Counted from the stretch's first letter, positions 1 to 64,000 are shown. The stretch: 64,000 nt of DNA from an uncultured Poribacteria bacterium (GCA_958296135.2 CATQHZ020000001.1:2752001-2816000), one strand, 5' to 3'. Made by a program: numbers and translations. The notes: a model not told the origin generated them from the letters alone.

Positions 1-594
1 TGCCCCGTCTGCATCGTGCCTCGGAACAATGTCCAGATGACTCTCCGCTACGCGCGGCAAAGAGATAGCGGGTGGAGACGCCTCTGACTGATTGACAGGT
101 GAAGGCGTAACGGTGATTTGCGGATGCTCGCCTAGCGATAATGGCAGTTCGCTGGTGTTACGGATGAGCTCATCGCGGAGAGTTAGCACGGCGCGTTTTT
201 CTTCGGTGGCGTTGATAAGCCCGAGCACCTCGGCGATGTCATACAGGCGAGCTCTGGCATATTCCGGATCGATGTCTTGGGTGGCGGGATGTGCAACGTG
301 ATTTCGTGCTTCTCCTATTATCCCTATCGTACTCCGAACATCCTTATTGCGGTCGAAAAGCGATTCAAAGTAGGATGCCCCAGTGTGGAGCGGGAGATGC
401 TCGGGAGGAGACCAGTATCTTCGGAGGAGATGAGGGACATCCTTAATATCTATATCAGCCTCGCTTTGGATCGAGGCTTCGCCTTCCCGATTCGGAAGTG
501 CCCCTAGCACCCGCGCCATAAACGGTCGAATAGCAGGGAAGTAGAGCTGGTAGATTGCTTTATAGAGCACGTGTTGGTTGGGATATTTTATCAT
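1..594 (-). CDS. Swt1-like HEPN domain protein, N-terminal part (gene runs off the left edge of the window)
   Basis: Not in the ORF track; read manually. ATG at 594 after AGAGGTG, open to position 1: MIKYPNQHVLYKAIYQLYFPAIRPFMARVL...IIGEARNHVAHPATQDID... The HEPN RxxxxH motif (RNHVAH) is at ~289-306. Confidence 0.7.
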   Translation of the reverse strand, partial: MIKYPNQHVLYKAIYQLYFPAIRPFMARVLGALPNREGEASIQSEADIDIKDVPHLLRRYWSPPEHLPLHTGASYFESLFDRNKDVRSTIGIIGEARNHVAHPATQDIDPEYARARLYDIAEVLGLINATEEKRAVLTLRDELIRNTSELPLSLGEHPQITVTPSPVNQSEASPPAISLPRVAESHLDIVPRHDADGA

Positions 595-700
595 ATTCAC
601 CTCTGTAAATCCGATTATTTTTTTGGCGATGAAAGCTTAGATGGCCGTTTGCTCTGAATCTAAAACGATTTCGTTATCCGGTAGGTGTGCGGTGATGGCG

Positions 701-732
701 CGGTTCCCTATTAAAAAGCGCGTAGGGAACCG
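701..732. repeat. palindromic hairpin in the HEPN gene leader
   Basis: CGGTTCCCTA...TAGGGAACCG, 10-bp stem. Confidence 0.55.
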
Positions 733-756
733 AAAACCGAATGACGTTGTTAATTA

Positions 757-785
757 ATTATACACTAATTGTAGAGAAATGTCAA
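757..785 (-). promoter_or_regulatory. sigma70 promoter for the HEPN gene
   Basis: Perfect TTGACA-17bp-TATAAT on the minus strand. Confidence 0.8.
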
Positions 786-931
786 TTTTTTTCTGCGCGA
801 AAATCTCTGGAACTTTCAGAGCTCATTTGTCTGAATCTCGGATTTACAAGATGAGGGAAATTTCGGGCTCTCGGCATCACACCGGATCATCAGCGGTCTG
901 CCAAAAAACAACCAAAACGACAAAAATAGTG

Positions 932-1156
932 TTACGTGGGAATCCAGCACGGTATGCGTGAAGGTGAGGAAGTAGATTCGTCCTCAACGACCTTGGGGAG
1001 TTTTTCTTCAACCGGTGGGGCGGCCAGAGATGCCTCTGTCGTCTCTACGTCGGGTTCGGATTGCTGTTCAATCTTTTCATTGATAGTCCCTGCTACTGCG
1101 AGCAGAAAAATAATGGCAAGGATGACGAAATGCTTTCTTTTCACGATATACTCCAT
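932..1156 (-). CDS. small membrane-anchored hypothetical protein, possibly a truncated remnant
   Basis: N-terminal hydrophobic helix followed by an acidic/Pro-rich tail; directly downstream of 1189-2223. Confidence 0.45.
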   Translation of the reverse strand: MEYIVKRKHFVILAIIFLLAVAGTINEKIEQQSEPDVETTEASLAAPPVEEKLPKVVEDESTSSPSRIPCWIPT

Positions 1157-1188
1157 TTGAGAAAAAGTCTACCGGAGAGTCAAGTCCC

Positions 1189-2223
1189 TCAATAGAATCT
1201 CTGTTTCGTTGAAATGAGATAGGAGTAAACCCCAACCTCGTTTGATTGACTAGGTGGCGTTCCGAATACTGCATTAGTTCCTGCAATAACTGCCCCTCCT
1301 GCAATAACCGCGCCAATCGGGTCTCCGCTGAAATAGTTCCATGCTGCCCCTGTTAAACCGATTGCAAACGAAATAGGTTTTCTCCAAGAACTACGATATG
1401 TCTTCCTCAATGCATGAGAAGCATTTTCTAATTCTTCTTGACGTTGTTCAAACCTCATTGCACGTTCTTCTGGCGGCATGAGGCTGAGGTCGCGCGCAAA
1501 TTGACGGACTGATAGGATATAATCTCGGTGTTGAGAGTAATGCTGCTGACGGAAATCAAGCACCTCGTCAATAGGAACTCTGCCGAGATCAACACCCACC
1601 TTTGCCATGTCAAACGAAACAATCTCGCCAATGGAAGGTGACGAAGATTTCGGTCCTGAGATGATCTCCTTCAGGGCATTAACGATATTTCCACGATCGG
1701 TTGCCGGGGAAAGTGTCAACCCCATACTGTCCCCTTTTCCCCTGAGAATCTGGGCAAGGAGAATCAAAATCAACGTTTCTACGGTTCGATGCAGTGGAAT
1801 GGAAACGCCATCCTCAGAGTCACCCGCCAAACCACGTGACTTGAGTTTTTGGAAAATGGTAGCAGCAAGTTTCCGATTGCTAGAATACCCGAGCTTTGAC
1901 ATTGCCAAGGAACCGAAGGCAGAACGTCCATAGTCCTTACCCCTGGTTAGGTAGTCTAATCTCCCAGAGGATATTATATCAGCGAGTACGCTGGCTAACG
2001 CTTCGGCAACTTCTTCATCAACTGTTTTTTCCGGGCGAATCACGTAAAACAGTCCATGTTCCTTCAGTGAAGAAATAATTGCGAGGTTATCAAATGTATG
2101 CTGAGCTGCCATGTTGTCAGGGACTAACACGGCAATTCCATCAAAGAAACAGACTAGGTTTTTAATCCAGTCTACGTCTCTCCAAGATTGGCCAGGGTAG
2201 TAGAAGGCAACGTCTGGTTTCAT
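1189..2223 (-). CDS. hypothetical protein (DUF6236-like)
   Basis: 344-aa ORF; N-terminal AFYYP...DWIK...FFD.I..LVP and a C-terminal Gly/Ala-rich hydrophobic hairpin resemble DUF6236 proteins. Confidence 0.6.
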   Translation of the reverse strand: MKPDVAFYYPGQSWRDVDWIKNLVCFFDGIAVLVPDNMAAQHTFDNLAIISSLKEHGLFYVIRPEKTVDEEVAEALASVLADIISSGRLDYLTRGKDYGRSAFGSLAMSKLGYSSNRKLAATIFQKLKSRGLAGDSEDGVSIPLHRTVETLILILLAQILRGKGDSMGLTLSPATDRGNIVNALKEIISGPKSSSPSIGEIVSFDMAKVGVDLGRVPIDEVLDFRQQHYSQHRDYILSVRQFARDLSLMPPEERAMRFEQRQEELENASHALRKTYRSSWRKPISFAIGLTGAAWNYFSGDPIGAVIAGGAVIAGTNAVFGTPPSQSNEVGVYSYLISTKQRFY

Positions 2224-2417
2224 AATTTAAAACTCCGAAGCATCGTCAGACAAGATCTTGCGACAACAGTTTGACATTAATGAATGCGCCATGTTTCGGG
2301 AATTTCAGTCGCGCACCTTGGGACCCAGCGAACGCAATTCAAGCGTTATTTCAATTGCCAGATGTCTCATTCGGCCCCGCGCGAACATCGCGCTAGCGCA
2401 GTTCACACAACACATTA

Positions 2418-2446
2418 ATTATACCACATTTGCAGCGATTTTGCAA
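2418..2446 (-). promoter_or_regulatory. sigma70 promoter (extended -10) for 1189-2223
   Basis: TTGCAA-17bp-TATAAT with a TG motif. Confidence 0.6.
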
Positions 2447-2619
2447 ATTAAAATGCGCGATGTACAGAAACATGTTGAACCTAACGGTGCTAAGCATCAG
2501 GGAACCCTGACATGCTATAAACCTGTCGTGCCTAACAGCACTCAACAACGGAAATACCGGTGGCACTCCAAAGAGGTTCAATAGCGCAGGCTTCCTAATC
2601 GTGTTAATCGCGGAGATCT

Positions 2620-2651
2620 GTCATCTCTGTAGACAACGCTGCAGAGATGTC
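2620..2651. repeat. CATCTCTGCAG-type palindromic repeat, copy 1
   Basis: GTCATCTCTGTAG...CTGCAGAGATGTC; related copies at 7610, 8272 and 33615. Confidence 0.75.
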
Positions 2652-2697
2652 TTTCTTGTAGATGCAACCTTGGAAATCCTGATTCAGAAAAAATGCC

Positions 2698-2726
2698 TTG
2701 ACAAATGGACTGGAATAAGGTATCCT
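2698..2726 (+). promoter_or_regulatory. sigma70 promoter
   Basis: TTGACA-17bp-TATCCT upstream of the ATG at 2775. Confidence 0.65.
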
Positions 2727-2774
2727 ATTTACAAACCATGCATCGGTTGCATGCTAATTGATAAGGATGGGATT

Positions 2775-2999
2775 ATGGACAATAAATTTTGGGATATGAT
2801 TTTTCGGTGGATGGATCGCATTGAAAATCGTCTCGCTGTGATTGAGCAAGACATGAAAGAGTTGATTAAGAATAAAGGGAAATTGGAAGGACATTCTGAG
2901 GCTTCTTCAAAGCATCGCTCGCTTTGGACGCTTGTCCTCAGTCTCATTGGGGCTATTAGCGGACTCATCGCGCTCACCGTCAGTCTGAAAAATTGTTGA
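2775..2999 (+). CDS. small coiled-coil protein with C-terminal TM helix (XhlA/holin-like architecture)
   Basis: MDNKFWDMIF...RIENRLAVIEQDMKEL...LWTLVLSLIGAISGLIALTVSL; own promoter and AAGGA RBS. Confidence 0.6.
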   Translation: MDNKFWDMIFRWMDRIENRLAVIEQDMKELIKNKGKLEGHSEASSKHRSLWTLVLSLIGAISGLIALTVSLKNC

Positions 3000-3158
3000 G
3001 CCCCTTTTGTGGAGCCTCGTCAATTTTGACATTTCCGAAATTTCAGATTTACTCGGATAAGGGCTGCACATTAGGGTATATCTGTCAGGAAATTAACCCT
3101 CAGAAAACAAGATTGACTTCTTCCGTTCTCTAGAGGGTTAATTTTGCATCGCCGATGC

Positions 3159-3446
3159 CTAGAATTCCCGCAAAGTGAAATATGTCCATGCCTCAGCGAA
3201 ATTATCCGCGCCCGGATAACTGCCGCCGTAGGTGAAAAAATAGTCTCGGTTAGTCGCGCGTCCTAATCTTTCACGAATATCCCAGATAACCTGAACATCA
3301 CGCTTATCTTTTGGACGGACATTAATCTGGAGTCCGCCAAAGTTCCGGTCGCGTTGATGACGCTCTTCATCATATTCTAGATAAGGATACTCCTCCAGAA
3401 TTTGATTGAGAGCCTCTACGACTTGTCTGTCTTCTGATAATCTCAC
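3159..3446 (-). CDS. hypothetical protein
   Basis: 95-aa ORF with GAGGAGGAG RBS before the GTG. Confidence 0.6.
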   Translation of the reverse strand: MRLSEDRQVVEALNQILEEYPYLEYDEERHQRDRNFGGLQINVRPKDKRDVQVIWDIRERLGRATNRDYFFTYGGSYPGADNFAEAWTYFTLREF

Positions 3447-3630
3447 AACATGCTCCTCCTCTGCAATCGGTTGGAAATGCGGGACGAGTGCGCGGTCCCG
3501 CTTTTAAACCGCGCGGGGAACCAAAAATCGAATGTTACAAGAATTATACCAGATCTCCGACGGTTTTGCAAATGAAAATCAGCGGAGCGGAAAGGATACT
3601 CCTCACGAACCCGCGCATCACAAAGCGCAC

Positions 3631-3903
3631 TTAACTGTATGCCCTGCCACGCGGATGAATGCCGCTGACAATGCACTTACGCCGTCGGGTATCTACACTA
3701 TAAAAAATCCGATAACTTCCGACACGGTACCGGTATTGCCCCGCATACCGTCCCCGCAGTTTGGTGATATTAGGCCCGAAAAAGGGATTCTGCATTAACG
3801 TATCAATTGCTGTGTCAACTCGCCGCGTCATATTCTCATCAAGCCTATTGTAATGAGTGTCGGCTTCGCTCGTGAATTGAATCTCAAACGTCGCGTTTAA
3901 CAT
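3631..3903 (-). CDS. RelE/ParE family type II toxin
   Basis: NP..GPNITKLRG...YRYRVGSYRIFYSVD...IHPRGRAY, a typical RelE pattern. Confidence 0.85.
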   Translation of the reverse strand: MLNATFEIQFTSEADTHYNRLDENMTRRVDTAIDTLMQNPFFGPNITKLRGRYAGQYRYRVGSYRIFYSVDTRRRKCIVSGIHPRGRAYS

Positions 3904-4264
3904 CGTTCCAGCTCTTGAGCCGCCCTGCTTTGATATCGGCCTCGGCCCGCGCTAAACTCTCCGCGATTTCAGGCGAATTTGCCAATTCGCGCGTTGCCGC
4001 CCAGGCTTCCTGTTCCTCCTTCTGCACCTCATGACGTTTGGCTAGTCTGATCCTACCCGCCCGGATTTGTGCCTTTATCCACGAATCTTCCATTACCCGG
4101 CTACCCATACAGCCTTTTTTCCTCCCCGGTTCCAATTTTTCTGTAGGAGAATAAGCGATTGTGCCGCTACGGTTGGACAGCCACTTCCGCATAATCAGCT
4201 TCATCTCAGCGTTGTCCGCATCCATGAATTGATGAAAAGTTTCCGCATCTAAAATAATGTCCAT
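3884..4264 (-). CDS. chimeric protein: PIN-like N-terminal half fused to a Phd/YefM-like antitoxin C-terminus
   Basis: N-term MDIILDAE...RKWL...GTIAYS; C-term EAWAATRELANSPEIAESLARAEADIKAGR; overlaps the RelE gene. Confidence 0.6.
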   Translation of the reverse strand: MDIILDAETFHQFMDADNAEMKLIMRKWLSNRSGTIAYSPTEKLEPGRKKGCMGSRVMEDSWIKAQIRAGRIRLAKRHEVQKEEQEAWAATRELANSPEIAESLARAEADIKAGRLKSWNDVKRDV

Positions 4265-4267
4265 CGT

Positions 4268-5560
4268 TTAATCCTCAAAACCCATGAGCCGGTCGGTTTC
4301 TTTCAGGAAAAACTCCCGATAATGCGGCGGGACACCCACTAGGTTGCCCATTTCGTCAAATCCGATGTTATGCACCTTGACGAGATTCCCTTTCGGTTCA
4401 AAATAGACCAGGGACACATCTTCGGGACGAATGTGCCCATTTCGGATGTCGATGCGCGCGCGATCGATCATATAGTCGCTGTGCGTTTCAATGATGAACG
4501 ACCGGTTACTCGTGCTTGCCAACTGAACGAGTAGCGAGGAGAGCTCCGCCTGCGCTTTGGGGTGTAGATGGACTTCCGGTTGTTGTAGCAAGAAAAATGG
4601 ACTCTCGCCATACGCGTCAAAATCCAAAATCTGAACCAGAATGGGCAAAATTTGACTGACACCGTAGCCGACATCAACGATATTGGTACTAGGGCCTCGG
4701 ACCTTGAATTTCAATTGGAACGGGTCACCCAAGGAACGTCCAAGGTTCTTTACCTCTACATTCTGAAACAAGCCGGAGCTCTTTCCAAATTTGACTAACT
4801 GCGCTTTTAGTGCAGCCCAATCGTCTTTTTGGGTTGTTGCCATCCGCATTAACTGCATCGGAACATCGCTACCTTCGGGATCGCTGAATTCGCGTGTCGG
4901 ATCATAGGTGCGTTTGGGCCTTGAGCGAATCGGGGATGTACTAAATACCGATAGATGGTTCCAGATATCCCACGATGTGTATTCACTCGCTTCCAAAAAT
5001 TTCGCTAGGGCATTTTTCCCCTCAGATTCCCCTTCTAAAATACCCGTGGATAGGTCTAGAAAACGGAAAAGGGAGAAACTAGGAAAGAGATCCCATATAC
5101 TAGCCCCACAAACTATTTGATAATGATTCTGTTCGTCATCAAAGTAGGCTAAGCGCAGAAAATGTTCTGGTTCATCTCCAGATTTAAAAACGATTTCGCC
5201 ATCAGTGAATTTCACCGTGACTGAATTCACAGCAGGCTCAATTCGTTCCTTTTTTTGAACAAATTCGACCGTCCACTCAACATCTCGATTAGCGTGTCTA
5301 TAGGCAATCCGTAGTTTAAACGCCTTCTCTTTTTTGCGGCTGTTTCTGACGATGTCCTTAAAGGTGCCCATGGGATAAGGATCGGCATTAAAATCAAGTT
5401 CGTTACGACGCAAATAGTTTGCCAACACCTGGAAACAGGCAAGTGCCGTTGTTTTGCCGGTGCTGTTCTCGCCGACTAGGAACGTGAGAGGCCGAATTTC
5501 TAGCGTCTGGCGTTCGCTAAAACAGCGGACCTCTTCCATTGTGAATTGCGTAATCTTCAT
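4268..5560 (-). CDS. ABC/AAA-type ATPase (AAA_15/AAA_21, DUF3696-like C-terminus)
   Basis: Walker A GENSTGKT, signature VGYGVSQ, Walker B region LLQQPEVHLHP, H-loop IETHS. Confidence 0.85.
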   Translation of the reverse strand: MKITQFTMEEVRCFSERQTLEIRPLTFLVGENSTGKTTALACFQVLANYLRRNELDFNADPYPMGTFKDIVRNSRKKEKAFKLRIAYRHANRDVEWTVEFVQKKERIEPAVNSVTVKFTDGEIVFKSGDEPEHFLRLAYFDDEQNHYQIVCGASIWDLFPSFSLFRFLDLSTGILEGESEGKNALAKFLEASEYTSWDIWNHLSVFSTSPIRSRPKRTYDPTREFSDPEGSDVPMQLMRMATTQKDDWAALKAQLVKFGKSSGLFQNVEVKNLGRSLGDPFQLKFKVRGPSTNIVDVGYGVSQILPILVQILDFDAYGESPFFLLQQPEVHLHPKAQAELSSLLVQLASTSNRSFIIETHSDYMIDRARIDIRNGHIRPEDVSLVYFEPKGNLVKVHNIGFDEMGNLVGVPPHYREFFLKETDRLMGFED

Positions 5561-5758
5561 CGTTTTATCTCCGCAAGCGTTACGTGTCAAATATCCTGCG
5601 AATAAACTCTCCGGAGTTGCAGTACCGAATTTCAGGAAAACCGCCGGTCTACAAATTGACTGCCTCCATCTTCAAGTTAGGGGTAGTGAAAAATCGCGAA
5701 GTTCAAGTGCCACTTCTTCGCCACGACAAGGCACGACTCCGCGCATTTGACCATCTAT

Positions 5759-5787
5759 AGTATACCACGAAATTGTCAAAAAGTCAA
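5759..5787 (-). promoter_or_regulatory. sigma70 promoter for the ATPase-antitoxin-RelE operon
   Basis: TTGACT-17bp-TATACT with extended TG. Confidence 0.7.
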
Positions 5788-7547
5788 ATCTTTTTTCGGG
5801 TGGAATGTGTTGCCTGGTCCCGATTCAATTTCCGCCTCGCGCGCCAATACGCAAACTGCCGCAGATAATAGCCCACATTTTTACGGATATTCACAAAATC
5901 CTGAATGAATTGGCACTTTCCGCCGATCACAATCAACTCACGTTTCGCGCGCGTCATGGCGACATAGAAGACGCGCCGCTCCGCTTGGATATCGTCGCTA
6001 CGATGCGGGAAATGCCGGCCAAGCGTGTTTTGGACGAGGAGCACTCGCTCGTATTCACATCCCTTCGCTTTGTGGATAGTAGTTATCTCTACCGAACCGG
6101 GAGGCCCGCTTTGGACGCGCGCTCGGCGGAGAATCTTTTTGAGTTCAGCAACTTCATAGTTAGTGCGAGCGAGGATGCCAGTCTCCCGCCGCCCTGCTAA
6201 TTCTGCCAATAGGATTTCGGCTAGCGTTTCGGGTGTTGTCTCCACAACGTTTATCTCAAACTGCATCGGGTTTTGGGCGCGGAGGTTTTTCTTGATGCGA
6301 CGGAGGTTTTTCTCCATGCGAGGCACGTTCTTCTCAATTAAGGCTCGCGCATGCTCAACGATGGTTGACGTGGAACGGTAGTTGAGCGTGATTTCGTATT
6401 TTTTGACATCGCGTCGACTGGCGAACGTCTGCATAATCTCCGAATTGCCGCCGCGAAACCCGTAAATCGCCTGATCATCGTCGCCGACAGCAAACAGATT
6501 CTCCGACAATAGCGAAATGAGCCGAAAATCGGTTGGGGCAATATCCTGAAACTCATCCACCAGCACATACGGATATTGATCTACGTAAGTCTCCCGTAAG
6601 TCCGGGCAAACTTCTAGGAGGTGCGCTGCGTAGATGAGCATGTCCTCAAAATCGATGGCGTTCGCCTCCGTTTTAACCTTCTCGTATTTCTCGGCGAAGG
6701 CGCGGGCAACCCGGTCATTGAGAGAAGTCGGGTCGAACAGCCCAGTTTCAACCTGCCGTTTGGCGCGCATAACTACCTCTTTTATCGTGTCAAACTGGGC
6801 GCGAAGGTCTTCAAAATCGAGTTCTCTATCAAGATGTGCAGTGTAAGCGATGCCGAAATGCTGGCAGAACATCTCCAACATGAGTTGGTTACTATACCGT
6901 TCGCGCAACGGATCTGCGCGATTAAACACACCAGCACGGGCTCTATAGAACGAAATCCAGCCCGCCTCGCGGCGATTCGCATCACGGCCGGCAACCCATT
7001 CCAGCACCTCAAAATTGAAGTTATCAACTCCTTCGGCACGGATGGATTGCCGAAGTCTATCGTTTGAGGAGTAACTGAAGTGTTCCCCTCTCCGGCGTTC
7101 CGGGTTCATCGTTTGCCCGATGTAACACCGCCCGGTCTTCTTGCTCGCAATTTTATAGAGAGCAACTCTGGTAGCAGCAGTTTCGCGTGCCAGTTGCTGT
7201 CGCTCTTCCTGAATGACTTGTTCAATTTGCGAAGCCCAGATTTGCGGTTTTTGCGAGAATCCGGCACGAGCGTAGTGCGCCATCACAATATCTTTGCCGA
7301 ACGCGTGCAGCGTGCGAATGGTAACGGGAGCCGCACTTCTCGCTGAAACGCGAGTCTCCATTTCCTCAACTGCTTTCTTATTAAAGGCGATGGCGAGGAT
7401 ATCCGATGGCGGCACATTGTGCGCGTGGATAAGGTTTAGGATGCGTTCGGTGATGACCGTGGTTTTCCCACTTCCAGGCCCGGCGACAACGATGGCGGGG
7501 CCTGTGACATGATTCACGGCTTTTCGCTGGTTTTTGTCGAGTTGCAT
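5784..7547 (-). CDS. UvrD/Rep SF1 helicase with an inserted GIY-YIG nuclease domain
   Basis: AGPGSGKT, DEFQD, GDDDQAIYGFRG, NYRS, TIHKAKG, YVAMTRA; insert LYKI...CYIGQT...RRGEH...E...FN. Likely start MQLDKNQ. Confidence 0.9.
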   Translation of the reverse strand: MQLDKNQRKAVNHVTGPAIVVAGPGSGKTTVITERILNLIHAHNVPPSDILAIAFNKKAVEEMETRVSARSAAPVTIRTLHAFGKDIVMAHYARAGFSQKPQIWASQIEQVIQEERQQLARETAATRVALYKIASKKTGRCYIGQTMNPERRRGEHFSYSSNDRLRQSIRAEGVDNFNFEVLEWVAGRDANRREAGWISFYRARAGVFNRADPLRERYSNQLMLEMFCQHFGIAYTAHLDRELDFEDLRAQFDTIKEVVMRAKRQVETGLFDPTSLNDRVARAFAEKYEKVKTEANAIDFEDMLIYAAHLLEVCPDLRETYVDQYPYVLVDEFQDIAPTDFRLISLLSENLFAVGDDDQAIYGFRGGNSEIMQTFASRRDVKKYEITLNYRSTSTIVEHARALIEKNVPRMEKNLRRIKKNLRAQNPMQFEINVVETTPETLAEILLAELAGRRETGILARTNYEVAELKKILRRARVQSGPPGSVEITTIHKAKGCEYERVLLVQNTLGRHFPHRSDDIQAERRVFYVAMTRAKRELIVIGGKCQFIQDFVNIRKNVGYYLRQFAYWRARRKLNRDQATHSTRKKI

Positions 7548-7609
7548 TTGTTTATTACTCAGAGCAATCCAGTTCTCCCCGCTGTAGTTCGGAATCGACC
7601 CGTGTCGAA

Positions 7610-7650
7610 CAGTGGACATCTCTGCAGGGAAACCTGCAGAGATGACAGCG
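7610..7650. repeat. CATCTCTGCAG-type palindromic repeat, copy 2
   Basis: CAGTGGACATCTCTGCAGGGAAACCTGCAGAGATGAC. Confidence 0.8.
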
Positions 7651-7757
7651 TTGAGGCGTAACAGTCAAGATCCGGCGAGCTGGTTTCCCTACGCGGGCAG
7701 GGCAGCGCATTTTCACTTGGGAATACCAGGAACTGAAGACGAAATACCTCCGGTCTA

Positions 7758-8192
7758 TTACTTCGGAATTTGACGCACCCACAATAGCAACGCCAGATTC
7801 ATCGCACCGACAAAACCGAAAACGTAGGATTGGATGCCCACCAACACTGCGGTTGACTGAATAAAGATGCTCCCCGCAACCGGTAAACCGAGAGCAAGGC
7901 AGGTATAGTAGGTGAGGCTTTTCGCGCCGCTCGCTTGCCAGAAGGTTAACTGGCGTTTCAAAACCTGCAGATAGGTGCGTTGCCACAGCCGCGCCGTCCA
8001 CTCCCCCTGCATAAATCCGAGAATAACGCCCAGCGCATACCCGAAAATCGCCCAACGCAGGTCGATCCGCGAATCTTGCGAGACAGCAAATATCCAGAGC
8101 AACTGCCCAAGCAGCGACACGACGATGAACGCCCAAAAGACTGGAAGTTTCATGTAGAAGGGGAGGAGACTGCGCGTGAGTTTGCGGCTCAT
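7758..8192 (-). CDS. hypothetical membrane protein (about 4 TM)
   Basis: Hydrophobic 144-aa ORF from MSRKLTRS; the longer ORF extension runs through repeats. Confidence 0.7.
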   Translation of the reverse strand: MSRKLTRSLLPFYMKLPVFWAFIVVSLLGQLLWIFAVSQDSRIDLRWAIFGYALGVILGFMQGEWTARLWQRTYLQVLKRQLTFWQASGAKSLTYYTCLALGLPVAGSIFIQSTAVLVGIQSYVFGFVGAMNLALLLWVRQIPK

Positions 8193-8271
8193 GTTTTTTG
8201 TCAAATCTGGGCACGGCGAAGGACAAACCCTCGCCCTACGGAATTTTGTAATGTCGCCGGACGTGGCGAGG

Positions 8272-8312
8272 GACAGTGGACATCTCTGCAGCAAGGCTGC
8301 AGAGATGACAAA
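8272..8312. repeat. CATCTCTGCAG-type palindromic repeat, copy 3
   Basis: GACAGTGGACATCTCTGCAGCAAGGCTGCAGAGATGAC. Confidence 0.8.
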
Positions 8313-8335
8313 GTTTCGGCGTGACGGCCCTCGCC

Positions 8336-9169
8336 CTACGAAGCCTTGGCATAATTGACAGCGTTTTTGAAAATCGCTACGCCATCGCCTTCTTCCGGGA
8401 GCGGTTCGCGTGTCCACCGAGGATGGTGCCATTTCGTGAGATACCGCTCAGGATGCGGCATCATCCCGAAGATACGCCCCGTCGCATCGCAGATACCCGC
8501 GATATTCGCATCGGAACCGTTAGGGTTGTCGGGGTATGCTACCCCGTCATAAGGACAAGTTTCTCTCTTCGCCCGCGACGTTGACGAGGTGTAGCGGAAG
8601 ACGATTTGACGATGCGTTTCCAATTGTTCTAACACCGCCGCCGGCGCAGTGAACCGGCCCTCGGCATGCGCGACAGGAAGATAGAGGTGTTGTTTGAGCC
8701 CTTTTGTAAAGACGCACGGGTTTCCCTGTTGTGTCTCCAGCGTTACCCAACGGCACTCGAATGTGGCGGAGGTATTCATCGCTAAGGTGGCTTGTTGTGG
8801 GGAGAAACCGCGGTGAAACCCGTTGACTTTCGGCAGCAACCCTGCCCGGACCAGCACTTGAAACCCGTTGCATATCCCGATGATGAGTTTGCCATCGCTA
8901 ATGAATTGGGTGAGAGCATCCGTCAGTTTGTGCTTCATCTCTGTCGCAAGGAGAATGCCGGCAGAAATATCGTCGCCGTAGGAGAAGCCGCCGGGAATCG
9001 CCAAGATTTGATAATCTTGTAGGCAGGTCCTCTGGTCCCGATTTCTTGATACAAGGTTTTGGATATGGACTAACGCTGTTTCGGCACCGGCGAGTTGGAA
9101 GGCGGCATCTGTCTCGGCATCGCAGTTCGTCCCTGCCGTGCGTAAGATAAGGACTTTCGGTTTCTTCAT
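8336..9169 (-). CDS. purQ: phosphoribosylformylglycinamidine synthase subunit PurQ
   Basis: GTNCD, PGGFSYGD, GICNGFQ, AHAEG, NPNGS, GMMPHPER. Confidence 0.97.
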   Translation of the reverse strand: MKKPKVLILRTAGTNCDAETDAAFQLAGAETALVHIQNLVSRNRDQRTCLQDYQILAIPGGFSYGDDISAGILLATEMKHKLTDALTQFISDGKLIIGICNGFQVLVRAGLLPKVNGFHRGFSPQQATLAMNTSATFECRWVTLETQQGNPCVFTKGLKQHLYLPVAHAEGRFTAPAAVLEQLETHRQIVFRYTSSTSRAKRETCPYDGVAYPDNPNGSDANIAGICDATGRIFGMMPHPERYLTKWHHPRWTREPLPEEGDGVAIFKNAVNYAKAS

Positions 9170-9213
9170 CTTGGCTCCCTTTGATGTCTAAGAATTAAAT
9201 CGGCTCGCCTGCC

Positions 9214-9292
9214 CGTAGGGCGAGGGCCGTCACGGTCACGCCTACAGCAAACGTGCGCGTGTCGCCCCGCGTAAACACGGCCCCGCCCTACG
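9214..9292. repeat. GTAG-headed REP-like elements
   Basis: GTAGGGCGAGGGCCGTCACGG...CCTAC; the same family occurs at ~8228, 8320, 20740, 26465, 33297 and 57845. Confidence 0.7.
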
Positions 9293-9326
9293 TTCTAAGG
9301 AGGTTATCGCACGCGAGAAATGGGGC

Positions 9327-11747
9327 CTAGCGCAGCGTCCCCTGCCACGCGGATTTTAGGACGCTGATCGAGGTTTCAATAATTAGGTCGCCTTCCGTGC
9401 CAGTGACACTAAATTCCCCGCCTTCTGTGACGGCACCTAGGTACCCTATCGGCACGTCTGCCATGTGGGTTTCAAAAGCCTCTTGATGGCCAGGTTCAAT
9501 TTCGACGAGAAAGCGGCTCTGTGATTCTGAAAAGAGGCGCATCTCATCGGAGGCACTGTTGGAAACCGCGTCTACCGGCACCGGCGCGAGATGCAAGTGC
9601 ATGCCGTATCCACCCGCGAATGCCATCTCCGCTGCCGCAACACCGATACCGCCTTCCGAACAATCATGGCAGGAACGCACTAACCCTTTACCGATAGCCG
9701 TGCTGAGCGTTTCCATTGTCAACTTCCCTTCGGTTGGACGGACAGTCGGCACATCCTGCGGGGGCAGACCGCGGGGGGCATCGCTAGCGAGCATGCTATA
9801 ATGCGAACCGCCGAGTTCCGGATACGTGTTGCCGATGACATAAATGGCATTGCCGGGTGCTTTCACATCCATCGTGACAGCACCGGTGATATCCTCCATG
9901 ACACAGATAGCGGAGATCAGCACGGTTGCGGGGATAGCGCGCTGCTCGCCCGTGGTCGTATCGCGGTATTCGTTATAGAGACTATCCTTGCCGGAGATAA
10001 AAGGCGTGCCATAGGCGGTGGCGATGTCATAACACGCTTTAGCGGCGCGCACTAATTCGCCGAGCCGCTCAGGTTTGTCCGGATTGCCCCAACAGAAATT
10101 GTCTAATAACGCCGTGCGTGCCAGTGTGCCACCGACAGCGATGACGTTGCGGAGTGCTTCGTCAATGGCGGCCGCGGCACTGTGATAAGGGTCGATGGCG
10201 CTATATTTCGGGTTGATGCCATTGGCAACGATAACGCCTTTCCTGCTGCCGAAGACAGGGGTAGCGATACAGGCATCGCTAGGGCCATCGTTTTCTGCGC
10301 CGACAAGCGGTTTGATGACGAGACCGCCCTGCACCTCGTGGTCATATTGCCGGATGACAGCTTCTTTGCTGGCGATGTTTGGATGCGCGAGGAGGCGACA
10401 AAGCGTTTCGAGGAAGTCCTGTGGCACCGGTAGTTTATCGTGCTGCTGAGGCGCGCGCCCTTTTGGCGGTTTCCACACCGCCGTTTTGACCGGCTGCGGC
10501 AGTCCCTCGTGTAGAAAGGCCATGTCCATATCGGCGACAAGCGCGCCTTCATAGAAGACCTGGAGTTTCTGCGTATCCGTGAACGTGCCGAGGGCTGTCG
10601 CCTCCACGCCTTCCGCTTCGCATACGTCTATCAAGTCGGCAAGATTGTTGGGTGGGACGGCGACTACCATCCGTTCCTGTGCTTCAGAGAGCCAGATTTC
10701 CCACGGCGCGAGTCCGTCGTATTTGAGCGAGACTCGTTCTAAATGGACTTCGGCACCGGTGTGTTGTCCCATTTCGCCGATGGCAGAGGAGAAGCCGCCC
10801 GCGCCGCAATCGGTGATGGAACGATAGAGCTGTTTGTCGCGCGCTTGGAGCAGGGCATCGACAACCTGTTTCTCCATAATCGGGTTACCGATTTGGACGA
10901 CACTGCCGAGGCTTTCCGAAGTCTCATTTAATTCGGCGGAAGAGAAGGTCGCGCCGTGGAGGCCATCGCGCCCGGTTCGCCCACCGATGGAGACGATAAG
11001 GTCACCGGGTTCAACCGATTTCTCGCACCTATCTTTCGGAATTAAGCCGACGTTGCCACAGAAAACGAGGGGATTCGCGGTGTAGCCTTCGTCAAATAAG
11101 ATGGCACCGTTCGCCGTGGGAATGCCCATCCGGTTCCCGTAATCGCGCACGCCGGCGACAACCCCTTTAAAGACACGTTTCGGATGGAGTGTGCCTTTCG
11201 GCAATGCGGCATCAGGCGTATCTAGCCGCCCGAAGCAGAAGACATCCGTGTTGAGAATCGGCTTTGCGCCGAGCCCTGTGCCGAGTGAATCCCGAATCAC
11301 ACCGCCGAGGCCGGTGGCCGCGCCGCCATACGGTTCAATTGCGGAGGGATGGTTATGCGTCTCTACCTTAAACACAAGGTTATAGGTATCATCAAACTCG
11401 ATGATGCCCGCGTTGTCCGAAAAGACAGAGACGCACCATGGCGCGGCGATGTCTCGCGTTGCGCCCTGGATGAACGTCGGGAACAACCCGTCAATCCGTT
11501 CTGGTTTTTTGCCGGGTGCTGTATAATGAATGAGACTTTTAAAGGTTTTGTGAACGCAATGTTCCGACCAGGTTTGGGCTAGCGTTTCTAGCTCCACATC
11601 GGTTGGGTCGCGTTCCAACGCGCGAAAGTGGGACCGGATCGCCCGCATTTCGGTGAGGTTCAGGGACAGCGTGCCTTCGCGGCTGATGCGCATCAGTTCG
11701 GCATCGTTGGCTGTGAGGATTTCAATTTTTTGCACGTTGCTGGACAT
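9327..11747 (-). CDS. purL: phosphoribosylformylglycinamidine synthase subunit PurL
   Basis: QTWSEHCVHKTF, KVETHNHPSAIEPYGGAATG, DCGAGG, SEAQERM, ISGKDSLYN. Confidence 0.97.
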   Translation of the reverse strand: MSSNVQKIEILTANDAELMRISREGTLSLNLTEMRAIRSHFRALERDPTDVELETLAQTWSEHCVHKTFKSLIHYTAPGKKPERIDGLFPTFIQGATRDIAAPWCVSVFSDNAGIIEFDDTYNLVFKVETHNHPSAIEPYGGAATGLGGVIRDSLGTGLGAKPILNTDVFCFGRLDTPDAALPKGTLHPKRVFKGVVAGVRDYGNRMGIPTANGAILFDEGYTANPLVFCGNVGLIPKDRCEKSVEPGDLIVSIGGRTGRDGLHGATFSSAELNETSESLGSVVQIGNPIMEKQVVDALLQARDKQLYRSITDCGAGGFSSAIGEMGQHTGAEVHLERVSLKYDGLAPWEIWLSEAQERMVVAVPPNNLADLIDVCEAEGVEATALGTFTDTQKLQVFYEGALVADMDMAFLHEGLPQPVKTAVWKPPKGRAPQQHDKLPVPQDFLETLCRLLAHPNIASKEAVIRQYDHEVQGGLVIKPLVGAENDGPSDACIATPVFGSRKGVIVANGINPKYSAIDPYHSAAAAIDEALRNVIAVGGTLARTALLDNFCWGNPDKPERLGELVRAAKACYDIATAYGTPFISGKDSLYNEYRDTTTGEQRAIPATVLISAICVMEDITGAVTMDVKAPGNAIYVIGNTYPELGGSHYSMLASDAPRGLPPQDVPTVRPTEGKLTMETLSTAIGKGLVRSCHDCSEGGIGVAAAEMAFAGGYGMHLHLAPVPVDAVSNSASDEMRLFSESQSRFLVEIEPGHQEAFETHMADVPIGYLGAVTEGGEFSVTGTEGDLIIETSISVLKSAWQGTLR

Positions 11748-11899
11748 TGGCTTCTCCGCTTTTTGTAGAAATTATCTCATACAAGTATAGCATATCCTGC
11801 CAGAGAATACAAGCAGAAAACCACCGTGGCACCGCGATTCAGCTCAAGCTCAGGCGAATCTTCACCTACAGAGACAAGGCAAATCAACGTCATTTGGGA

Positions 11900-12217
11900 T
11901 TAGTAATCATCATTATCCGGATCGTTCTTCTTTGCAAGACGTTCCAGATACCAGTCCCCACCGATGCACAAACCGTAAAAAACGAGGACGAATAAGAGGA
12001 AAAATACCTCAATCCAACCTAACTCCCCTATCACTGCTCCAAAAAACAAGTGGCTAAACAGGATCAGTTTGAACCAGCGCGCAAAGAACCGGAACAGGTA
12101 ACCCTGCCTGATTTTTTCTCCCCGGCCGATGTATAAGTTTATTCCGAGATAACAGATGCAGAGCGTAAGGAGACAGGCATAACCTCTATAAACATAGAAA
12201 AGGATTTCAGATAACAT
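11900..12217 (-). CDS. small membrane protein with acidic tail (paralog of 12718-13050)
   Basis: Hydrophobic segments, YAC motif, Asp-rich C-terminus. Confidence 0.65.
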   Translation of the reverse strand: MLSEILFYVYRGYACLLTLCICYLGINLYIGRGEKIRQGYLFRFFARWFKLILFSHLFFGAVIGELGWIEVFFLLFVLVFYGLCIGGDWYLERLAKKNDPDNDDY

Positions 12218-12252
12218 TGTGCCCCTTAAAATGGACGCGGTAGGCGCGCTTT

Positions 12253-12672
12253 CTAAGCGCGCCCTTCCCCTAAATTTTTCTCCAACGTCCCCGGCGGTAA
12301 ACCGAAGTCGGCTAAGCCCTCCCGAATCATCGCCAGATAGCCGGGCAAGGGGGTAACCAGCGGGAGCGGCTCAGTCATCTGATAAACCATCATCCCATCA
12401 ATCTCCAGCTTCTTGTAGAGATGGGGGTAGCCTTCAATTGCGTCTAGCTGCGTCTCAGCGGCGGCATCAATCTGCCAGCATCCGCCCCAGACGCAGTCTT
12501 CCGGTTCAGATTCAACGATGTCGGCATACTGCCGAAAGACGAGGCGATACCCCTGAATCTTCCGAGGGCCGATAGGGACCGCGGTTGGACAAGCTGTTTC
12601 CATGTGGGCATAGTTGAGATTCATGCCGTATGCGAAATAGAGTTTTGTTTTCATCATGTTGAAACCTGACAA
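12253..12672 (-). CDS. gamma-glutamylcyclotransferase family protein
   Basis: LYFAYGMNLN...GYRLVF...ADIV...VWG...LDAIEGYP.LY. Confidence 0.85.
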   Translation of the reverse strand: MSGFNMMKTKLYFAYGMNLNYAHMETACPTAVPIGPRKIQGYRLVFRQYADIVESEPEDCVWGGCWQIDAAAETQLDAIEGYPHLYKKLEIDGMMVYQMTEPLPLVTPLPGYLAMIREGLADFGLPPGTLEKNLGEGRA

Positions 12673-12717
12673 CGGGCGGATTCAGTTCAGAAATTATGGG
12701 CATTCCAGAGCTCCCTG

Positions 12718-13050
12718 TTAACCGGGAGGTGCGTCGTCATCGTCATCCTCTGAAGCAGAGTCTACTACCCACCGAAAAACGATGAGCATTGCCCAAAGGA
12801 CGAGGGTGGCAATGAGCATATAAACGTGGCCCCATGCCACAGGACCAATTGCTACGCCAACGGCCAAATAGCCGATGATGCAAGGCTTCCAATTGCGAAC
12901 GACGAATCGTGTTTTCGGGCTGCGCGCGAGATATGCCTTTCCATTGCCTCTCAGCAAATGAAATACCAGCCAAAAGGCACCGAGTATGCCTACAAAACTA
13001 ATGCAGGCATAAAAGTGCAAAAGTATCCTCAAAAGCACATCAATAACCAT
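12718..13050 (-). CDS. small membrane protein with acidic tail
   Basis: Hydrophobic, YAC motif, DDDDD tail. Confidence 0.65.
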   Translation of the reverse strand: MVIDVLLRILLHFYACISFVGILGAFWLVFHLLRGNGKAYLARSPKTRFVVRNWKPCIIGYLAVGVAIGPVAWGHVYMLIATLVLWAMLIVFRWVVDSASEDDDDDAPPG

Positions 13051-13083
13051 TTTTTTTGCGGATCCTTCAGTCCTGTTATTTTA

Positions 13084-13112
13084 AGTATAACATATTCTTC
13101 GCGGAGATGCAA
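13084..13112 (-). promoter_or_regulatory. sigma70 promoter
   Basis: TTGCAT-17bp-TATACT. Confidence 0.6.
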
Positions 13113-13249
13113 GCATTTTTCAAAGTCGCTGCCGTTTGTAGGGCAAGATCTCCAGATCTTGCCCAATGCGATGGGGTTGGATCGCTCAAAACAAGTTCCC
13201 ATGTAGGCAGGGATTGCTCAAGCCCTACCTACAAAGGATAGGCGGCATG

Positions 13250-14071
13250 CTACTTCTTAAACGAAGCTGTCACCCGCGGGATGCTCTCTTCACACGCGAA
13301 CCGCTCAATGCTAGAAGCACCGACGAAACCCACCGTATCTGTCTTCTCATTGATAAACGCCGCCTCCGGTGCCTTTGAGATGGGCCCGCCGTGCGCCATG
13401 CATAAAACATCGGGATTCTGGGCTTTCGCCGCGTCACAGATTTCTTGCACGCGCACCGCCGCATCCTCCAATGCGAAGGCGGTCTCCGCGCCGATAGTGC
13501 CGCCCACCGTCGTGCCCATGTGCGCGATAATAACATCCGCGCCGGCTGCCGCCATGTTCTCCGCCTCTGTCGGGTTAAATACATAGACGATAGTGAACAG
13601 GTCCATCTCGTGCGCAGTCCCGATCGTCTCGACCTCTTTGTAGAAGCCCATGCCGGTTTCTTCAAGCGTTTGCCGGAACGTGCCATCAATCACGCCGACA
13701 GTCGGAAAATTGTTGACTCCATCAAAACCGATATCGCGCACCTGCTTAAGAAAATTGCTCATCCGCCGCGTCGGATCCGTGCCGTTGACCCCGGCGATGA
13801 CAGGCGTCTCTTTGACGACAGGAAGCACCTCGCGCTCACCCATCTCCATGACGATAGCATTCGCATCGCCGTAAGCCAACAGCCCAGCACACGAACCGAA
13901 TCCGGACATTCGATACCGTCCGGAGTTGTAAATCACGATGAGGTCTGCGCCGCCCTGTTCGGCAAACTTGGCGGTAATCCCTGTCCCTGCGCCGACGGCG
14001 AGAATCGGTTTTCCTCTCGCTAATTCTCGACGAAGACGGGACAAAACCTGGGGTCTGGTATAATCTGGCAT
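13250..14071 (-). CDS. phosphoenolpyruvate hydrolase-like TIM-barrel protein
   Basis: GAGTGITAK..EQGGADLIVIYNSGRYRM, NFPTVG, AHMGTT, HGGPI, GASSIER. Confidence 0.9.
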   Translation of the reverse strand: MPDYTRPQVLSRLRRELARGKPILAVGAGTGITAKFAEQGGADLIVIYNSGRYRMSGFGSCAGLLAYGDANAIVMEMGEREVLPVVKETPVIAGVNGTDPTRRMSNFLKQVRDIGFDGVNNFPTVGVIDGTFRQTLEETGMGFYKEVETIGTAHEMDLFTIVYVFNPTEAENMAAAGADVIIAHMGTTVGGTIGAETAFALEDAAVRVQEICDAAKAQNPDVLCMAHGGPISKAPEAAFINEKTDTVGFVGASSIERFACEESIPRVTASFKK

Positions 14072-14149
14072 GATGTCTCTCCATAGTCTTCACCGGTAGG
14101 CACACTTACAACGCGCGCCTCCGGGTTCGTTCTGCGTCAGTCCTGAAAA

Positions 14150-15574
14150 TTATTCGTCGCGGGATTTGGCTTGCAACTTTGCCGCCTCGCCCGGGTTGCC
14201 GATGTGCATCGTATTGTATGCCTGCTCGGAACTCTTGAACGGGCCGACACCTTTATGGCCGTGCCAATCGCCCTGCGTCATAATCGGGTTGGTTAAACCG
14301 GTCTCCCGTTCGCGCCGGAGGATCCAATTTTTCATCCGCGTCTCTAGCACGTTGACGATGTCCGGATGCGACTCAACGAGGTTGTTGTTCTCGTCCGGGT
14401 CTTGGATTAAGTTATAGAGCTCCACGGGCGGCTTGAAATGAAAGTCCGGTTCCAGTGCCACGATGAGTTTCCATTCAGGTGTGCGCCAGCCGTGCTTCCG
14501 CATCCACGTGCATTCCGTGATGTAAAATTCGCTATCAAACGAGGCAACTTCCCCATTTACCATTGACATGAGGCTTTGTCCATCAAACGCGATGTCAGTT
14601 TCAACACCTGCCAATTCAAGGAGTGTCGGCACCAGGTCTTTGTGTTGGTTATAGCCGGAAACTCGTTTGCCAGCAGGCACGCGCCCTGGATAGCGGATAA
14701 TCAGTGGGACGTGCAGGGTGACATCGTAGAGGCCGTGATGGTCAAACCAACACTCGTGGTCATAGAGGGTTTCACCGTGGTCGCCGTTGATAACGATAAT
14801 AGTCTCGTCCATGACACCGTGCGTCTCCAGCGCGTTGAAAAGCGTCTGAATGCAGGCATCCATATAGGCGATCGCACCATCATACTGCGCGACGACGTAG
14901 TCCTTATCCGTAATCCCGGCCGGCATCCACGAAGCGAAGTAATCACAGAACGGCTTGAAGGACATCACCGGCTCCATAGACTTATTGCTCGGGTCGCACT
15001 CGTCTCCGTGGTAGAACATCCGTTCATAAGGCGCGGGCGGCAAATAGGGAGAGTGCGGATCCATGTGCCGCAGGAACAGGAAAAACGGTTCCCCGTTTTC
15101 GGGCCCCGAGGTCCCGCCTACACGGCTTTCGGCAACCAGCCGATTCAGTTCCGGAACGGCGATGTTGTTGAGACTCTGCGCTTTCGGGCTGCGCCCGGTC
15201 TCATCGCCGCCCCAACCCGAGTAATTGAGATAGGTATCAAAGCCACGCGAACTCGGTCCGCCGAAGCCGATGCAGCTGGTATTGTAACCCACCTTTTTCA
15301 GAATCTCCGCTAACGTTTTGACTTCTTCACGAAGCGGACCTTGGTGCCGCAGCGCGACAACCTGCGTGCTGAACGTATCCAACCCTGTCAGCATCGAGGC
15401 ATAAGCACTTGTCGTCGGGATGTGGGGGCTGTAGGTTCGTTCAAAAAGCGTTCCGCCTTGCGCGAACCTATCGATGTGCGGTGTCGTCAGGCGGTGATAC
15501 CCGTAGCAGCTCATGTGCGTGGCGAGGAGCGAGTCAACGCCCATCAGTACGATATTCGGATATTTTGTTCCCAT
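14150..15574 (-). CDS. sulfatase-fold (alkaline phosphatase superfamily) hydrolase
   Basis: PNIV...DSL...GY...TP.ID, DPHSPY, GDHGE, HHGLY..VPLII, ELYNL..DP.E..NL. Confidence 0.9.
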   Translation of the reverse strand: MGTKYPNIVLMGVDSLLATHMSCYGYHRLTTPHIDRFAQGGTLFERTYSPHIPTTSAYASMLTGLDTFSTQVVALRHQGPLREEVKTLAEILKKVGYNTSCIGFGGPSSRGFDTYLNYSGWGGDETGRSPKAQSLNNIAVPELNRLVAESRVGGTSGPENGEPFFLFLRHMDPHSPYLPPAPYERMFYHGDECDPSNKSMEPVMSFKPFCDYFASWMPAGITDKDYVVAQYDGAIAYMDACIQTLFNALETHGVMDETIIVINGDHGETLYDHECWFDHHGLYDVTLHVPLIIRYPGRVPAGKRVSGYNQHKDLVPTLLELAGVETDIAFDGQSLMSMVNGEVASFDSEFYITECTWMRKHGWRTPEWKLIVALEPDFHFKPPVELYNLIQDPDENNNLVESHPDIVNVLETRMKNWILRRERETGLTNPIMTQGDWHGHKGVGPFKSSEQAYNTMHIGNPGEAAKLQAKSRDE

Positions 15575-15653
15575 ACGTGAATTCTCCTATTTTTGTAGAT
15601 GGCGAGATTGCCCTACAGACGCTTCTGTAATCGCGATTCTCCGGTGCTCTCTT

Positions 15654-16460
15654 CTACCAATCGCTATGCCAGACAAGCGGATTCTGCGTGTCGTTGTCAA
15701 GCACGTCACCGATTTTGAGTGAGTTAAAATAGGCCTCGGGGAGGATGTTCTTCTTACCGTTGAAAGTGCATCCGTCGGGCATGAAGCCGCAGGTCATCGC
15801 CCTGCGGTGCGAGAGTGTCATGTTCGCGCCTGCGCCGTGCGCCGTTAACCCGTTATGCCAGACGATCGATCCGGCCGGGCACGGTGCCGCCTGTGGTTCA
15901 ATCTGTTTCCATTCCGGATAGACCGTGAACAGTTCGCCGATATTGACACCGATGCCGACGTTATCAAAGCGCGCCGTTTTGTGCGTTCCGGGCAAATACC
16001 ACATGCAGCCGTTCGCCAGCGTGGCATCGTCTAACGCCATCCAAAACGAAAGCGTGTCCCGCGAGTCGAAGGACCAGTAGGGCACATCAAGGTGCCACGC
16101 GGTAGGGTTGCCGTGCGGCGGCTTGATCAACGCCTGGTCGTGCCAGATGCGCATGCCATCAACGCCCGCAAGTTGCGTAGCCATGCGGCCAAGGCCCGGG
16201 TCGTAGACAAGTTTACGCATACCGGCGTGCGTGTCTGTCAAGCGGAGGCACTGCGTAAAGACGCGCGCGTAAAACTGCTTGGCATCCATCTGGTTCGTCA
16301 TAAATTCGACAGAATTGCCGAGTCGTTCGGCGACAGCTTCATCAGTGCATCGCCGCCATTCGGCGAGTTCGCCTGCATCGAGAAAGTTCTCAATGACGAG
16401 AAACCCGTTTTCCCGATAAGACGCAATTTGTTCAGAGGTGAGTTCGTGTTGCATCTGCAT
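15654..16460 (-). CDS. phytanoyl-CoA dioxygenase (PhyH) family protein
   Basis: WHLD Fe-binding HxD, NGCMWYLPGTH, HNGLTAHGAG.N..R. Confidence 0.9.
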   Translation of the reverse strand: MQMQHELTSEQIASYRENGFLVIENFLDAGELAEWRRCTDEAVAERLGNSVEFMTNQMDAKQFYARVFTQCLRLTDTHAGMRKLVYDPGLGRMATQLAGVDGMRIWHDQALIKPPHGNPTAWHLDVPYWSFDSRDTLSFWMALDDATLANGCMWYLPGTHKTARFDNVGIGVNIGELFTVYPEWKQIEPQAAPCPAGSIVWHNGLTAHGAGANMTLSHRRAMTCGFMPDGCTFNGKKNILPEAYFNSLKIGDVLDNDTQNPLVWHSDW

Positions 16461-16571
16461 TTTCTCCGTGAGAGTAAAGTTTATTGAATTATCGTATCAT
16501 ATTGGCGGTAAATATGCAAATGAAAAGTGCTGCAACCAGAAAAATTCAGTTCTCGGTTGAACCGTGACACC

Positions 16572-16600
16572 TGTAAGGACGGATTTCTATATCCGCCCGT
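16572..16600. repeat. GTAAGG-type REP-like hairpin
   Basis: GTAAGGACGGATTTCTATATCCGCCCG; related copies at ~37183, 53444 and 62422 (reverse). Confidence 0.7.
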
Positions 16601-16621
16601 TCGCCGCGTCTGCAAAAATCC

Positions 16622-16651
16622 TTGACAAAATTCACTCGGATAAGATATCCT
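16622..16651 (+). promoter_or_regulatory. sigma70 promoter for the Rpn and R-M genes
   Basis: TTGACA-18bp-TATCCT, similar in sequence to the promoter at 2698. Confidence 0.55.
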
Positions 16652-16723
16652 ATCTATATGAACTCCACCCTCAACCCAGAGGTAGGGATTTCATCACTGA
16701 ACTATTTTTAAAAAGGATACGAA

Positions 16724-17602
16724 ATGGCAACTTTTGACAGTGCCTCAAAAAGACTGGTACAAAAGAACCCACGCGACTTCGTGGCATTTGCCTTCAGCCG
16801 GCGGAACATCGGTGCCGATGAGTTCAGCGACATCAAACTCATCACGCCGGAACTCCCCACGGTGGACATGCACCAAGCGGATGTCCTTATCAAGGTAAAC
16901 CTCCGCGGCAAAGATGTCTTGGTGCATTTTGAGATTCAAACCACGGACAGTTTCGCTCTGCCGATGCCCCTACGGATGGCCGGCTATATTATCCGGCTCG
17001 TCGAAACCTATCGCATGGACGTTTACTCGCATGTGATTTATCTGCGTCCGAACGCAGGACGGAATGACCCGGGGTGTTTTGTGCAGGACATTGTGGGCCA
17101 ACAGATTTTGGTGGAATACCAAGTTATCCGTCTGGCAGCCTTGGATGGCCAGGCAGTTCTCGATGCGAAACATCCCGGCTTGCTCCCGTTCACACCGTTG
17201 ATGCAACCGCCGGCGGATGTAAATGAGGCGGAATGGCTGCGTCGGTGCATTCAAACCGTTGACAGCTTGGAGATGCCGAACAAGTTGGACACGCTGGGTA
17301 TCTTAGCAGTGTTAGGCAGCGCGATTTATGACAACGAGACGATTTTAGATACGATTCGGAGGGTAACGATGAACGAAGCACCGATTGTCCAATACTTGGG
17401 GGCACAAGCCGCCAACGAGCGAGCGCGTGAACACATCCTGAAATTGCTGGCAGCCCGCTTGCAGCCGGCGGCGGCGCGCACCTTTAAGCCCGCGTTGGAG
17501 GCAATTGAAGACTCGCAACGGCTTGAGGCGTTGTTTGACACCGCGATACGGATTGATTCTGTTGAAGAGTTCCATCAGGCCCTGGACGCAAGCGGAAACT
17601 AA
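16724..17602 (+). CDS. Rpn family recombination-promoting nuclease / putative transposase (PD-(D/E)XK fold)
   Basis: FD.ASK.L...P.DF, ADVL...HFEIQT...MPLRMAGY, LLPFTPLM. Confidence 0.85.
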   Translation: MATFDSASKRLVQKNPRDFVAFAFSRRNIGADEFSDIKLITPELPTVDMHQADVLIKVNLRGKDVLVHFEIQTTDSFALPMPLRMAGYIIRLVETYRMDVYSHVIYLRPNAGRNDPGCFVQDIVGQQILVEYQVIRLAALDGQAVLDAKHPGLLPFTPLMQPPADVNEAEWLRRCIQTVDSLEMPNKLDTLGILAVLGSAIYDNETILDTIRRVTMNEAPIVQYLGAQAANERAREHILKLLAARLQPAAARTFKPALEAIEDSQRLEALFDTAIRIDSVEEFHQALDASGN

Positions 17603-17771
17603 CGTCGAATCGCCGTGGTGAAACACTCTGCGCGTTCAATACGTGGGCGCGCAGGGTGCCCCCGCCACAGCGCGCGTGAACACATCCTGAAGTTGCTTGC
17701 AGCCGGAAGCAGCGCGCTACTAAGTCCACATTGAACACGATACTCGGTTTGAAGCAGATTGGAGTTTTAAC

Positions 17772-18869
17772 ATGCTACACGAAGACACCATTACCAGCAA
17801 ACTGGTGGCTCTCCTTGAAGAGATGCACACCGCGTGGAACATTGAACCCCAAAATACACAGACGTTCCTTCGCGAAAGTCAACGCCCGGATATCACTGTC
17901 AAAGAGAACGGCAGAAACCCCATCGTTATTGAGGTGAAAATTGACGAACCCAACGCTCCAAACCGCAGCGGCGAACCGCAGGCACGGAAGCATTTGGGTA
18001 GACAGCTCTCCTCTTATGAACAGGTAACAACCGCAATGGCGTTGCGCATACCGCATCAGTTTCGGCTCGCCGCCCACCGCGAATTAGATGAGGCACTCCG
18101 CCGAACCGATGAACTCCATTATGTCCTACTCAACCTTGACGAACATAGGAATGTCCACCGTTTTCCGAAAGAGGGGTGGGTAAAAGGGAGCCTCGCCGAT
18201 GTGGCGACAGCCATCCGCATCGGGGCCATTCCCAACGCCAGAGTCGACAAGGCCGCTTACGATTTAGAGCACGGCGTGAACGAAGCCGCCACGCTCATCG
18301 CTACCGCTGCCGAAACTCGCCCCGGCCTCGCCGAAAACGTGCAGCGGATTCTCTACCAAGAGGCAGGCGAACAAACGTATCGGATGGCGATGTTGATTAT
18401 CACGAACGCCTTTGTGTTTCAAAGTTCCCTCGCCGGCACATCCGAAATGGAACGTGTGCCTTCCCTCCTCCAACTCCGAACAGTGGAAGAGCGGCTGAAC
18501 TCCGATGACATCTTGGCGGCGTGGGATACCATCCGCAAAGTGAACTACCGGCCTATCTTTGATGTCGCGTACGAACTCATCCTCGCCCTAGCAACAGACG
18601 ATAGCCTCGTCGGCAGGGTGTTGTATCTGCTGCGGAACACCGCGCAAAAACTGGTAGACAGAGGCTTGGCGCAAGTCCACGAATTGGCTGGGATTGTGTT
18701 TCAACGGCTGATTGTGGATAGGAAATTCATCAAGACTTACTACACGCGCCCAGAATCGGTGGCTTTGCTCTCAACACTTGTTGTCCAACGCCGTGTGGTA
18801 GGGTTTCATAAAATAACGTATGTTAAGGGGGGGGGCAAGCAATGGCGTAGCGTGCTTATCCGACATTAA
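17772..18869 (+). CDS. type IIG restriction-modification enzyme, N-terminal nuclease part (frameshifted)
   Basis: RPDITV...IVIEVK PD-(D/E)XK motif, YYTRPES; the frame shifts at G9, 18827-18835. Confidence 0.75.
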   Translation: MLHEDTITSKLVALLEEMHTAWNIEPQNTQTFLRESQRPDITVKENGRNPIVIEVKIDEPNAPNRSGEPQARKHLGRQLSSYEQVTTAMALRIPHQFRLAAHRELDEALRRTDELHYVLLNLDEHRNVHRFPKEGWVKGSLADVATAIRIGAIPNARVDKAAYDLEHGVNEAATLIATAAETRPGLAENVQRILYQEAGEQTYRMAMLIITNAFVFQSSLAGTSEMERVPSLLQLRTVEERLNSDDILAAWDTIRKVNYRPIFDVAYELILALATDDSLVGRVLYLLRNTAQKLVDRGLAQVHELAGIVFQRLIVDRKFIKTYYTRPESVALLSTLVVQRRVVGFHKITYVKGGGKQWRSVLIRH

Positions 18870-20700
18870 GGTGGCAGATCTCGCTTGTGGGACAGGCGCG
18901 TTGCTCAATGGCGTTTACCAACGTATCTTGGCACTGCACGAACAGGCGGGTGGTAACGGACGCGACATCCATCGGCACATGGTAGAAAATAACCTCGTCG
19001 GGTGCGACATTATGCCGAATGCGAGCCATCTGACAGCGGCGATTCTTGCGAGTGCCAATCCGGACATCAAGATTGGGCAGACGCGCATTCACACGATGGC
19101 ATACGGCTCGCAACGTTCGGATGGGCAATACGCGCTCGGCGCGCTGGATTTGCTGGAAAATCCGCAAGCAACGCTGCCGTTAGGCTTAATCAATACGGAG
19201 CGGGTACGGGGAGATGGCAGTTTCAATGCCGACGAAATTCCAGAATTTCAGCACGGTGAGATGGACATTGTTGTGGATAATCCACCGTTCACCCGTGTCG
19301 GAGCAGACAATAGCTCCCGCGACCCCGAGGTTCCTACAACGGTATTTGGGGATAGAGAGCCAAATGTCGCCGAGGCAATGCAAAGAGTCCTCGGAGAAAT
19401 TAGTTCCATCGGGAATACCAATGCCGGCCTCGGTTCCTACTTCGTTGACTTAGCGGATAGGATGTTAAAGCCGGACGGGGTTATGGGATTCGTGCTGCCT
19501 ATCATTGCCTTGACTTCTCCTCTGTGGCAGAAAGTCCGCGAACTGTGGACTCGGAAATATCACGACGTGGTGGTGATTACCATCGCCGATGCAGACATTG
19601 CAAACTGCGCCTTCTCCGCCGATACGAATATGGGAGAATGTCTCGTCGTCGCTACCAAAGGCAAAGCGGAAAGCACGGGACGGGGAACATTTGTCTGCCT
19701 GCACCGAAGACCCGGGAGCTACCTAGAAGGCGTTGAGATAGCGAAAAGCATCCAGAAACTTGAAAATGTCAGACGTTTTGAAGATGCCCCCATAGGCGGA
19801 AATCTCATCAAAGTCGGCGATGAAGAAAACGGATCCGCTCTAAATTGCCCACTACAAGCAGTTTGGGCGGCATCGCGCATGAGGAATTTTTCGCTGCTCC
19901 AATGCGCCTACCGGCTAATGGATGGACATCTCTGGTTGCCCACTCAACCGGATAAAGTTGAAATTCCGATGACTTCAGCTGGGAAGATTGCAACAATCTA
20001 TTCCTACGATCATCGCAAGAAATCGACGGGCCCCTTTGATATAGAAAAAGGGGCATCCGACGAAGACTTATATCCTGGCTTATGGCATGTCAAATCCGAG
20101 AACCAACGAACCATGGAAGTTAGCCCAGACTGCCACGGTATTATTCGTTCGGGTTCTTGGGAGAGGGCCCAGGAAATCTTAGACAAAAGGGGACGGGTGC
20201 ACCACAACGTAGCCTTACACTTCAACACAAATTCCTTAGCTGTTCTTTTCACGGAACAGCCGACACTCGGTGTCAATCTGCTCCCTAGCGTCAAATTTGA
20301 AAACCCGTTGTATGATTACGTCTGGACGCTGTGGGGAAATTCAACACTAGGTTTGTTATGCTACTGGATGCATTCTGCCAAACGGCAGACTGGGCGCGGG
20401 TGGATCCGTCTGACCGCGTTCCGCTCAATGCCAACGCTGGATGTCAGCAAACTAAACGAAACTGCCCTGCAGAACGCCAAGCGCATCTTTGAGGAAATGA
20501 AACATGAAGAGATGCTGCGGTTCCATCAGATGGACGAGGATGCGACGCGCCATAAGTTGGACCGGCGGCTGTTGTCGGAGGTGCTTGGTTTCAACGAAGA
20601 AACGTGCCCGGAGGTGCATGAAGGGATGCATCTCTTGCGTAAACGTCTACGCGCGGAGCCAAGTATCCACGGTGAGTCCCTTGTATCAGAGCATGAGTAG
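18820..20700 (+). CDS. type IIG R-M enzyme, methyltransferase and target recognition part
   Basis: ADLACGTGALL (motif I), GCDIMP, DNPPF (motif IV), GFVLP. Confidence 0.8.
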   Translation: MLRGGASNGVACLSDIKVADLACGTGALLNGVYQRILALHEQAGGNGRDIHRHMVENNLVGCDIMPNASHLTAAILASANPDIKIGQTRIHTMAYGSQRSDGQYALGALDLLENPQATLPLGLINTERVRGDGSFNADEIPEFQHGEMDIVVDNPPFTRVGADNSSRDPEVPTTVFGDREPNVAEAMQRVLGEISSIGNTNAGLGSYFVDLADRMLKPDGVMGFVLPIIALTSPLWQKVRELWTRKYHDVVVITIADADIANCAFSADTNMGECLVVATKGKAESTGRGTFVCLHRRPGSYLEGVEIAKSIQKLENVRRFEDAPIGGNLIKVGDEENGSALNCPLQAVWAASRMRNFSLLQCAYRLMDGHLWLPTQPDKVEIPMTSAGKIATIYSYDHRKKSTGPFDIEKGASDEDLYPGLWHVKSENQRTMEVSPDCHGIIRSGSWERAQEILDKRGRVHHNVALHFNTNSLAVLFTEQPTLGVNLLPSVKFENPLYDYVWTLWGNSTLGLLCYWMHSAKRQTGRGWIRLTAFRSMPTLDVSKLNETALQNAKRIFEEMKHEEMLRFHQMDEDATRHKLDRRLLSEVLGFNEETCPEVHEGMHLLRKRLRAEPSIHGESLVSEHE

Positions 20701-20783
20701 CATCCTGATGGTTTTGCAGGGACCTAGGTACGGCGAGGGACAGCCCCTCGCCCTACGGACAGTATAGCCAATTGGAGAATAAC

Positions 20784-21581
20784 ATGAAAAACCGATTTGG
20801 GTTTGATGCACCGAAGCACAAACCGATTGAAGAATCCATTCAATGGGCAGCGGATAACGGGTTTGGGTATATCGATTTCCAAGCAGACGTTCCGCCGAAC
20901 GATATTGCCTCATTTGACGAAGCGCGCGTCCGCACCGTGCATTATCTGTGTGAAAAACACGACATTTCTATCGGCATCCATCCCTCCTCCGCAATTAACA
21001 ACGCCGAGTATGTGCCGATAATGGCCGAAGCAGTGGATAGATACCTCCATGCGAATTTAGAACTAGCGGCGCGGTTAGGGTGTGGCTGGCTGATAGGACA
21101 TGGTGGGTATCATTTCGGCGATGTGCCTCAACGGCGCGCCGCGGCGATTGCACGGATACAGCGGTTGGTAGACAGCGCGGCACAGGCAGAGATTACCGTC
21201 TTCTTTGAGAACCACAATCGGGAGCCGGAACTCTCGGAAATGCACTATATCCCGCATAACGTTGCGGAAACGCAAGCGTTTTTCGACGCGATTCAGTCCC
21301 CTTATTTTCAGTGGGCGTTCAACGTCGCGCACGGACATCTGGTGCCGGAGGGCTGGCAAGGCTTCTTGGATGCGTTCGGCGTAGCAAACATCGGGCAGGT
21401 GCGCCTCAACGACAATCGCGGTGATTACGAGGTGCATCTCGTCCCCGGCGAGGGGACGATTGATTTTGAGGCGTTATTTGCGGCATTGCAGGGGCGCGGG
21501 TATTCGGGCTGGTTCAGCCTCGGTTTCGGCGATGATGCGGATAAGGTTCAGGTACGGCAGCAGTTTGCGGCGTACTTGTAG
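20784..21581 (+). CDS. sugar phosphate isomerase/epimerase (xylose isomerase-like TIM barrel)
   Basis: FFEN, NVAH, LNDN.G..EVHLVPGEGTIDF. Confidence 0.85.
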   Translation: MKNRFGFDAPKHKPIEESIQWAADNGFGYIDFQADVPPNDIASFDEARVRTVHYLCEKHDISIGIHPSSAINNAEYVPIMAEAVDRYLHANLELAARLGCGWLIGHGGYHFGDVPQRRAAAIARIQRLVDSAAQAEITVFFENHNREPELSEMHYIPHNVAETQAFFDAIQSPYFQWAFNVAHGHLVPEGWQGFLDAFGVANIGQVRLNDNRGDYEVHLVPGEGTIDFEALFAALQGRGYSGWFSLGFGDDADKVQVRQQFAAYL

Positions 21582-21663
21582 AGCGCGTGGAAGTGAAGGG
21601 ATTTTTCTTCACACAAGCGTTTTTTGCAGGGTGTCCTATTTGCAAGTCAAAAGGGAAGGAAGT

Positions 21664-21798
21664 ATGGTAGCCTCCCATCAGTACGATTCAGAATACATCC
21701 CGAGTCGTGACAAAGTAGTGTGGATTAACTTCGCCCCTCAAACCGGCGTTGAAATCATGAAACATCGGCCAGCCCTTATCCTATGTGGAAGTGGCTAG
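21664..21798 (+). pseudogene. truncated MazF/PemK toxin
   Basis: YIPSRDKVVWINFAPQTGVEIMKHRPALIL matches the MazF N-terminus, then a premature stop at 44 aa. Confidence 0.75.
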
Positions 21799-21842
21799 GA
21801 TAGAGGAGACAATTTTATGGGATTGCGTTTCGTCAATTTGGC

Positions 21843-23804
21843 TCAACGGTAAAACGAATAAACCGAAACACCCCAAATCAGCCGGACCAGCACCCAAGCA
21901 CCCCCGACGATAAATTGCCCGAGAATCAGCCCCAAAAAGAGCGGTAACACCCGATGATACAGACGGATGCCGCCAAATCGTAAGATGATGCTCTTAATCG
22001 CCCAACTTATCAGCACGGAAAACCAAAGCCAGCCAAACGTCCAGATACTGCTCGCAACGGCATAGCCGGTGGGATGAAAGGGGAACATCGGGAAACGGGT
22101 GCGCAGCCACCACAGCAAACCGGTGAACAGAAAGCCTGCACCCATGAAAATAACCGCAGGGATGTTCGTTTCGGTTGGGTAATAGAGCCATGAGCGGAGC
22201 ATGTTGTAACCGCCGCTACCCAAACCCGGATTCGCGCCGATGTTATAGGAGACAACCAGATACGCCCAGAACGAGGCAAGGATACCAAAAAAGATGGCGC
22301 ACATCATCGCCACTACCATGCGCCCAGCGCGCATGTTCGCTACCTCAACGAGTTTGAATCCCTCCAGCGTATGGGGCATCGGATGCGCGCGATACCCACG
22401 ATTAAAGGCGAAATAGAGCGACATCATCGTCAGACTCGGCGGCGGAATCGGACGCGAACCGAGCGCGTCGATGATGAACTGCCGCGGATTTGCGACAAAC
22501 ATCTCGTGTGTCGGTGGGCCGACTTCAGCGCGCACGCGCGTAATGCCTAACGCAAGCAGGTAATAGATGGCGAAATAGAGGGCTATCATCCAGACTGCCA
22601 TGCCGCCTTGATTCGAGAAAATGAAGAGAAAAAGCACACCACCGATTAACCCTGCCACCGGCCAGCGGTAATCGGTTGAATCTTGCATTTCTTCAGAAGA
22701 ACCGGTAGACGCGCGCCGGAAGCGCGCAAAAGAACCTATCAGGCCTTTGAAAACGGCATAAAAGTGCTTACGCCCGCCGTAAAGCCCAAAACAAGCGATG
22801 GCGAGATACGCGCCGACTCCCTGAGGGCCGTCATAAGGGAACCCCGGCAAAACTTGTAGGCCCATCGCCCTGCCGAGGATGCGCTCGCCTTTCCAGAAAA
22901 GGTAAAAAAACCACAGAGAAAACGACATCTCCAGCGGCATCAAGAACGCAAGCCCCACCCCGAATGAGAGGATATAGACGGGTGTCCACCCCATCGCATC
23001 CCACGGCTTTTCGGTGAAATAGATGCCCAAGTCTGCTTTACGCACCGGGATTTCGGGAAACGTCGGAAAGAAGGCGTGGATACCGTTAATCAGATCGATG
23101 CTTCCCGCAATCGCGAACCCCAGCCACAACATTTTGTTTTTGAAGAGCCGCCCATCCGAGTGTGTCATCTCTACTGGCAAGCGGACAATCGGATACGTCA
23201 ACCGCTCCCGTTCAATCCACTGCTTGCGGAGAAGTAAATCGATGCAAATCATCACCCACATCAGCACGGACAGAAAGACAGTCCACCATAAAATCGGTTC
23301 CCACCACGCGGAGAGATACCTTCCCGTGTAAAAGGTGGTATCGCCATCGTAAAAATCTTGCAAAACGGAGAGTTCGCTGAGCGTCATCCAATTCGGTAGG
23401 TATCGCCAGAAGAGTTGCTGCCATTCGTTTTCAGGCGTGGCAAACCAGAAGCCGTTCGGGATAACGGGAACGACGGTTTGCATCATGTCATGCCCCGCGA
23501 TAGCTGAGGAGATGGACAAGATGACATAGATTGTGAGCAGCTCACCCTGCCGGAGGGCAAACCGCGGCAGCAGCCATTTGAACAGGAAATTGAGGCATGT
23601 CAACACCGTCAGCGTCACTACCACGTTGTAAATCAGCGACATCGTGGTGGGCAAAGTGCTCCAGTAACGGAGGTGGTTTGCCATGATAAAATAGGTGTTC
23701 GGCAGAATCAGGAGAACCCCAAGCAGAATCGCGCGAAAGGTGACACCGGGATGCCTATTTTGAGAGTGTGGATGTTGCACGTGGAGTTCTGTGTTGTTTT
23801 GCAT
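21843..23804 (-). CDS. DUF6785/DUF6784-like polytopic membrane protein (putative transporter)
   Basis: T.RAILLG, ELLTIY, ATPENEW, RKQWIE.E.L.YP, HP.GY, FGG...Y....P.FLG. Confidence 0.8.
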   Translation of the reverse strand: MQNNTELHVQHPHSQNRHPGVTFRAILLGVLLILPNTYFIMANHLRYWSTLPTTMSLIYNVVVTLTVLTCLNFLFKWLLPRFALRQGELLTIYVILSISSAIAGHDMMQTVVPVIPNGFWFATPENEWQQLFWRYLPNWMTLSELSVLQDFYDGDTTFYTGRYLSAWWEPILWWTVFLSVLMWVMICIDLLLRKQWIERERLTYPIVRLPVEMTHSDGRLFKNKMLWLGFAIAGSIDLINGIHAFFPTFPEIPVRKADLGIYFTEKPWDAMGWTPVYILSFGVGLAFLMPLEMSFSLWFFYLFWKGERILGRAMGLQVLPGFPYDGPQGVGAYLAIACFGLYGGRKHFYAVFKGLIGSFARFRRASTGSSEEMQDSTDYRWPVAGLIGGVLFLFIFSNQGGMAVWMIALYFAIYYLLALGITRVRAEVGPPTHEMFVANPRQFIIDALGSRPIPPPSLTMMSLYFAFNRGYRAHPMPHTLEGFKLVEVANMRAGRMVVAMMCAIFFGILASFWAYLVVSYNIGANPGLGSGGYNMLRSWLYYPTETNIPAVIFMGAGFLFTGLLWWLRTRFPMFPFHPTGYAVASSIWTFGWLWFSVLISWAIKSIILRFGGIRLYHRVLPLFLGLILGQFIVGGAWVLVRLIWGVSVYSFYR

Positions 23805-23840
23805 AAGCCTCGTCAGAAAATAAAAATGAGTTCATTTAAA

Positions 23841-23869
23841 ATTATACCTCATTTGGTTTCTTGATGCAA
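23841..23869 (-). promoter_or_regulatory. sigma70 promoter (divergent pair, leftward)
   Basis: TTGCAT-17bp-TATAAT. Confidence 0.7.
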
Positions 23870-23881
23870 GTCATTTTTTAC

Positions 23882-23910
23882 TTGACTTTTTATGCAAATT
23901 TTGGTATAAT
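23882..23910 (+). promoter_or_regulatory. sigma70 promoter (divergent pair, rightward)
   Basis: TTGACT-17bp-TATAAT with extended TG. Confidence 0.75.
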
Positions 23911-23950
23911 ATTATTCAGTATCACACAAATCGGCGGAAATCAGGCGCAA

Positions 23951-24202
23951 ATGGCAACGTATCAAATTTTGTATTGGAGAGATATCCCCGCGCAGATAAG
24001 GGTTTATAAGGGAAAACGGCGCATCTCGCGCCAGATGCCTCAACGCTTTCAGAACCGCATCGACCGGATTGCGATGCAGGAGGGCATCGTCGGCAGTGAG
24101 GCGTATCTGGAGCAGTGGCACTGGAGCGAAAAACAGGAGATGCCCGGCGCACCTCACGCCGTTTTGGATACACTCATTCAAGAACTGAGCGGAGAACGCT
24201 AG
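23951..24202 (+). CDS. Virulence_fact family small protein (methionine synthase-associated)
   Basis: YQILYWRDIPAQ...PQRFQ..IDR.AM..G..GSEAYLEQW. Confidence 0.8.
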   Translation: MATYQILYWRDIPAQIRVYKGKRRISRQMPQRFQNRIDRIAMQEGIVGSEAYLEQWHWSEKQEMPGAPHAVLDTLIQELSGER

Positions 24203-24207
24203 AAACA

Positions 24208-25212
24208 GTGAAGAAAACTTTTCGAGAAAGATTAACCTCTGACGAACCGATGCTCTACGACGGCGGGTTTGGCACGCAGCTGTTCGCTCGCGGCATAGAA
24301 CTCGCCAATAGCGCGCTTGCCAACGAATTGCATCCCAACGCTGTTGCAGATATTCACGCCGTGTATATTCGCGCGGGCGCAGAGGCTATCGGAACAAACA
24401 CCTTTGTCGTTTCTCCCTTGCATCTGCAAATGGCGGGACAGGAAAAATCGGACGCACGAAGACTCACACGGCTCGCCGCTCAGCACGCAAAGATGGCGGT
24501 TGAACAAATGGAATCCTCTCAGGTATATATCGCCGGTTCAATCGGGCCGTCGCCCGGTGCCATTGAAGCAGACAGCGGCGATACAACCTTCGGCATCGCA
24601 AACGCCGAGGTAAGGGAAGCGCATAAACTCGTTATCCACACCCTTGCAGAAGAAGGCGTAGATTTTCTCTGCCTTGAGACGATGTTTTCCGCCAAAGAAG
24701 CCGCCATCGCTGTCGATATTGCGCGTGAGACAGGACTGCCGATTGCTGTCAATCTGACATACAAATGGACAAAAAATCGGCGCACCGGCGACATTATCTA
24801 CCGAACCGACTGGGGACATTCTCCGAAGGACCTGCTCCAGATTCTCGGAGACGACTCGCTGTTAAATGCTGTTGACATCATCGGAATTAACTGCGGGGCC
24901 GAAACACGGCGCGCCGAACATACCGGCATGCCGTATGCGATTACCGGCACGCAGCAACTCCGCGCGGCACTCGCCGAAATGCACATCCGGGACAAACGGG
25001 TGATGGCATACCCAAACGCCGGGATGCCGCAACTTGACAAAAATATGAAAACTGTCTACGCGCAAACGCCAGAGGAAATGGCGAGTCACATCCCAACGCT
25101 GATTGAAACAGGGGCATATCTTATCGGAGGGTGTTGTGGCACAACGCCAGCGCATATCAAAGCGTTCCGTAAACGGATAGCGAAAAATGGAAACGGTAAC
25201 ACTCAAATATAA
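24208..25212 (+). CDS. homocysteine S-methyltransferase family protein
   Basis: DGGFGTQL, TNTF, AGSIGP, LETM, GINCG, YPNAG, GGCCGTTP.HI. Confidence 0.9.
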   Translation: MKKTFRERLTSDEPMLYDGGFGTQLFARGIELANSALANELHPNAVADIHAVYIRAGAEAIGTNTFVVSPLHLQMAGQEKSDARRLTRLAAQHAKMAVEQMESSQVYIAGSIGPSPGAIEADSGDTTFGIANAEVREAHKLVIHTLAEEGVDFLCLETMFSAKEAAIAVDIARETGLPIAVNLTYKWTKNRRTGDIIYRTDWGHSPKDLLQILGDDSLLNAVDIIGINCGAETRRAEHTGMPYAITGTQQLRAALAEMHIRDKRVMAYPNAGMPQLDKNMKTVYAQTPEEMASHIPTLIETGAYLIGGCCGTTPAHIKAFRKRIAKNGNGNTQI

Positions 25213-25687
25213 AAGACTGCCAGACCGGGTTTCACACTTCCAGCAGCGGCTGCACTATGAAGATGAGAACATCATCGTCACATCGCAACGAGTTAAGCCA
25301 TCCTCGCCTATTGTACATAACGGTGAAACGGTGCTGGGAGAGAACTTCACCGCTGTCTGGTTCGTGTTTACGGGGCAGTGGTACGACATCGGGAAAATCT
25401 ACAACCTCAATAACGAGTGGACCGGCTATTATTGCGATATTATTGTGCCGGTGATACGGACAAAAAGCCGTTTTGAAATAACCGACCTGTTCTTGGATCT
25501 CTGGGTATATCCCGATGGCAGTTATGAGATTCAGGATGAGGACGAGTTTGAGGCGGCAATTCAGGCCGGCGCGATTGACACCGACTTGGCCCGAAAAGCG
25601 CGCAAGGCACTTAACGCCTTAATCGCGGAAGTTGAATCAGGAGAATTCCCGCCGCAAATCGTGAGAACCGAAAACGGAATTGTGTGA
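25187..25687 (+). CDS. DUF402 domain protein
   Basis: GYYCDI...DLFLDLWV.PDG...QDEDEF. Confidence 0.85.
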   Translation: METVTLKYKRLPDRVSHFQQRLHYEDENIIVTSQRVKPSSPIVHNGETVLGENFTAVWFVFTGQWYDIGKIYNLNNEWTGYYCDIIVPVIRTKSRFEITDLFLDLWVYPDGSYEIQDEDEFEAAIQAGAIDTDLARKARKALNALIAEVESGEFPPQIVRTENGIV

Positions 25688-26008
25688 AACGCGTGTCAAT
25701 CTATTTGCAATTCTGGGTACCTGTTGCTTGAGCCGTCTCGTTGATGAACTCACACAAAACCGGATTCTTCGGGAAGCCGAAGGGGTAAGCAACTTGAAGA
25801 ACTCGGGTTCAAACATGAGGACGCGTTGCACATCGCATGTGCCGAAAGCGGCAACGCGGCCATCTTATTGACAACCGATGACAAGTTCCTCAGCAGGGCG
25901 CAACACCATGCTGATAAACTTCGCGTCCGAGTTGAAAACCCTTATACATGGTTACAGGAGAACCCTGGCAATGAACATCTTCAAGATGACCGAGCTGGAA
26001 ATTTATGA
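25684..26008 (+). pseudogene. degenerate PIN-domain toxin
   Basis: Fragments in different frames: TCCLSRLVDELTQNRILREAE and LGFKHEDALHIACAE...LLTTDDKFL...VENP..WL; the middle is deleted. Confidence 0.7.
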
Positions 26009-26435
26009 AGTCGGCATCGAAATTCTGAGGGAGAAACTTGGCCCTGCCATCGATCGGTTTCTCCCACAGTGCAAACCGGGCAAAGGCAACTGGTCCGTTG
26101 ACCGGCACAAATGGATAAATAAAGAGCGGGATGTAGAGACACTCGCTCGACGCATCCAACAAGAGCGCGAGAAGAGGCGCGCGCAGGAACAAGAAGAGGC
26201 ACGTTTGAGACAGCACTGCGCTGCCGCAAGTCACGCCGAAATCCTAAAAATGACAGATTTGGAAATTTACAAAACTGGCATTGAAGTGCTTGGTGAAAGA
26301 CTTGGCCCTGCCGGGATGTCCCGGTTTCATAGGTACTGCGCACAGCGCAACGGCACAAAAGACGAGCGACGCAGCGAGACGGCCGCCAGTTATAAACCAC
26401 AGCCGCCCTTGCAGGAAACGCATCCTTCCCAATAG
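25971..26435 (+). CDS. putative antitoxin with an internal duplication
   Basis: Two copies of MT(E/D)LEIY..GIE.L.E.LGPA...RF; overlaps the PIN remnant. Confidence 0.65.
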   Translation: MNIFKMTELEIYEVGIEILREKLGPAIDRFLPQCKPGKGNWSVDRHKWINKERDVETLARRIQQEREKRRAQEQEEARLRQHCAAASHAEILKMTDLEIYKTGIEVLGERLGPAGMSRFHRYCAQRNGTKDERRSETAASYKPQPPLQETHPSQ

Positions 26436-26543
26436 GCGCGAACACTTAGATAGCATAACTGACTGTAGGGCGAGGGTCTACAGTCACTGGCAGTCACTGG
26501 GTGGATTATTGGGAAAACGCAAGGACTCCGAAAAAATAAGATA

Positions 26544-26573
26544 TTGATATTTATTTACAATTAATGGTATAAT
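26544..26573 (+). promoter_or_regulatory. sigma70 promoter of the beta-CASP/GrpE/Hsp70 cassette
   Basis: TTGATA-18bp-TATAAT with extended TG, AT-rich context. Confidence 0.65.
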
Positions 26574-26632
26574 AAATGCAACAAAACCCCGTTGTCTCAA
26601 TCAAAATCGGGTAAACCTTTAACAAACAACTT

Positions 26633-28024
26633 TTGAGCGGAGGCAGAGTTACGAAGAACCTCTTTTTTCCAATCGGCGGCGGAAATGAAATCGGCGCGAG
26701 CTGCTACTTTATCCAGTTAAACGGTGCAAAACTCCTCTTGGATTCGGGCATTCGGTTGCATTCCGATTCTACTTTTCCGCGCTTCGATTCGCTTTATGCA
26801 CAAAACTACCTCGATGGCTTGTGGGAGCTGGAGGGAATACTGCTCTCTCACGGACACCTAGACCATGTCGGTTCACTTCCGAATGTCGTCACCGAAGCAC
26901 CGGATGTGCCCATCTACGCGACTCAGGCGACACATGACATTATGGAGATGCAACTGAGCCAAGCCGTAGATGGGGACTCTGTCCCGGATGCAACTTGGCA
27001 GGACTTTCGAGAAGTGCAGCAGTTCAACGCGACCCGGGTGGAACGCGCATTAGAAAACGTTCGGTTCGTTGAATGGGATGAACCTTTTCTCCTAGAGTAC
27101 CAGGGAAGCGTGCGATATCCTCCCGTGCAAGTCACGTTCTATCCTGCCGGGCACATCCTCGGTGCTAGCATGATTTACGTCCAATCCGACGCGGGAAACA
27201 TTTTGTTTAGCGGCGACTTTACGCCGTTCGACCAGATGACTGTCCCAAAGTATCAGATTCCGGACAATTTGGACGTGGATTTACTCATTGCTGAATCGAC
27301 ATACGGGTATCAGGAGGGAACTTACGCGGGAAATGTCGGTGAAGAACGCGAAATCTTCGCGCAAAAAATCGAGCGATGCTTGAACAATAAAGGCAGTGTG
27401 CTCATTCCTGCATTTGCAATCGGAAGGAGCCAGGAACTTGCCCTGATTTTGCAGAACCTCATCCACTCCAAACGGTTGATGCCGTTCACGATTTACATTG
27501 ACGGGCTCGCACAAACGGCTTGTGAGATTTATCAAAATAACGGCGTACGCGTCTTCGGATATCAGGTAGGTAAAGCACCCCGCGGGCTTATCGAAAACCT
27601 TGACATCTTTAACGGCGTGCTCATCGCTAGTTCTGGGATGTTACTCGATAAGAGTGCCTCAGCACGCTACGCTGAAAAACTGCTACCCGACTCAAGGAAC
27701 GCTATTTTCTTTAGCGGCTACCTTGATGAAGAGAGCCCAGGGCGACGGCTAGAACGATTGTATCGGAGCAAAGGCGAACAGTTTCGACTCAATGACAGAA
27801 GTGTGCCTGTCCACGCAAATGTTGATACATACCGGCTCTCTGCACACACCGACAGCGAGGGGATTCTCTCGCTCATTGAAAAAGTTTATCCTAAGAAAGT
27901 CGTTTTCGTTCACGGGTACCCGCAACAGCGGACCGTGGTTAACGTCTATAGTGAAACCTTCCGGCGGTTCGGAAGAGATATAGAGGTCTATCAAGCCACC
28001 AACGGCACGCCTATCTATTTCTAA
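26633..28024 (+). CDS. metallo-beta-lactamase fold beta-CASP nuclease (CPSF-73/RNase J superfamily)
   Basis: EIGASC, LDSG, SHGHLDH, AGHILG, SGDF, ESTYG, PAFAIGRSQE, SSGML, SAH, VHG. Confidence 0.92.
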   Translation: MSGGRVTKNLFFPIGGGNEIGASCYFIQLNGAKLLLDSGIRLHSDSTFPRFDSLYAQNYLDGLWELEGILLSHGHLDHVGSLPNVVTEAPDVPIYATQATHDIMEMQLSQAVDGDSVPDATWQDFREVQQFNATRVERALENVRFVEWDEPFLLEYQGSVRYPPVQVTFYPAGHILGASMIYVQSDAGNILFSGDFTPFDQMTVPKYQIPDNLDVDLLIAESTYGYQEGTYAGNVGEEREIFAQKIERCLNNKGSVLIPAFAIGRSQELALILQNLIHSKRLMPFTIYIDGLAQTACEIYQNNGVRVFGYQVGKAPRGLIENLDIFNGVLIASSGMLLDKSASARYAEKLLPDSRNAIFFSGYLDEESPGRRLERLYRSKGEQFRLNDRSVPVHANVDTYRLSAHTDSEGILSLIEKVYPKKVVFVHGYPQQRTVVNVYSETFRRFGRDIEVYQATNGTPIYF

Positions 28025-28110
28025 CGAACCATCGGAATAAAAAATCGGGTATGAGGCATCCGGCCTCAAACCATTGATAGCATCGGTAAGGATGCAAAAC
28101 TTTGCATCGA

Positions 28111-28200
28111 GAACGTAGTCATCGACAACGGCGATGACAGCCCTGGTAAAATCACGTCATTGCACCAGGAACCTCAAACGCGTTCCGAAATACGAAAGAG
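28111..28200 (+). repeat. ~100-bp dispersed repeat with GTCATCGAC-AAC-GTCGATGAC core, copy A
   Basis: AACGTAGTCATCGACAACGGCGATGACAGCCCTGGTAA. Confidence 0.75.
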
Positions 28201-28215
28201 ACAGAGGTACCATAC

Positions 28216-29451
28216 GTGGAATTGAAAATCAGCGAGCTGATAAGTAAATACCGGCATAAAGGCAGAAGTCAAGAGAAACACCTCGTTGAACGGCAGCTGA
28301 ACGCTTATCACTTGGCGCGCGCCGTCTTGCATGCACCCGAAAGCCGACCGATCGAACTCGTCACACAACTCAAAAAGGACATGGGCGTGAGTCGTCTCCC
28401 CTTTCGCGTTGTCGACGAATTAGACCGGTATCGCCTCGGGCCCAGAAAACGCGTCACCTGGGCAGAACAGATTACCGAAATCGGGCAATGCCTCTGCGAA
28501 TTCGCAACCGGCGACCCGGCAGACTGCGACCATCAGGCGTTGTATGAGCAGGCGAAACGCTACCTCGCCGCCCCATCGATAGAGGAATACACGCACCTCG
28601 CACCGCACGACGCACGGCCGATAGAACCGAAGGCGATTCTCTACGCTTTTTATGCCGAACTGCCAGAGACAGTGAGCTACAAAGCCATCCTTCACGATAC
28701 CGCTCGGCTGGCGAATTTTAAGCAGACGAAAACCCTCTTGGATGAACTCGTTGAACTCATCGCGCGAGAGAGAGGGCTCCGTCCCAAGAAGTCTGCACAC
28801 GAACGCGCCCTCGGCGGCATCGCCGAAACGCGGGGGCTCCTTGAATCTTTGACGCACCGAAGCACCGCGCCCATCACTTCTTCTCCGATGCCTGAGGACG
28901 ACATCCCCTTTGAGCTCATTGAGGATGAGAATGTCATGGCGGAAGAAGAGGCACTCCACGAAAACGCAGACCTGCGCGCCTCCGCGGAAATCGCGCGGCA
29001 GGAACTTGAAGTTGTCAAAGAAGAACTTGAGCAAGTCAGGGAAGAAGCGGGGCAGGAAGCCGCCCTCGCCTTCTTCCAAGAGATGAATTCCGGGAAACAC
29101 AGCAACTTGCTGGACCAGTTTCTCAAGGCGGAAGAGCTCGTCAAGGGTTTAAAGAAAAATGGGATAGAGATTCCGCAGGAAATTGAACTCATCCCCATTA
29201 TCATCCGCATGTTTAACCGCTTCCTCAAAACCCAAGGCATCCGCCCCCAAGCAGTTGTCGGGGAAAAGAAGGAGATTACCCTCAACGAATCTGATGAATA
29301 CGAATACATCGGTTCGGAATGGAAAGATCCGGAGGAAACGAAGACAGTGGAAGTCATCTCCGCCGGATGGCTCTACAAAGGCACGCTCACAGGCGATGAG
29401 AGTGAGCCTATCGTCATTAACAAACCGAAAGTTCAGGAGGTAACCTCATGA
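28216..29451 (+). CDS. GrpE-like nucleotide exchange factor with an extra N-terminal domain
   Basis: Coiled coil, then LLDQF...FLKTQGIRP..VVGE...TVEVISAGWLYKG...VINKPKV, which parallels the GrpE C-terminus. Confidence 0.65.
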   Translation: MELKISELISKYRHKGRSQEKHLVERQLNAYHLARAVLHAPESRPIELVTQLKKDMGVSRLPFRVVDELDRYRLGPRKRVTWAEQITEIGQCLCEFATGDPADCDHQALYEQAKRYLAAPSIEEYTHLAPHDARPIEPKAILYAFYAELPETVSYKAILHDTARLANFKQTKTLLDELVELIARERGLRPKKSAHERALGGIAETRGLLESLTHRSTAPITSSPMPEDDIPFELIEDENVMAEEEALHENADLRASAEIARQELEVVKEELEQVREEAGQEAALAFFQEMNSGKHSNLLDQFLKAEELVKGLKKNGIEIPQEIELIPIIIRMFNRFLKTQGIRPQAVVGEKKEITLNESDEYEYIGSEWKDPEETKTVEVISAGWLYKGTLTGDESEPIVINKPKVQEVTS

Positions 29452-32400
29452 AATATTGGGTCATCGCGCCAATGGAATCCACCATCCCTGAAGAATTGTT
29501 CCAGAACGCTTGGCAACACGACAAACAACATGGAACAATCGCCGTAGGCTGGCCCGTCCATACGCAGCACGGAACACCCATCTCGCCTGCAGGAGTCCCT
29601 CCTGCAGTCCGAGGGCAGGTGTCCCCTACCGACCAGCTGGCGACTCTATCTGGGTACGGAACCTTTGAAGATTTCCAAGACTACTTCAAGAATTTTAACC
29701 AAGAATGTCAACTTGACTGGGGCCCCCGGGCAGCAAAAATCGTGTGGGAATTCCATCGCGAAATTCAGATAGGGGACAAGGTCATCGCACGGCTCGGGTT
29801 AAGCAAGATTCTGGGCATCGGCACCGTTACCAAAACCGCCTACTACGATTGGCCGCAAGCGATAACTCGCCTGGGAACCTCCACCCCCATTCCCGAGGTG
29901 GACTATTCCCACGTTCGGCCGCGGTTCATCGAAGTCAACTGGGAACACACCGGAGAATTTCCAGCCAAATTGGCATGGAGACGCAGTGTTCAGGAAATCA
30001 CCAGCCAGCAATTTCACGAGGTGCTGGCTGGGTTGAACCTCGAAGCAGTTCCTATAGATTCAGAGCCCCCGAGCCGAACTGAAGCACCGGACCTCGCATC
30101 CCAAGCCTATCCGGAATCCACGCCGGAGACGGTTCAGCCGCACCCGCCTGTAACAGAGGAAGCAGAGCCAACACGAAGGGCTTCGGCACCCATTGAACAT
30201 GAAACCGGCAGAGATGGGAGTCAGCCGCAATCGGCACCTCAGCGGAGCACAACAGAGCCAGAGGATACGACAACGTCAAGGATGCAGTCACCTCCCTTTG
30301 GCCGTTCAACAGGGCTGAAGGCGATTCTACCGCACGAGGTGGACAGACAGCACAAACCTTCCGTTCGTGCCGCAATCCCTGCGCCGGATGCTCCAACCGA
30401 ACCCGCGCACCCGAACTATTACATCGGCATCGATTTAGGCACGACGAACTCTGTCATGGGATGGGGCACGCTCAATCCACAGACGAACAAGTTAGAACCC
30501 AAAGTCGTGGAAATTAACATGATGATTGAGCGGGGCGGTATGGGGAAAAAGGAGTTGTTACCGTCGTGCGTCTATTTCAAAGAAGGAAGCCCACCGATTA
30601 TCGGGGAATACGCGAAGACGATGATAGGACGGCAGACAAGCCGGGTAGTGAAATCTGTTAAGAGCGACATAGGTACACCGAAGCAGTATGAGTTCGATAA
30701 CACCACTTATAGCGCAGCGGAAATCTCATCGCAGATTCTCAAGCACCTCGTCGCCAGTGCAAAGACCTTGTTCGGATTCATGCCCGATGATGTCGTCATC
30801 ACCGTGCCTGCCTCCTTTGATTCGGATATGCGGGCAGCCACGATTGAAGCCGCGCGCCTCGCCGGATTCCGCACACACGAAGACGATGGAAGTCCACGGA
30901 ACATTTTGCTCGATGAACCGCGCGCCGCACTCTACGATTTCATCAATAGACAGGACAAAGGGGAAATCCCTGAAACGCTCATCAACTTCCACACGCCGAA
31001 ACTAGTCCTCGTCTTTGACCTAGGCGGCGGCACCTTAGATGTCTCTTTACACAGAGTCTCTTATGAGGACCACGAATTCCGTCTGAACATCGAAGATTTG
31101 GCCGTCTCGCGGTATACGCAAATCGGTGGAGATGATTTCGACCAGAAACTTGCCGACCATTTCTTCGCAGCCTACGCGAATAGGCTCCCCAATAACCTTA
31201 ATGATTTCCAGATGAATCTGATTAAGAGTGACTTCCTGGAATTCGCAGAACAAGCCAAGATTGATCTGAGCAGCGAGATTGAAACGAGCAAATTAATGCG
31301 GTATTTTGACCCGGATACAGTTGAAACGACGATTATCCAAACGCCGTGGGAAAATCTCGTGTTTCAATACGATTTGACGCTAACCGAATATGAAGACATC
31401 ATTGAGCCGCTCCTCGCGAATCAACTCACGCTGGAATCGGTCGCGCAACTTGACACACTGCCCGCCTGTGATAACATCATCTACCCTATCCTTGATGTGT
31501 TACGAAAAGGGGAACGCAAACTCGGGACGATGCCGCAGGTCGATGCCGTGCTCCTCAACGGCGGCATGACGAAACTCCACACTATCCAAAAACGGTTGGA
31601 GACGTTCTTCGGTTTCCCACCGATTACTGCTGGCGATGCCGACAAAGCTGTCGCACGCGGCGCAGTGGTGTATCACTACGACTTGCACAGAGGGATTAAA
31701 CCGGCACGCATCCTCAACGATACTATCGGCATTGAAATCGCTGGTGGTAGAGTCAAACCGCTTGTGGAAGCAGGAACGATTCTGCCGTTGTCGGCACCGC
31801 AATCGATTGAGGGACTGCAGGTAAGCGACGGCGCGCCCTCCTTGCGGCTGCCGTTTTACCTCGGCAGCCGCAAGGATACCAAACCACCGAATCGACGCAT
31901 CCTTGAACGGAACGTGCGATTTAGGCGGCCGCTCCTCAAAAATGAACCCATCTACATACAAGTGCAGGTGGACGAGCGCGGCATTATGAACGTCGAAGGG
32001 TGGCCGAGGGCGAACCCGAATGAAAGGTTCGCGGTGAGTGTCGATTCAACCAGAGCTGCAAGTGCAGCACCTGGGGTGGACAGCCCCCCCACTGCCGGGA
32101 CAAGCAACGTTCGGAACCCGATACCGAGCGCGCCTCCCTACAGTCCGGCACAGCGAGCTCCCGCGCCACGATATAGCGGCAGCGTTGGACAACAGCCCGT
32201 ATCAACCGGCCCCTCCTTCCCGGGGAGAGCGGTAGACCCGAGCCAGGGCACCACCCTCGACGTCCAGTATGAAATCGCGGAGATGAAGAAGAACTTCTCC
32301 TACTACATGCGGACATATCAAATCAACCGCAAGAAGGTGATTATGGACCAGGTCATCCGACAGCGTCACAAAATCGCCAACGCCACGAACGCCGAAGAGT

Positions 32401-33182
32401 TCATCGGCCCGCTCCTCGAAAATATCCCCTACGTGAACAACTACGGGAAGGCGAGAGTCATGGTGCTTCTCGGCGATTTGGCCAGCAAGACTTCGGATAC
32501 AGACCTGCTTTACGACATCTGCGATGCCGGCATCGCGCTGAGCAGCCCCGACGAACTTGCGCACAAGCATCCGCAGGTTATCAAAACGGTTGTTCGCTAT
32601 GCGGTGGAAGCCATCGGGAAAACCGGACTCCCCATCGCCGAATCGCACCTGATTAACCTCATTACGCGGGAAGTCCCCGTCGCCATCCGGCCCAACGCCG
32701 TTTACTCCATCGGCAAGTGCTGCCACAGCGTGAACGCAATTGAGCACTTGAAGCCGCTAGTCGAGCATGGCGTAGCAGCTGACCGGATTGCCATCAATTG
32801 GGCGTTCGGGAAAATGGGCAGTCGCGAACATAAGCAACCGCTGCCAATCGAGCAGTTGGATTCGGTTATCCAAATCCTCCTGGAGCAGTTGCGCAGCGAC
32901 GCACACAAGGATGTCAAGCGGAACGGCATTTACGCGCTCGGCGAAATTTGCGACCGGCGCGATTGCGCCAAGGATCCGATTCCTATTGAGAAAACCGCCG
33001 AGGTGATAACTGTGCTTGAACCGTATCTTATGTTCCGGACAGATGGAAGCCTCTCCGAGTTAGCGAACATACAGCAAGAGCGGCTGCTCAAGCGGTTCGC
33101 CGGCGTTTCTCTCAACATGATTAAAGGCGTGCATCTCTCTGCCGAACAGGAAACGAGCCTGCTAACTATCCGGAACGAATAA
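29448..33182 (+). CDS. multidomain Hsp70-family protein (N-terminal restriction-associated domain, Hsp70 ATPase, C-terminal HEAT-like repeats)
   Basis: GIDLGTTNS, VITVPASF, DEPRAA, DLGGGTLD, GGDDFD, LNGG, AVARGA; C-terminal repeats EAIGK / YSIGK / WAFGK / YALGE. Confidence 0.88.
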   Translation: MKYWVIAPMESTIPEELFQNAWQHDKQHGTIAVGWPVHTQHGTPISPAGVPPAVRGQVSPTDQLATLSGYGTFEDFQDYFKNFNQECQLDWGPRAAKIVWEFHREIQIGDKVIARLGLSKILGIGTVTKTAYYDWPQAITRLGTSTPIPEVDYSHVRPRFIEVNWEHTGEFPAKLAWRRSVQEITSQQFHEVLAGLNLEAVPIDSEPPSRTEAPDLASQAYPESTPETVQPHPPVTEEAEPTRRASAPIEHETGRDGSQPQSAPQRSTTEPEDTTTSRMQSPPFGRSTGLKAILPHEVDRQHKPSVRAAIPAPDAPTEPAHPNYYIGIDLGTTNSVMGWGTLNPQTNKLEPKVVEINMMIERGGMGKKELLPSCVYFKEGSPPIIGEYAKTMIGRQTSRVVKSVKSDIGTPKQYEFDNTTYSAAEISSQILKHLVASAKTLFGFMPDDVVITVPASFDSDMRAATIEAARLAGFRTHEDDGSPRNILLDEPRAALYDFINRQDKGEIPETLINFHTPKLVLVFDLGGGTLDVSLHRVSYEDHEFRLNIEDLAVSRYTQIGGDDFDQKLADHFFAAYANRLPNNLNDFQMNLIKSDFLEFAEQAKIDLSSEIETSKLMRYFDPDTVETTIIQTPWENLVFQYDLTLTEYEDIIEPLLANQLTLESVAQLDTLPACDNIIYPILDVLRKGERKLGTMPQVDAVLLNGGMTKLHTIQKRLETFFGFPPITAGDADKAVARGAVVYHYDLHRGIKPARILNDTIGIEIAGGRVKPLVEAGTILPLSAPQSIEGLQVSDGAPSLRLPFYLGSRKDTKPPNRRILERNVRFRRPLLKNEPIYIQVQVDERGIMNVEGWPRANPNERFAVSVDSTRAASAAPGVDSPPTAGTSNVRNPIPSAPPYSPAQRAPAPRYSGSVGQQPVSTGPSFPGRAVDPSQGTTLDVQYEIAEMKKNFSYYMRTYQINRKKVIMDQVIRQRHKIANATNAEEFIGPLLENIPYVNNYGKARVMVLLGDLASKTSDTDLLYDICDAGIALSSPDELAHKHPQVIKTVVRYAVEAIGKTGLPIAESHLINLITREVPVAIRPNAVYSIGKCCHSVNAIEHLKPLVEHGVAADRIAINWAFGKMGSREHKQPLPIEQLDSVIQILLEQLRSDAHKDVKRNGIYALGEICDRRDCAKDPIPIEKTAEVITVLEPYLMFRTDGSLSELANIQQERLLKRFAGVSLNMIKGVHLSAEQETSLLTIRNE

Positions 33183-33296
33183 TTTTCTTCGTTCGCAAGG
33201 CGTGCGGCGGACATCACCGATACCAGAACGTTTTCACAGTACCCAGTCGAGCAGCGTTGTCAGATGACTGAAGTGTCCCAATCAGCCCATATCCTC

Positions 33297-33654
33297 GTAG
33301 GGCGAGGGCCGTCACGGGCACGCCTACAGAAAACGTGTTTACGGTAGTCAGTCGCTCTGGCGAGGCAGCTCGCCTGTCTTGATAGACGTGACCTTTGCAT
33401 CGCTGCAGTTTTTGACGTAGGCAGTTTGCTGCGGTTGACGGCGTAGGCAAGTTTGCGAAAGCCAAACTTGCCAAATTCGTGTTATTCGGCTTTGCGAATA
33501 ACACTAGCCGTCAACCGAAGAAAGCCAAACGGTTTCCGAAGATGTGTTATTCGGAAACCTTGCGAATAACACTGCGTCAAAAACTATAAAAGCAAACTAC
33601 CTTACTTTAACGCCGTCATCTCTGCAGCCTCGCTGCAGAGATGGCCACTGTCCC
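33297..33654. repeat. cluster of palindromic elements
   Basis: GTAGGGCGAGGG REP, GGCAAGTTTG..CAAACTTGCC, two GTGTTATTCG..CGAATAACAC hairpins, CATCTCTGCAG copy 4. Confidence 0.75.
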
Positions 33655-33686
33655 CCGCTATGCTATGAATTAAGGAATACTTCAAA

Positions 33687-34892
33687 ATGGAATTCAAACT
33701 AGCAATAAACGGCGGCGAACCTGTCCGTACCAAACCCTTTCCATCATGGCCCACCCTCAATGCCGCTGACATTGAAGCGTTTGAAAGTATCTATCAGAGT
33801 GGGCAGTGGGGCGTTGGCGGCACAAAGGTGCCTGAATTTGAACGGCAATTCGCTGAATTTCAGGGAGCAAACTATGGCGTTTGCGTCAACAGTGGCACAT
33901 CTGCACTCTATATCGCGCTGAAAGCCGCGGGGGTGTGCCCTGGACACGAAGTCATTACCACAGCCTACACCTTCCAAGCCACGGTTGTCGCCATTCTGAT
34001 GACGCATGCCGTGCCGGTGTTTGTGGATACTGCACCGGATACTTTTCTGTTAGATGCTGCCAAAGTGGAGACAGCGATAACAGAAAAGACGAAGGCAATC
34101 TTGCCTGTCCACATCGCGGGGTATCCAGCGGATATGGATGCGTTGGTTGCAGTTGCACGCCGTCATAACCTCAAGGTGATTGAGGATTGCGCGCAGGCAC
34201 ACGGTGCCGAGTGGCGCGGGCGAGGTGTCGGCAGTTGGGGCGACTTCGGATGCTTCAGCTTCCAATCCTCCAAAAACCTGTGCGCCGGGGAAGGCGGCAT
34301 CATCTTGATGAACGACAAGGCGGCGTATGAACGCGCCTGGGCCCTTCACAACTGCGGCCGCACCCCTCCCGATGCCGAGTTTGGTAACATAGAGCCCTTC
34401 GGCGGCAACTTCCGCATGACAGAATGGCAGGCGGGCCTGCTCCTGGCGCGGTTGACACGGCTTGAGGAAGAGACCAACTACCGGCACATGAACATGCGGT
34501 GGTTAGATGGATGGCTTGGCGAGATTCCGGGCATCAAGGTAACCCCGCTCGATCCGCGGGCAACGCGCGGCGGATGCCACGGCTACAAGGCGATTTTCGA
34601 TTCCGAGGAGTTTGAAGGCATATCACGCGAAACGTTCCTCAACGCCATGCGCGCCGAAGGCATACCGATGGGCTATTGGTATACCACGCCGATGTATCGC
34701 GACGCTTTCTTGGCATCAAACCTTTTCGGGCAAAATTTGGACTATGCCGAAGTGCATTGCCCAGAAACGGAGAAACTGTGCCAGACAGGGCTCTCCCTCG
34801 GTCAGAACGTTTTGATGGGTAGCGAAGAGGATATGGAGGACATCATTAAGGCGACAATCAAGGTGCGGCGGAACGTTAACCAGTTAAAATGA
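33687..34892 (+). CDS. DegT/DnrJ/EryC1/StrS PLP-dependent aminotransferase
   Basis: NSGTSAL, TFQAT, PVHIAG, EDCAQAHG, FSFQSSKNL..GEGG. Confidence 0.93.
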   Translation: MEFKLAINGGEPVRTKPFPSWPTLNAADIEAFESIYQSGQWGVGGTKVPEFERQFAEFQGANYGVCVNSGTSALYIALKAAGVCPGHEVITTAYTFQATVVAILMTHAVPVFVDTAPDTFLLDAAKVETAITEKTKAILPVHIAGYPADMDALVAVARRHNLKVIEDCAQAHGAEWRGRGVGSWGDFGCFSFQSSKNLCAGEGGIILMNDKAAYERAWALHNCGRTPPDAEFGNIEPFGGNFRMTEWQAGLLLARLTRLEEETNYRHMNMRWLDGWLGEIPGIKVTPLDPRATRGGCHGYKAIFDSEEFEGISRETFLNAMRAEGIPMGYWYTTPMYRDAFLASNLFGQNLDYAEVHCPETEKLCQTGLSLGQNVLMGSEEDMEDIIKATIKVRRNVNQLK

Positions 34893-35084
34893 TGGTGTGG
34901 GCAAACCTCTCCCTGAACCGCAGCGTTGATAGAACAATTGACATCCCCGTGGGAGATAGTGGCCGCAAGCGAAGGAAAACTCGCAATGGAACTGCCATCG
35001 GAACTGGCCGGGCTTCGCGCCCTGCACTGCCCAGGTCCGAAAGGCGTTTTTTATCAAACAACCCGCCATTAAAATGAACAGTCA

Positions 35085-35185
35085 AAAACGTAGTCATTGA
35101 CAACGTCGATGACAGAATTGGTAAGACGGCCCTGGTCAAACACGAGATGTTCGCCGAACGCATTGCGACATACGAAAAATCGTAA
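35085..35185 (+). repeat. ~100-bp dispersed repeat, copy B
   Basis: AACGTAGTCATTGACAACGTCGATGACAGAATTGGTAAGAC...CGAACGCATTGCG. Confidence 0.8.
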
Positions 35186-35272
35186 TTTTTTACTATCCTT
35201 TTTCGCCTTAAGTGACTCTATATAGCCAAACGACATTCACAATGCTAAGGCGGTCCCCTCGTGAAATCTTAA

Positions 35273-35355
35273 CATTGACAACGTCGATGATGGATATGGC
35301 GAGGAGATGTGATTGCACAGGGAACCTCGAACGAACGCATTGCGAAATACAGAAG
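35273..35355 (+). repeat. ~100-bp dispersed repeat, copy C
   Basis: CATTGACAACGTCGATGA...CGAACGCATTGCGAAATAC. Confidence 0.7.
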
Positions 35356-35364
35356 AAGGAGATT

Positions 35365-35922
35365 ATGATGTCTACCGAACATGAAACGCAGAAAGAAATT
35401 CGGCGCGTCTTGCGGCTGTTGGAAACAACGGCGCGGGTTGTCGAAACCTCACCAATCGTAGATCCTGATGAAGGCGAGGAACGGTGCGCCCAGCAGTTCA
35501 ATAACGCGCTCAGTCACCTTACCGAATTGGGGGCTGTGCCAGAAGGGCTGTTTGAACCGTTGGAGCCCTCCGCCTCCTTGGGGGATATCTGCTTCGCCTG
35601 CCATCAGGTTGCGGCTTACCTCAAAGAAGGGCTATGTGACGAGTTCGATTTCGCCCAAGTCAAGAAAACCATCGGCGATGAGTTGAAGGATGTCGGCGAA
35701 GTCGTCCGGCAATCGATGCCCTCCTTCCTCAAAGAGGTATGGGGTGGCGCGCCGGAAGAAACGCCGCCGGAAACCGTGGAAGTCACCTCTGACGAAGACA
35801 ACGATGGCGAATCGGCAGATTCCGTAGCGCAACGCGTCGCAAGACTGGAGGGACAGATGGAAACCGTCGTGGAGATTCTCCAAGAACTTCGCGCGCAACA
35901 GGTTGAGCGAGACGAACAGTAG
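35365..35922 (+). CDS. hypothetical acidic protein with C-terminal coiled coil
   Basis: AAGGAG RBS; MMSTEHETQ... Confidence 0.7.
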   Translation: MMSTEHETQKEIRRVLRLLETTARVVETSPIVDPDEGEERCAQQFNNALSHLTELGAVPEGLFEPLEPSASLGDICFACHQVAAYLKEGLCDEFDFAQVKKTIGDELKDVGEVVRQSMPSFLKEVWGGAPEETPPETVEVTSDEDNDGESADSVAQRVARLEGQMETVVEILQELRAQQVERDEQ

Positions 35923-36079
35923 GGCGGCGTGTGACTGAGACACGCCCGCCCCATCGAAGGGACAGCGATCGGCTGCCCCTTCGATGCCTGTATGGCTTCA
36001 CATTCTCGCAAGACAGGGTTCATAACAAGGCTAACCCGCTGCCCTACCCACACACGAGACGATGAAGGAGCACGAAAAA

Positions 36080-37151
36080 ATGAAAACATTCATTGCGCTC
36101 GGCGTTTCCCTTTTCACACTACTGACGCTTTGCACCGGGTGTCAATTCTCATCAACAGCGGAGAACGATATTGTGAATACGATTGAGAGAGCATACAGCG
36201 TTAAACCGGGCGGCACGTTAACAGTTGTGTCGGAGTTCGGCGCGATTGACGTGCAAACCGCCGCCCGGGACAGCGTCGCGATGGTTATCACGAAAGAAGC
36301 GAAATTCAAACTCGATCCGACGGTTCAGGAGGCCCTCGCTGATTTTGAGGTGGCATTTGAACACCAAGGTCCTGATGTCCGAGTTGAAGGGACGTTCAAA
36401 CGCGGGCGGGAGCACTGGCAGAAAAAGCTGAACCGGTTGAAAATTCGATTTCAGGTGACAGTGCCTCAGCAGTCCAACGTCGATTTGGAGACTTCAAGCG
36501 GTAGCATTGCCGTTGCCGACCTGGGCGGCACAGTCCGCGCGCGCACGTCGGGCGGGAGTCTGCGCTTTGGCAACATTGAAGGCACCGTGTGGGGGACGCA
36601 CCTCGGGCGGCAGCATCAAACTCACTTCGTGTGGAGCCGCTGTCGAACTCAAAACGTCCGGCGGCAGTATCGAGGTAGGCGATGTTGCCGGCGCAGTCAA
36701 AGCACAAACCTCTGGCGGAAACCTCCGTTTTGGAGAAATTCAGGCCCCCATCTGGGGCAGAACCTCGGGCGGCAGCATCAAACTCAAGGCGTGCCAAGCG
36801 GCTGTCAATCTGCGAACCTCGGGCGGCAGTATCACGCTTGAGAGCGTTGCAGGGGATGTCGCGGCGAAGACTTCCGGTGGTTCTATCCGCGCAAATATGA
36901 CAAGGCAACCTGAGCATGACTGCAGGCTGCAGACATCAGGCGGCGGGATAACTGTCACCCTCATCCCTGATATTGCCGTTGACGTAGACGCGCAAACCAG
37001 CGGTGGAAACGTCGCAACCGAGTTTCCTGTCACATCGGTAATTCAAGGCAAGATACCTAAAAATCAGTTAAAGGGCACGATAAACGGCGGCGGACCGCGA
37101 TTAGAATTGCGAACCTCCGGCGGAAATATTCGTTTGCAAAAAGCAGAGTAG
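36080..37151 (+). pseudogene. DUF4097 beta-strand repeat lipoprotein, single +1 frameshift (or assembly error)
   Basis: Lipobox-like LCTGC, repeated TSGG.I motifs; G5 at 36591-36595 where the sister repeat implies G4 (WGRTSGG). Confidence 0.8.
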
Positions 37152-37400
37152 CCTCTCGCGTTTTCTCCGCACGCCCACGATGGTAAGGGCGGATGGCTAT
37201 ATCCGCCCGTTTCCAATGAGCATCAGGATAGAAACAGACTTTCCATACACTATACCAAATTACCCTGAGCCGTTTCGCGCTCGACTGAAGCTCTGGCACG
37301 AAGGTTCTCCCAGCAATCCCGAACGCTCAAGAGCCGGCGAATCTCCTCCTACAGAGACGAGATGCATCAACGGCATTTGGTATGAAAAGATCAAGGCAGA

Positions 37401-38234
37401 TCAGTAATTCTTGATAAACAATTCCATCCCTTTCGCAGCTGTTGCCTTCCGATAATTGTTCATCCCGTATTGCAACGTCCATTCCCGAATCTCCGCGAAA
37501 TCGAAGAGCTCCCGAATGAAAGGCGAATCGTCGTAGGTTATCAGCCATTTGTGCTGACACTTCTTCATATTCTCCGCGAACTGCCCGTGATCGAACCCCG
37601 TATGCAAACTGCCGCGCACCCCATAGAGTTTTGACGCAGTCGCTTTCCAATACGGCGGATCCAAGAAAAGAAAGACATCTTCGCCTTCTTGGAAAAGCAC
37701 GTTGGCGTAATCCCCGCACGTGATTTTGACATTGCGGAGATACGGCGCAACCTGCGCTACGCGCGCAATGGAAGATTCTGTCCACCGTTTCGCATAGGCG
37801 GAAGGCGAATACCCACCAGAATCTACCACGCCCGAAAAGGTGATGCGATTCAGGATGAAAAACCGCACGGCGCGCTCAAATTCGGAGAGCAGGGCGCGGT
37901 TTTCGCTGAGCTCATCCTTGTCCGCTGTTAATTCGGCAAACAGGGCACGGCCATCGGTTGCGTTCGCGTGCGTTGTCGTCAACGCTTCTACCAATGCGGG
38001 GTTATTATCGCGCGCCTGCCGCCAAAAACAGAAGACATCATAGTTGAGCTCATTCATCCAATACGTTTTGATGCGGCTGTCGAAGAGGCTGCGGATAGCG
38101 AAGAAGACAGAGCCGCCTCCGACGAAAGGTTCTCGGAATTCGGCGATGTTCAGCGGAATGAGCGGGAGAATCTGTTTCAAGGCGCGAGATTTCCCACCCG
38201 GATATCGTAGGGGGCTTTTGGCAAGTTTACGCAT
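37401..38234 (-). CDS. Dam-like (D12 class) N6-adenine DNA methyltransferase
   Basis: RYPGGKS, EPFVGGGSV, DPPY. Confidence 0.9.
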   Translation of the reverse strand: MRKLAKSPLRYPGGKSRALKQILPLIPLNIAEFREPFVGGGSVFFAIRSLFDSRIKTYWMNELNYDVFCFWRQARDNNPALVEALTTTHANATDGRALFAELTADKDELSENRALLSEFERAVRFFILNRITFSGVVDSGGYSPSAYAKRWTESSIARVAQVAPYLRNVKITCGDYANVLFQEGEDVFLFLDPPYWKATASKLYGVRGSLHTGFDHGQFAENMKKCQHKWLITYDDSPFIRELFDFAEIREWTLQYGMNNYRKATAAKGMELFIKNY

Positions 38235-38271
38235 CGCGTGCTGTTATCCAGATTTGTAATTTTCGGAAAGG

Positions 38272-40173
38272 TCACCAGTGCTTGAACGAATACATCCGCT
38301 GTTCTAAGAATAGCCCCAAGATCGCCCACAGACTGCCCATCACGAATTCACCGAGCATTGTGCCCAGAAAGAAGGGCAATGCTCGGCGATACGCGCCCAG
38401 TCCACCATGACGAATCAGGATAGACTTGATTCCCCAAGCGAGAAACACCGGAAACCAGAGTCGCCCAAAATTCCAATTGCCGGCGAGTGGATACGCGAGC
38501 GGATGCAGTTGCCACCAGATAAACCGCAGCCGCATGAAAAGGGTGCCTAAGGTGAGCGATATCCCGAAGCCGAAGAAGCCGATGTGTCGCCAATCCGTAT
38601 CGCTTGGGAAGGTGAGCCACCGCTGTAAATCGCTGAATGCTTCTTGTCCGCGCCATGTGCCTAAACTGCCGTGCCGATAACCGGCGTGCAGGAACGCCGT
38701 AAATCCGATGAGCAATCCGACGACAGTCGCACCCCACATCACCCACAAAAGTTGGCGCGCGTTGATGCCGCCCCGGTCTGCCAATTTAAAGCCTTCCAAT
38801 TGATTCGGCATGGGTTGTGAACGGTAGTTACGCGTGAAGCCGTAGAGGAAGGCGAAGCCGGTCAATGTCGGCGCGCCAATCTTTCTCGAACCGAAGAGTG
38901 ACGTGAGAAAAAAGCCGGGGCCCGCACGGTAAAAATCCTGCGTCGGCGTGCCGAGTTCTGCGCGCATCCGCGTAAATGCTAACACGAGGATAAAGTGGAC
39001 GCTAAAGAATCCCAGCACTCCCCACCATGACATCCCAGCCTTCAAGCAGAACCCAAACACAATTGCGATGCTGACGAGAAATCCGATGAACGCAGCCCGA
39101 TACCCCATCGGCTCACTCGCTGAATCCACACCACTTTTCACTCCCAAAATATTGCGTAACACCTGCCATAAATGCTTATGCGTTATCCAGAGCGCGAAGA
39201 AACAGAGCCCGAAATACGCGCCGAGTGACTGCATATCAATGTGCGGATACCCGGGCGTTTGGTTCATCCCAGTCATCGCGCCGAAGACGAGCTGCGCCTT
39301 CCAGAAAAGGTAAAACAGCCAGCACGAAAGCGACAGATCCAGCGGCATCAAAAAGCCGATACCGATAGCGTAAGGGTTGAGATGGATAGGCGTTGAACCG
39401 ATAGCACTCAGCGGTTTCTCCGTAAATAGCCTTCCGATGTCATGGCGGATGGGAATGCCCGGCACATAAGGGAAAAGAAAATTGATGCCGTTGAGTAAAT
39501 CAAGCCCGCATCCGATGGCAAAACCGAGCCAGAGGAGCCGGTCGCGGTAGAAACTGGCATCCTTCGTCATTTCATAAGGGAGCAGGATGATCGGATAACT
39601 CAGTTTTTCGTGCTCGATCCACTGTTTTCGGAGGATGACGTTGAGCATCAGCATCGAGAATGCGAGCGCGGAGAAGAAGAGCGTCCAGCATAACACCGGT
39701 GTCAGCCACGCACGGATATGTTCGGTTTCAAAAAGGTTTGAAGTGCCTTCATAGTAGCCGGTTAAGGCGCGCCGGTCCAGCACCGCAATCCAATCCGGAA
39801 TGTAGCGAAAAAAGAGCGATTGCCATTCGTTCTCCGGAGTGGCGAACCACGTTGCATGCCCCAAAACGCACATCGTCGCCTGCAGCAAGTCATGCCCACA
39901 AACGACGCAGGCCAGTGCCACCATGAGGTAAACGGTGAGCATCTCTGCCTGCGTCAACTGCCACTTCGGCAGGTATCGGGTGAGCAGGAGGTTGAACATC
40001 GCAACGAGAAAGAGGGTAAAGACAGCGTTAAAGAAAATCGCCATCGTCGTCGGATACTGCGTTGTCCACACCGTCTCTGTCTGAACGACGAGATAGATAT
40101 TCAGCGGGAGCGACAGAAGTCCTAGCAGGATAGCGCGCCATGTGATGTTTTCAGCGGCGGGAGGGGTTAGCAT
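38272..40173 (-). CDS. DUF6785/DUF6784-like polytopic membrane protein (paralog of 21843-23804)
   Basis: ITWRAILLG, ATPENEW, RKQWIEHEKLSYP, RMRAELG, LEGFKL. Confidence 0.8.
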   Translation of the reverse strand: MLTPPAAENITWRAILLGLLSLPLNIYLVVQTETVWTTQYPTTMAIFFNAVFTLFLVAMFNLLLTRYLPKWQLTQAEMLTVYLMVALACVVCGHDLLQATMCVLGHATWFATPENEWQSLFFRYIPDWIAVLDRRALTGYYEGTSNLFETEHIRAWLTPVLCWTLFFSALAFSMLMLNVILRKQWIEHEKLSYPIILLPYEMTKDASFYRDRLLWLGFAIGCGLDLLNGINFLFPYVPGIPIRHDIGRLFTEKPLSAIGSTPIHLNPYAIGIGFLMPLDLSLSCWLFYLFWKAQLVFGAMTGMNQTPGYPHIDMQSLGAYFGLCFFALWITHKHLWQVLRNILGVKSGVDSASEPMGYRAAFIGFLVSIAIVFGFCLKAGMSWWGVLGFFSVHFILVLAFTRMRAELGTPTQDFYRAGPGFFLTSLFGSRKIGAPTLTGFAFLYGFTRNYRSQPMPNQLEGFKLADRGGINARQLLWVMWGATVVGLLIGFTAFLHAGYRHGSLGTWRGQEAFSDLQRWLTFPSDTDWRHIGFFGFGISLTLGTLFMRLRFIWWQLHPLAYPLAGNWNFGRLWFPVFLAWGIKSILIRHGGLGAYRRALPFFLGTMLGEFVMGSLWAILGLFLEQRMYSFKHW

Positions 40174-40337
40174 CTTTCGTATTTCCTAGCGGTGGTTTTG
40201 CTGCATCTGTGGTGTGAAGTTTGACTGATACCAAATGACGTTGATTTGTCTCCCCGCTGTAGGTGGAGATGTGCATGAGTTTGACCTGTTTGGCCACCCC
40301 TGTCAAACCCGAACTATATCGACTAATCTGGTATAAG

Positions 40338-40423
40338 CACGTAGTCATCGTCAATGACGCTGACAGCACTGGTAAGACAACTGTTTTTCCATCGGTGGTG
40401 TTCGCCGAAGGCTTTGCGCCACA
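40338..40423 (+). repeat. ~100-bp dispersed repeat, copy D
   Basis: CACGTAGTCATCGTCAATGACGCTGACAGCACTGGTAAGAC...TTCGCCGAAG. Confidence 0.65.
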
Positions 40424-42370
40424 TTAAAAAGCGCGCTCCAGGCCGTAAAAAAGCTTCGGGCTTAACGCCGATGACATGGGCGCGTCAAGTGCGAAGGCAT
40501 ATTCAATCAGAAAGATGCCGGTGCCGCCGACCTGGGAGAAACTGCCCCGCAACCCAAACCCGACGCTGCGCTTGGGGTCTGCCAGATTAAACGTCCGCTT
40601 GCCATTCCAAATGTAACCGATATCGGCGAAGACGGTTGCGCTCAACACGAGCCCGATGTTCACCGGGCTGCCAGTAAAGGGCATAACACAGAACGTAGCG
40701 ACAGTGTCAATACCGTCATGGAGTTTTCGGAAGACAGTGCCGCCCAATACCGTGCGGGATTCAAGGCTCATCAGCATCAACTTTTCGCCACTAAATTGAC
40801 GCAAACTGTAGCCGCGCAATCCGTTCAATGCCCCGAGCGCAACCTGGCTTTCCCCCCGCCATCCGAACTGCATCGTTGTCTTAAATTGCGCGAGGAACGT
40901 CTGATGGAAGTCAAAGAGGCCGTTCTCTTTAAAGCCGCTCTCAAGCGTATAGATGTCGCCCGTGTTGAATACGTCCGTGTAAAATAAAGTCGTCCGCGCC
41001 TGAATAATAGAACGCTCAATTCGGCTAGTGAAGTTGGTGTTGAGGGCTATTGTCGTCGTGCCAAAGAGGCGTTGTCCGCGCATCCATCCGTTGCCAAGGG
41101 CCAGTTCTACATAAGATTCTGTCCGGTCTGAACCGTAGAGCGGTGATGCGTGCCCGAGGGAAAGTCCGTATTGAGAGCCGATAAAAAAGTTTTCCGTCTG
41201 TCCCATCCGCATGAGAAACCGGGTCTTGTGGTATGCGACGCGCTGCCGGCCAACGGTGATGCCGAAGCGTTTGATGTCTCGGTTTCGCAGGGCGGCCGCG
41301 GAGGATTCGCTTTTTTCAATTAATTCGTATGTTGAACGGCGTGCGGTTGCCCAAAGTCCGACGTAGGTTTGCTGCTGCCGGTCGCCGAAATAGCGGCGTA
41401 TGCGGCCGGATACGCCGCGGAGATGTTGCTCAAAAGTATCGGTTCGTGTCGCGTCTTCATACCATGAGACAGGGTCACTTGACTCTAATAAGTGAAACCG
41501 CGCGCTCCACCGACTTTTGAGGGAGTATTGTGGCCTTTCCAGGAGCACGCGCCACGAATCGCCGATGCGTTCCTGAGTATATTCGCCATCAAAGTTCCAA
41601 TGCGAATTGAAAAGGCGCGGCATCTCATACTTCCATCGAAAGAAACTCCGCGTCTTTTCGTCAACTTCGCTGATCCGTTCATAACTGAATTGTGTCGCAT
41701 GTCCAGTGCCGGAGAGGTTCGCTTCTCTCACTCTAGCGAGGAACCGCCCGCCTTGGCTGTTGAAATTCGGTTCTAAAGCACCGAGGAGCGTCCAGAGCTC
41801 TTTGACGGTAACGTGAACGGACACAGTCTGCGACAAAGCATCCCACCGCGCTTCAATCCTCGGGTCGCCGATGTATCGTTTTCTTCGCAGAATCTGTTCG
41901 CTCTCTTCCTTGTCCGCCTCGGTGTAGACATCGCCAATACCAAACAGGAGTTCGCGGAGAATAACGGCATCTTTGGTTTTCGTGTTGCCAGCAAGGGTGA
42001 TTTTGCCGATGATGCCTTCGTCTATCTCAAAGCGGATATAAACGCCATCGCCGAATTGTTTGACAGCGAGCTTCTCCTGTGGCACGCGGGCGAAGGGGAA
42101 GCCTTTCTCGTGATAGAAACGGACAATTACGTCAAAATCTTGTTTCAGCACATTCTCATCATAAGTGCGCCACACATCTGTCCGCATGAGGGTGCGAATT
42201 TGTGCTTCCGGAAACGAATCGTTACCGGAAATGACAAGACTGCGAACAACACTGGCCGCGTTCTGACTTCGCACCGTTTGCAGCGGCGGTGCCGCACCGA
42301 GGGCGAGTTGCACGGTGAAGGTAACAAGGAGGCACACGAGCGGCAGGAGTTGTATGAATAGGCGTGGCAT
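40424..42370 (-). CDS. Omp85/BamA-TamA family outer membrane protein with POTRA domains
   Basis: Signal peptide, GN.KTKD.VILRE POTRA, LRGY, FADIG, C-terminal Phe. Confidence 0.85.
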   Translation of the reverse strand: MPRLFIQLLPLVCLLVTFTVQLALGAAPPLQTVRSQNAASVVRSLVISGNDSFPEAQIRTLMRTDVWRTYDENVLKQDFDVIVRFYHEKGFPFARVPQEKLAVKQFGDGVYIRFEIDEGIIGKITLAGNTKTKDAVILRELLFGIGDVYTEADKEESEQILRRKRYIGDPRIEARWDALSQTVSVHVTVKELWTLLGALEPNFNSQGGRFLARVREANLSGTGHATQFSYERISEVDEKTRSFFRWKYEMPRLFNSHWNFDGEYTQERIGDSWRVLLERPQYSLKSRWSARFHLLESSDPVSWYEDATRTDTFEQHLRGVSGRIRRYFGDRQQQTYVGLWATARRSTYELIEKSESSAAALRNRDIKRFGITVGRQRVAYHKTRFLMRMGQTENFFIGSQYGLSLGHASPLYGSDRTESYVELALGNGWMRGQRLFGTTTIALNTNFTSRIERSIIQARTTLFYTDVFNTGDIYTLESGFKENGLFDFHQTFLAQFKTTMQFGWRGESQVALGALNGLRGYSLRQFSGEKLMLMSLESRTVLGGTVFRKLHDGIDTVATFCVMPFTGSPVNIGLVLSATVFADIGYIWNGKRTFNLADPKRSVGFGLRGSFSQVGGTGIFLIEYAFALDAPMSSALSPKLFYGLERAF

Positions 42371-44580
42371 TATCTGTTACCTGCGGCGGACGCGCTGCCG
42401 ACGAGGCCGGTCCTGCTGGTTAATCGGTTCGAGACAAAGCTTTCAAGAAATAAAAGCGTCACGGCGACAATGAGTAATTCGCCCCAGATTTCTCTGCCGT
42501 GTCGCTGGACGTTGTAGGAAACCTCAGCATCCATGCCAGGTGCTCCATCGGTTTCGGTTATTTGCGCGCCTACTCGCGCGGCCGCCTTCTCAATGTCAAC
42601 CGGTGCCAAATCGGATTCGCCCGGGTCTACGTTAACGGCAAAGAAGTCTCGCTCAAGTCGTCCCTGCGTTTGCACCTCAACCTGATAGATGCCGGGGTAT
42701 TCTGTCCCTTCAAAACGGAGGGTTCCGTCCTCCGCGATAGGTTTTTTGTCTGGCGCAATGCGTTCGGACATGTCCTCTTGTTCTGTTAAGAGTGTCTTGC
42801 CAGCACCGTCATCGACGTTGTCGATGCCTACATTCTTGGTTTTTCCATATCCTACTGCTGTGCGTTTTATAGCGGCTGTCGCGCCAGCACTGCGCGGATA
42901 GCGCGCTGTCCAAGGTTCACCTACCCTGACATCAGAGCGGCGGGAAACGCTTCCTTGCCCGGACAATACTTGTGCGTAAAGCACACTCTGTTGAAGGAGC
43001 GGGAGAAAATAAGGATTGAGGAGCTGCGTCTGAAGCCCACAGTTATAGAGTAACACAAGGCCTTTTTCGATCAGAAAGGGGGTTCCATCGCCGAAGCGGG
43101 CAACGACATTCGCTTCAGCTGTAGGGACAAGCATCATGCCGTTGTGAAATTGCGGGGCATACTGCTCGGGAAACCCATCGCTGGGAAAGATGTCAAAAAT
43201 CGGGTGCGCGGCGTTATATTCCGTAATCTGTTGCGGCGGTGCCCACGTGAGCGGCGTGCCTACCTGTGCAGGCAAAATATCGCCCAGTTGTGCGTAGGTA
43301 ACGGGCTCAGGCGAGCCCGTTCTATCACTGACGAAGGCGATGATGCTTTTCCGGCTGCGGATGCACGCGTGAAGCTGCGCCCGAATTTGTGCTGTCACCT
43401 TCGGGACATCTGCGAGGATAACAACGTCATAATCCTCAAGCGGAAATGTCTCGAATTCAGCGGGCGTGCATGCCGTTGGCAGAATCATCGTCCCGCTGTT
43501 TGGGTTGAGTGCCAACGTGAGGGTATGTGTCTGTTCGCCGACACATAGAACGCGCACTTCTCCGAGTGCCTCAAAGGCGAAATACCGCCGATTGTCGGCA
43601 CTCAACCTATCGGGAGTCAGCGTGAAATAGCCGGTATGCGTGCCGGGTGTGGAGAAGCGATGCGTTAAAGGTGTCGTCAGCGATTCGTCTGCTGCTGCGG
43701 AAAAAGTCATGGTTCGCCGTTTTTGTCCTCCGATAAACAACGTCAACGTGCTCTGTTCCAACGGTGCCGCTGAATGATTCGTCCCTGTCACATACAATTG
43801 GAACGACAGATTCATCCCGATTAGTTGATTTGAGGGCACAATTTCTTCAATATTCGTGTTATGTGGGTTTTGTGCCGTAACCGGCACCAGGAAGATACGC
43901 GCGCCGGAGAAATTCGAGATGCGTCCCCAGTTTGCCCACCCGTTCTCAGCGAAATCCGAAATCAGATAGATTTCCCTGTTCAATGCAGTTCTTGCTAGAG
44001 GCTCGCTCTCCCGGGCGCGATGCTCTCCCGACAAGATGTCGTGTGCGAGCTCCAGACTCAGTTGCACGTTTGTCGCACGGTAGGAGACTTCCGCCTCGTC
44101 AATCGCCGCGATGACGCTCTCAACGTCGGGAGTGAGCTGGCGAAAGACAGGCCGTGCGACATCGGACATGAGGATAAGCGAGGCACTATCGCCGTGACGA
44201 AGGGAACGGAGGACATCGATGCCCAACGCCTTCGCCTTTTCAAACGCCACACCCTCAACACCTTCATAAGCCATGCTGTAGGAATTATCTAGGATAATGA
44301 CAACATCGGTCTTGGCGCGGACGGCGGACAGCGGCAGCCCTAGCGTTAAAAACGGACGCGCCAATGCCAGCGCGACGAGCGCAACGATGAGCATCCGCAA
44401 TAGCAGAATCAGGAGGTTTTTGAGTTGGACGCGGCGGACATTTTGACGATGTGCCGCCACGAGGAACATCAGACTGCTAAAATCTATCGTCACCACGCGG
44501 CGACGATTCCAGAGATGGATGAGCAGGGGAATGCCAGCGGCGAGCAGCCCGAAGAGGAAAAGTGGGTTGAGAAATGCCAT
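42370..44580 (-). CDS. BatA-N / von Willebrand factor A domain membrane protein
   Basis: FLNPLFL.GL...PLLIHL, LARP, DNSYSM MIDAS, ISDF, AVNVD..ESDL. Confidence 0.88.
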   Translation of the reverse strand: MAFLNPLFLFGLLAAGIPLLIHLWNRRRVVTIDFSSLMFLVAAHRQNVRRVQLKNLLILLLRMLIVALVALALARPFLTLGLPLSAVRAKTDVVIILDNSYSMAYEGVEGVAFEKAKALGIDVLRSLRHGDSASLILMSDVARPVFRQLTPDVESVIAAIDEAEVSYRATNVQLSLELAHDILSGEHRARESEPLARTALNREIYLISDFAENGWANWGRISNFSGARIFLVPVTAQNPHNTNIEEIVPSNQLIGMNLSFQLYVTGTNHSAAPLEQSTLTLFIGGQKRRTMTFSAAADESLTTPLTHRFSTPGTHTGYFTLTPDRLSADNRRYFAFEALGEVRVLCVGEQTHTLTLALNPNSGTMILPTACTPAEFETFPLEDYDVVILADVPKVTAQIRAQLHACIRSRKSIIAFVSDRTGSPEPVTYAQLGDILPAQVGTPLTWAPPQQITEYNAAHPIFDIFPSDGFPEQYAPQFHNGMMLVPTAEANVVARFGDGTPFLIEKGLVLLYNCGLQTQLLNPYFLPLLQQSVLYAQVLSGQGSVSRRSDVRVGEPWTARYPRSAGATAAIKRTAVGYGKTKNVGIDNVDDGAGKTLLTEQEDMSERIAPDKKPIAEDGTLRFEGTEYPGIYQVEVQTQGRLERDFFAVNVDPGESDLAPVDIEKAAARVGAQITETDGAPGMDAEVSYNVQRHGREIWGELLIVAVTLLFLESFVSNRLTSRTGLVGSASAAGNR

Positions 44581-44672
44581 ATTTTGTCTTTCACAATGTG
44601 TTCGGACAGCGTTACTGAGTCAATAACATCTGCTTACCAAGTGTGTCATCAACGTTGTTGATGACTACGTTA
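44581..44672 (-). repeat. ~100-bp dispersed repeat, copy F
   Basis: Reverse strand AACGTAGTCATCAACAACGTTGATGACACACTTGGTAAG...CCGAACACATTG. Confidence 0.7.
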
Positions 44673-44772
44673 TACCCAATTCACCTCTGTCGTTCGGGCT
44701 CGCCGCGGGTCGGAGGCCAAGCAGGCGAGTTGGTTTCCCTACAGACGCAAGACAAATCAACTTCATTTCGGA

Positions 44773-46272
44773 CTACTCAATAACGACAATTTCAAGTTGA
44801 TTCAGCGTCCGAAAGACGCCTTCCGCGAATTCTAACAGCGTATCCGATTCCAAAGTGCTGCCACCCAGTTGAATGTGATTTGCATCGTCGAGCGTCTGTC
44901 CTAGCGTCGGATCCATTTGCACCCAGCTGCCGACGTAGACTTCGGGCCAGAAGTGGTAATAGAACGCATCTTTTGAAAAGATGAGCCCAGAACAGATTCG
45001 CGCCGGAATGCCAACCGAACGTGCCAGCGCGATAAACAGGACGGTATGCTCCGTGCAATCTCCGGAACGCGAATCTAACGTCGTCAATGCAGAACTGTAG
45101 CCGCCGCTCAACTTTTTATCTGTAATAGCGGTGTAAACCCATCGGCACAATTTCTCGGCCGCACGCCATGAATTGACTTCACCCTCCAAAATTTCGCCGG
45201 TCTTCGCACGAATTTCGGGGTGGCCCGACTGAATATAGACACTTGAACCCAGAAACGCGCTTTCTGCGTCCTGAATCGGTAAGTCTGGGCAATGCGCCGC
45301 AGCAATCGTAGGGACCTGAATTGAAAGTTTACCGGCATGTTCGGAGATAACCTCCAGTTTCTGCATAGCGGTGGACATCACCGCTTCGGAAATGCTCCGC
45401 TCTGTGAGTCGCACCTCGGCCACGAGGCGTTCTGCTGCCGGAATAGGACGCTTGCCGCCGGGCAGGATACGGGTTCGTAAAACGATGTCAACTTCGCCGA
45501 TGTCCCCGAGCGCGGTTTGTCTGTCGGTTTTCGTCAGTGCCATCGACAGCCCCATCAGCGGCACCTCGGTGCGGTAGGTCACCCCATCGCCGCCGAGCCA
45601 CACCCGTGCGGTAATGCCGCCCATCATATCGGTTGTCTGCTTGACGACGTAAACCTGTTTCTCCTCCCCACGGTAGGTTAAGGTTTCTTCGGCGAGCACC
45701 TCGAGCTCTGTCTTGACTGGTTTGAGGATGTCGAAAAGGAACGAATGAACAATCTTTTTATCGCCAACGTGGATAGGTTTTTGAGCCAACAGTGCATCCC
45801 CGGTCATAAATTCGGAAATCGTTCCAGATGGGACAAGGACTTCGGATTCTGTCGTTTCGCCGTTGAGCGTCATCTTGATGTAGGCAACGCCCCCTACAAT
45901 TCGGCCCTCCACCTGTTTTGAGCCGTTTTCATTAGAGGTAGAGAGGAAGTAGCGCGGCACCAGATCTGCGCCGGTATATTCAAGGCGCGTTGTCTCAATC
46001 GTCATACCCATCCCGAAACCCTTCAGACTCATTACCGTCTCGACCTTGTTCCGCTTCACCTTTTCGCCCTGATACTCGGCATTTTCAAGATAGGTATGCA
46101 TATAGCCTATCTTGGTGCCCATCAGAGTGACGTTATACCAATGTTCGCCCGCCTGGCCCTGTTGTAGCATCTTCTGATATGCTCCTTGTCCTTGGTCTGC
46201 GGCGTGCGCCGTTGCTGCCACAATCCAAACGGTGACGAAGCAGCACAGAAGGTAAAGTTTTGATAATGTCAT
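44773..46272 (-). CDS. secreted transglutaminase-like domain protein
   Basis: Signal peptide; GDCTEH, HFWPEVY, WVQMDPT catalytic triad motifs. Confidence 0.88.
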   Translation of the reverse strand: MTLSKLYLLCCFVTVWIVAATAHAADQGQGAYQKMLQQGQAGEHWYNVTLMGTKIGYMHTYLENAEYQGEKVKRNKVETVMSLKGFGMGMTIETTRLEYTGADLVPRYFLSTSNENGSKQVEGRIVGGVAYIKMTLNGETTESEVLVPSGTISEFMTGDALLAQKPIHVGDKKIVHSFLFDILKPVKTELEVLAEETLTYRGEEKQVYVVKQTTDMMGGITARVWLGGDGVTYRTEVPLMGLSMALTKTDRQTALGDIGEVDIVLRTRILPGGKRPIPAAERLVAEVRLTERSISEAVMSTAMQKLEVISEHAGKLSIQVPTIAAAHCPDLPIQDAESAFLGSSVYIQSGHPEIRAKTGEILEGEVNSWRAAEKLCRWVYTAITDKKLSGGYSSALTTLDSRSGDCTEHTVLFIALARSVGIPARICSGLIFSKDAFYYHFWPEVYVGSWVQMDPTLGQTLDDANHIQLGGSTLESDTLLEFAEGVFRTLNQLEIVVIE

Positions 46273-46328
46273 AAGATTGGGACTCCTTTTGTATACATGG
46301 AACGCCGTGCGCATTTCCACCTATGTTA

Positions 46329-46357
46329 ATTATACCCAATATATCCGCTAATGTCAA
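46329..46357 (-). promoter_or_regulatory. sigma70 promoter
   Basis: Perfect TTGACA-17bp-TATAAT. Confidence 0.8.
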
Positions 46358-46773
46358 ACTTTTCCCAAACCCCGTAGGCGCGGTTGCAAATCGCGCCCTA
46401 CCCGCGGAGAATGATGACATTGCGGCTGTCCTATGGATTATGAGAACAAGAGACGTGGATAATCCCGCTCATCAGCATCAAACGCCAGAATCTTTTTAAT
46501 TTTGCCCGGCTGTGCCCAATTGCACTTGCCAGCCCCATTGAGTTGCCGCAACAAAGCAGGAATTTCCGGGTGCTCAAGTGCAGTTTTAATTCGCTGTGCC
46601 TCCTGTTCAGTCCAGCAAGGAATAAAGGCATGCATGGACTGATCACCTTGCCAAACTTGCCCATCCACATCGGATAGCACAATCGGGTTAAACTCGCTTC
46701 TGCCATACGCTTCCCACATCACCTTAAAAGGCGCAAATGCATAAGGACCGGCTCCTAGCACAGCCCACCAACA

Positions 46774-48241
46774 CCGCACTACATAACCTATGAGCATCTC
46801 GTCAAATGTAGACTTATCTGGAAACCTGTGCAAAGTCTACGAGTCTCTGAGAGGTCAGCGGTTTCCTGCTTCTTCCGCGCACACGCGGGTTCTGATGCCA
46901 GCCTACCAAAGTAGGTGTGACAGCATCTCCACAGGCGTTTAGACTCTCGTCCGTGCTAGACGCGAGTTGTCGAAGGTTTATAGCGGCGTTAACATCCCGA
47001 TCTTCAACGAATCCACAAACACCGCAGTGGTATTCTCTGTCCTTGAGCGTCAGTTTGAATTCGCCACGTTTGACGTATCCACAGGAACTGCATCGCTGTG
47101 TTGACGGCCAGAACTTATCTGCTGACACAATGCGGATGCCGCGCCACACCGCTTTATATTTGAGTGTCACGAGGAAGCCGCCAAGACTTGCATCGGCGAG
47201 TGCCTTGCTCAACTTGCGGTTCTTCATCAAACCTTTCACGGTGAGGCTCTCGATGCCAAGTGCCGAGATGCCTTGCAGGATGCGATGTGTCACCTGATGA
47301 TGGGCATCGGTTCGCACATTTGCTATACGGGCATGCAGGCGGGCGAGGCGTTCCTTCGCCTTCCACCAGTTTTTGCTCAGGAACGTCTTGCGGGCGAGTG
47401 CCTTATTTGCACGGCGTAGTTTGCGTTCATTGACGCGCAAGGCACGCGGATTTTCGTAGACAGTGCCATCGTCCATCGTGGCGAGGGCAGAGATGCCGAC
47501 ATCACAACCTGCAGGGGGCAGTGCTGACGTGTCGGGCGGTTCCGGGACATCAACTTCGACAAGGATGCTGAGATACCAACGATGTGCGATGCGTTTGACG
47601 AAAGCACGGCGAACTTCACCTGTCCATCGAGGGGGTTCATGCAACCTAACCTGTCCAATTATCGGAAGGACGACGTGTTTGCCGTCCTCCGTTATTTTGA
47701 CGCTATCCACACCATTATCAATCTGGAACGCGGGCGGAGACTTATGCGTCTTCCGTTTGGGCGCACCATTCTGTCCCGATTTGTATCTGGCGATAGCATC
47801 ACCGAAAGCGTGGATAGCATTCTTGCCTGCGTTTTGAGAACACGCGGCGAATTCGGGGAACACCTGCCGCTTCCGTGAGTTGAAGATTTTCTTCAAATCG
47901 TAGAGGGAGTTACGGCGGTCGGCGTTCCAATCCGAATGCGCGGCATTATAGGCGGCGCGTGCGAATTGCACATGCAGGTTAAATGCCTCCACCTGTTCCT
48001 CAGTTGGATTGAGCGCTATCTTCTGGGCTCGTCGTGCCATAGCGTCACCGTTCCCGTTGGTTGTCACCTGCTGCTAGATAGGTGGGGCGAGAGACACGGC
48101 GGGAAGCCGCGCCTAGCCGTCTCGCCCCCAACGGTAACTACATTCTACCACAAATCCACGCCGACTGCAAGTCAAAATGCACACTGCTAGATTAGGGTAG
48201 ATTATCCTAGTATCTCATAGAGTTATCGTCACTGCACCGAG
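46774..48241 (-). mobile_element. non-autonomous tnpB-only IS607-like element
   Basis: GG dinucleotide at both junctions; removing it restores the MTase frame; imperfect subterminal inverted repeat. Confidence 0.75.
46814..48040 (-). CDS. tnpB: RNA-guided endonuclease TnpB
   Basis: RuvC GCDVG, IESL, DRDVNAAINL; Zn finger CSSCG...CGVCG. Confidence 0.95.
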   Translation of the reverse strand: MARRAQKIALNPTEEQVEAFNLHVQFARAAYNAAHSDWNADRRNSLYDLKKIFNSRKRQVFPEFAACSQNAGKNAIHAFGDAIARYKSGQNGAPKRKTHKSPPAFQIDNGVDSVKITEDGKHVVLPIIGQVRLHEPPRWTGEVRRAFVKRIAHRWYLSILVEVDVPEPPDTSALPPAGCDVGISALATMDDGTVYENPRALRVNERKLRRANKALARKTFLSKNWWKAKERLARLHARIANVRTDAHHQVTHRILQGISALGIESLTVKGLMKNRKLSKALADASLGGFLVTLKYKAVWRGIRIVSADKFWPSTQRCSSCGYVKRGEFKLTLKDREYHCGVCGFVEDRDVNAAINLRQLASSTDESLNACGDAVTPTLVGWHQNPRVRGRSRKPLTSQRLVDFAQVSR

Positions 48242-49466
48242 CCCTTTATCGATAGCAGCGCGAAGGAACAGCCCTTTCCGAGCCTGGAGAAGCCCTTGGA
48301 CAGACTGCAGATGTTCTACTAACCCATCATGCAGTCGGATCTGATGCCACGTGAGCGGCTTTGCGGTGTGCCGCTGATACGGAAGCAGGATCCACTTGCA
48401 GGGAGAAGGGGGCTTTTGCCCCAGTTCTCCTTTGTTGCCAGCGGATATAGAAATTCTTCGGGGAGATGTGCAGGTGGACACTCAAAAACGAATGCACTCT
48501 TCGCACCGCAGGTATTGATTCCCTGCCGCGGTGTCTGCACTGCCGACAGCCGAATGTCAAGCGTTTCACCCATCTTTATTTCGTCAAGGGTTCGCACAAC
48601 ACGCCACGGATCATCGCGGTTTTTGAGGGGCACTGCTTTTTGCTCACGCCATGTCGCGCGATTTGCAAAAAACTGGCGAGACCGGGAGGACTCTCCTACT
48701 GGGGCATCGCGATGCTCTTTAAAATAGGTGACTGGGAAACGCTGTTCGGTATCTCCCCGAAACCTTGCACATCCATATGCCGTGCTGACACCTTCAAACA
48801 CTTTCGTCGTCGTAAATTCATAGACGGGGCCTACGGCAAAATGCCGCTGATTCGCGCGATAATTTCTAAATCCGCTATGCGCGCCATCGCCAAAAAAGAG
48901 GGAGAGCGGCAGATAAAAATACCCGCAACCGTGCGTTTCCAGCAGCTTTCCCAACACCACTTTTAGTACCAAGGCGGCAATATCAATACGGGAACTGCCG
49001 AGGAGCATCTTTCGTGTATCTGGGACTAGGCCTTCGGCAAGGAAAAAAGTTTGAGGCGCGCCTTGTAATCCACAGGCAAATCGGCGAAATTTGCCCACGG
49101 CGGATTACCGAGGAGAATGTCGTAGGTTCGCGCGTGCCTCTCCATGATAATATCTTGGCAAAACAGTTGCGAAGCAGGGAAATCAACCCCAAAATCTCGC
49201 TTGACGTTTTCGCGAAACCGTGCAAGATGCGCGGGAACTATCTCAATGAGGGTGAGGCGCGACAACAATTCAGGGGTAATAGGGATGCCCCTGCGCTGTG
49301 CAATCTGCAGCAGTGCTAGCGCGAACACTCCCTGTCCGGCCGTCGGTTCGCAGATGTGCGCGCCATCAAGCCACGCGTCAAAAATGCCCCACGTGTTGAT
49401 GAGCCATTTCGCCCATTTTAACGGGGTAAAAAATTGGGCAATCCGCATAAGATTTCACAACGGGAT

Positions 49467-50039
49467 TTACACGGATGCCATTGCAACCGTGTGCGTGTGT
49501 CGCTGTTTCAGTTTGCGATAGTTCCCGAAAATGTCCCGGAAATTTCGCTTGATAAATTTACGAATCCCCGAAATAGTGACGACATAAAATCGCCCGCCCG
49601 GTCTCAAACGCGCTTTCGCATCAGTGAGAAAAATGTGGAAGAGCTCCTTACCGACATTGGCAGGCAAATTGGAGGCAATCACATCAAATCGGACATCGGG
49701 AAGGTGGTTAAACCCGTTGCTCAAAAGGACATGACAGTTCTGAAGTCCGTTTTGCTTCACATTCCTACGCGCGTAGTCTACCGCGACGAAATCTTTGTCT
49801 ACCATATAAACACTCGTTGTCCGCGCGCACTTCGCCATCGCCACACCGATGGCACCGTAGCCGCAGCCCAAATCGAGGCAGGTATCGCCTTCGCGGATGT
49901 CTAATTCCTCAATGAGCAGGCGCGTGCCAGCGTCAATTGCCTTTGGCGAGAAAAGTCCCCACGTTGCGGAAAAACGCATCGGAATGCCGCGCAATTCGGT
50001 ATCAAAGGTAATCTCTCGTGCTGGTGTCTCTATTGCCAT
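49467..50039 (-). CDS. class I SAM-dependent methyltransferase (RsmC/MTS-like)
   Basis: GLFS...DAGTRLL, LDLGCGYG, SNLP. Confidence 0.85.
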   Translation of the reverse strand: MAIETPAREITFDTELRGIPMRFSATWGLFSPKAIDAGTRLLIEELDIREGDTCLDLGCGYGAIGVAMAKCARTTSVYMVDKDFVAVDYARRNVKQNGLQNCHVLLSNGFNHLPDVRFDVIASNLPANVGKELFHIFLTDAKARLRPGGRFYVVTISGIRKFIKRNFRDIFGNYRKLKQRHTHTVAMASV

Positions 50040-51001
50040 TTGATAAGAACCCCGAGCGCGTCACCGGGGGAGTTCCAGAGCAGATCGAACGCCGCTTTCG
50101 CCTCGGTGTAGTGAAACCGATGCGTAATCATCTCAGCGGCACGGATGTCCCCATTCTGGATTTTTCGCAAGGCGCGCGCCGCAATCTGTGAACGCGGTGC
50201 CTCTGTCAAGATACCGGCGACAAGACGTTTGCTCATCATTTTCGACGAATCTAACGGGAGCGGCTCCTGCTGATAAAGCGCGATGAGTTGAAGAGTTCCC
50301 ATCCGGCGCGTCATCTCTTGTGCCTGCGCGAACGATTTGACACCCGCATAACCACCGACGCAGTCTATCACCAGGTCTGCGCCTTTGCCATCGGTAAGGC
50401 GATGCACCGCTTGAACCGGGTCCTCCGTTGTAGCATTAACGGCAGTATCTGCGCCGAGTTTGCTGGACATCTCACAGCGGAACGGGAGCGCGTCCACGGT
50501 GATGATGCGCGCCGGATGATAGCCTCGCATTACCTGCATCATCAGGCTGCCGACTAAGCCTTGTCCCAAAACGATGACGGTATCGCCTGCCTTCACACCG
50601 GACGAATCTGCCCAAGCCACCGCACTTGTTGCAAGTGGTAGAAACGTGCCTTCTTCAAATGAGACATCATCGAAGATATGGGCGACGCGGCCATCGGTAT
50701 CATTCGGTTCTGCGATGACATATTGCGCGTGCGGTGCTACAACCATGACGCGCGCACCGACGTGATAGCCTGTTACCTCGGCACCGATTTCGTCCACCGT
50801 CCCTGTGAGGGAATAACCCATGATTGAGGGAGAGACAGCCTCCTCGCGGATGTATCGCCGAAATAGTTCGGAGCCGCGGCTAATTAACGTCGTATCGGTT
50901 TTGACACGGATCTGGTTTGCAGTTATCGTCGGTATCGGCACTTCTTCAAGTTGGATGTTGCCGAATCCTTCCGGTTTTGTTACGCGAATCATCAGTGCCA
51001 T
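50030..51001 (-). CDS. zinc-binding dehydrogenase (MDR superfamily)
   Basis: ISRGSE, GYS..G.V, GQGLVG, THRF. Confidence 0.85.
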   Translation of the reverse strand: MALMIRVTKPEGFGNIQLEEVPIPTITANQIRVKTDTTLISRGSELFRRYIREEAVSPSIMGYSLTGTVDEIGAEVTGYHVGARVMVVAPHAQYVIAEPNDTDGRVAHIFDDVSFEEGTFLPLATSAVAWADSSGVKAGDTVIVLGQGLVGSLMMQVMRGYHPARIITVDALPFRCEMSSKLGADTAVNATTEDPVQAVHRLTDGKGADLVIDCVGGYAGVKSFAQAQEMTRRMGTLQLIALYQQEPLPLDSSKMMSKRLVAGILTEAPRSQIAARALRKIQNGDIRAAEMITHRFHYTEAKAAFDLLWNSPGDALGVLIKWQ

Positions 51002-51139
51002 TTTCTAGTCCCCAATTCATATAGCACGTAGCGCGGGGGCCTGTCTCCCGCGCGCCGGGGCCCTGCGCGGAACAGGACTCGCGCCACGGGCATGCGGAAC
51101 GGTTGGGAAAACACCCCGGTTTCATGCTCATCTTGTTAA

Positions 51140-52495
51140 TCACCGTTGCAACCGCTCAACTAACTCCTCGCGCGTGACAGGTTCATCAAACGCCATCAGG
51201 TAGATGTGAAACGTATCGCTCCTATCGGAAACGAAAGCGAGATGCCGGCCGTCAGGAGAGAAAGCCGGATGGATAGACACGCCGATGTCGCCAGTTATCC
51301 GTCGTGGATTCTTCCCATCGGCATCGATGAGATAAATCTCCATGTCGCCATCCCGCGCCGAGACATACGCAATCGTCTTGCCATCGGGAGAGACGGTGGG
51401 ATTATAGCAATCGTAACGGTTCGGGTTGAAATGCTGCTCGTTTTTCCCATCAATGTCTATCGTGTAGAGTTGATTCACCTCATTCCTTGAGGAGACGAAG
51501 ATAATCCGCTGTCCATCGGGAAAGAAGGCTGGACTTCCGTCGTCTGTTTCGTTGAAAGTGATGCGCTTCGGCTGAATTTTATCAGGCGTAACTTGCCCCA
51601 GGTCAAGCCCCTCCAATTCAAGCAGATATAACTCAAGGTTGCCATCGGCGTTCGATTCGTAAACTACCTGATTGGCGGTAGGCGACGTGCGCGGCACGCG
51701 CGCACCGAAACTCACCGGCAAAACGACACGCGTCATCTTACTATGGATGTGTGTCACGTTAAAAGCGGAATAAATCGGCGTTGAGCCGCTGCTCTGGATG
51801 ACAATCTTCACCTCACGTGAAGACTTCGGCTCACTACTATAGAAGATATAGTTGGGTGTCTTCAAAAACGCCGGCGAACTATCGTTAAAATCGGTTGTAA
51901 ATGTGACTCGTTTTCGGATGCGCCCGTTTAAATCCATCAGATAGATTTCGCCGTTGTCCAATCTGAACGATGCAAAGGCAATCTGCGTACCATCCGGCGA
52001 GAAGGTAGGCGAATAGTTATCGGAATCGCCGTGCGTCAACTGTTTCGTCTTGTAGTTATCCCCCACCAACGCCGTAATCTCGCGCAAGACAGCCGCATCC
52101 GACGTGCCGTGTAGAACAAGCCGGAGCACACGAAAGGCGGAGTCTCTGTCGCCGAATTTGAGGTAGGTGCGTGCCAAGCTTAAGCGCGCTTCCACCCGTT
52201 CCGCCGGTCGCGCCGCATAGAGTTGTGAGGCCAGGAGGAACTGCTCCAGCGCGTCGTTGTAGCGTCCGAGTGCGTCATACGCCTCGCCAAGCAACATGCG
52301 TGCCTTCGGATGTTCCGGTTTGTTCTCAATAAACGCCTCAAGCTGCTCAGCGGCATCCTGCGGCATCCCGATTTGCAGGAGTTTCTCTGCCTCTCCGAGA
52401 TGCCTATCTTCCATGCCTTGGCATCCGAACGCGAAGACAGCCAGGATAAGCAAAAATTTCTGTATTCCTTTACGGAGCCGTGTGGGGGTTCTCAC
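51140..52495 (-). CDS. TPR and TolB-like PD40 repeat lipoprotein
   Basis: FAFGC lipobox, TPR helices, repeated P.FSPDG..IAF motifs; start uncertain. Confidence 0.85.
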   Translation of the reverse strand: MRTPTRLRKGIQKFLLILAVFAFGCQGMEDRHLGEAEKLLQIGMPQDAAEQLEAFIENKPEHPKARMLLGEAYDALGRYNDALEQFLLASQLYAARPAERVEARLSLARTYLKFGDRDSAFRVLRLVLHGTSDAAVLREITALVGDNYKTKQLTHGDSDNYSPTFSPDGTQIAFASFRLDNGEIYLMDLNGRIRKRVTFTTDFNDSSPAFLKTPNYIFYSSEPKSSREVKIVIQSSGSTPIYSAFNVTHIHSKMTRVVLPVSFGARVPRTSPTANQVVYESNADGNLELYLLELEGLDLGQVTPDKIQPKRITFNETDDGSPAFFPDGQRIIFVSSRNEVNQLYTIDIDGKNEQHFNPNRYDCYNPTVSPDGKTIAYVSARDGDMEIYLIDADGKNPRRITGDIGVSIHPAFSPDGRHLAFVSDRSDTFHIYLMAFDEPVTREELVERLQR

Positions 52496-52557
52496 GCCAT
52501 TTCCTCGTTGGGCAAATTTCGTCAGAGACTTCCGCCGAGATTCGCCACAAAAATCTT

Positions 52558-52983
52558 TCAATGCCGAACCGATACAGAAGCCCGGCGGCCGCGCCACCCA
52601 TCGATGACAGCATACAGCCAGCAGAGCCCTGCCTGAATGAGCGCGCTAATCTTCAACTTCCAAGAGGGCCGAAACATCAACTTTTCGCCATCGTCAAATG
52701 TCCAGAGGTGAATGGCATAGTCTGTGCCCTCTTCCTTTTCGGAATCAAGTTCGGAGGTGCCGCCTACGGGTGCCGGTTCAAACCGCAGCAAATCGCGCCA
52801 CTCCGCCACGGGTAGTGAATTGATATAGAACAGACCGGATGCCGAGATGAAAACGAAGAAGAGCACCGCGCCTTTCGCGAATTGGCCCAAGTAAAACTGC
52901 CCAATCCCTGGCAAAATCGCAGAGAGGCACATCGCGATGTAGGAACGCCCGCCTGAACGGGACATCGGTTTCGGGGCTGCCAT
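52558..52983 (-). CDS. hypothetical membrane protein
   Basis: LSAILPGIGQFYLGQ..KG motif. Confidence 0.75.
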   Translation of the reverse strand: MAAPKPMSRSGGRSYIAMCLSAILPGIGQFYLGQFAKGAVLFFVFISASGLFYINSLPVAEWRDLLRFEPAPVGGTSELDSEKEEGTDYAIHLWTFDDGEKLMFRPSWKLKISALIQAGLCWLYAVIDGWRGRRASVSVRH

Positions 52984-52989
52984 TTATCG

Positions 52990-53355
52990 CTACTCTCCTT
53001 GCGCTACGAGGTAAACGCCGATGCAGATGACCAGGGCACCAATCACGCGAACTCTGGGGATGGATTCTTTGAACAGCATCCACGAAAAAAGAATGGACAG
53101 CACATACCCGGCACTCAGCATCGGATAGGCGATGCTCAATTTGACACGCGAGAGAATTACCAGCCAGACAAGCGTCGTAAACCCATATATCGCAATGCCG
53201 CTGAGGATATAGGGGTTCAGAAACGCCTGCGTCAGTTTCGGGAGCGCGTTCCGCACATTGTCAATACGGCCAATCAGGTTCATCCCCTGTTTGAACAAGA
53301 TTTGCCCGATGACAGTCAATAAAACGTTAAAAAATAGGAGCAAAAAGTCTTTCAT
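52990..53355 (-). CDS. EamA/SMR-like small transporter (ArnF-like)
   Basis: GQILFK.G, WL..LSR..LS.AYP, LFKE; 4 TM. Confidence 0.85.
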   Translation of the reverse strand: MKDFLLLFFNVLLTVIGQILFKQGMNLIGRIDNVRNALPKLTQAFLNPYILSGIAIYGFTTLVWLVILSRVKLSIAYPMLSAGYVLSILFSWMLFKESIPRVRVIGALVICIGVYLVAQGE

Positions 53356-53361
53356 GAGAGT

Positions 53362-53390
53362 ATTGTATCATATTTCAACGATTTTTGCAA
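53362..53390 (-). promoter_or_regulatory. sigma70 promoter, probably giving a leaderless transcript
   Basis: TTGCAA-17bp-TACAAT, 6 nt before the ATG. Confidence 0.6.
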
Positions 53391-53526
53391 TTTTTTTGTT
53401 GTTGTTCAGGCCTATTTAGTTTTCGATTTCCGGTCTTGCCATGGTAAGGGCGGATTTCTATCTTCGCCCATGTTTTCGCGCAAGGGTTCAGCGGAGAACT
53501 GAAGGGTTCTGGCTGTTGTTGAGAAC

Positions 53527-55734
53527 CTACAGATTGTAGAGATACGTCACCTTCACCACAAGCACGCGATTATCCAACGCACCGCTGTGCCACGCTTCGT
53601 TATAGGCGACGAAGAAATGGCTCTTCGGACTGTATTCCCAACCGAACAAGAGGCTCAGCAGATAATTCTCACGGGGAACGGCGGAGAGAGGACGTTCGCG
53701 GCCGGCTTGCGCGAAGCCCCGCAGGAACGTCTCACGCGTAAACAAGTAGGTGGCGCGCAAGGAACTGACGAAAAATCTACCATCAATCGCGCCTTCCAAG
53801 TCAAGACTCTGCGCATAACTGCTGTCTAATTCTACCGAGAAATTGCTGCGAGGACGAAGGGTTGTCTCAAGGATAATCCCCCGCTGTTTGCCCGCCTGCT
53901 GGCGCGTGAAGTTAAAATAGTCGGAGAACGTCATTCCCATCCCAACTTCAACCGGCTTTGTGGCATTCGTATCAACAAAAAACCCATAGCCGTTCACTGT
54001 GAAAACCTCGGTGAGTTCAACCTCTCGGCTGCGGTAGTAATACGCCTTGATGTCATCAAAAAAATTCTCCCTGAACCCCAGACTCACATCAGCGCGGACG
54101 TACCACCGCAACACGTCTTCGTCAAACTCAGGCGAGATGGATAATTCAGGATTGCGCGATTGCCAGGTTGTAAAATATTCTGGATGATAGAGGCTTTGCG
54201 AGAGGCGCGTGCTGAGGCTCGCATAAATCTCCCGCGTCCCCCACTGCGGCGAATAGGAACTCCGCAGATAGATGCGCTGCCACCCGCGATGCCGCTCCTT
54301 GCGGAGAAACCCGGTCTGGTTGATGTCAAAATTCGGCGCGACGCGCTCCAGCCCCACAAGGCCGCTCCAGAGATAATTCCGCTGCGCAAAATCCACGGTA
54401 TACGCAAAGTTGTCCGTATCCTCGCCCGGATGGAAACTGCCGGCATATTGCCCGGTAAGATGGTAGGTTTTACCGAGCGCGAGATTCATGTCAACGCCGC
54501 CGACGCGGCTGTGCGTATCCGCTTGCTCCTTGTTCGCTACCAAAATCCCGACGTTAGAACGTTTGAGGATGTCCCGTTTGAGCCGTATCGCCGAAAACCA
54601 TGCTGCCTCTGCCCCAGATTGTATGGACGAATCTGTTTCATTGAAAAGCCCGAATGCACCGGTTTGGTTTCCCAGAACGCCGATGGAATAATCGCCGACT
54701 TTGCCGGTAAGTTTGCCGCCCCACAAGATATTGCCGCGGCTACCGATGCGGCGACTAAACATCAAATGATAGGGTGTCTCAAAAAAACTGTTGCCCTCAA
54801 CAAAAAAGGGACGTTTTTCGGGAAACCGCGTCGGAAACCGGGTCAGGTTAATCTCCAGCTGGTCTGCCTCAACTTGTGCGAAGTCTGGATTCAGCGTCAC
54901 GTTCGCCTTCAGCGCACTAGTGAGATTGTATTGGATATCCACGCCAGTGCCGAGTTGCGCATCGACAGACGCACCTGATTCCCCGGAGCCACCGCCTAAC
55001 AAATAGGGAGAAATTTCAAAGTTTTTCCCAGTATCAATATCATAAATCCCCACCATGTGCCCGAGGTCGGACATCCGCGTGACAACACCGGCTTGCGTCA
55101 ACTGCTTCCACACCGTGACTTCGCTTTTCCGGCGGTTAACCCGCTCAACGTCAAAACCCCAAGTTTGCGTCGGTTTATCGGTAAATCGGAAGTTGGCGAA
55201 CGGAATCTTAAACTCCGCTGTCCAGCCAAGTTCATCAATGTGGCCCTCCACCCACCAGATGCCTTTCCAATTGCTATCGCGGCGCGTATCCTCGTAACGA
55301 TAGTTATCGCTCTGGATGCCGCCGGGAGTTGTGGCGAATTTGTAGCCGGTACGATGGTCATGGTGCGGGTCCAGAAAGAAAGAGATGACATCGGATTCGT
55401 AGACATCGCCGCGCCGCGTGATGCGGTTGATGACTTGCTCTGGTTCAGCATCGTAGCATCGGAAGGCGACATAGAGGTGATGCGCATCATAGGCGATGCG
55501 GAATGCGGTATCGGCGGTAGCAGATTCACCGCGCGCGGGTTCCAATTGAACGAAACCGCTGACAGGTTTAGCGTGTTGCCAAGCCGGATCGTCAAGTTTA
55601 CCGTCAATGCGCGGCGGTTCACCGGTAATGCGATAGGCCGCAACGACATGCTCGCCTGTGCCTTCCTGATGCGCACATAGGAGCATCGGACATAAAAGCG
55701 ATAGCAGTATGAAAATGGTTATGAGTTTTCGCAT
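53527..55734 (-). CDS. CBM9-like / DUF5916 domain outer membrane protein
   Basis: Signal peptide, IDGKLDD.AW, WTAEFKIPF, NPDFAQVEAD, PEKRPFFVEG, SRRIG. Confidence 0.85.
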   Translation of the reverse strand: MRKLITIFILLSLLCPMLLCAHQEGTGEHVVAAYRITGEPPRIDGKLDDPAWQHAKPVSGFVQLEPARGESATADTAFRIAYDAHHLYVAFRCYDAEPEQVINRITRRGDVYESDVISFFLDPHHDHRTGYKFATTPGGIQSDNYRYEDTRRDSNWKGIWWVEGHIDELGWTAEFKIPFANFRFTDKPTQTWGFDVERVNRRKSEVTVWKQLTQAGVVTRMSDLGHMVGIYDIDTGKNFEISPYLLGGGSGESGASVDAQLGTGVDIQYNLTSALKANVTLNPDFAQVEADQLEINLTRFPTRFPEKRPFFVEGNSFFETPYHLMFSRRIGSRGNILWGGKLTGKVGDYSIGVLGNQTGAFGLFNETDSSIQSGAEAAWFSAIRLKRDILKRSNVGILVANKEQADTHSRVGGVDMNLALGKTYHLTGQYAGSFHPGEDTDNFAYTVDFAQRNYLWSGLVGLERVAPNFDINQTGFLRKERHRGWQRIYLRSSYSPQWGTREIYASLSTRLSQSLYHPEYFTTWQSRNPELSISPEFDEDVLRWYVRADVSLGFRENFFDDIKAYYYRSREVELTEVFTVNGYGFFVDTNATKPVEVGMGMTFSDYFNFTRQQAGKQRGIILETTLRPRSNFSVELDSSYAQSLDLEGAIDGRFFVSSLRATYLFTRETFLRGFAQAGRERPLSAVPRENYLLSLLFGWEYSPKSHFFVAYNEAWHSGALDNRVLVVKVTYLYNL

Positions 55735-55895
55735 GCAGTTAATGATAATTGAGATTGGGTTTGGGGTCAAGTTCTTTGTTTTCAAGCCTCGTTCTCGCGA
55801 TGGTTCAGGGCAGATTACGGTTCAGTAGCGTCCTATATTTTTCTTGCTTTTTGTTAAAAAAAACGTTAAACTCATATCGCAAAAGGAGCAGAATC

Positions 55896-56684
55896 ATGAT
55901 TGAACTCACACGCGAAGAGATTGAATTTTTCAGAGATAACGGCTACCTGGTCAAACGAAACGTCCTTGACCCGGGGCTCATGGAACGCGCGCGGACGCGC
56001 CTCTGGGAGGGCGCGCCGGAAGGCCGTACTCGCGAAAATCCTGAAACATGGAGAGGCCCCTTCGCGCCGGAAGAAGAGAACGATGCATCGGAAAATAGAC
56101 GGAAGGGCTTCCGCTGGAACTTCCGGGAACCAGGCGGCGAAGCGTGGATGGTGCGCCTCCTCGCCACCGATGCGAACGTCTGGCGGATGGCAGAGCAGTT
56201 TTTAGGTGAGGGGAATCTGGTGCAACCCGAGCGCGTGCGCGGTATCTACTGCACACTGCCATACGGCGATGTCCCGAAGAAATCGATCGGGTGTCATGTT
56301 GACGCGCACCCCTTTCACCTCGGCGTTGTCGGCTATATTGACGCTGTACCACCGGAGGGCGGCGGGTTCACCGTCTGGCCTGGCAGCCACCGCACGTTCT
56401 ATTACGATTATTATTCGCAGTATAAGAACGAGCCGAAACCAGAATATGACACTGACCGGGAGCGTATCAGCAGAGAACCGGGCGTTGATTGCTATGGCAA
56501 CGCGGGCGATATTGTGTTCTGGCATCACCGCATCGGGCATGCTGCTGGACATAACTACTCCCGGCAGATTCGGCAGGCGGTGCTCTACGATTTCCGGAAG
56601 ACAGAGTTGGCACAGACGCAGGAGGAACCACCGAACGAAGATATGTGGCGTGATTGGCCGGGCATTAAGGCGTTAGGGTTGTAG
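55896..56684 (+). CDS. phytanoyl-CoA dioxygenase family protein
   Basis: F..NGYLV, HVD, GGFTVWPGSH, GDIVFWH...H. Confidence 0.85.
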   Translation: MIELTREEIEFFRDNGYLVKRNVLDPGLMERARTRLWEGAPEGRTRENPETWRGPFAPEEENDASENRRKGFRWNFREPGGEAWMVRLLATDANVWRMAEQFLGEGNLVQPERVRGIYCTLPYGDVPKKSIGCHVDAHPFHLGVVGYIDAVPPEGGGFTVWPGSHRTFYYDYYSQYKNEPKPEYDTDRERISREPGVDCYGNAGDIVFWHHRIGHAAGHNYSRQIRQAVLYDFRKTELAQTQEEPPNEDMWRDWPGIKALGL

Positions 56685-56720
56685 ACGCGGCAGCACGTAT
56701 TGAGTCTCATCGCACCTCCG

Positions 56721-56747
56721 GTAGGCGCGCTTTGAAAGCGCGCCTAC
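56721..56747. repeat. GTAGGCGCG-type REP palindrome
   Basis: GTAGGCGCGCTTTGAAAGCGCGCCTAC; relatives at ~12240, 14096, 46374, 63583 and 63642. Confidence 0.8.
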
Positions 56748-56757
56748 CAACGCCTTT

Positions 56758-57579
56758 TCATCGCAGCCCCAATTCCTGCAATGTCCCCGCCATCATCTCG
56801 TAAGCGATGCGCGCCTTCTCCATTCGCATGTGCGGGAAAGTCTCCACCGAAATGTATTTATCGTAGCCCACCCTACCCAAACTCTCGGCAAAGGTGCGGA
56901 AATCCAACTCGTCACCCGCCTCGCCGGGGATGAGGAAGGCGCTATAAGGATACATCCCCGTCACGCCTTTGACATGGCAGTGCGCCGTGAGCGAGCCCAG
57001 TTTCTCAGTCACCTCCGCAATGTCCTCGCCGAGGTGATAGAAATTGGTGATGTCGTTGAGTGCCTTCAAGGCATCAGACGCGACATGCTCAATGAGCAAG
57101 GTAACTTTGGAGGAAGCATCGATTGTCGTTGCCTCGTGGTTGTGGATGTGCATCGTGATGCCGAGTTCCTCGGCGCGGCGGCAGATCGGCTTCAGCACGT
57201 CAACGAGCAGCCGCCATGCAAACGCGTCACCTTTATCGCCGCCGTAACCGGTGAGGAAATTAACGCCGTGCGCCCCCAAAGCCACTGCTACATCTTGGAG
57301 CAAAGCATAATGGTCTGTCGCGTTTTGCTTATCCTCCAATGCAAGTTGATACAAGCCTTTCCCTGTAAACGGATTAATGACAGAAACCTTTAATCCGTGG
57401 TCTTCCGTCATCGCCTTCACTGTTTTGAGCAGCTCGCCGCTCACTTTTCCAGACAGAATGTGTGCTTCGGGGCCGCACATCATTTCAATCGCATCGTAGC
57501 CGACTTCGGCGAGGATGCCGATAACTTGTCTAAGCGGCAGGTCTTTCATCCCGCCTGCATGGTAAGAGATACCTATCAT
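56758..57579 (-). CDS. sugar phosphate isomerase/epimerase family protein
   Basis: GYDAIEM, HNHE, D.TN, HCHVKG, ISVE. Confidence 0.85.
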   Translation of the reverse strand: MIGISYHAGGMKDLPLRQVIGILAEVGYDAIEMMCGPEAHILSGKVSGELLKTVKAMTEDHGLKVSVINPFTGKGLYQLALEDKQNATDHYALLQDVAVALGAHGVNFLTGYGGDKGDAFAWRLLVDVLKPICRRAEELGITMHIHNHEATTIDASSKVTLLIEHVASDALKALNDITNFYHLGEDIAEVTEKLGSLTAHCHVKGVTGMYPYSAFLIPGEAGDELDFRTFAESLGRVGYDKYISVETFPHMRMEKARIAYEMMAGTLQELGLR

Positions 57580-57885
57580 TTGGCAGAACCTCCTTCGTGA
57601 ATCGCCGAGCGAACGGATAGTATTAGATGTCGATCGTGCGTTTCCAACCGATAGAGCCGTGAAAGCACAATGTGACTTTATCCTCTTTTACGTTGACACA
57701 GACCGGGAATGTCTCGTTATCGTCCCAATGGAACTCAAGTTCAGGCAGCGCGATGCAGTTATGAAGGCAATATAGCCGCCGCACTGAAGAAGTCACATTT
57801 TTGACGATACCCGCGCGAATCTTTCATCAGCGAATAGGACGAGGGACAGCCCTCGCCCTACAGAACACGCAACGGAATAGGAATC

Positions 57886-58824
57886 CTACACCGCCAACGC
57901 CGCAAACAATGCCTTGATATAACCAACCGAATATGCTAACCCGACATCTCCCTCCAATTTCGGGATGTGATCCGCGTTAATGCATCCGTCAAACCCGACT
58001 TTCTGTAACTCGCCGACGATTTTGAACATGTTCATATCGCCATCGTCAAGGAGGACCTCCTCGAAAGCACCCGCTGTCGCGAGACTGCCGCGCACGTTCC
58101 GCAGATGAACCATAAAGATGCGGCCCTTGCGGCCATAGTTGTTGATTTCATCAAGCACGATAGCACTCCCACCGGCTTCCGCACGAGTGCCGCAGCAGTA
58201 AAGGTAACCCACATTTCTGCTCGGAAACGCGTCAATAACGCGATGAAAACCGAGGCTGCCCAGAGGCGTATCCGGGTTCGGCACATCTGATGGATGAATG
58301 GCGAGCTGGATACCGGATGCATCGGCAATTGGAACGAGGGCCCCATAAATCTCGCAGAAACGTTCCCACCACGCTTCAAGTTCTTCCATCGTTGGGGTGG
58401 GCGGCGGATTTTTTGTGGCGGCGCGACTTTCGCCACGGGAAGTATAGCCGCCTCTATGCACGGCGGAATAGCGCGTCATCAGGGAGTCAAACGTATCGCC
58501 CCAGAAACGTTGCCGCGCGATAGGCACACCGGCTTCAGCGAAAACACGGAGCGCGTTGCACGTATTCTCTAAATCTTTCTCACCACCGGGTTGTCCCTTC
58601 ATGAACTTCTCGGTGATATTCGGAAGCGTGACGCGGTTGATGTCCAAACCCCAAGAACGGATGCGCTGTTTAATCTTCAGGAGCTCATCCAAATCGGGGT
58701 AACCCTGTTCGTTCACGCCGGGGAAAGAGCCCCCGTTCCCGAAATCGATGCAATCGGCACCGAGTTGCGTGACCTGTCTCAGGTAGGCATCTGAAAGCCC
58801 ACCATCCCATACGGATATTTTCAT
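57886..58824 (-). CDS. uxuA: mannonate dehydratase-like protein
   Basis: LAIHPSD.P, YCCGT, VHLRNV.G, DDGDMNM, DHIP. Confidence 0.75.
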   Translation of the reverse strand: MKISVWDGGLSDAYLRQVTQLGADCIDFGNGGSFPGVNEQGYPDLDELLKIKQRIRSWGLDINRVTLPNITEKFMKGQPGGEKDLENTCNALRVFAEAGVPIARQRFWGDTFDSLMTRYSAVHRGGYTSRGESRAATKNPPPTPTMEELEAWWERFCEIYGALVPIADASGIQLAIHPSDVPNPDTPLGSLGFHRVIDAFPSRNVGYLYCCGTRAEAGGSAIVLDEINNYGRKGRIFMVHLRNVRGSLATAGAFEEVLLDDGDMNMFKIVGELQKVGFDGCINADHIPKLEGDVGLAYSVGYIKALFAALAV

Positions 58825-58930
58825 AGTTTTTTCCTCGTTAAAAAGCGGGGTTTGGGGATGTCTCAGCACAGCGAGGGGAACCCTCGGCGATTCGCGCTCG
58901 CCGGGCCCGCGCCCTCCGGTAAACGACGGT

Positions 58931-59944
58931 CTATTGGCCAATCGGCAACGCAACCGGTTGGCCACTTTCGACGGACTGATACGCCGCCAAAGCGATTTCA
59001 ACGGCAGCGCGCCCATCAACACCGGTAACCGGCGGCGGTGTATCGTTCCGGATTGCGTCAACGAAAACGCGGATTTCCTCCTGTACCGGCGGCGGCACCT
59101 TAATATCCGCAATCTTCAGATGTCGGCTTTCGCTGTCAAACGGCTTAATCTGAATAGTTGCATCGCCGCCCCAAATCTGTGGAAAATAGAGCGAGCCGCC
59201 TTCGCAATCCACACGGCCGCCATACCCACCCACGGCAGAGACATGGCTGGAATGGAGTAAACCGACGGCACCATTTTTAAACTGCAGTGAAGCAAGCACA
59301 ACATCGGGATAGTCGCTCTCTTGTTGGAGATACTGCCCACCGGCAGCATAGACAGAGGCGACATCGCCGCATGTCCAGCGCATAAAGTCAATTTCGTGCG
59401 CGTTGATTTCCATGAGGCTGCCCCCCGATTTCGCGCGTTGTAATCGCCACGGCGTGTGATGCCCGCCGCTCCGCCACGGCCCGCCAATCCGATGCACCAT
59501 CATGCAGACAGGCGCGCCTAATTCACCGCTACGCACAATCTCGCGAACCGCAGAATGAGTCGCATGGTAACGGCAGACAAGCCCGATAGTGAGTTTGACG
59601 CTGTTTTCCGTTGCGGCGGCTATCATCGCATCGCACGCGTCTAACGTCGGTGCCATCGGTTTCTCGGAGAAGACATGCTTGCCGGCGGTGGCCGCGTCAA
59701 CAGCCATCGGGCTGTGCAAAAACGGCGGCGAAGCGATAAGCACGGCGCGAATGCTGTCATCGGCGAGCAGTTCGTGGTAATCTACGGTATAGGTTGCCCC
59801 GAGGTCTTCGGCGAGCTTCTTCGCCAGAGACTCCTGCAAATCGCTGACGGTGACAACCTCTATGCCTTCAACGGCGTGCGCGCTGGTAGCGAGGCTTCTG
59901 CCCATACCGCCGCAACCGATAACGCCAATTCCGATCGTTTCCAT
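58931..59944 (-). CDS. Gfo/Idh/MocA family oxidoreductase
   Basis: GVIGCGGMG, GKHVFSEKP, GG...E...HEID. Confidence 0.9.
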   Translation of the reverse strand: METIGIGVIGCGGMGRSLATSAHAVEGIEVVTVSDLQESLAKKLAEDLGATYTVDYHELLADDSIRAVLIASPPFLHSPMAVDAATAGKHVFSEKPMAPTLDACDAMIAAATENSVKLTIGLVCRYHATHSAVREIVRSGELGAPVCMMVHRIGGPWRSGGHHTPWRLQRAKSGGSLMEINAHEIDFMRWTCGDVASVYAAGGQYLQQESDYPDVVLASLQFKNGAVGLLHSSHVSAVGGYGGRVDCEGGSLYFPQIWGGDATIQIKPFDSESRHLKIADIKVPPPVQEEIRVFVDAIRNDTPPPVTGVDGRAAVEIALAAYQSVESGQPVALPIGQ

Positions 59945-60035
59945 AATTTTTCTCCATGCAGAAGATATCGAGACGCGGGAAATCCGCTACCAAATCCAGA
60001 CTAGGGGCTCTCCGCCGGGAGAGATGCGAGGAATG

Positions 60036-60887
60036 CTATCTTCTTCTCGCCTTGATATGCCCCCACGTAACGCTCAGCTGATCTGCGGATGGACTCACAT
60101 CAAGTCCTTCTGCATCCATGTTGTTTTTCACTTCGGCCGCGCTCAGGACGCGTTCATAGATGCGGAATTCGTCAATATATCCCTGGATAGTATCGCAATC
60201 GCATCCATCCGACCGGTCGCCGATACCGAGCAGCAGCCCACCTTTCGGCAATTTACCACCCTTCATGGTATACTTTTTCTTCTGTTGCCCATTCACGTAG
60301 TAGTGGACTGTCTCGCCATCGTAAGTGCCGGCAAGATGCAGCCACTGCTCAAGCGGGATATCCTCCAGCACGTTATCTTGTGCAGCCTGCGTTGATTTGC
60401 CGCCCGCCCGAACGAAAAAGCCGTGCTGATTGTCATCATCGTCGTAATAGAGGCTGGCAACCGCGCTGTTCGTCGGCATATCATCAAGCGAGATAATGCG
60501 GTTCCAACTATCATCCAACGCGGTGATGTAGACCCAACATTCCAGCGTAATCTCATGCCAATCTCGGTTAATTTTCGGCGGTTCGGCATCTTCCACAAGA
60601 AACCGGTCAACGCTGCCATCAAATAAAATACACTCGCCGACTTTGCAATCGGCAGCAGGGGCCAACTCCGGGTCACCGAAAACAGCGGCGGCGAGCCCGG
60701 ACAAAAGGTCTGTCGCCTGTTTTTTGATTTGCACCGTGTCTTTGTCGAAGGACCAGTAGGCGACTAATCCATCTTCAACTGCGCCGACAAGTGCATCAGC
60801 AGGCTGCAGCGGCGCGAAAAGGATAAACAGGAACGCGGTTGTCATCTGAATCCAGCCGAAACACGCCTTGATACTTTTCAGAAACAT
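60036..60887 (-). CDS. secreted LamG/concanavalin-like domain protein
   Basis: LVAYWSFD, W.HLAGTYDG...YVNG, GYIDEFRIY...LS..EV, C-terminal VSP...LSVTWGHIK; AAAGGAG RBS. Confidence 0.88.
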   Translation of the reverse strand: MFLKSIKACFGWIQMTTAFLFILFAPLQPADALVGAVEDGLVAYWSFDKDTVQIKKQATDLLSGLAAAVFGDPELAPAADCKVGECILFDGSVDRFLVEDAEPPKINRDWHEITLECWVYITALDDSWNRIISLDDMPTNSAVASLYYDDDDNQHGFFVRAGGKSTQAAQDNVLEDIPLEQWLHLAGTYDGETVHYYVNGQQKKKYTMKGGKLPKGGLLLGIGDRSDGCDCDTIQGYIDEFRIYERVLSAAEVKNNMDAEGLDVSPSADQLSVTWGHIKARRR

Positions 60888-60986
60888 GAGACTCTCCTTT
60901 GTTTGTTCGCTGTCAGTTGAGCACCAACAGAACTGACGCAAAAACCCAATATCCCCGTAGGCTCTGGCTAGCATCGAAGGCGGCTG

Positions 60987-62381
60987 CTAAACCAGATCGC
61001 GCATTGCACGTTCGCGCCGGTCGGCGATTTGACGTTCCCGCTCCTCATCAGAGGGTTGGCCGCCGGGCTGCGCAACGATGGGACGATATTCAGCTGCCTC
61101 GCTTCGCCGCTTAAAGACGCGGAAAAAGTCAAATCGTGTCAATGTCGGTGGGATATTCCCCGGACACAACGCATGCAAACCTACATGCACCCGATTGCCC
61201 ATGCCGACGTTAGTCTGGCCGCAACTCTTCCACTGAATCCCGTCGCCGCTGGCGAACGCGGAGAACTGATTGCCTCGCCGTTCCATCCTCAGGAAGAGTT
61301 CGCGTGCATTTCTGAGCCCGCCGCCACGGCCGCGCAAATGGAAAGCACGGTTCACGTGCCTTTCAAAACGGACATCGCCCCGGAAGGCGTGTGGGCCCGA
61401 AGTCTTCTCCAATCGGAGGAACCGGTTAGAATGCTTCCAGATAAGCAACCCGCCATGCTCTCGCTGTTGCGATGAGATAGGCATCCGGGTCTCGATTGCA
61501 AAATCGCCTTCAATTTCCATCAATAGGCGAGGCGCGCTCATATCACCCCCTCTGCCGTTGGGGCCGTGCCAGAGGTCTTGCCCGGGCTCAGTGCGCATTT
61601 CCAAGTAGCCCTGGCGTTCCGCCCAAGAACCGCCGCCCTTCGGATCCTCCCATCGCCACTCCGGGCGCATCCGATTCCCGATGAATTCATCTTCAAACAC
61701 CATCTCCGTAAATTCACCTGACGATGCCCAGCCCTCAATTTTAACGGCGGAGATAGAATCCCCAAAACTCTGTGGCAGCAAATGAAGATTCGGCAACTCT
61801 TTCTTATACTCCATTGGCTCCATGCGGATAGGGAGACTTGCGCCTTCAAAATCAGGATGCTCATAGAAGATAACCTCGGCACCATCAGGCGGAAAATCGG
61901 GGCCCTTGAAAATGCGGATAGACGAAATCCTATCTTCAAACCAGGAGCGGCCCTGCGCATCGCGCAAATTCGCAATATCGCGCAGGATAGTGATTTTTCT
62001 ACCCCGAAACTCAACGTGCTCGTAACAATCCACAATCAGCGGAATCGTGCCCCACTCCGGCCCGACTACCTCTAGCGTAGAACCGAAGTTAATCGAAGAG
62101 ATTCTATCGGCAAAATTGTAGGCAGTATCATGCAAGTTTGGATAGAACCCAGGGCCGAGAGCCAATTTTTGCCCGCGGAAATTCGCATGCTGATAAAGGA
62201 TAACTTTGTAGTTCGGATTTGACGAAAAGTTGGGGCCTTTGTAAACGCGAAGGGAAGAAATATTGTCTTGAAACCCGATGTGCCGGGTGTGCCGAACGGG
62301 TTCAACCACATAGCCCATTCTGCCGCGAAAGTTTGTATGTTGAAACACCTCAACGACGAGGCGTGGTATGACGATTGGCAT
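60987..62381 (-). CDS. beta/gamma-crystallin repeat protein with a C-terminal DUF1349-like beta-sandwich domain
   Basis: Four (F/Y)xHxxFxG...D.IS(S/A) Greek-key motifs, then DLW....APRL.....GDF..ET...GGLL. Confidence 0.8.
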   Translation of the reverse strand: MPIVIPRLVVEVFQHTNFRGRMGYVVEPVRHTRHIGFQDNISSLRVYKGPNFSSNPNYKVILYQHANFRGQKLALGPGFYPNLHDTAYNFADRISSINFGSTLEVVGPEWGTIPLIVDCYEHVEFRGRKITILRDIANLRDAQGRSWFEDRISSIRIFKGPDFPPDGAEVIFYEHPDFEGASLPIRMEPMEYKKELPNLHLLPQSFGDSISAVKIEGWASSGEFTEMVFEDEFIGNRMRPEWRWEDPKGGGSWAERQGYLEMRTEPGQDLWHGPNGRGGDMSAPRLLMEIEGDFAIETRMPISSQQREHGGLLIWKHSNRFLRLEKTSGPHAFRGDVRFERHVNRAFHLRGRGGGLRNARELFLRMERRGNQFSAFASGDGIQWKSCGQTNVGMGNRVHVGLHALCPGNIPPTLTRFDFFRVFKRRSEAAEYRPIVAQPGGQPSDEERERQIADRRERAMRDLV

Positions 62382-62471
62382 TTTTTCTCCTATGAATTCT
62401 TTTTTCTAACAGCAAATTGGCAACGGACAGATATAGAAAGCCGGCCTTACAGATGGATATAGCCGGCCGCT

Positions 62472-63563
62472 TTAACTCAGGCTTGCCTCGTAGATCTGAG
62501 CATACCCGCTCCTGTCCGAAGTAAACACGATATGCTGCCCATCAGGACTAAAAGAGGGATGCGGGTGCGTATGCTGCGGCGCGTAGACCTGGGTTGGGCC
62601 ATCTGCATAAGGAAACGGGCCGTTCCAATGTTCACCGATAGACGAGGCATTCGGATAGCATAATGTCTGCGGCGCACCAACGCTATCAAGCGGGTCAAAC
62701 GTCTGGATGCCGATATCCGGAAAATTGGTGTCCGCTACCATGAGGGTTCCCGCCGGATTGCAGATAGCATGCCACGCGTTGAACGTAGTCACCTGTCGCT
62801 CGGCCCCGGTGTCAACGTGAACACATCGCACACCGCGGGGCCAATCCACAAAGGCGAGTTCCCGCGTCCGCGGCATCCACGTTTCGTGCGTAATCCACTC
62901 GTTTTTTTTCACGTTGCGCGCGTAAAGGCGACGGTTTCCACTGCCATCTCGGTGAATCACCCAGACCCGGTCTGTGAGCGGGCCTGCGTAATAGAGCAGA
63001 TTCGCATCATCCGGGCAGAATTGGAGGTGCCCGATGCTATCCCGGCGCAGAATTATTTCATGCTCCCCAGTGTCGGTATCCACGATAGCGAGCGCGGATT
63101 CTTCGCCGATGTTAAATCGCACCGCCCACCACTTGTCATCGTGACTGAGCGCGGTCGTGCCCATCGCTGCGGCCACCATGCCTTTTTCCTGCATCGCGGT
63201 TGCGGCGAAGTTCACGAGCTCGCGCTCCTCAAGCGTCTCCAAGTCTAGCCGCCAGCCGCTGGTACCCGCAGTAAAAAAGACTGCGGTGCCATCGTGCGAT
63301 GGATGCCCAGACCATTCGCTTAAGTCTGTCCGGTCTGTCAACTGTCGGAGTTCGCCGGTGGCGCGTTCTTCGGCGAAAAGCTGCGGCGCGCCTGTCCGAT
63401 GCGAGACGAAGATGAGCCGCTGCATCGCATCGTCATACGCCGGTATGATAAAAAACGGATGATGATGCAGTGCAGAAGCCGTCGTCACCTGTCGGATGCG
63501 CGTGCCGGTGCGGGTATCGTGAAACGTTCGGGATTCCGATGCGTAAACCGTGCCTTTTGCCAT
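62472..63563 (-). CDS. oligogalacturonate lyase family protein
   Basis: D..TG..I.Q.T, H.QF.P, HETW, QHTHPHPSFSPDG. Confidence 0.85.
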   Translation of the reverse strand: MAKGTVYASESRTFHDTRTGTRIRQVTTASALHHHPFFIIPAYDDAMQRLIFVSHRTGAPQLFAEERATGELRQLTDRTDLSEWSGHPSHDGTAVFFTAGTSGWRLDLETLEERELVNFAATAMQEKGMVAAAMGTTALSHDDKWWAVRFNIGEESALAIVDTDTGEHEIILRRDSIGHLQFCPDDANLLYYAGPLTDRVWVIHRDGSGNRRLYARNVKKNEWITHETWMPRTRELAFVDWPRGVRCVHVDTGAERQVTTFNAWHAICNPAGTLMVADTNFPDIGIQTFDPLDSVGAPQTLCYPNASSIGEHWNGPFPYADGPTQVYAPQHTHPHPSFSPDGQHIVFTSDRSGYAQIYEASLS

Positions 63564-63707
63564 TTCATACTCCTAATCATTGCGCGTTTCCAAAGCGCGC
63601 CTACCGGCCGGAAATTACAAGATTGACATAAGACTGTCTCCGTAGGCGCGGTTGCAAATCGCGCCTACCGGCGGCGAATTGTGGCATGTGCGGCAGCCCC
63701 GGGCCTA

Positions 63708-64000
63708 TTATTCCTCAAACGCGGCATCAAAAGCGACAGAGGAAGGCTCAAAATCGTAACCCTTCACCGCACTGCAGGACTCGCGAGCACCGTGCTCCCG
63801 GTCCATGCCGCTGTCCTCCCATTCAATGGAGAGGGGGCCGTCATATCCCATGTTGTTGAGGGCTCGGATGATTTCCTCAAACTGGATTTTGCCGCGCCCG
63901 ATGGAGCGGAAATCCCAGTAACGCCGCGCATCGCCGAAATTCAAATGCCCGCCAAACACGCCAGCTAACCGCGGCGTATCTGCCCACCATACATCCTTCA
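63708..64000 (-). CDS. sugar phosphate isomerase/epimerase (IolE-like), C-terminal part (gene starts beyond the right edge)
   Basis: KD.WW...[21 protein letters not shown]...[12 protein letters not shown]. Confidence 0.85.

Follow-up and report, generated by a model that had tools for sequence, protein, structure and literature searches.

ORF calling on the 64-kb stretch of DNA analysed here (the window), which derives from an uncultured, sponge-associated poribacterium, delineated three co-oriented genes on the plus strand, together spanning positions 26633-33182 downstream of a promoter-like site. Gene 1 (26633..28024, TTG start) codes for a beta-CASP metallo-beta-lactamase nuclease of 463 aa, gene 2 (28216..29451, GTG start) for a 411-aa protein with a GrpE-like C-terminal half, and gene 3 (29448..33182, ATG start) for an Hsp70-type protein of 1244 aa. 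The sigma-70-type promoter-like site (26544..26573, plus strand; TTGATA-18 nt-TATAAT with an extended -10 TG) agrees with the consensus at 11 of 12 positions and ranks first of nine sites between 25600 and 33800, where shuffled sequence gave 4.7 sites on average (sd 2.1); being a consensus match only, it is a predicted promoter. The ATG of gene 3 (29448-29450) overlaps the TGA of gene 2 (29449-29451) to give ATGA, with caGGAGG located 8 nt 5' of the ATG, and gene 2 is translationally coupled to gene 3 through this overlap. This layout bears out the initial annotation, which had described three genes behind one promoter with the last two coupled. Genes 1 and 2 are separated by a spacer of 191 nt (28025..28215); in related loci the spacer measures 119 nt (L001), 99 nt (L005), 100 nt (L032) or 6 nt (L034), and in L030 the two genes overlap. 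At about 28112-28140, the spacer in the window also contains a short repeat that is dispersed, with copies (86-93% identity, 28-37 nt) at 35087, 40339, 42836 and 44671.

The gene 1 product matches the Pfam families Lactamase_B (1e-12), Beta-Casp (4.8e-12) and RMMBL (3.6e-8), all above cut-off. Beta-CASP nucleases are defined by the metallo-beta-lactamase (MBL) motifs 1-4 (D, HxHxDH, H, D) and by three further motifs, A to C, in which the residues are D/E, H, and H or V, respectively. Gene 1 belongs to these nucleases by both its MBL and its beta-CASP motifs, and the residues concerned (D37, H73, H75, D77, H78, H174, D195, E221, H405 and H427) are invariant in all nine orthologues. At motif C it has a His, which, after Callebaut and co-workers in 2002, is said to mark RNA-acting beta-CASP enzymes. 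By its sequence, the gene encodes an intact beta-CASP enzyme, as annotated initially, and by domain content (RMMBL) one of the RNA-acting kind. It gives the single Beta-Casp match of the whole genome. Its best NCBIfam matches are aCPSF1 (187 bits, cut-off 580) and Cas14 (165.8 bits, cut-off 800); the RNase J model is another near match, far below cut-off, and there is partial similarity (73 bits) to a model of ligase-associated DNA-damage exonucleases.

Gene 2 consists of two parts. In the AF2 model, residues 1-225 (28216..28890) fold into an all-helical domain with blocks mostly above pLDDT 90, which we propose may act as an adaptor; its top structural match was Stn1, at a Z of no more than 6.3. 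Full-length alignment to gene 2 is seen in a minority of the relatives listed, and the N-terminal domain fails to align with the protein of L039, a locus lacking the nuclease. Residues 233-411 (28912..29451) comprise a long helix, a helical bundle and a beta-domain. When this part was compared with 48,161 chains by VIA-align, ranks 1-3 were all GrpE (9bls_B, Z 8.5; 1dkg_B, Z 8.1; 4ani_A, Z 7.7), scores within the range that chance can produce for long-helix models, although here the ranking is topped by three GrpE chains; 143-149 residues were aligned (for 1dkg_B 143, at an rmsd of 3.8). Foldseek with the whole gene 2 model returned nothing at E<=0.001. Among the relatives of gene 2, 32/50 match Pfam GrpE at E<=1 (best 2.1e-9), though the protein itself (P0002) has no match in Pfam, NCBIfam or PADLOC, with GrpE (PF01025) absent even at E<=10, and the family profile reached the GrpE structure 4ani_A with an E of 0.96. 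The C-terminal half, already called GrpE-like in the initial annotation, is accordingly GrpE-like by its modelled fold and its relatives, and not by the PF01025 sequence model.

The gene 3 protein is built, in this order, of an EVE/YTH-like domain, an Hsp70 ATPase, a substrate-binding beta-domain without lid and HEAT repeats. For the first of these (residues 1-200; 29448..30047), Foldseek against the PDB yielded three matches at E<=0.001, all of them EVE (1wmm, E 2.9e-5; 2hd9; 2p5d), followed by YTH domains and the EVE-HNH enzyme VcaM4I, with probabilities of 0.9-1.0 including YTH. The model has an overall pLDDT of 69, its core being better, and the sequence scores under the cut-off of Pfam EVE (E 0.0069; 16.8 bits, cut-off 23). 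As modelled, the domain has a PUA-like beta-barrel fold of the EVE/YTH-like type, EVE and YTH domains being readers of modified bases, which they bind in an aromatic pocket; a precomputed label for it is PF28530. The Hsp70 region (30408..32057) matches HSP70 (PF00012) with an E of 3.9e-43, up to profile position 485 of 599. An alignment with the genome's own DnaK (31% identity) shows that both proteins share GIDLGTTNS, the K of SVKS, VITVPA, EPxAA, DLGGGTxD and GGDDFD, so that gene 3 has the phosphate-binding and catalytic motifs of an Hsp70 ATPase domain; with 144 bits versus an equivalog cut-off of 648 it is not a canonical DnaK. The substrate-binding beta-domain is kept, and the helical lid is replaced by a Pro/Ser-rich linker and HEAT repeats. 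The latter (residues about 950-1244; 32295..33182) are above cut-off when the C-terminal piece is scanned alone (HEAT_2, E 9.7e-7, 29.4 bits) and are conserved in relatives. The intact ATPase motifs and two extra domains previously ascribed to this protein are thus confirmed, the extra domains being EVE/YTH-like and HEAT. One homologue, P0096, carries an additional N-terminal RAMP domain (E 6.3e-11).

The immediate neighbours of the cassette are metabolic, with homocysteine S-methyltransferase and DUF402 genes upstream and a DegT aminotransferase gene downstream. Among 20 neighbouring ORFs there is no J-domain/DnaJ or hrcA gene, and no McrB/McrC-type domain was found among the 20 ORFs at 14-46 kb of the window; the neighbouring ORFs include no Cas genes or domains, and no integrase at the cassette borders. 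Canonical DnaK and canonical GrpE (144 bits) are encoded away from the cassette, at C1:3276821 and C1:3355841, respectively. Because of this canonical pair and the lack of DnaJ/hrcA nearby, we agree with the earlier view that the cassette is not the housekeeping dnaK operon. It had also been said to follow toxin-antitoxin remnants and to end in a repeat cluster. Upstream, outside the cassette, an open-frame fragment (25748..26005, plus strand) is similar to the C-terminus of VapC-type PIN domains and is possibly a toxin-antitoxin remnant, but its Pfam PIN match is under cut-off (E 0.0017; 19.4 bits, cut-off 23.6) and extends over profile positions 87-115 of 120 only. The repeat cluster is real (33183..33686; intergenic, REP-like, six direct-repeat families and 14 inverted pairs), but since its units recur at 9214-9255, 8270-8341 and 7609-7652, it is dispersed intergenic material that does not belong to the system. 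No CRISPR-like array was seen in these downstream repeats, and no Rfam family matched in 25000-35000. Genes 1 and 2 matched no family of PADLOC-DB 2.0 and gene 3 gave two weak, partial matches (PDC-S02, E 1.9e-4, 63 residues; PDC-M61B, E 1.5e-3), so that the trio corresponds to no system therein.

Genes 1-2-3 are adjacent in all five genome loci having enough upstream flank, and genes 2-3 in 9/9 loci as well as in all gene 2 loci that the phylum search yielded with downstream sequence. On metagenome contigs, a beta-CASP gene precedes gene 2 in three of the four loci whose gene 2 homologue is long, at identities as low as 30%. Within the phylum, gene 2 was found in 15/176 genomes, all belonging to one family; counts per genus include 8/65 and 2/40. 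Empty sites could be identified as well: in the four examined genomes without the cassette at this position, the DUF402 gene directly neighbours the DegT gene, at a distance of 42-214 bp. The cassette is therefore accessory and patchy, not core, and the objections raised in the initial annotation, lack of synteny in other taxa and vertical inheritance as core genes, do not hold. In seven genomes of five genera the same two genes flank the cassette, a pattern that is also compatible with long-standing vertical inheritance and numerous later losses. One genome carries it at a different site, next to RmuC, ParB-like and UvrD-like genes, IS transposases and a PIN-like gene are found at its border in genome G155, and one relative without the nuclease is located near BrxA. 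The EVE-like domain is missing from 10 of the 15 carrier genomes and thus cannot be a universal sensor.

Two plasmid records, one of them pNCT2_2 of Priestia megaterium and the other labelled Klebsiella grimontii, bear the same module set, as genes for a beta-CASP nuclease, a hypothetical protein, an Hsp70 and a HEAT protein, in that order; HEAT is thus encoded separately here, a fission relative to gene 3. The plasmid nucleases are 32-34% identical to gene 1 over the full length, and the family of the Klebsiella-labelled hypothetical gene, in a joint alignment with its Priestia counterpart, hit the GrpE-like module with 93.4% probability (E 2.4e-7, 146 columns). Pfam EVE finds no match in the two plasmid Hsp70 proteins, and this model likewise misses the domain of gene 3 itself. 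Both records are typed as mobilizable, with integrase and HNH genes nearby, and the plasmid versions have no significant system match in PADLOC-DB 2.0. As the closest relatives of the Klebsiella-labelled record (99% identity) are in Bacillus, and every named relative of it belongs to the Bacillales, the module set extends over two phyla rather than three. Related beta-CASP nucleases without Hsp70 were present on three of five plasmids examined.

We consider it somewhat better than an even chance (roughly 55%) that the three genes form an accessory conflict cassette centred on a non-canonical Hsp70 ATPase, most likely directed against phages or other mobile elements. The Hsp70-HEAT protein would be sensor and switch in one. 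Its foreign ligand may be a modified nucleic acid, for which the EVE/YTH-like domain would provide the binding site, or else a protein, which would be captured by the substrate-binding domain and the HEAT surface. GrpE proper is a dimer that docks on the Hsp70 ATPase domain and speeds up nucleotide exchange. The GrpE-like protein would set the rate of ADP/ATP exchange and hence the duration of the bound state, and the additional helical domain at its N-terminus may serve to hold the nuclease. The nuclease would then be released or activated to cut RNA (DNA being less likely), which would stop either the invader or the infected cell. This prediction is supported by the anatomy of the three genes, the non-housekeeping context, synteny, recurrence on plasmids, patchiness, empty sites, mobile-element borders, the nuclease-less relative near BrxA, precedents (see below) and domains linked to nucleic acids, namely the EVE/YTH-like fold, the RAMP fusion in P0096, the RMMBL domain of gene 1 and its motif C His. 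We count against it the metabolic neighbours, the weak PADLOC matches, the pattern of old residence, the EVE absence in 10/15 carriers, the lack of any GrpE model match for P0002 itself together with GrpE Z-scores in the chance range, the breadth of two phyla instead of three, and the lone beta-CASP genes on plasmids.

A more specific version is put forward tentatively, as a possibility on the doubtful side. Here, a complete Hsp70 ATP cycle, comprising a working ATPase and an exchange factor of its own, would have been diverted from protein folding to serve as an innate-immune switch that licenses a beta-CASP RNase; the Hsp70-HEAT protein would recognise the invader, aided in some lineages by a modified-base reader, and the GrpE-like factor would time the bound state. 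If true, this would represent a class of chaperone-based immune sensors distinct from STAND, McrBC, CRISPR and cyclic-nucleotide systems and common to distant bacterial phyla.

Other interpretations have to be weighed. A narrower form of the conflict cassette, which we regard as unlikely, is modification-dependent restriction of the Type IV/CoCoNuT-like kind without McrBC, where the EVE/YTH-like domain would detect a base modification on the DNA or RNA of an invader, the Hsp70 ATPase would take over McrB's motor or switch role, and the beta-CASP enzyme would itself cut the nucleic acid so marked, with the cell surviving. The EVE/YTH-like fold with its match to the restriction enzyme VcaM4I, the RAMP fusion, and the CnuD-like Hsp70-HEAT architecture, tied to RNA targeting in the CoCoNuT paper (PMC11090510), speak for such a role, whereas two thirds of the carriers (10/15) do without the EVE-like domain, the plasmid Hsp70 proteins show no EVE match (with the Pfam model that also overlooks gene 3) and McrB/McrC are absent from the 20 neighbouring ORFs. 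It is rather improbable that the cassette is an accessory module for processing or quality control of the cell's own RNA, in which a remodeller of the Hsp70 type, equipped with a dedicated exchange factor, would deliver an aCPSF1- or RNase J-like beta-CASP RNase to ribonucleoproteins and the EVE/YTH-like domain would read the host's RNA modifications. The nearest NCBIfam models (aCPSF1 and RNase J), the RMMBL domain, the status of gene 1 as sole beta-CASP enzyme of the genome, the stable position in seven genomes and the metabolic surroundings would suit such a role, yet both models score far under their cut-offs, and restriction to 15/176 genomes, clean empty sites, plasmid-borne versions near integrase and HNH genes in Bacillota, and IS and PIN genes at the G155 border argue otherwise. 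Finally, a module serving the maintenance or competition of a mobile element rather than host immunity (addiction, plasmid exclusion, or stress/DNA repair) is the least probable of these interpretations: mobilizable plasmids, the possible toxin-antitoxin remnant upstream in the window, the PIN-like gene in G155 and the partial similarity to the DNA-damage exonuclease model would fit, but the cassette contains no replication, transfer or integration gene, is chromosomal in Poribacteria without border integrases in the window, and has an RNA-type nuclease by domain content.

Returning to the predicted conflict cassette, its nearest precedent is CnuD/CnuCD of type III CoCoNuT, CnuD being an Hsp70-like protein with HEAT repeats in predicted RNA-targeting systems, with a predicted role in immunity (Bell et al., eLife 2024, PMC11090510). 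Like gene 3, CnuD as described there has an Hsp70-like nucleotide- and substrate-binding unit that precedes HEAT-like helical repeats, the repeats being either fused to it or encoded by a gene of their own, and it is associated with nucleases and with YTH-like or other RNA-binding domains; the likeness is one of described architecture. In contrast to type III CoCoNuTs, the cassette lacks a McrB-like NxD GTPase, McrC/DUF2357, HEPN and a coiled-coil partner (NxD GTPase and DUF2357 being absent from the 20 ORFs at 14-46 kb and not seen in related loci), and its partner nuclease is beta-CASP. It also has its own GrpE-like gene, whereas the main text of the CoCoNuT paper does not mention GrpE (PMC11090510), and the ATPase motifs of gene 3 match DnaK, while the Walker A-like motifs of CnuD are called degenerate there. 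The theme of Hsp70 plus GrpE is known from the GAP1-N2 conflict systems (Kaur et al., eLife 2020, PMC7159879), whose neighbourhoods encode their own Hsp70 and their own GrpE nucleotide-exchange factor. These are described as GTPase-centred, with FNIII-repeat, DnaJ or TPR partners, and mainly from Actinobacteria and Firmicutes (PMC7159879); the cassette has no GTPase, J-domain or FNIII, but a beta-CASP nuclease, HEAT repeats and an EVE-like domain. Loci L035, L037 and L038, which combine a short GrpE with a 567-aa Hsp70, a kinase and DnaJ-TPR, loosely recall GAP1-N2 by their own DnaJ-TPR partner, with no GTPase seen in them. With housekeeping DnaK-GrpE, the cassette shares the Hsp70 ATPase motifs, the substrate-binding beta-domain and the GrpE fold in the C-terminal half of gene 2; it differs in having HEAT repeats for the lid, the added EVE-like domain, no DnaJ/hrcA, a canonical pair elsewhere and, in gene 2, an extra N-terminal domain of 225 residues along with the missed Pfam model. 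Gene 1 has the same beta-CASP/RMMBL fold and motifs as archaeal aCPSF1 and Cas14 of type VII CRISPR-Cas; an assignment as Cas14 was rejected (165.8 bits versus 800, no Cas neighbours, no array seen). The combination had initially been considered unnamed, and our literature searches gave no description of it and PADLOC no significant match, although CnuD and the Hsp70-GrpE modules precede it in part. The cassette therefore looks like a predicted conflict system undescribed as a combination rather than ordinary heat-shock machinery, and its parts have precedent, Hsp70-like plus HEAT in CnuD and Hsp70 plus GrpE in other predicted conflict systems.

The three genes lie on the forward strand of a 5.19-Mb genome (the window being G000:C1:2752001-2816000), as ORFs of 463 amino acids (gene 1, 26633-28024), 411 amino acids (gene 2, 28216-29451) and 1244 amino acids (gene 3, 29448-33182). 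A GGAGG box precedes the ATGA overlap of genes 2 and 3, and the best promoter-like site of the region (26544-26573) matches 11 of 12 consensus positions; the cassette is thus present as described in the initial annotation, with three co-oriented ORFs, the overlap and a promoter-like site. Genes 1 and 2 are separated by a 191-nt spacer containing a short repeat (28112-28140) with four other intergenic copies in the window (at 35087, 40339, 42836 and 44671). Two further dispersed repeats, at 33296-33337 and 33615-33654 downstream of gene 3, have copies at 9214-9255, 8270-8341 and 7609-7652. All these short intergenic repeats look like REP-like elements of the source genome, and the downstream ones were rejected as a part of the system because their units recur elsewhere in the window. 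An Rfam search of 25000-35000 returned no families. On the upstream side, an ORF of 185 amino acids without family (25878-26435) carries an internal tandem duplication of a unit of about 60 residues and is conserved only in one related locus (L001); just upstream of it, an open-frame fragment is similar to the C-terminus of PIN domains.

In line with the initial annotation, a housekeeping dnaK operon can be rejected, since the genome carries its canonical DnaK (an ORF of 640 amino acids) and GrpE (144 bits) genes at other places; the 20 neighbouring ORFs include neither a J-domain gene nor hrcA. Residues ~321-870 of gene 3 comprise an Hsp70 ATPase and substrate-binding beta-domain, with phosphate-binding and catalytic motifs identical to those of the genome's own DnaK. 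The helical lid is missing; in its place, a Pro/Ser-rich linker leads to a HEAT-repeat domain. For residues 1-200 the predicted model has a PUA-like barrel at moderate pLDDT (69), and its best matches in the PDB are to EVE proteins (1wmm, E 2.9e-5), to YTH domains and to the EVE-HNH restriction enzyme VcaM4I; Pfam EVE itself remains sub-threshold (E 0.0069). Of the phylum's 15 carrier genomes, five have this EVE-like domain and ten lack it; among the 120 gene 3 homologues listed, at least 28 have it (precomputed label PF28530). One metagenomic homologue of 1373 amino acids (P0096) has an additional RAMP-superfamily domain (PF03787, E 6.3e-11) at its N-terminus, followed by the EVE-like, Hsp70 and HEAT parts.

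A protein atlas search with residues 320-1244 of gene 3 (P0003) gave, as leads only, clusters of long Hsp70 proteins, mostly from Bacillota. At rank 6 it listed a cluster of 1053-amino-acid Hsp70 proteins, commonest in Cyanobacteriota, of which 60% have an NYN ribonuclease domain; at a score of 0.89 this is a lead only, which would represent a further pairing of Hsp70 with an RNase. Twenty-six records of the phage collection match gene 3; every match runs through the Hsp70 part at less than 60% identity, and none covers 80% of the protein.

The gene 2 protein had no match in the Pfam, NCBIfam and PADLOC model libraries. A HMMER search of 1.84 billion representatives gave 263 relatives at E<=0.001, of which 117 pass 1e-10 and 15 pass 1e-30, the majority aligning only within residues ~245-392; 32 of 50 scanned relatives match Pfam GrpE at E<=1 (best 2.1e-9). 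In the AlphaFold model (pLDDT 88.6), a helical N-terminal domain of 220 residues is followed by a helix of 59 residues, a bundle of helices and a small beta-domain. Foldseek found nothing at E<=0.001 with the whole model, and in an exhaustive VIA-align comparison with 48,161 chains the top three matches were GrpE structures (Z 8.5, 8.1 and 7.7), covering residues 233-411. The GrpE-like module claimed for gene 2 is therefore upheld by fold and by family, not by a Pfam threshold. No fold was assigned to the N-terminal domain: its best structural match is Stn1 (Z 6.3), and an atlas search with residues 1-225 gave no usable match.

Gene 1 scores above the Pfam cut-offs for Lactamase_B, Beta-Casp and RMMBL. 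The nearest NCBIfam models, aCPSF1 (187 bits) and Cas14 (166 bits), are both far under their cut-offs, so that, judged by its sequence, the protein is a beta-CASP nuclease in a subfamily of its own. The genome has no other Beta-Casp match, and the protein's metal-binding and beta-CASP motif residues are all invariant in nine of nine orthologues. A histidine at beta-CASP motif C is a mark of RNA-acting enzymes; this residue and the RMMBL domain point to RNA as the probable substrate. A type VII CRISPR-Cas system was rejected in view of the low Cas14 score and the lack of Cas domains among the 20 neighbouring ORFs. Complex prediction for gene 1 and the N-terminal domain of gene 2 scored 0.00, which says nothing for or against.

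The initial annotation implied that the three genes should be syntenic in other genomes. They are adjacent in all five genome-contig loci that extend far enough upstream, and the pair of genes 2 and 3 is adjacent in nine of nine; in the phylum search, gene 3 follows gene 2 in every locus with downstream sequence. In one genome (G070) three extra ORFs, one encoding a PD40 beta-propeller protein, lie between genes 1 and 2. Scanning metagenome contigs yielded eight loci. Three of them (L032, L033 and L034) have a beta-CASP gene ahead of gene 2, down to 30% identity. In another (L039, 2083-12161), a GrpE-like gene (363 amino acids) and an Hsp70-HEAT gene (918 amino acids) occur without the nuclease, and the N-terminal domain of the GrpE-like protein does not align with that of gene 2 in the window. 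This pair adjoins a divergent gene for a protein of 1183 amino acids without family, and a BrxA gene is found about 5.6 kb off. A more distant branch (L035, L037 and L038) pairs a short GrpE with an Hsp70 of 567 amino acids; the contigs of L037 and L038 end after these two genes, L035 being the sole locus with downstream sequence. There (7128-13702) the GrpE has 195 amino acids (Pfam GrpE, 2.8e-7), and the Hsp70, which has no HEAT part, is accompanied by a Ser/Thr kinase, a TPR and a DnaJ-TPR protein.

Beyond the phylum, the top plasmid matches to gene 3 are on Priestia megaterium plasmid pNCT2_2 and on a record labelled Klebsiella grimontii (L040, CP079755.1). Both have the order beta-CASP nuclease, hypothetical gene (476-527 amino acids), Hsp70 and HEAT protein, with integrase or HNH genes nearby; the annotation of L040 divides the Hsp70 into two CDS. 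Both nucleases share 32-34% identity with gene 1 along its full length, and the Klebsiella-labelled hypothetical-gene family, aligned with its Priestia counterpart, has a match to gene 2 in the GrpE-like module (93.4% probability, E 2.4e-7). Named relatives of the Klebsiella-labelled second gene are all from Bacillales, the closest being Bacillus proteins (99% identity), and the breadth is therefore counted as two phyla, not three; the taxonomic label of L040, or the origin of its segment, deserves a check. The plasmid cassette DNA had no match in E. coli genomes, and no Hsp70 gene neighbours the related nucleases on plasmids of Herpetosiphon, Nostoc and Deinococcus.

Within the phylum the distribution is that of an accessory element. 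Gene 2 turned up in 15 of the 176 genomes, all of one family (14 of 111 leaving aside the source genome), and it is patchy inside genera (8/65 and 2/40). Seven genomes have the cassette flanked by genes for a DUF402 protein and a DegT aminotransferase; in four examined genomes without it at that site, the gap between these two genes is 42-214 bp. In one of these four the cassette occupies another locus, next to RmuC, ParB-like and UvrD-like genes. At one occupied DUF402/DegT site (L046, G155:C1:2797500-2812500) the Hsp70-HEAT gene is split into two ORFs (390 and 513 amino acids), and two pairs of IS transposases lie at the border, together with a PIN-like gene and a duplicated 3' DUF402 fragment with TGA. 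Insertion at a hotspot would fit these data, and so would an old insertion followed by many losses.

Other features of the window lie around the cassette. About 6 kb upstream, 16724-20700 holds three co-oriented ORFs, the first two without family and the last an Eco57I-type DNA methyltransferase of 626 amino acids, whose matches to the models MADS MAD2 (E 3.5e-7) and BREX PglX (E 3.2e-6) are far under the cut-offs; these ORFs may be left over from a restriction-modification or BREX-like system. A D12-class (Dam-type) adenine methyltransferase gene (37401-38234, reverse strand) adjoins an ORF of 259 amino acids without known identity (36062-36841). Among five related loci the former occurs only in L001 and the latter only in L007, which makes 36062-38234 another variable spot, some 3 kb downstream, and possibly a type II restriction-modification pair. 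The region is bracketed by two reverse-strand genes for paralogous DUF6785/DUF6784 proteins of 653 and 633 amino acids, ~38% identical (21843-23804 and 38272-40173).

Intact ATPase motifs, combined with a private GrpE-like factor, argue for active cycling of ATP by gene 3. We favour, at slightly better than even odds (roughly 0.55), an accessory conflict cassette whose RNA-type nuclease is under the control of an active Hsp70 cycle with its private exchange factor; the cycle would sense the invader and license the nuclease. Hsp70 is the textbook protein-folding machine. If our reading is true, an Hsp70 with its own exchange factor, tied to a nuclease and a modified-base reader, would turn the chaperone cycle into a timer or sensor of immunity. 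Since relatives are known in cultivable Bacillaceae and on the Priestia megaterium plasmid, a direct test is feasible, and defence-finder tools, now blind to the cassette, would gain one more nuclease effector family.

PADLOC gave no real match to the cassette proteins, including the plasmid versions, and the open-access literature searched describes no system of beta-CASP, GrpE-like and Hsp70-HEAT proteins. Hsp70 and GrpE appear in the GTPase-centred systems of Kaur et al. (eLife 2020, PMC7159879). Closest in architecture is CnuD, which combines an Hsp70-like unit with HEAT-like repeats and belongs to the McrBC-derived, predicted RNA-targeting CoCoNuT systems; according to the paper on these (Bell et al., eLife 2024, PMC11090510), its ATP-binding motifs are degenerate and it is predicted to be a poor ATPase merely binding RNA, whereas the motifs of gene 3 are intact. 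GrpE and beta-CASP, both part of the present cassette, are never mentioned in its main text. Unnamed in the literature searched, the cassette joins, as far as our searches reach, the predicted Hsp70-based conflict systems as a new version.
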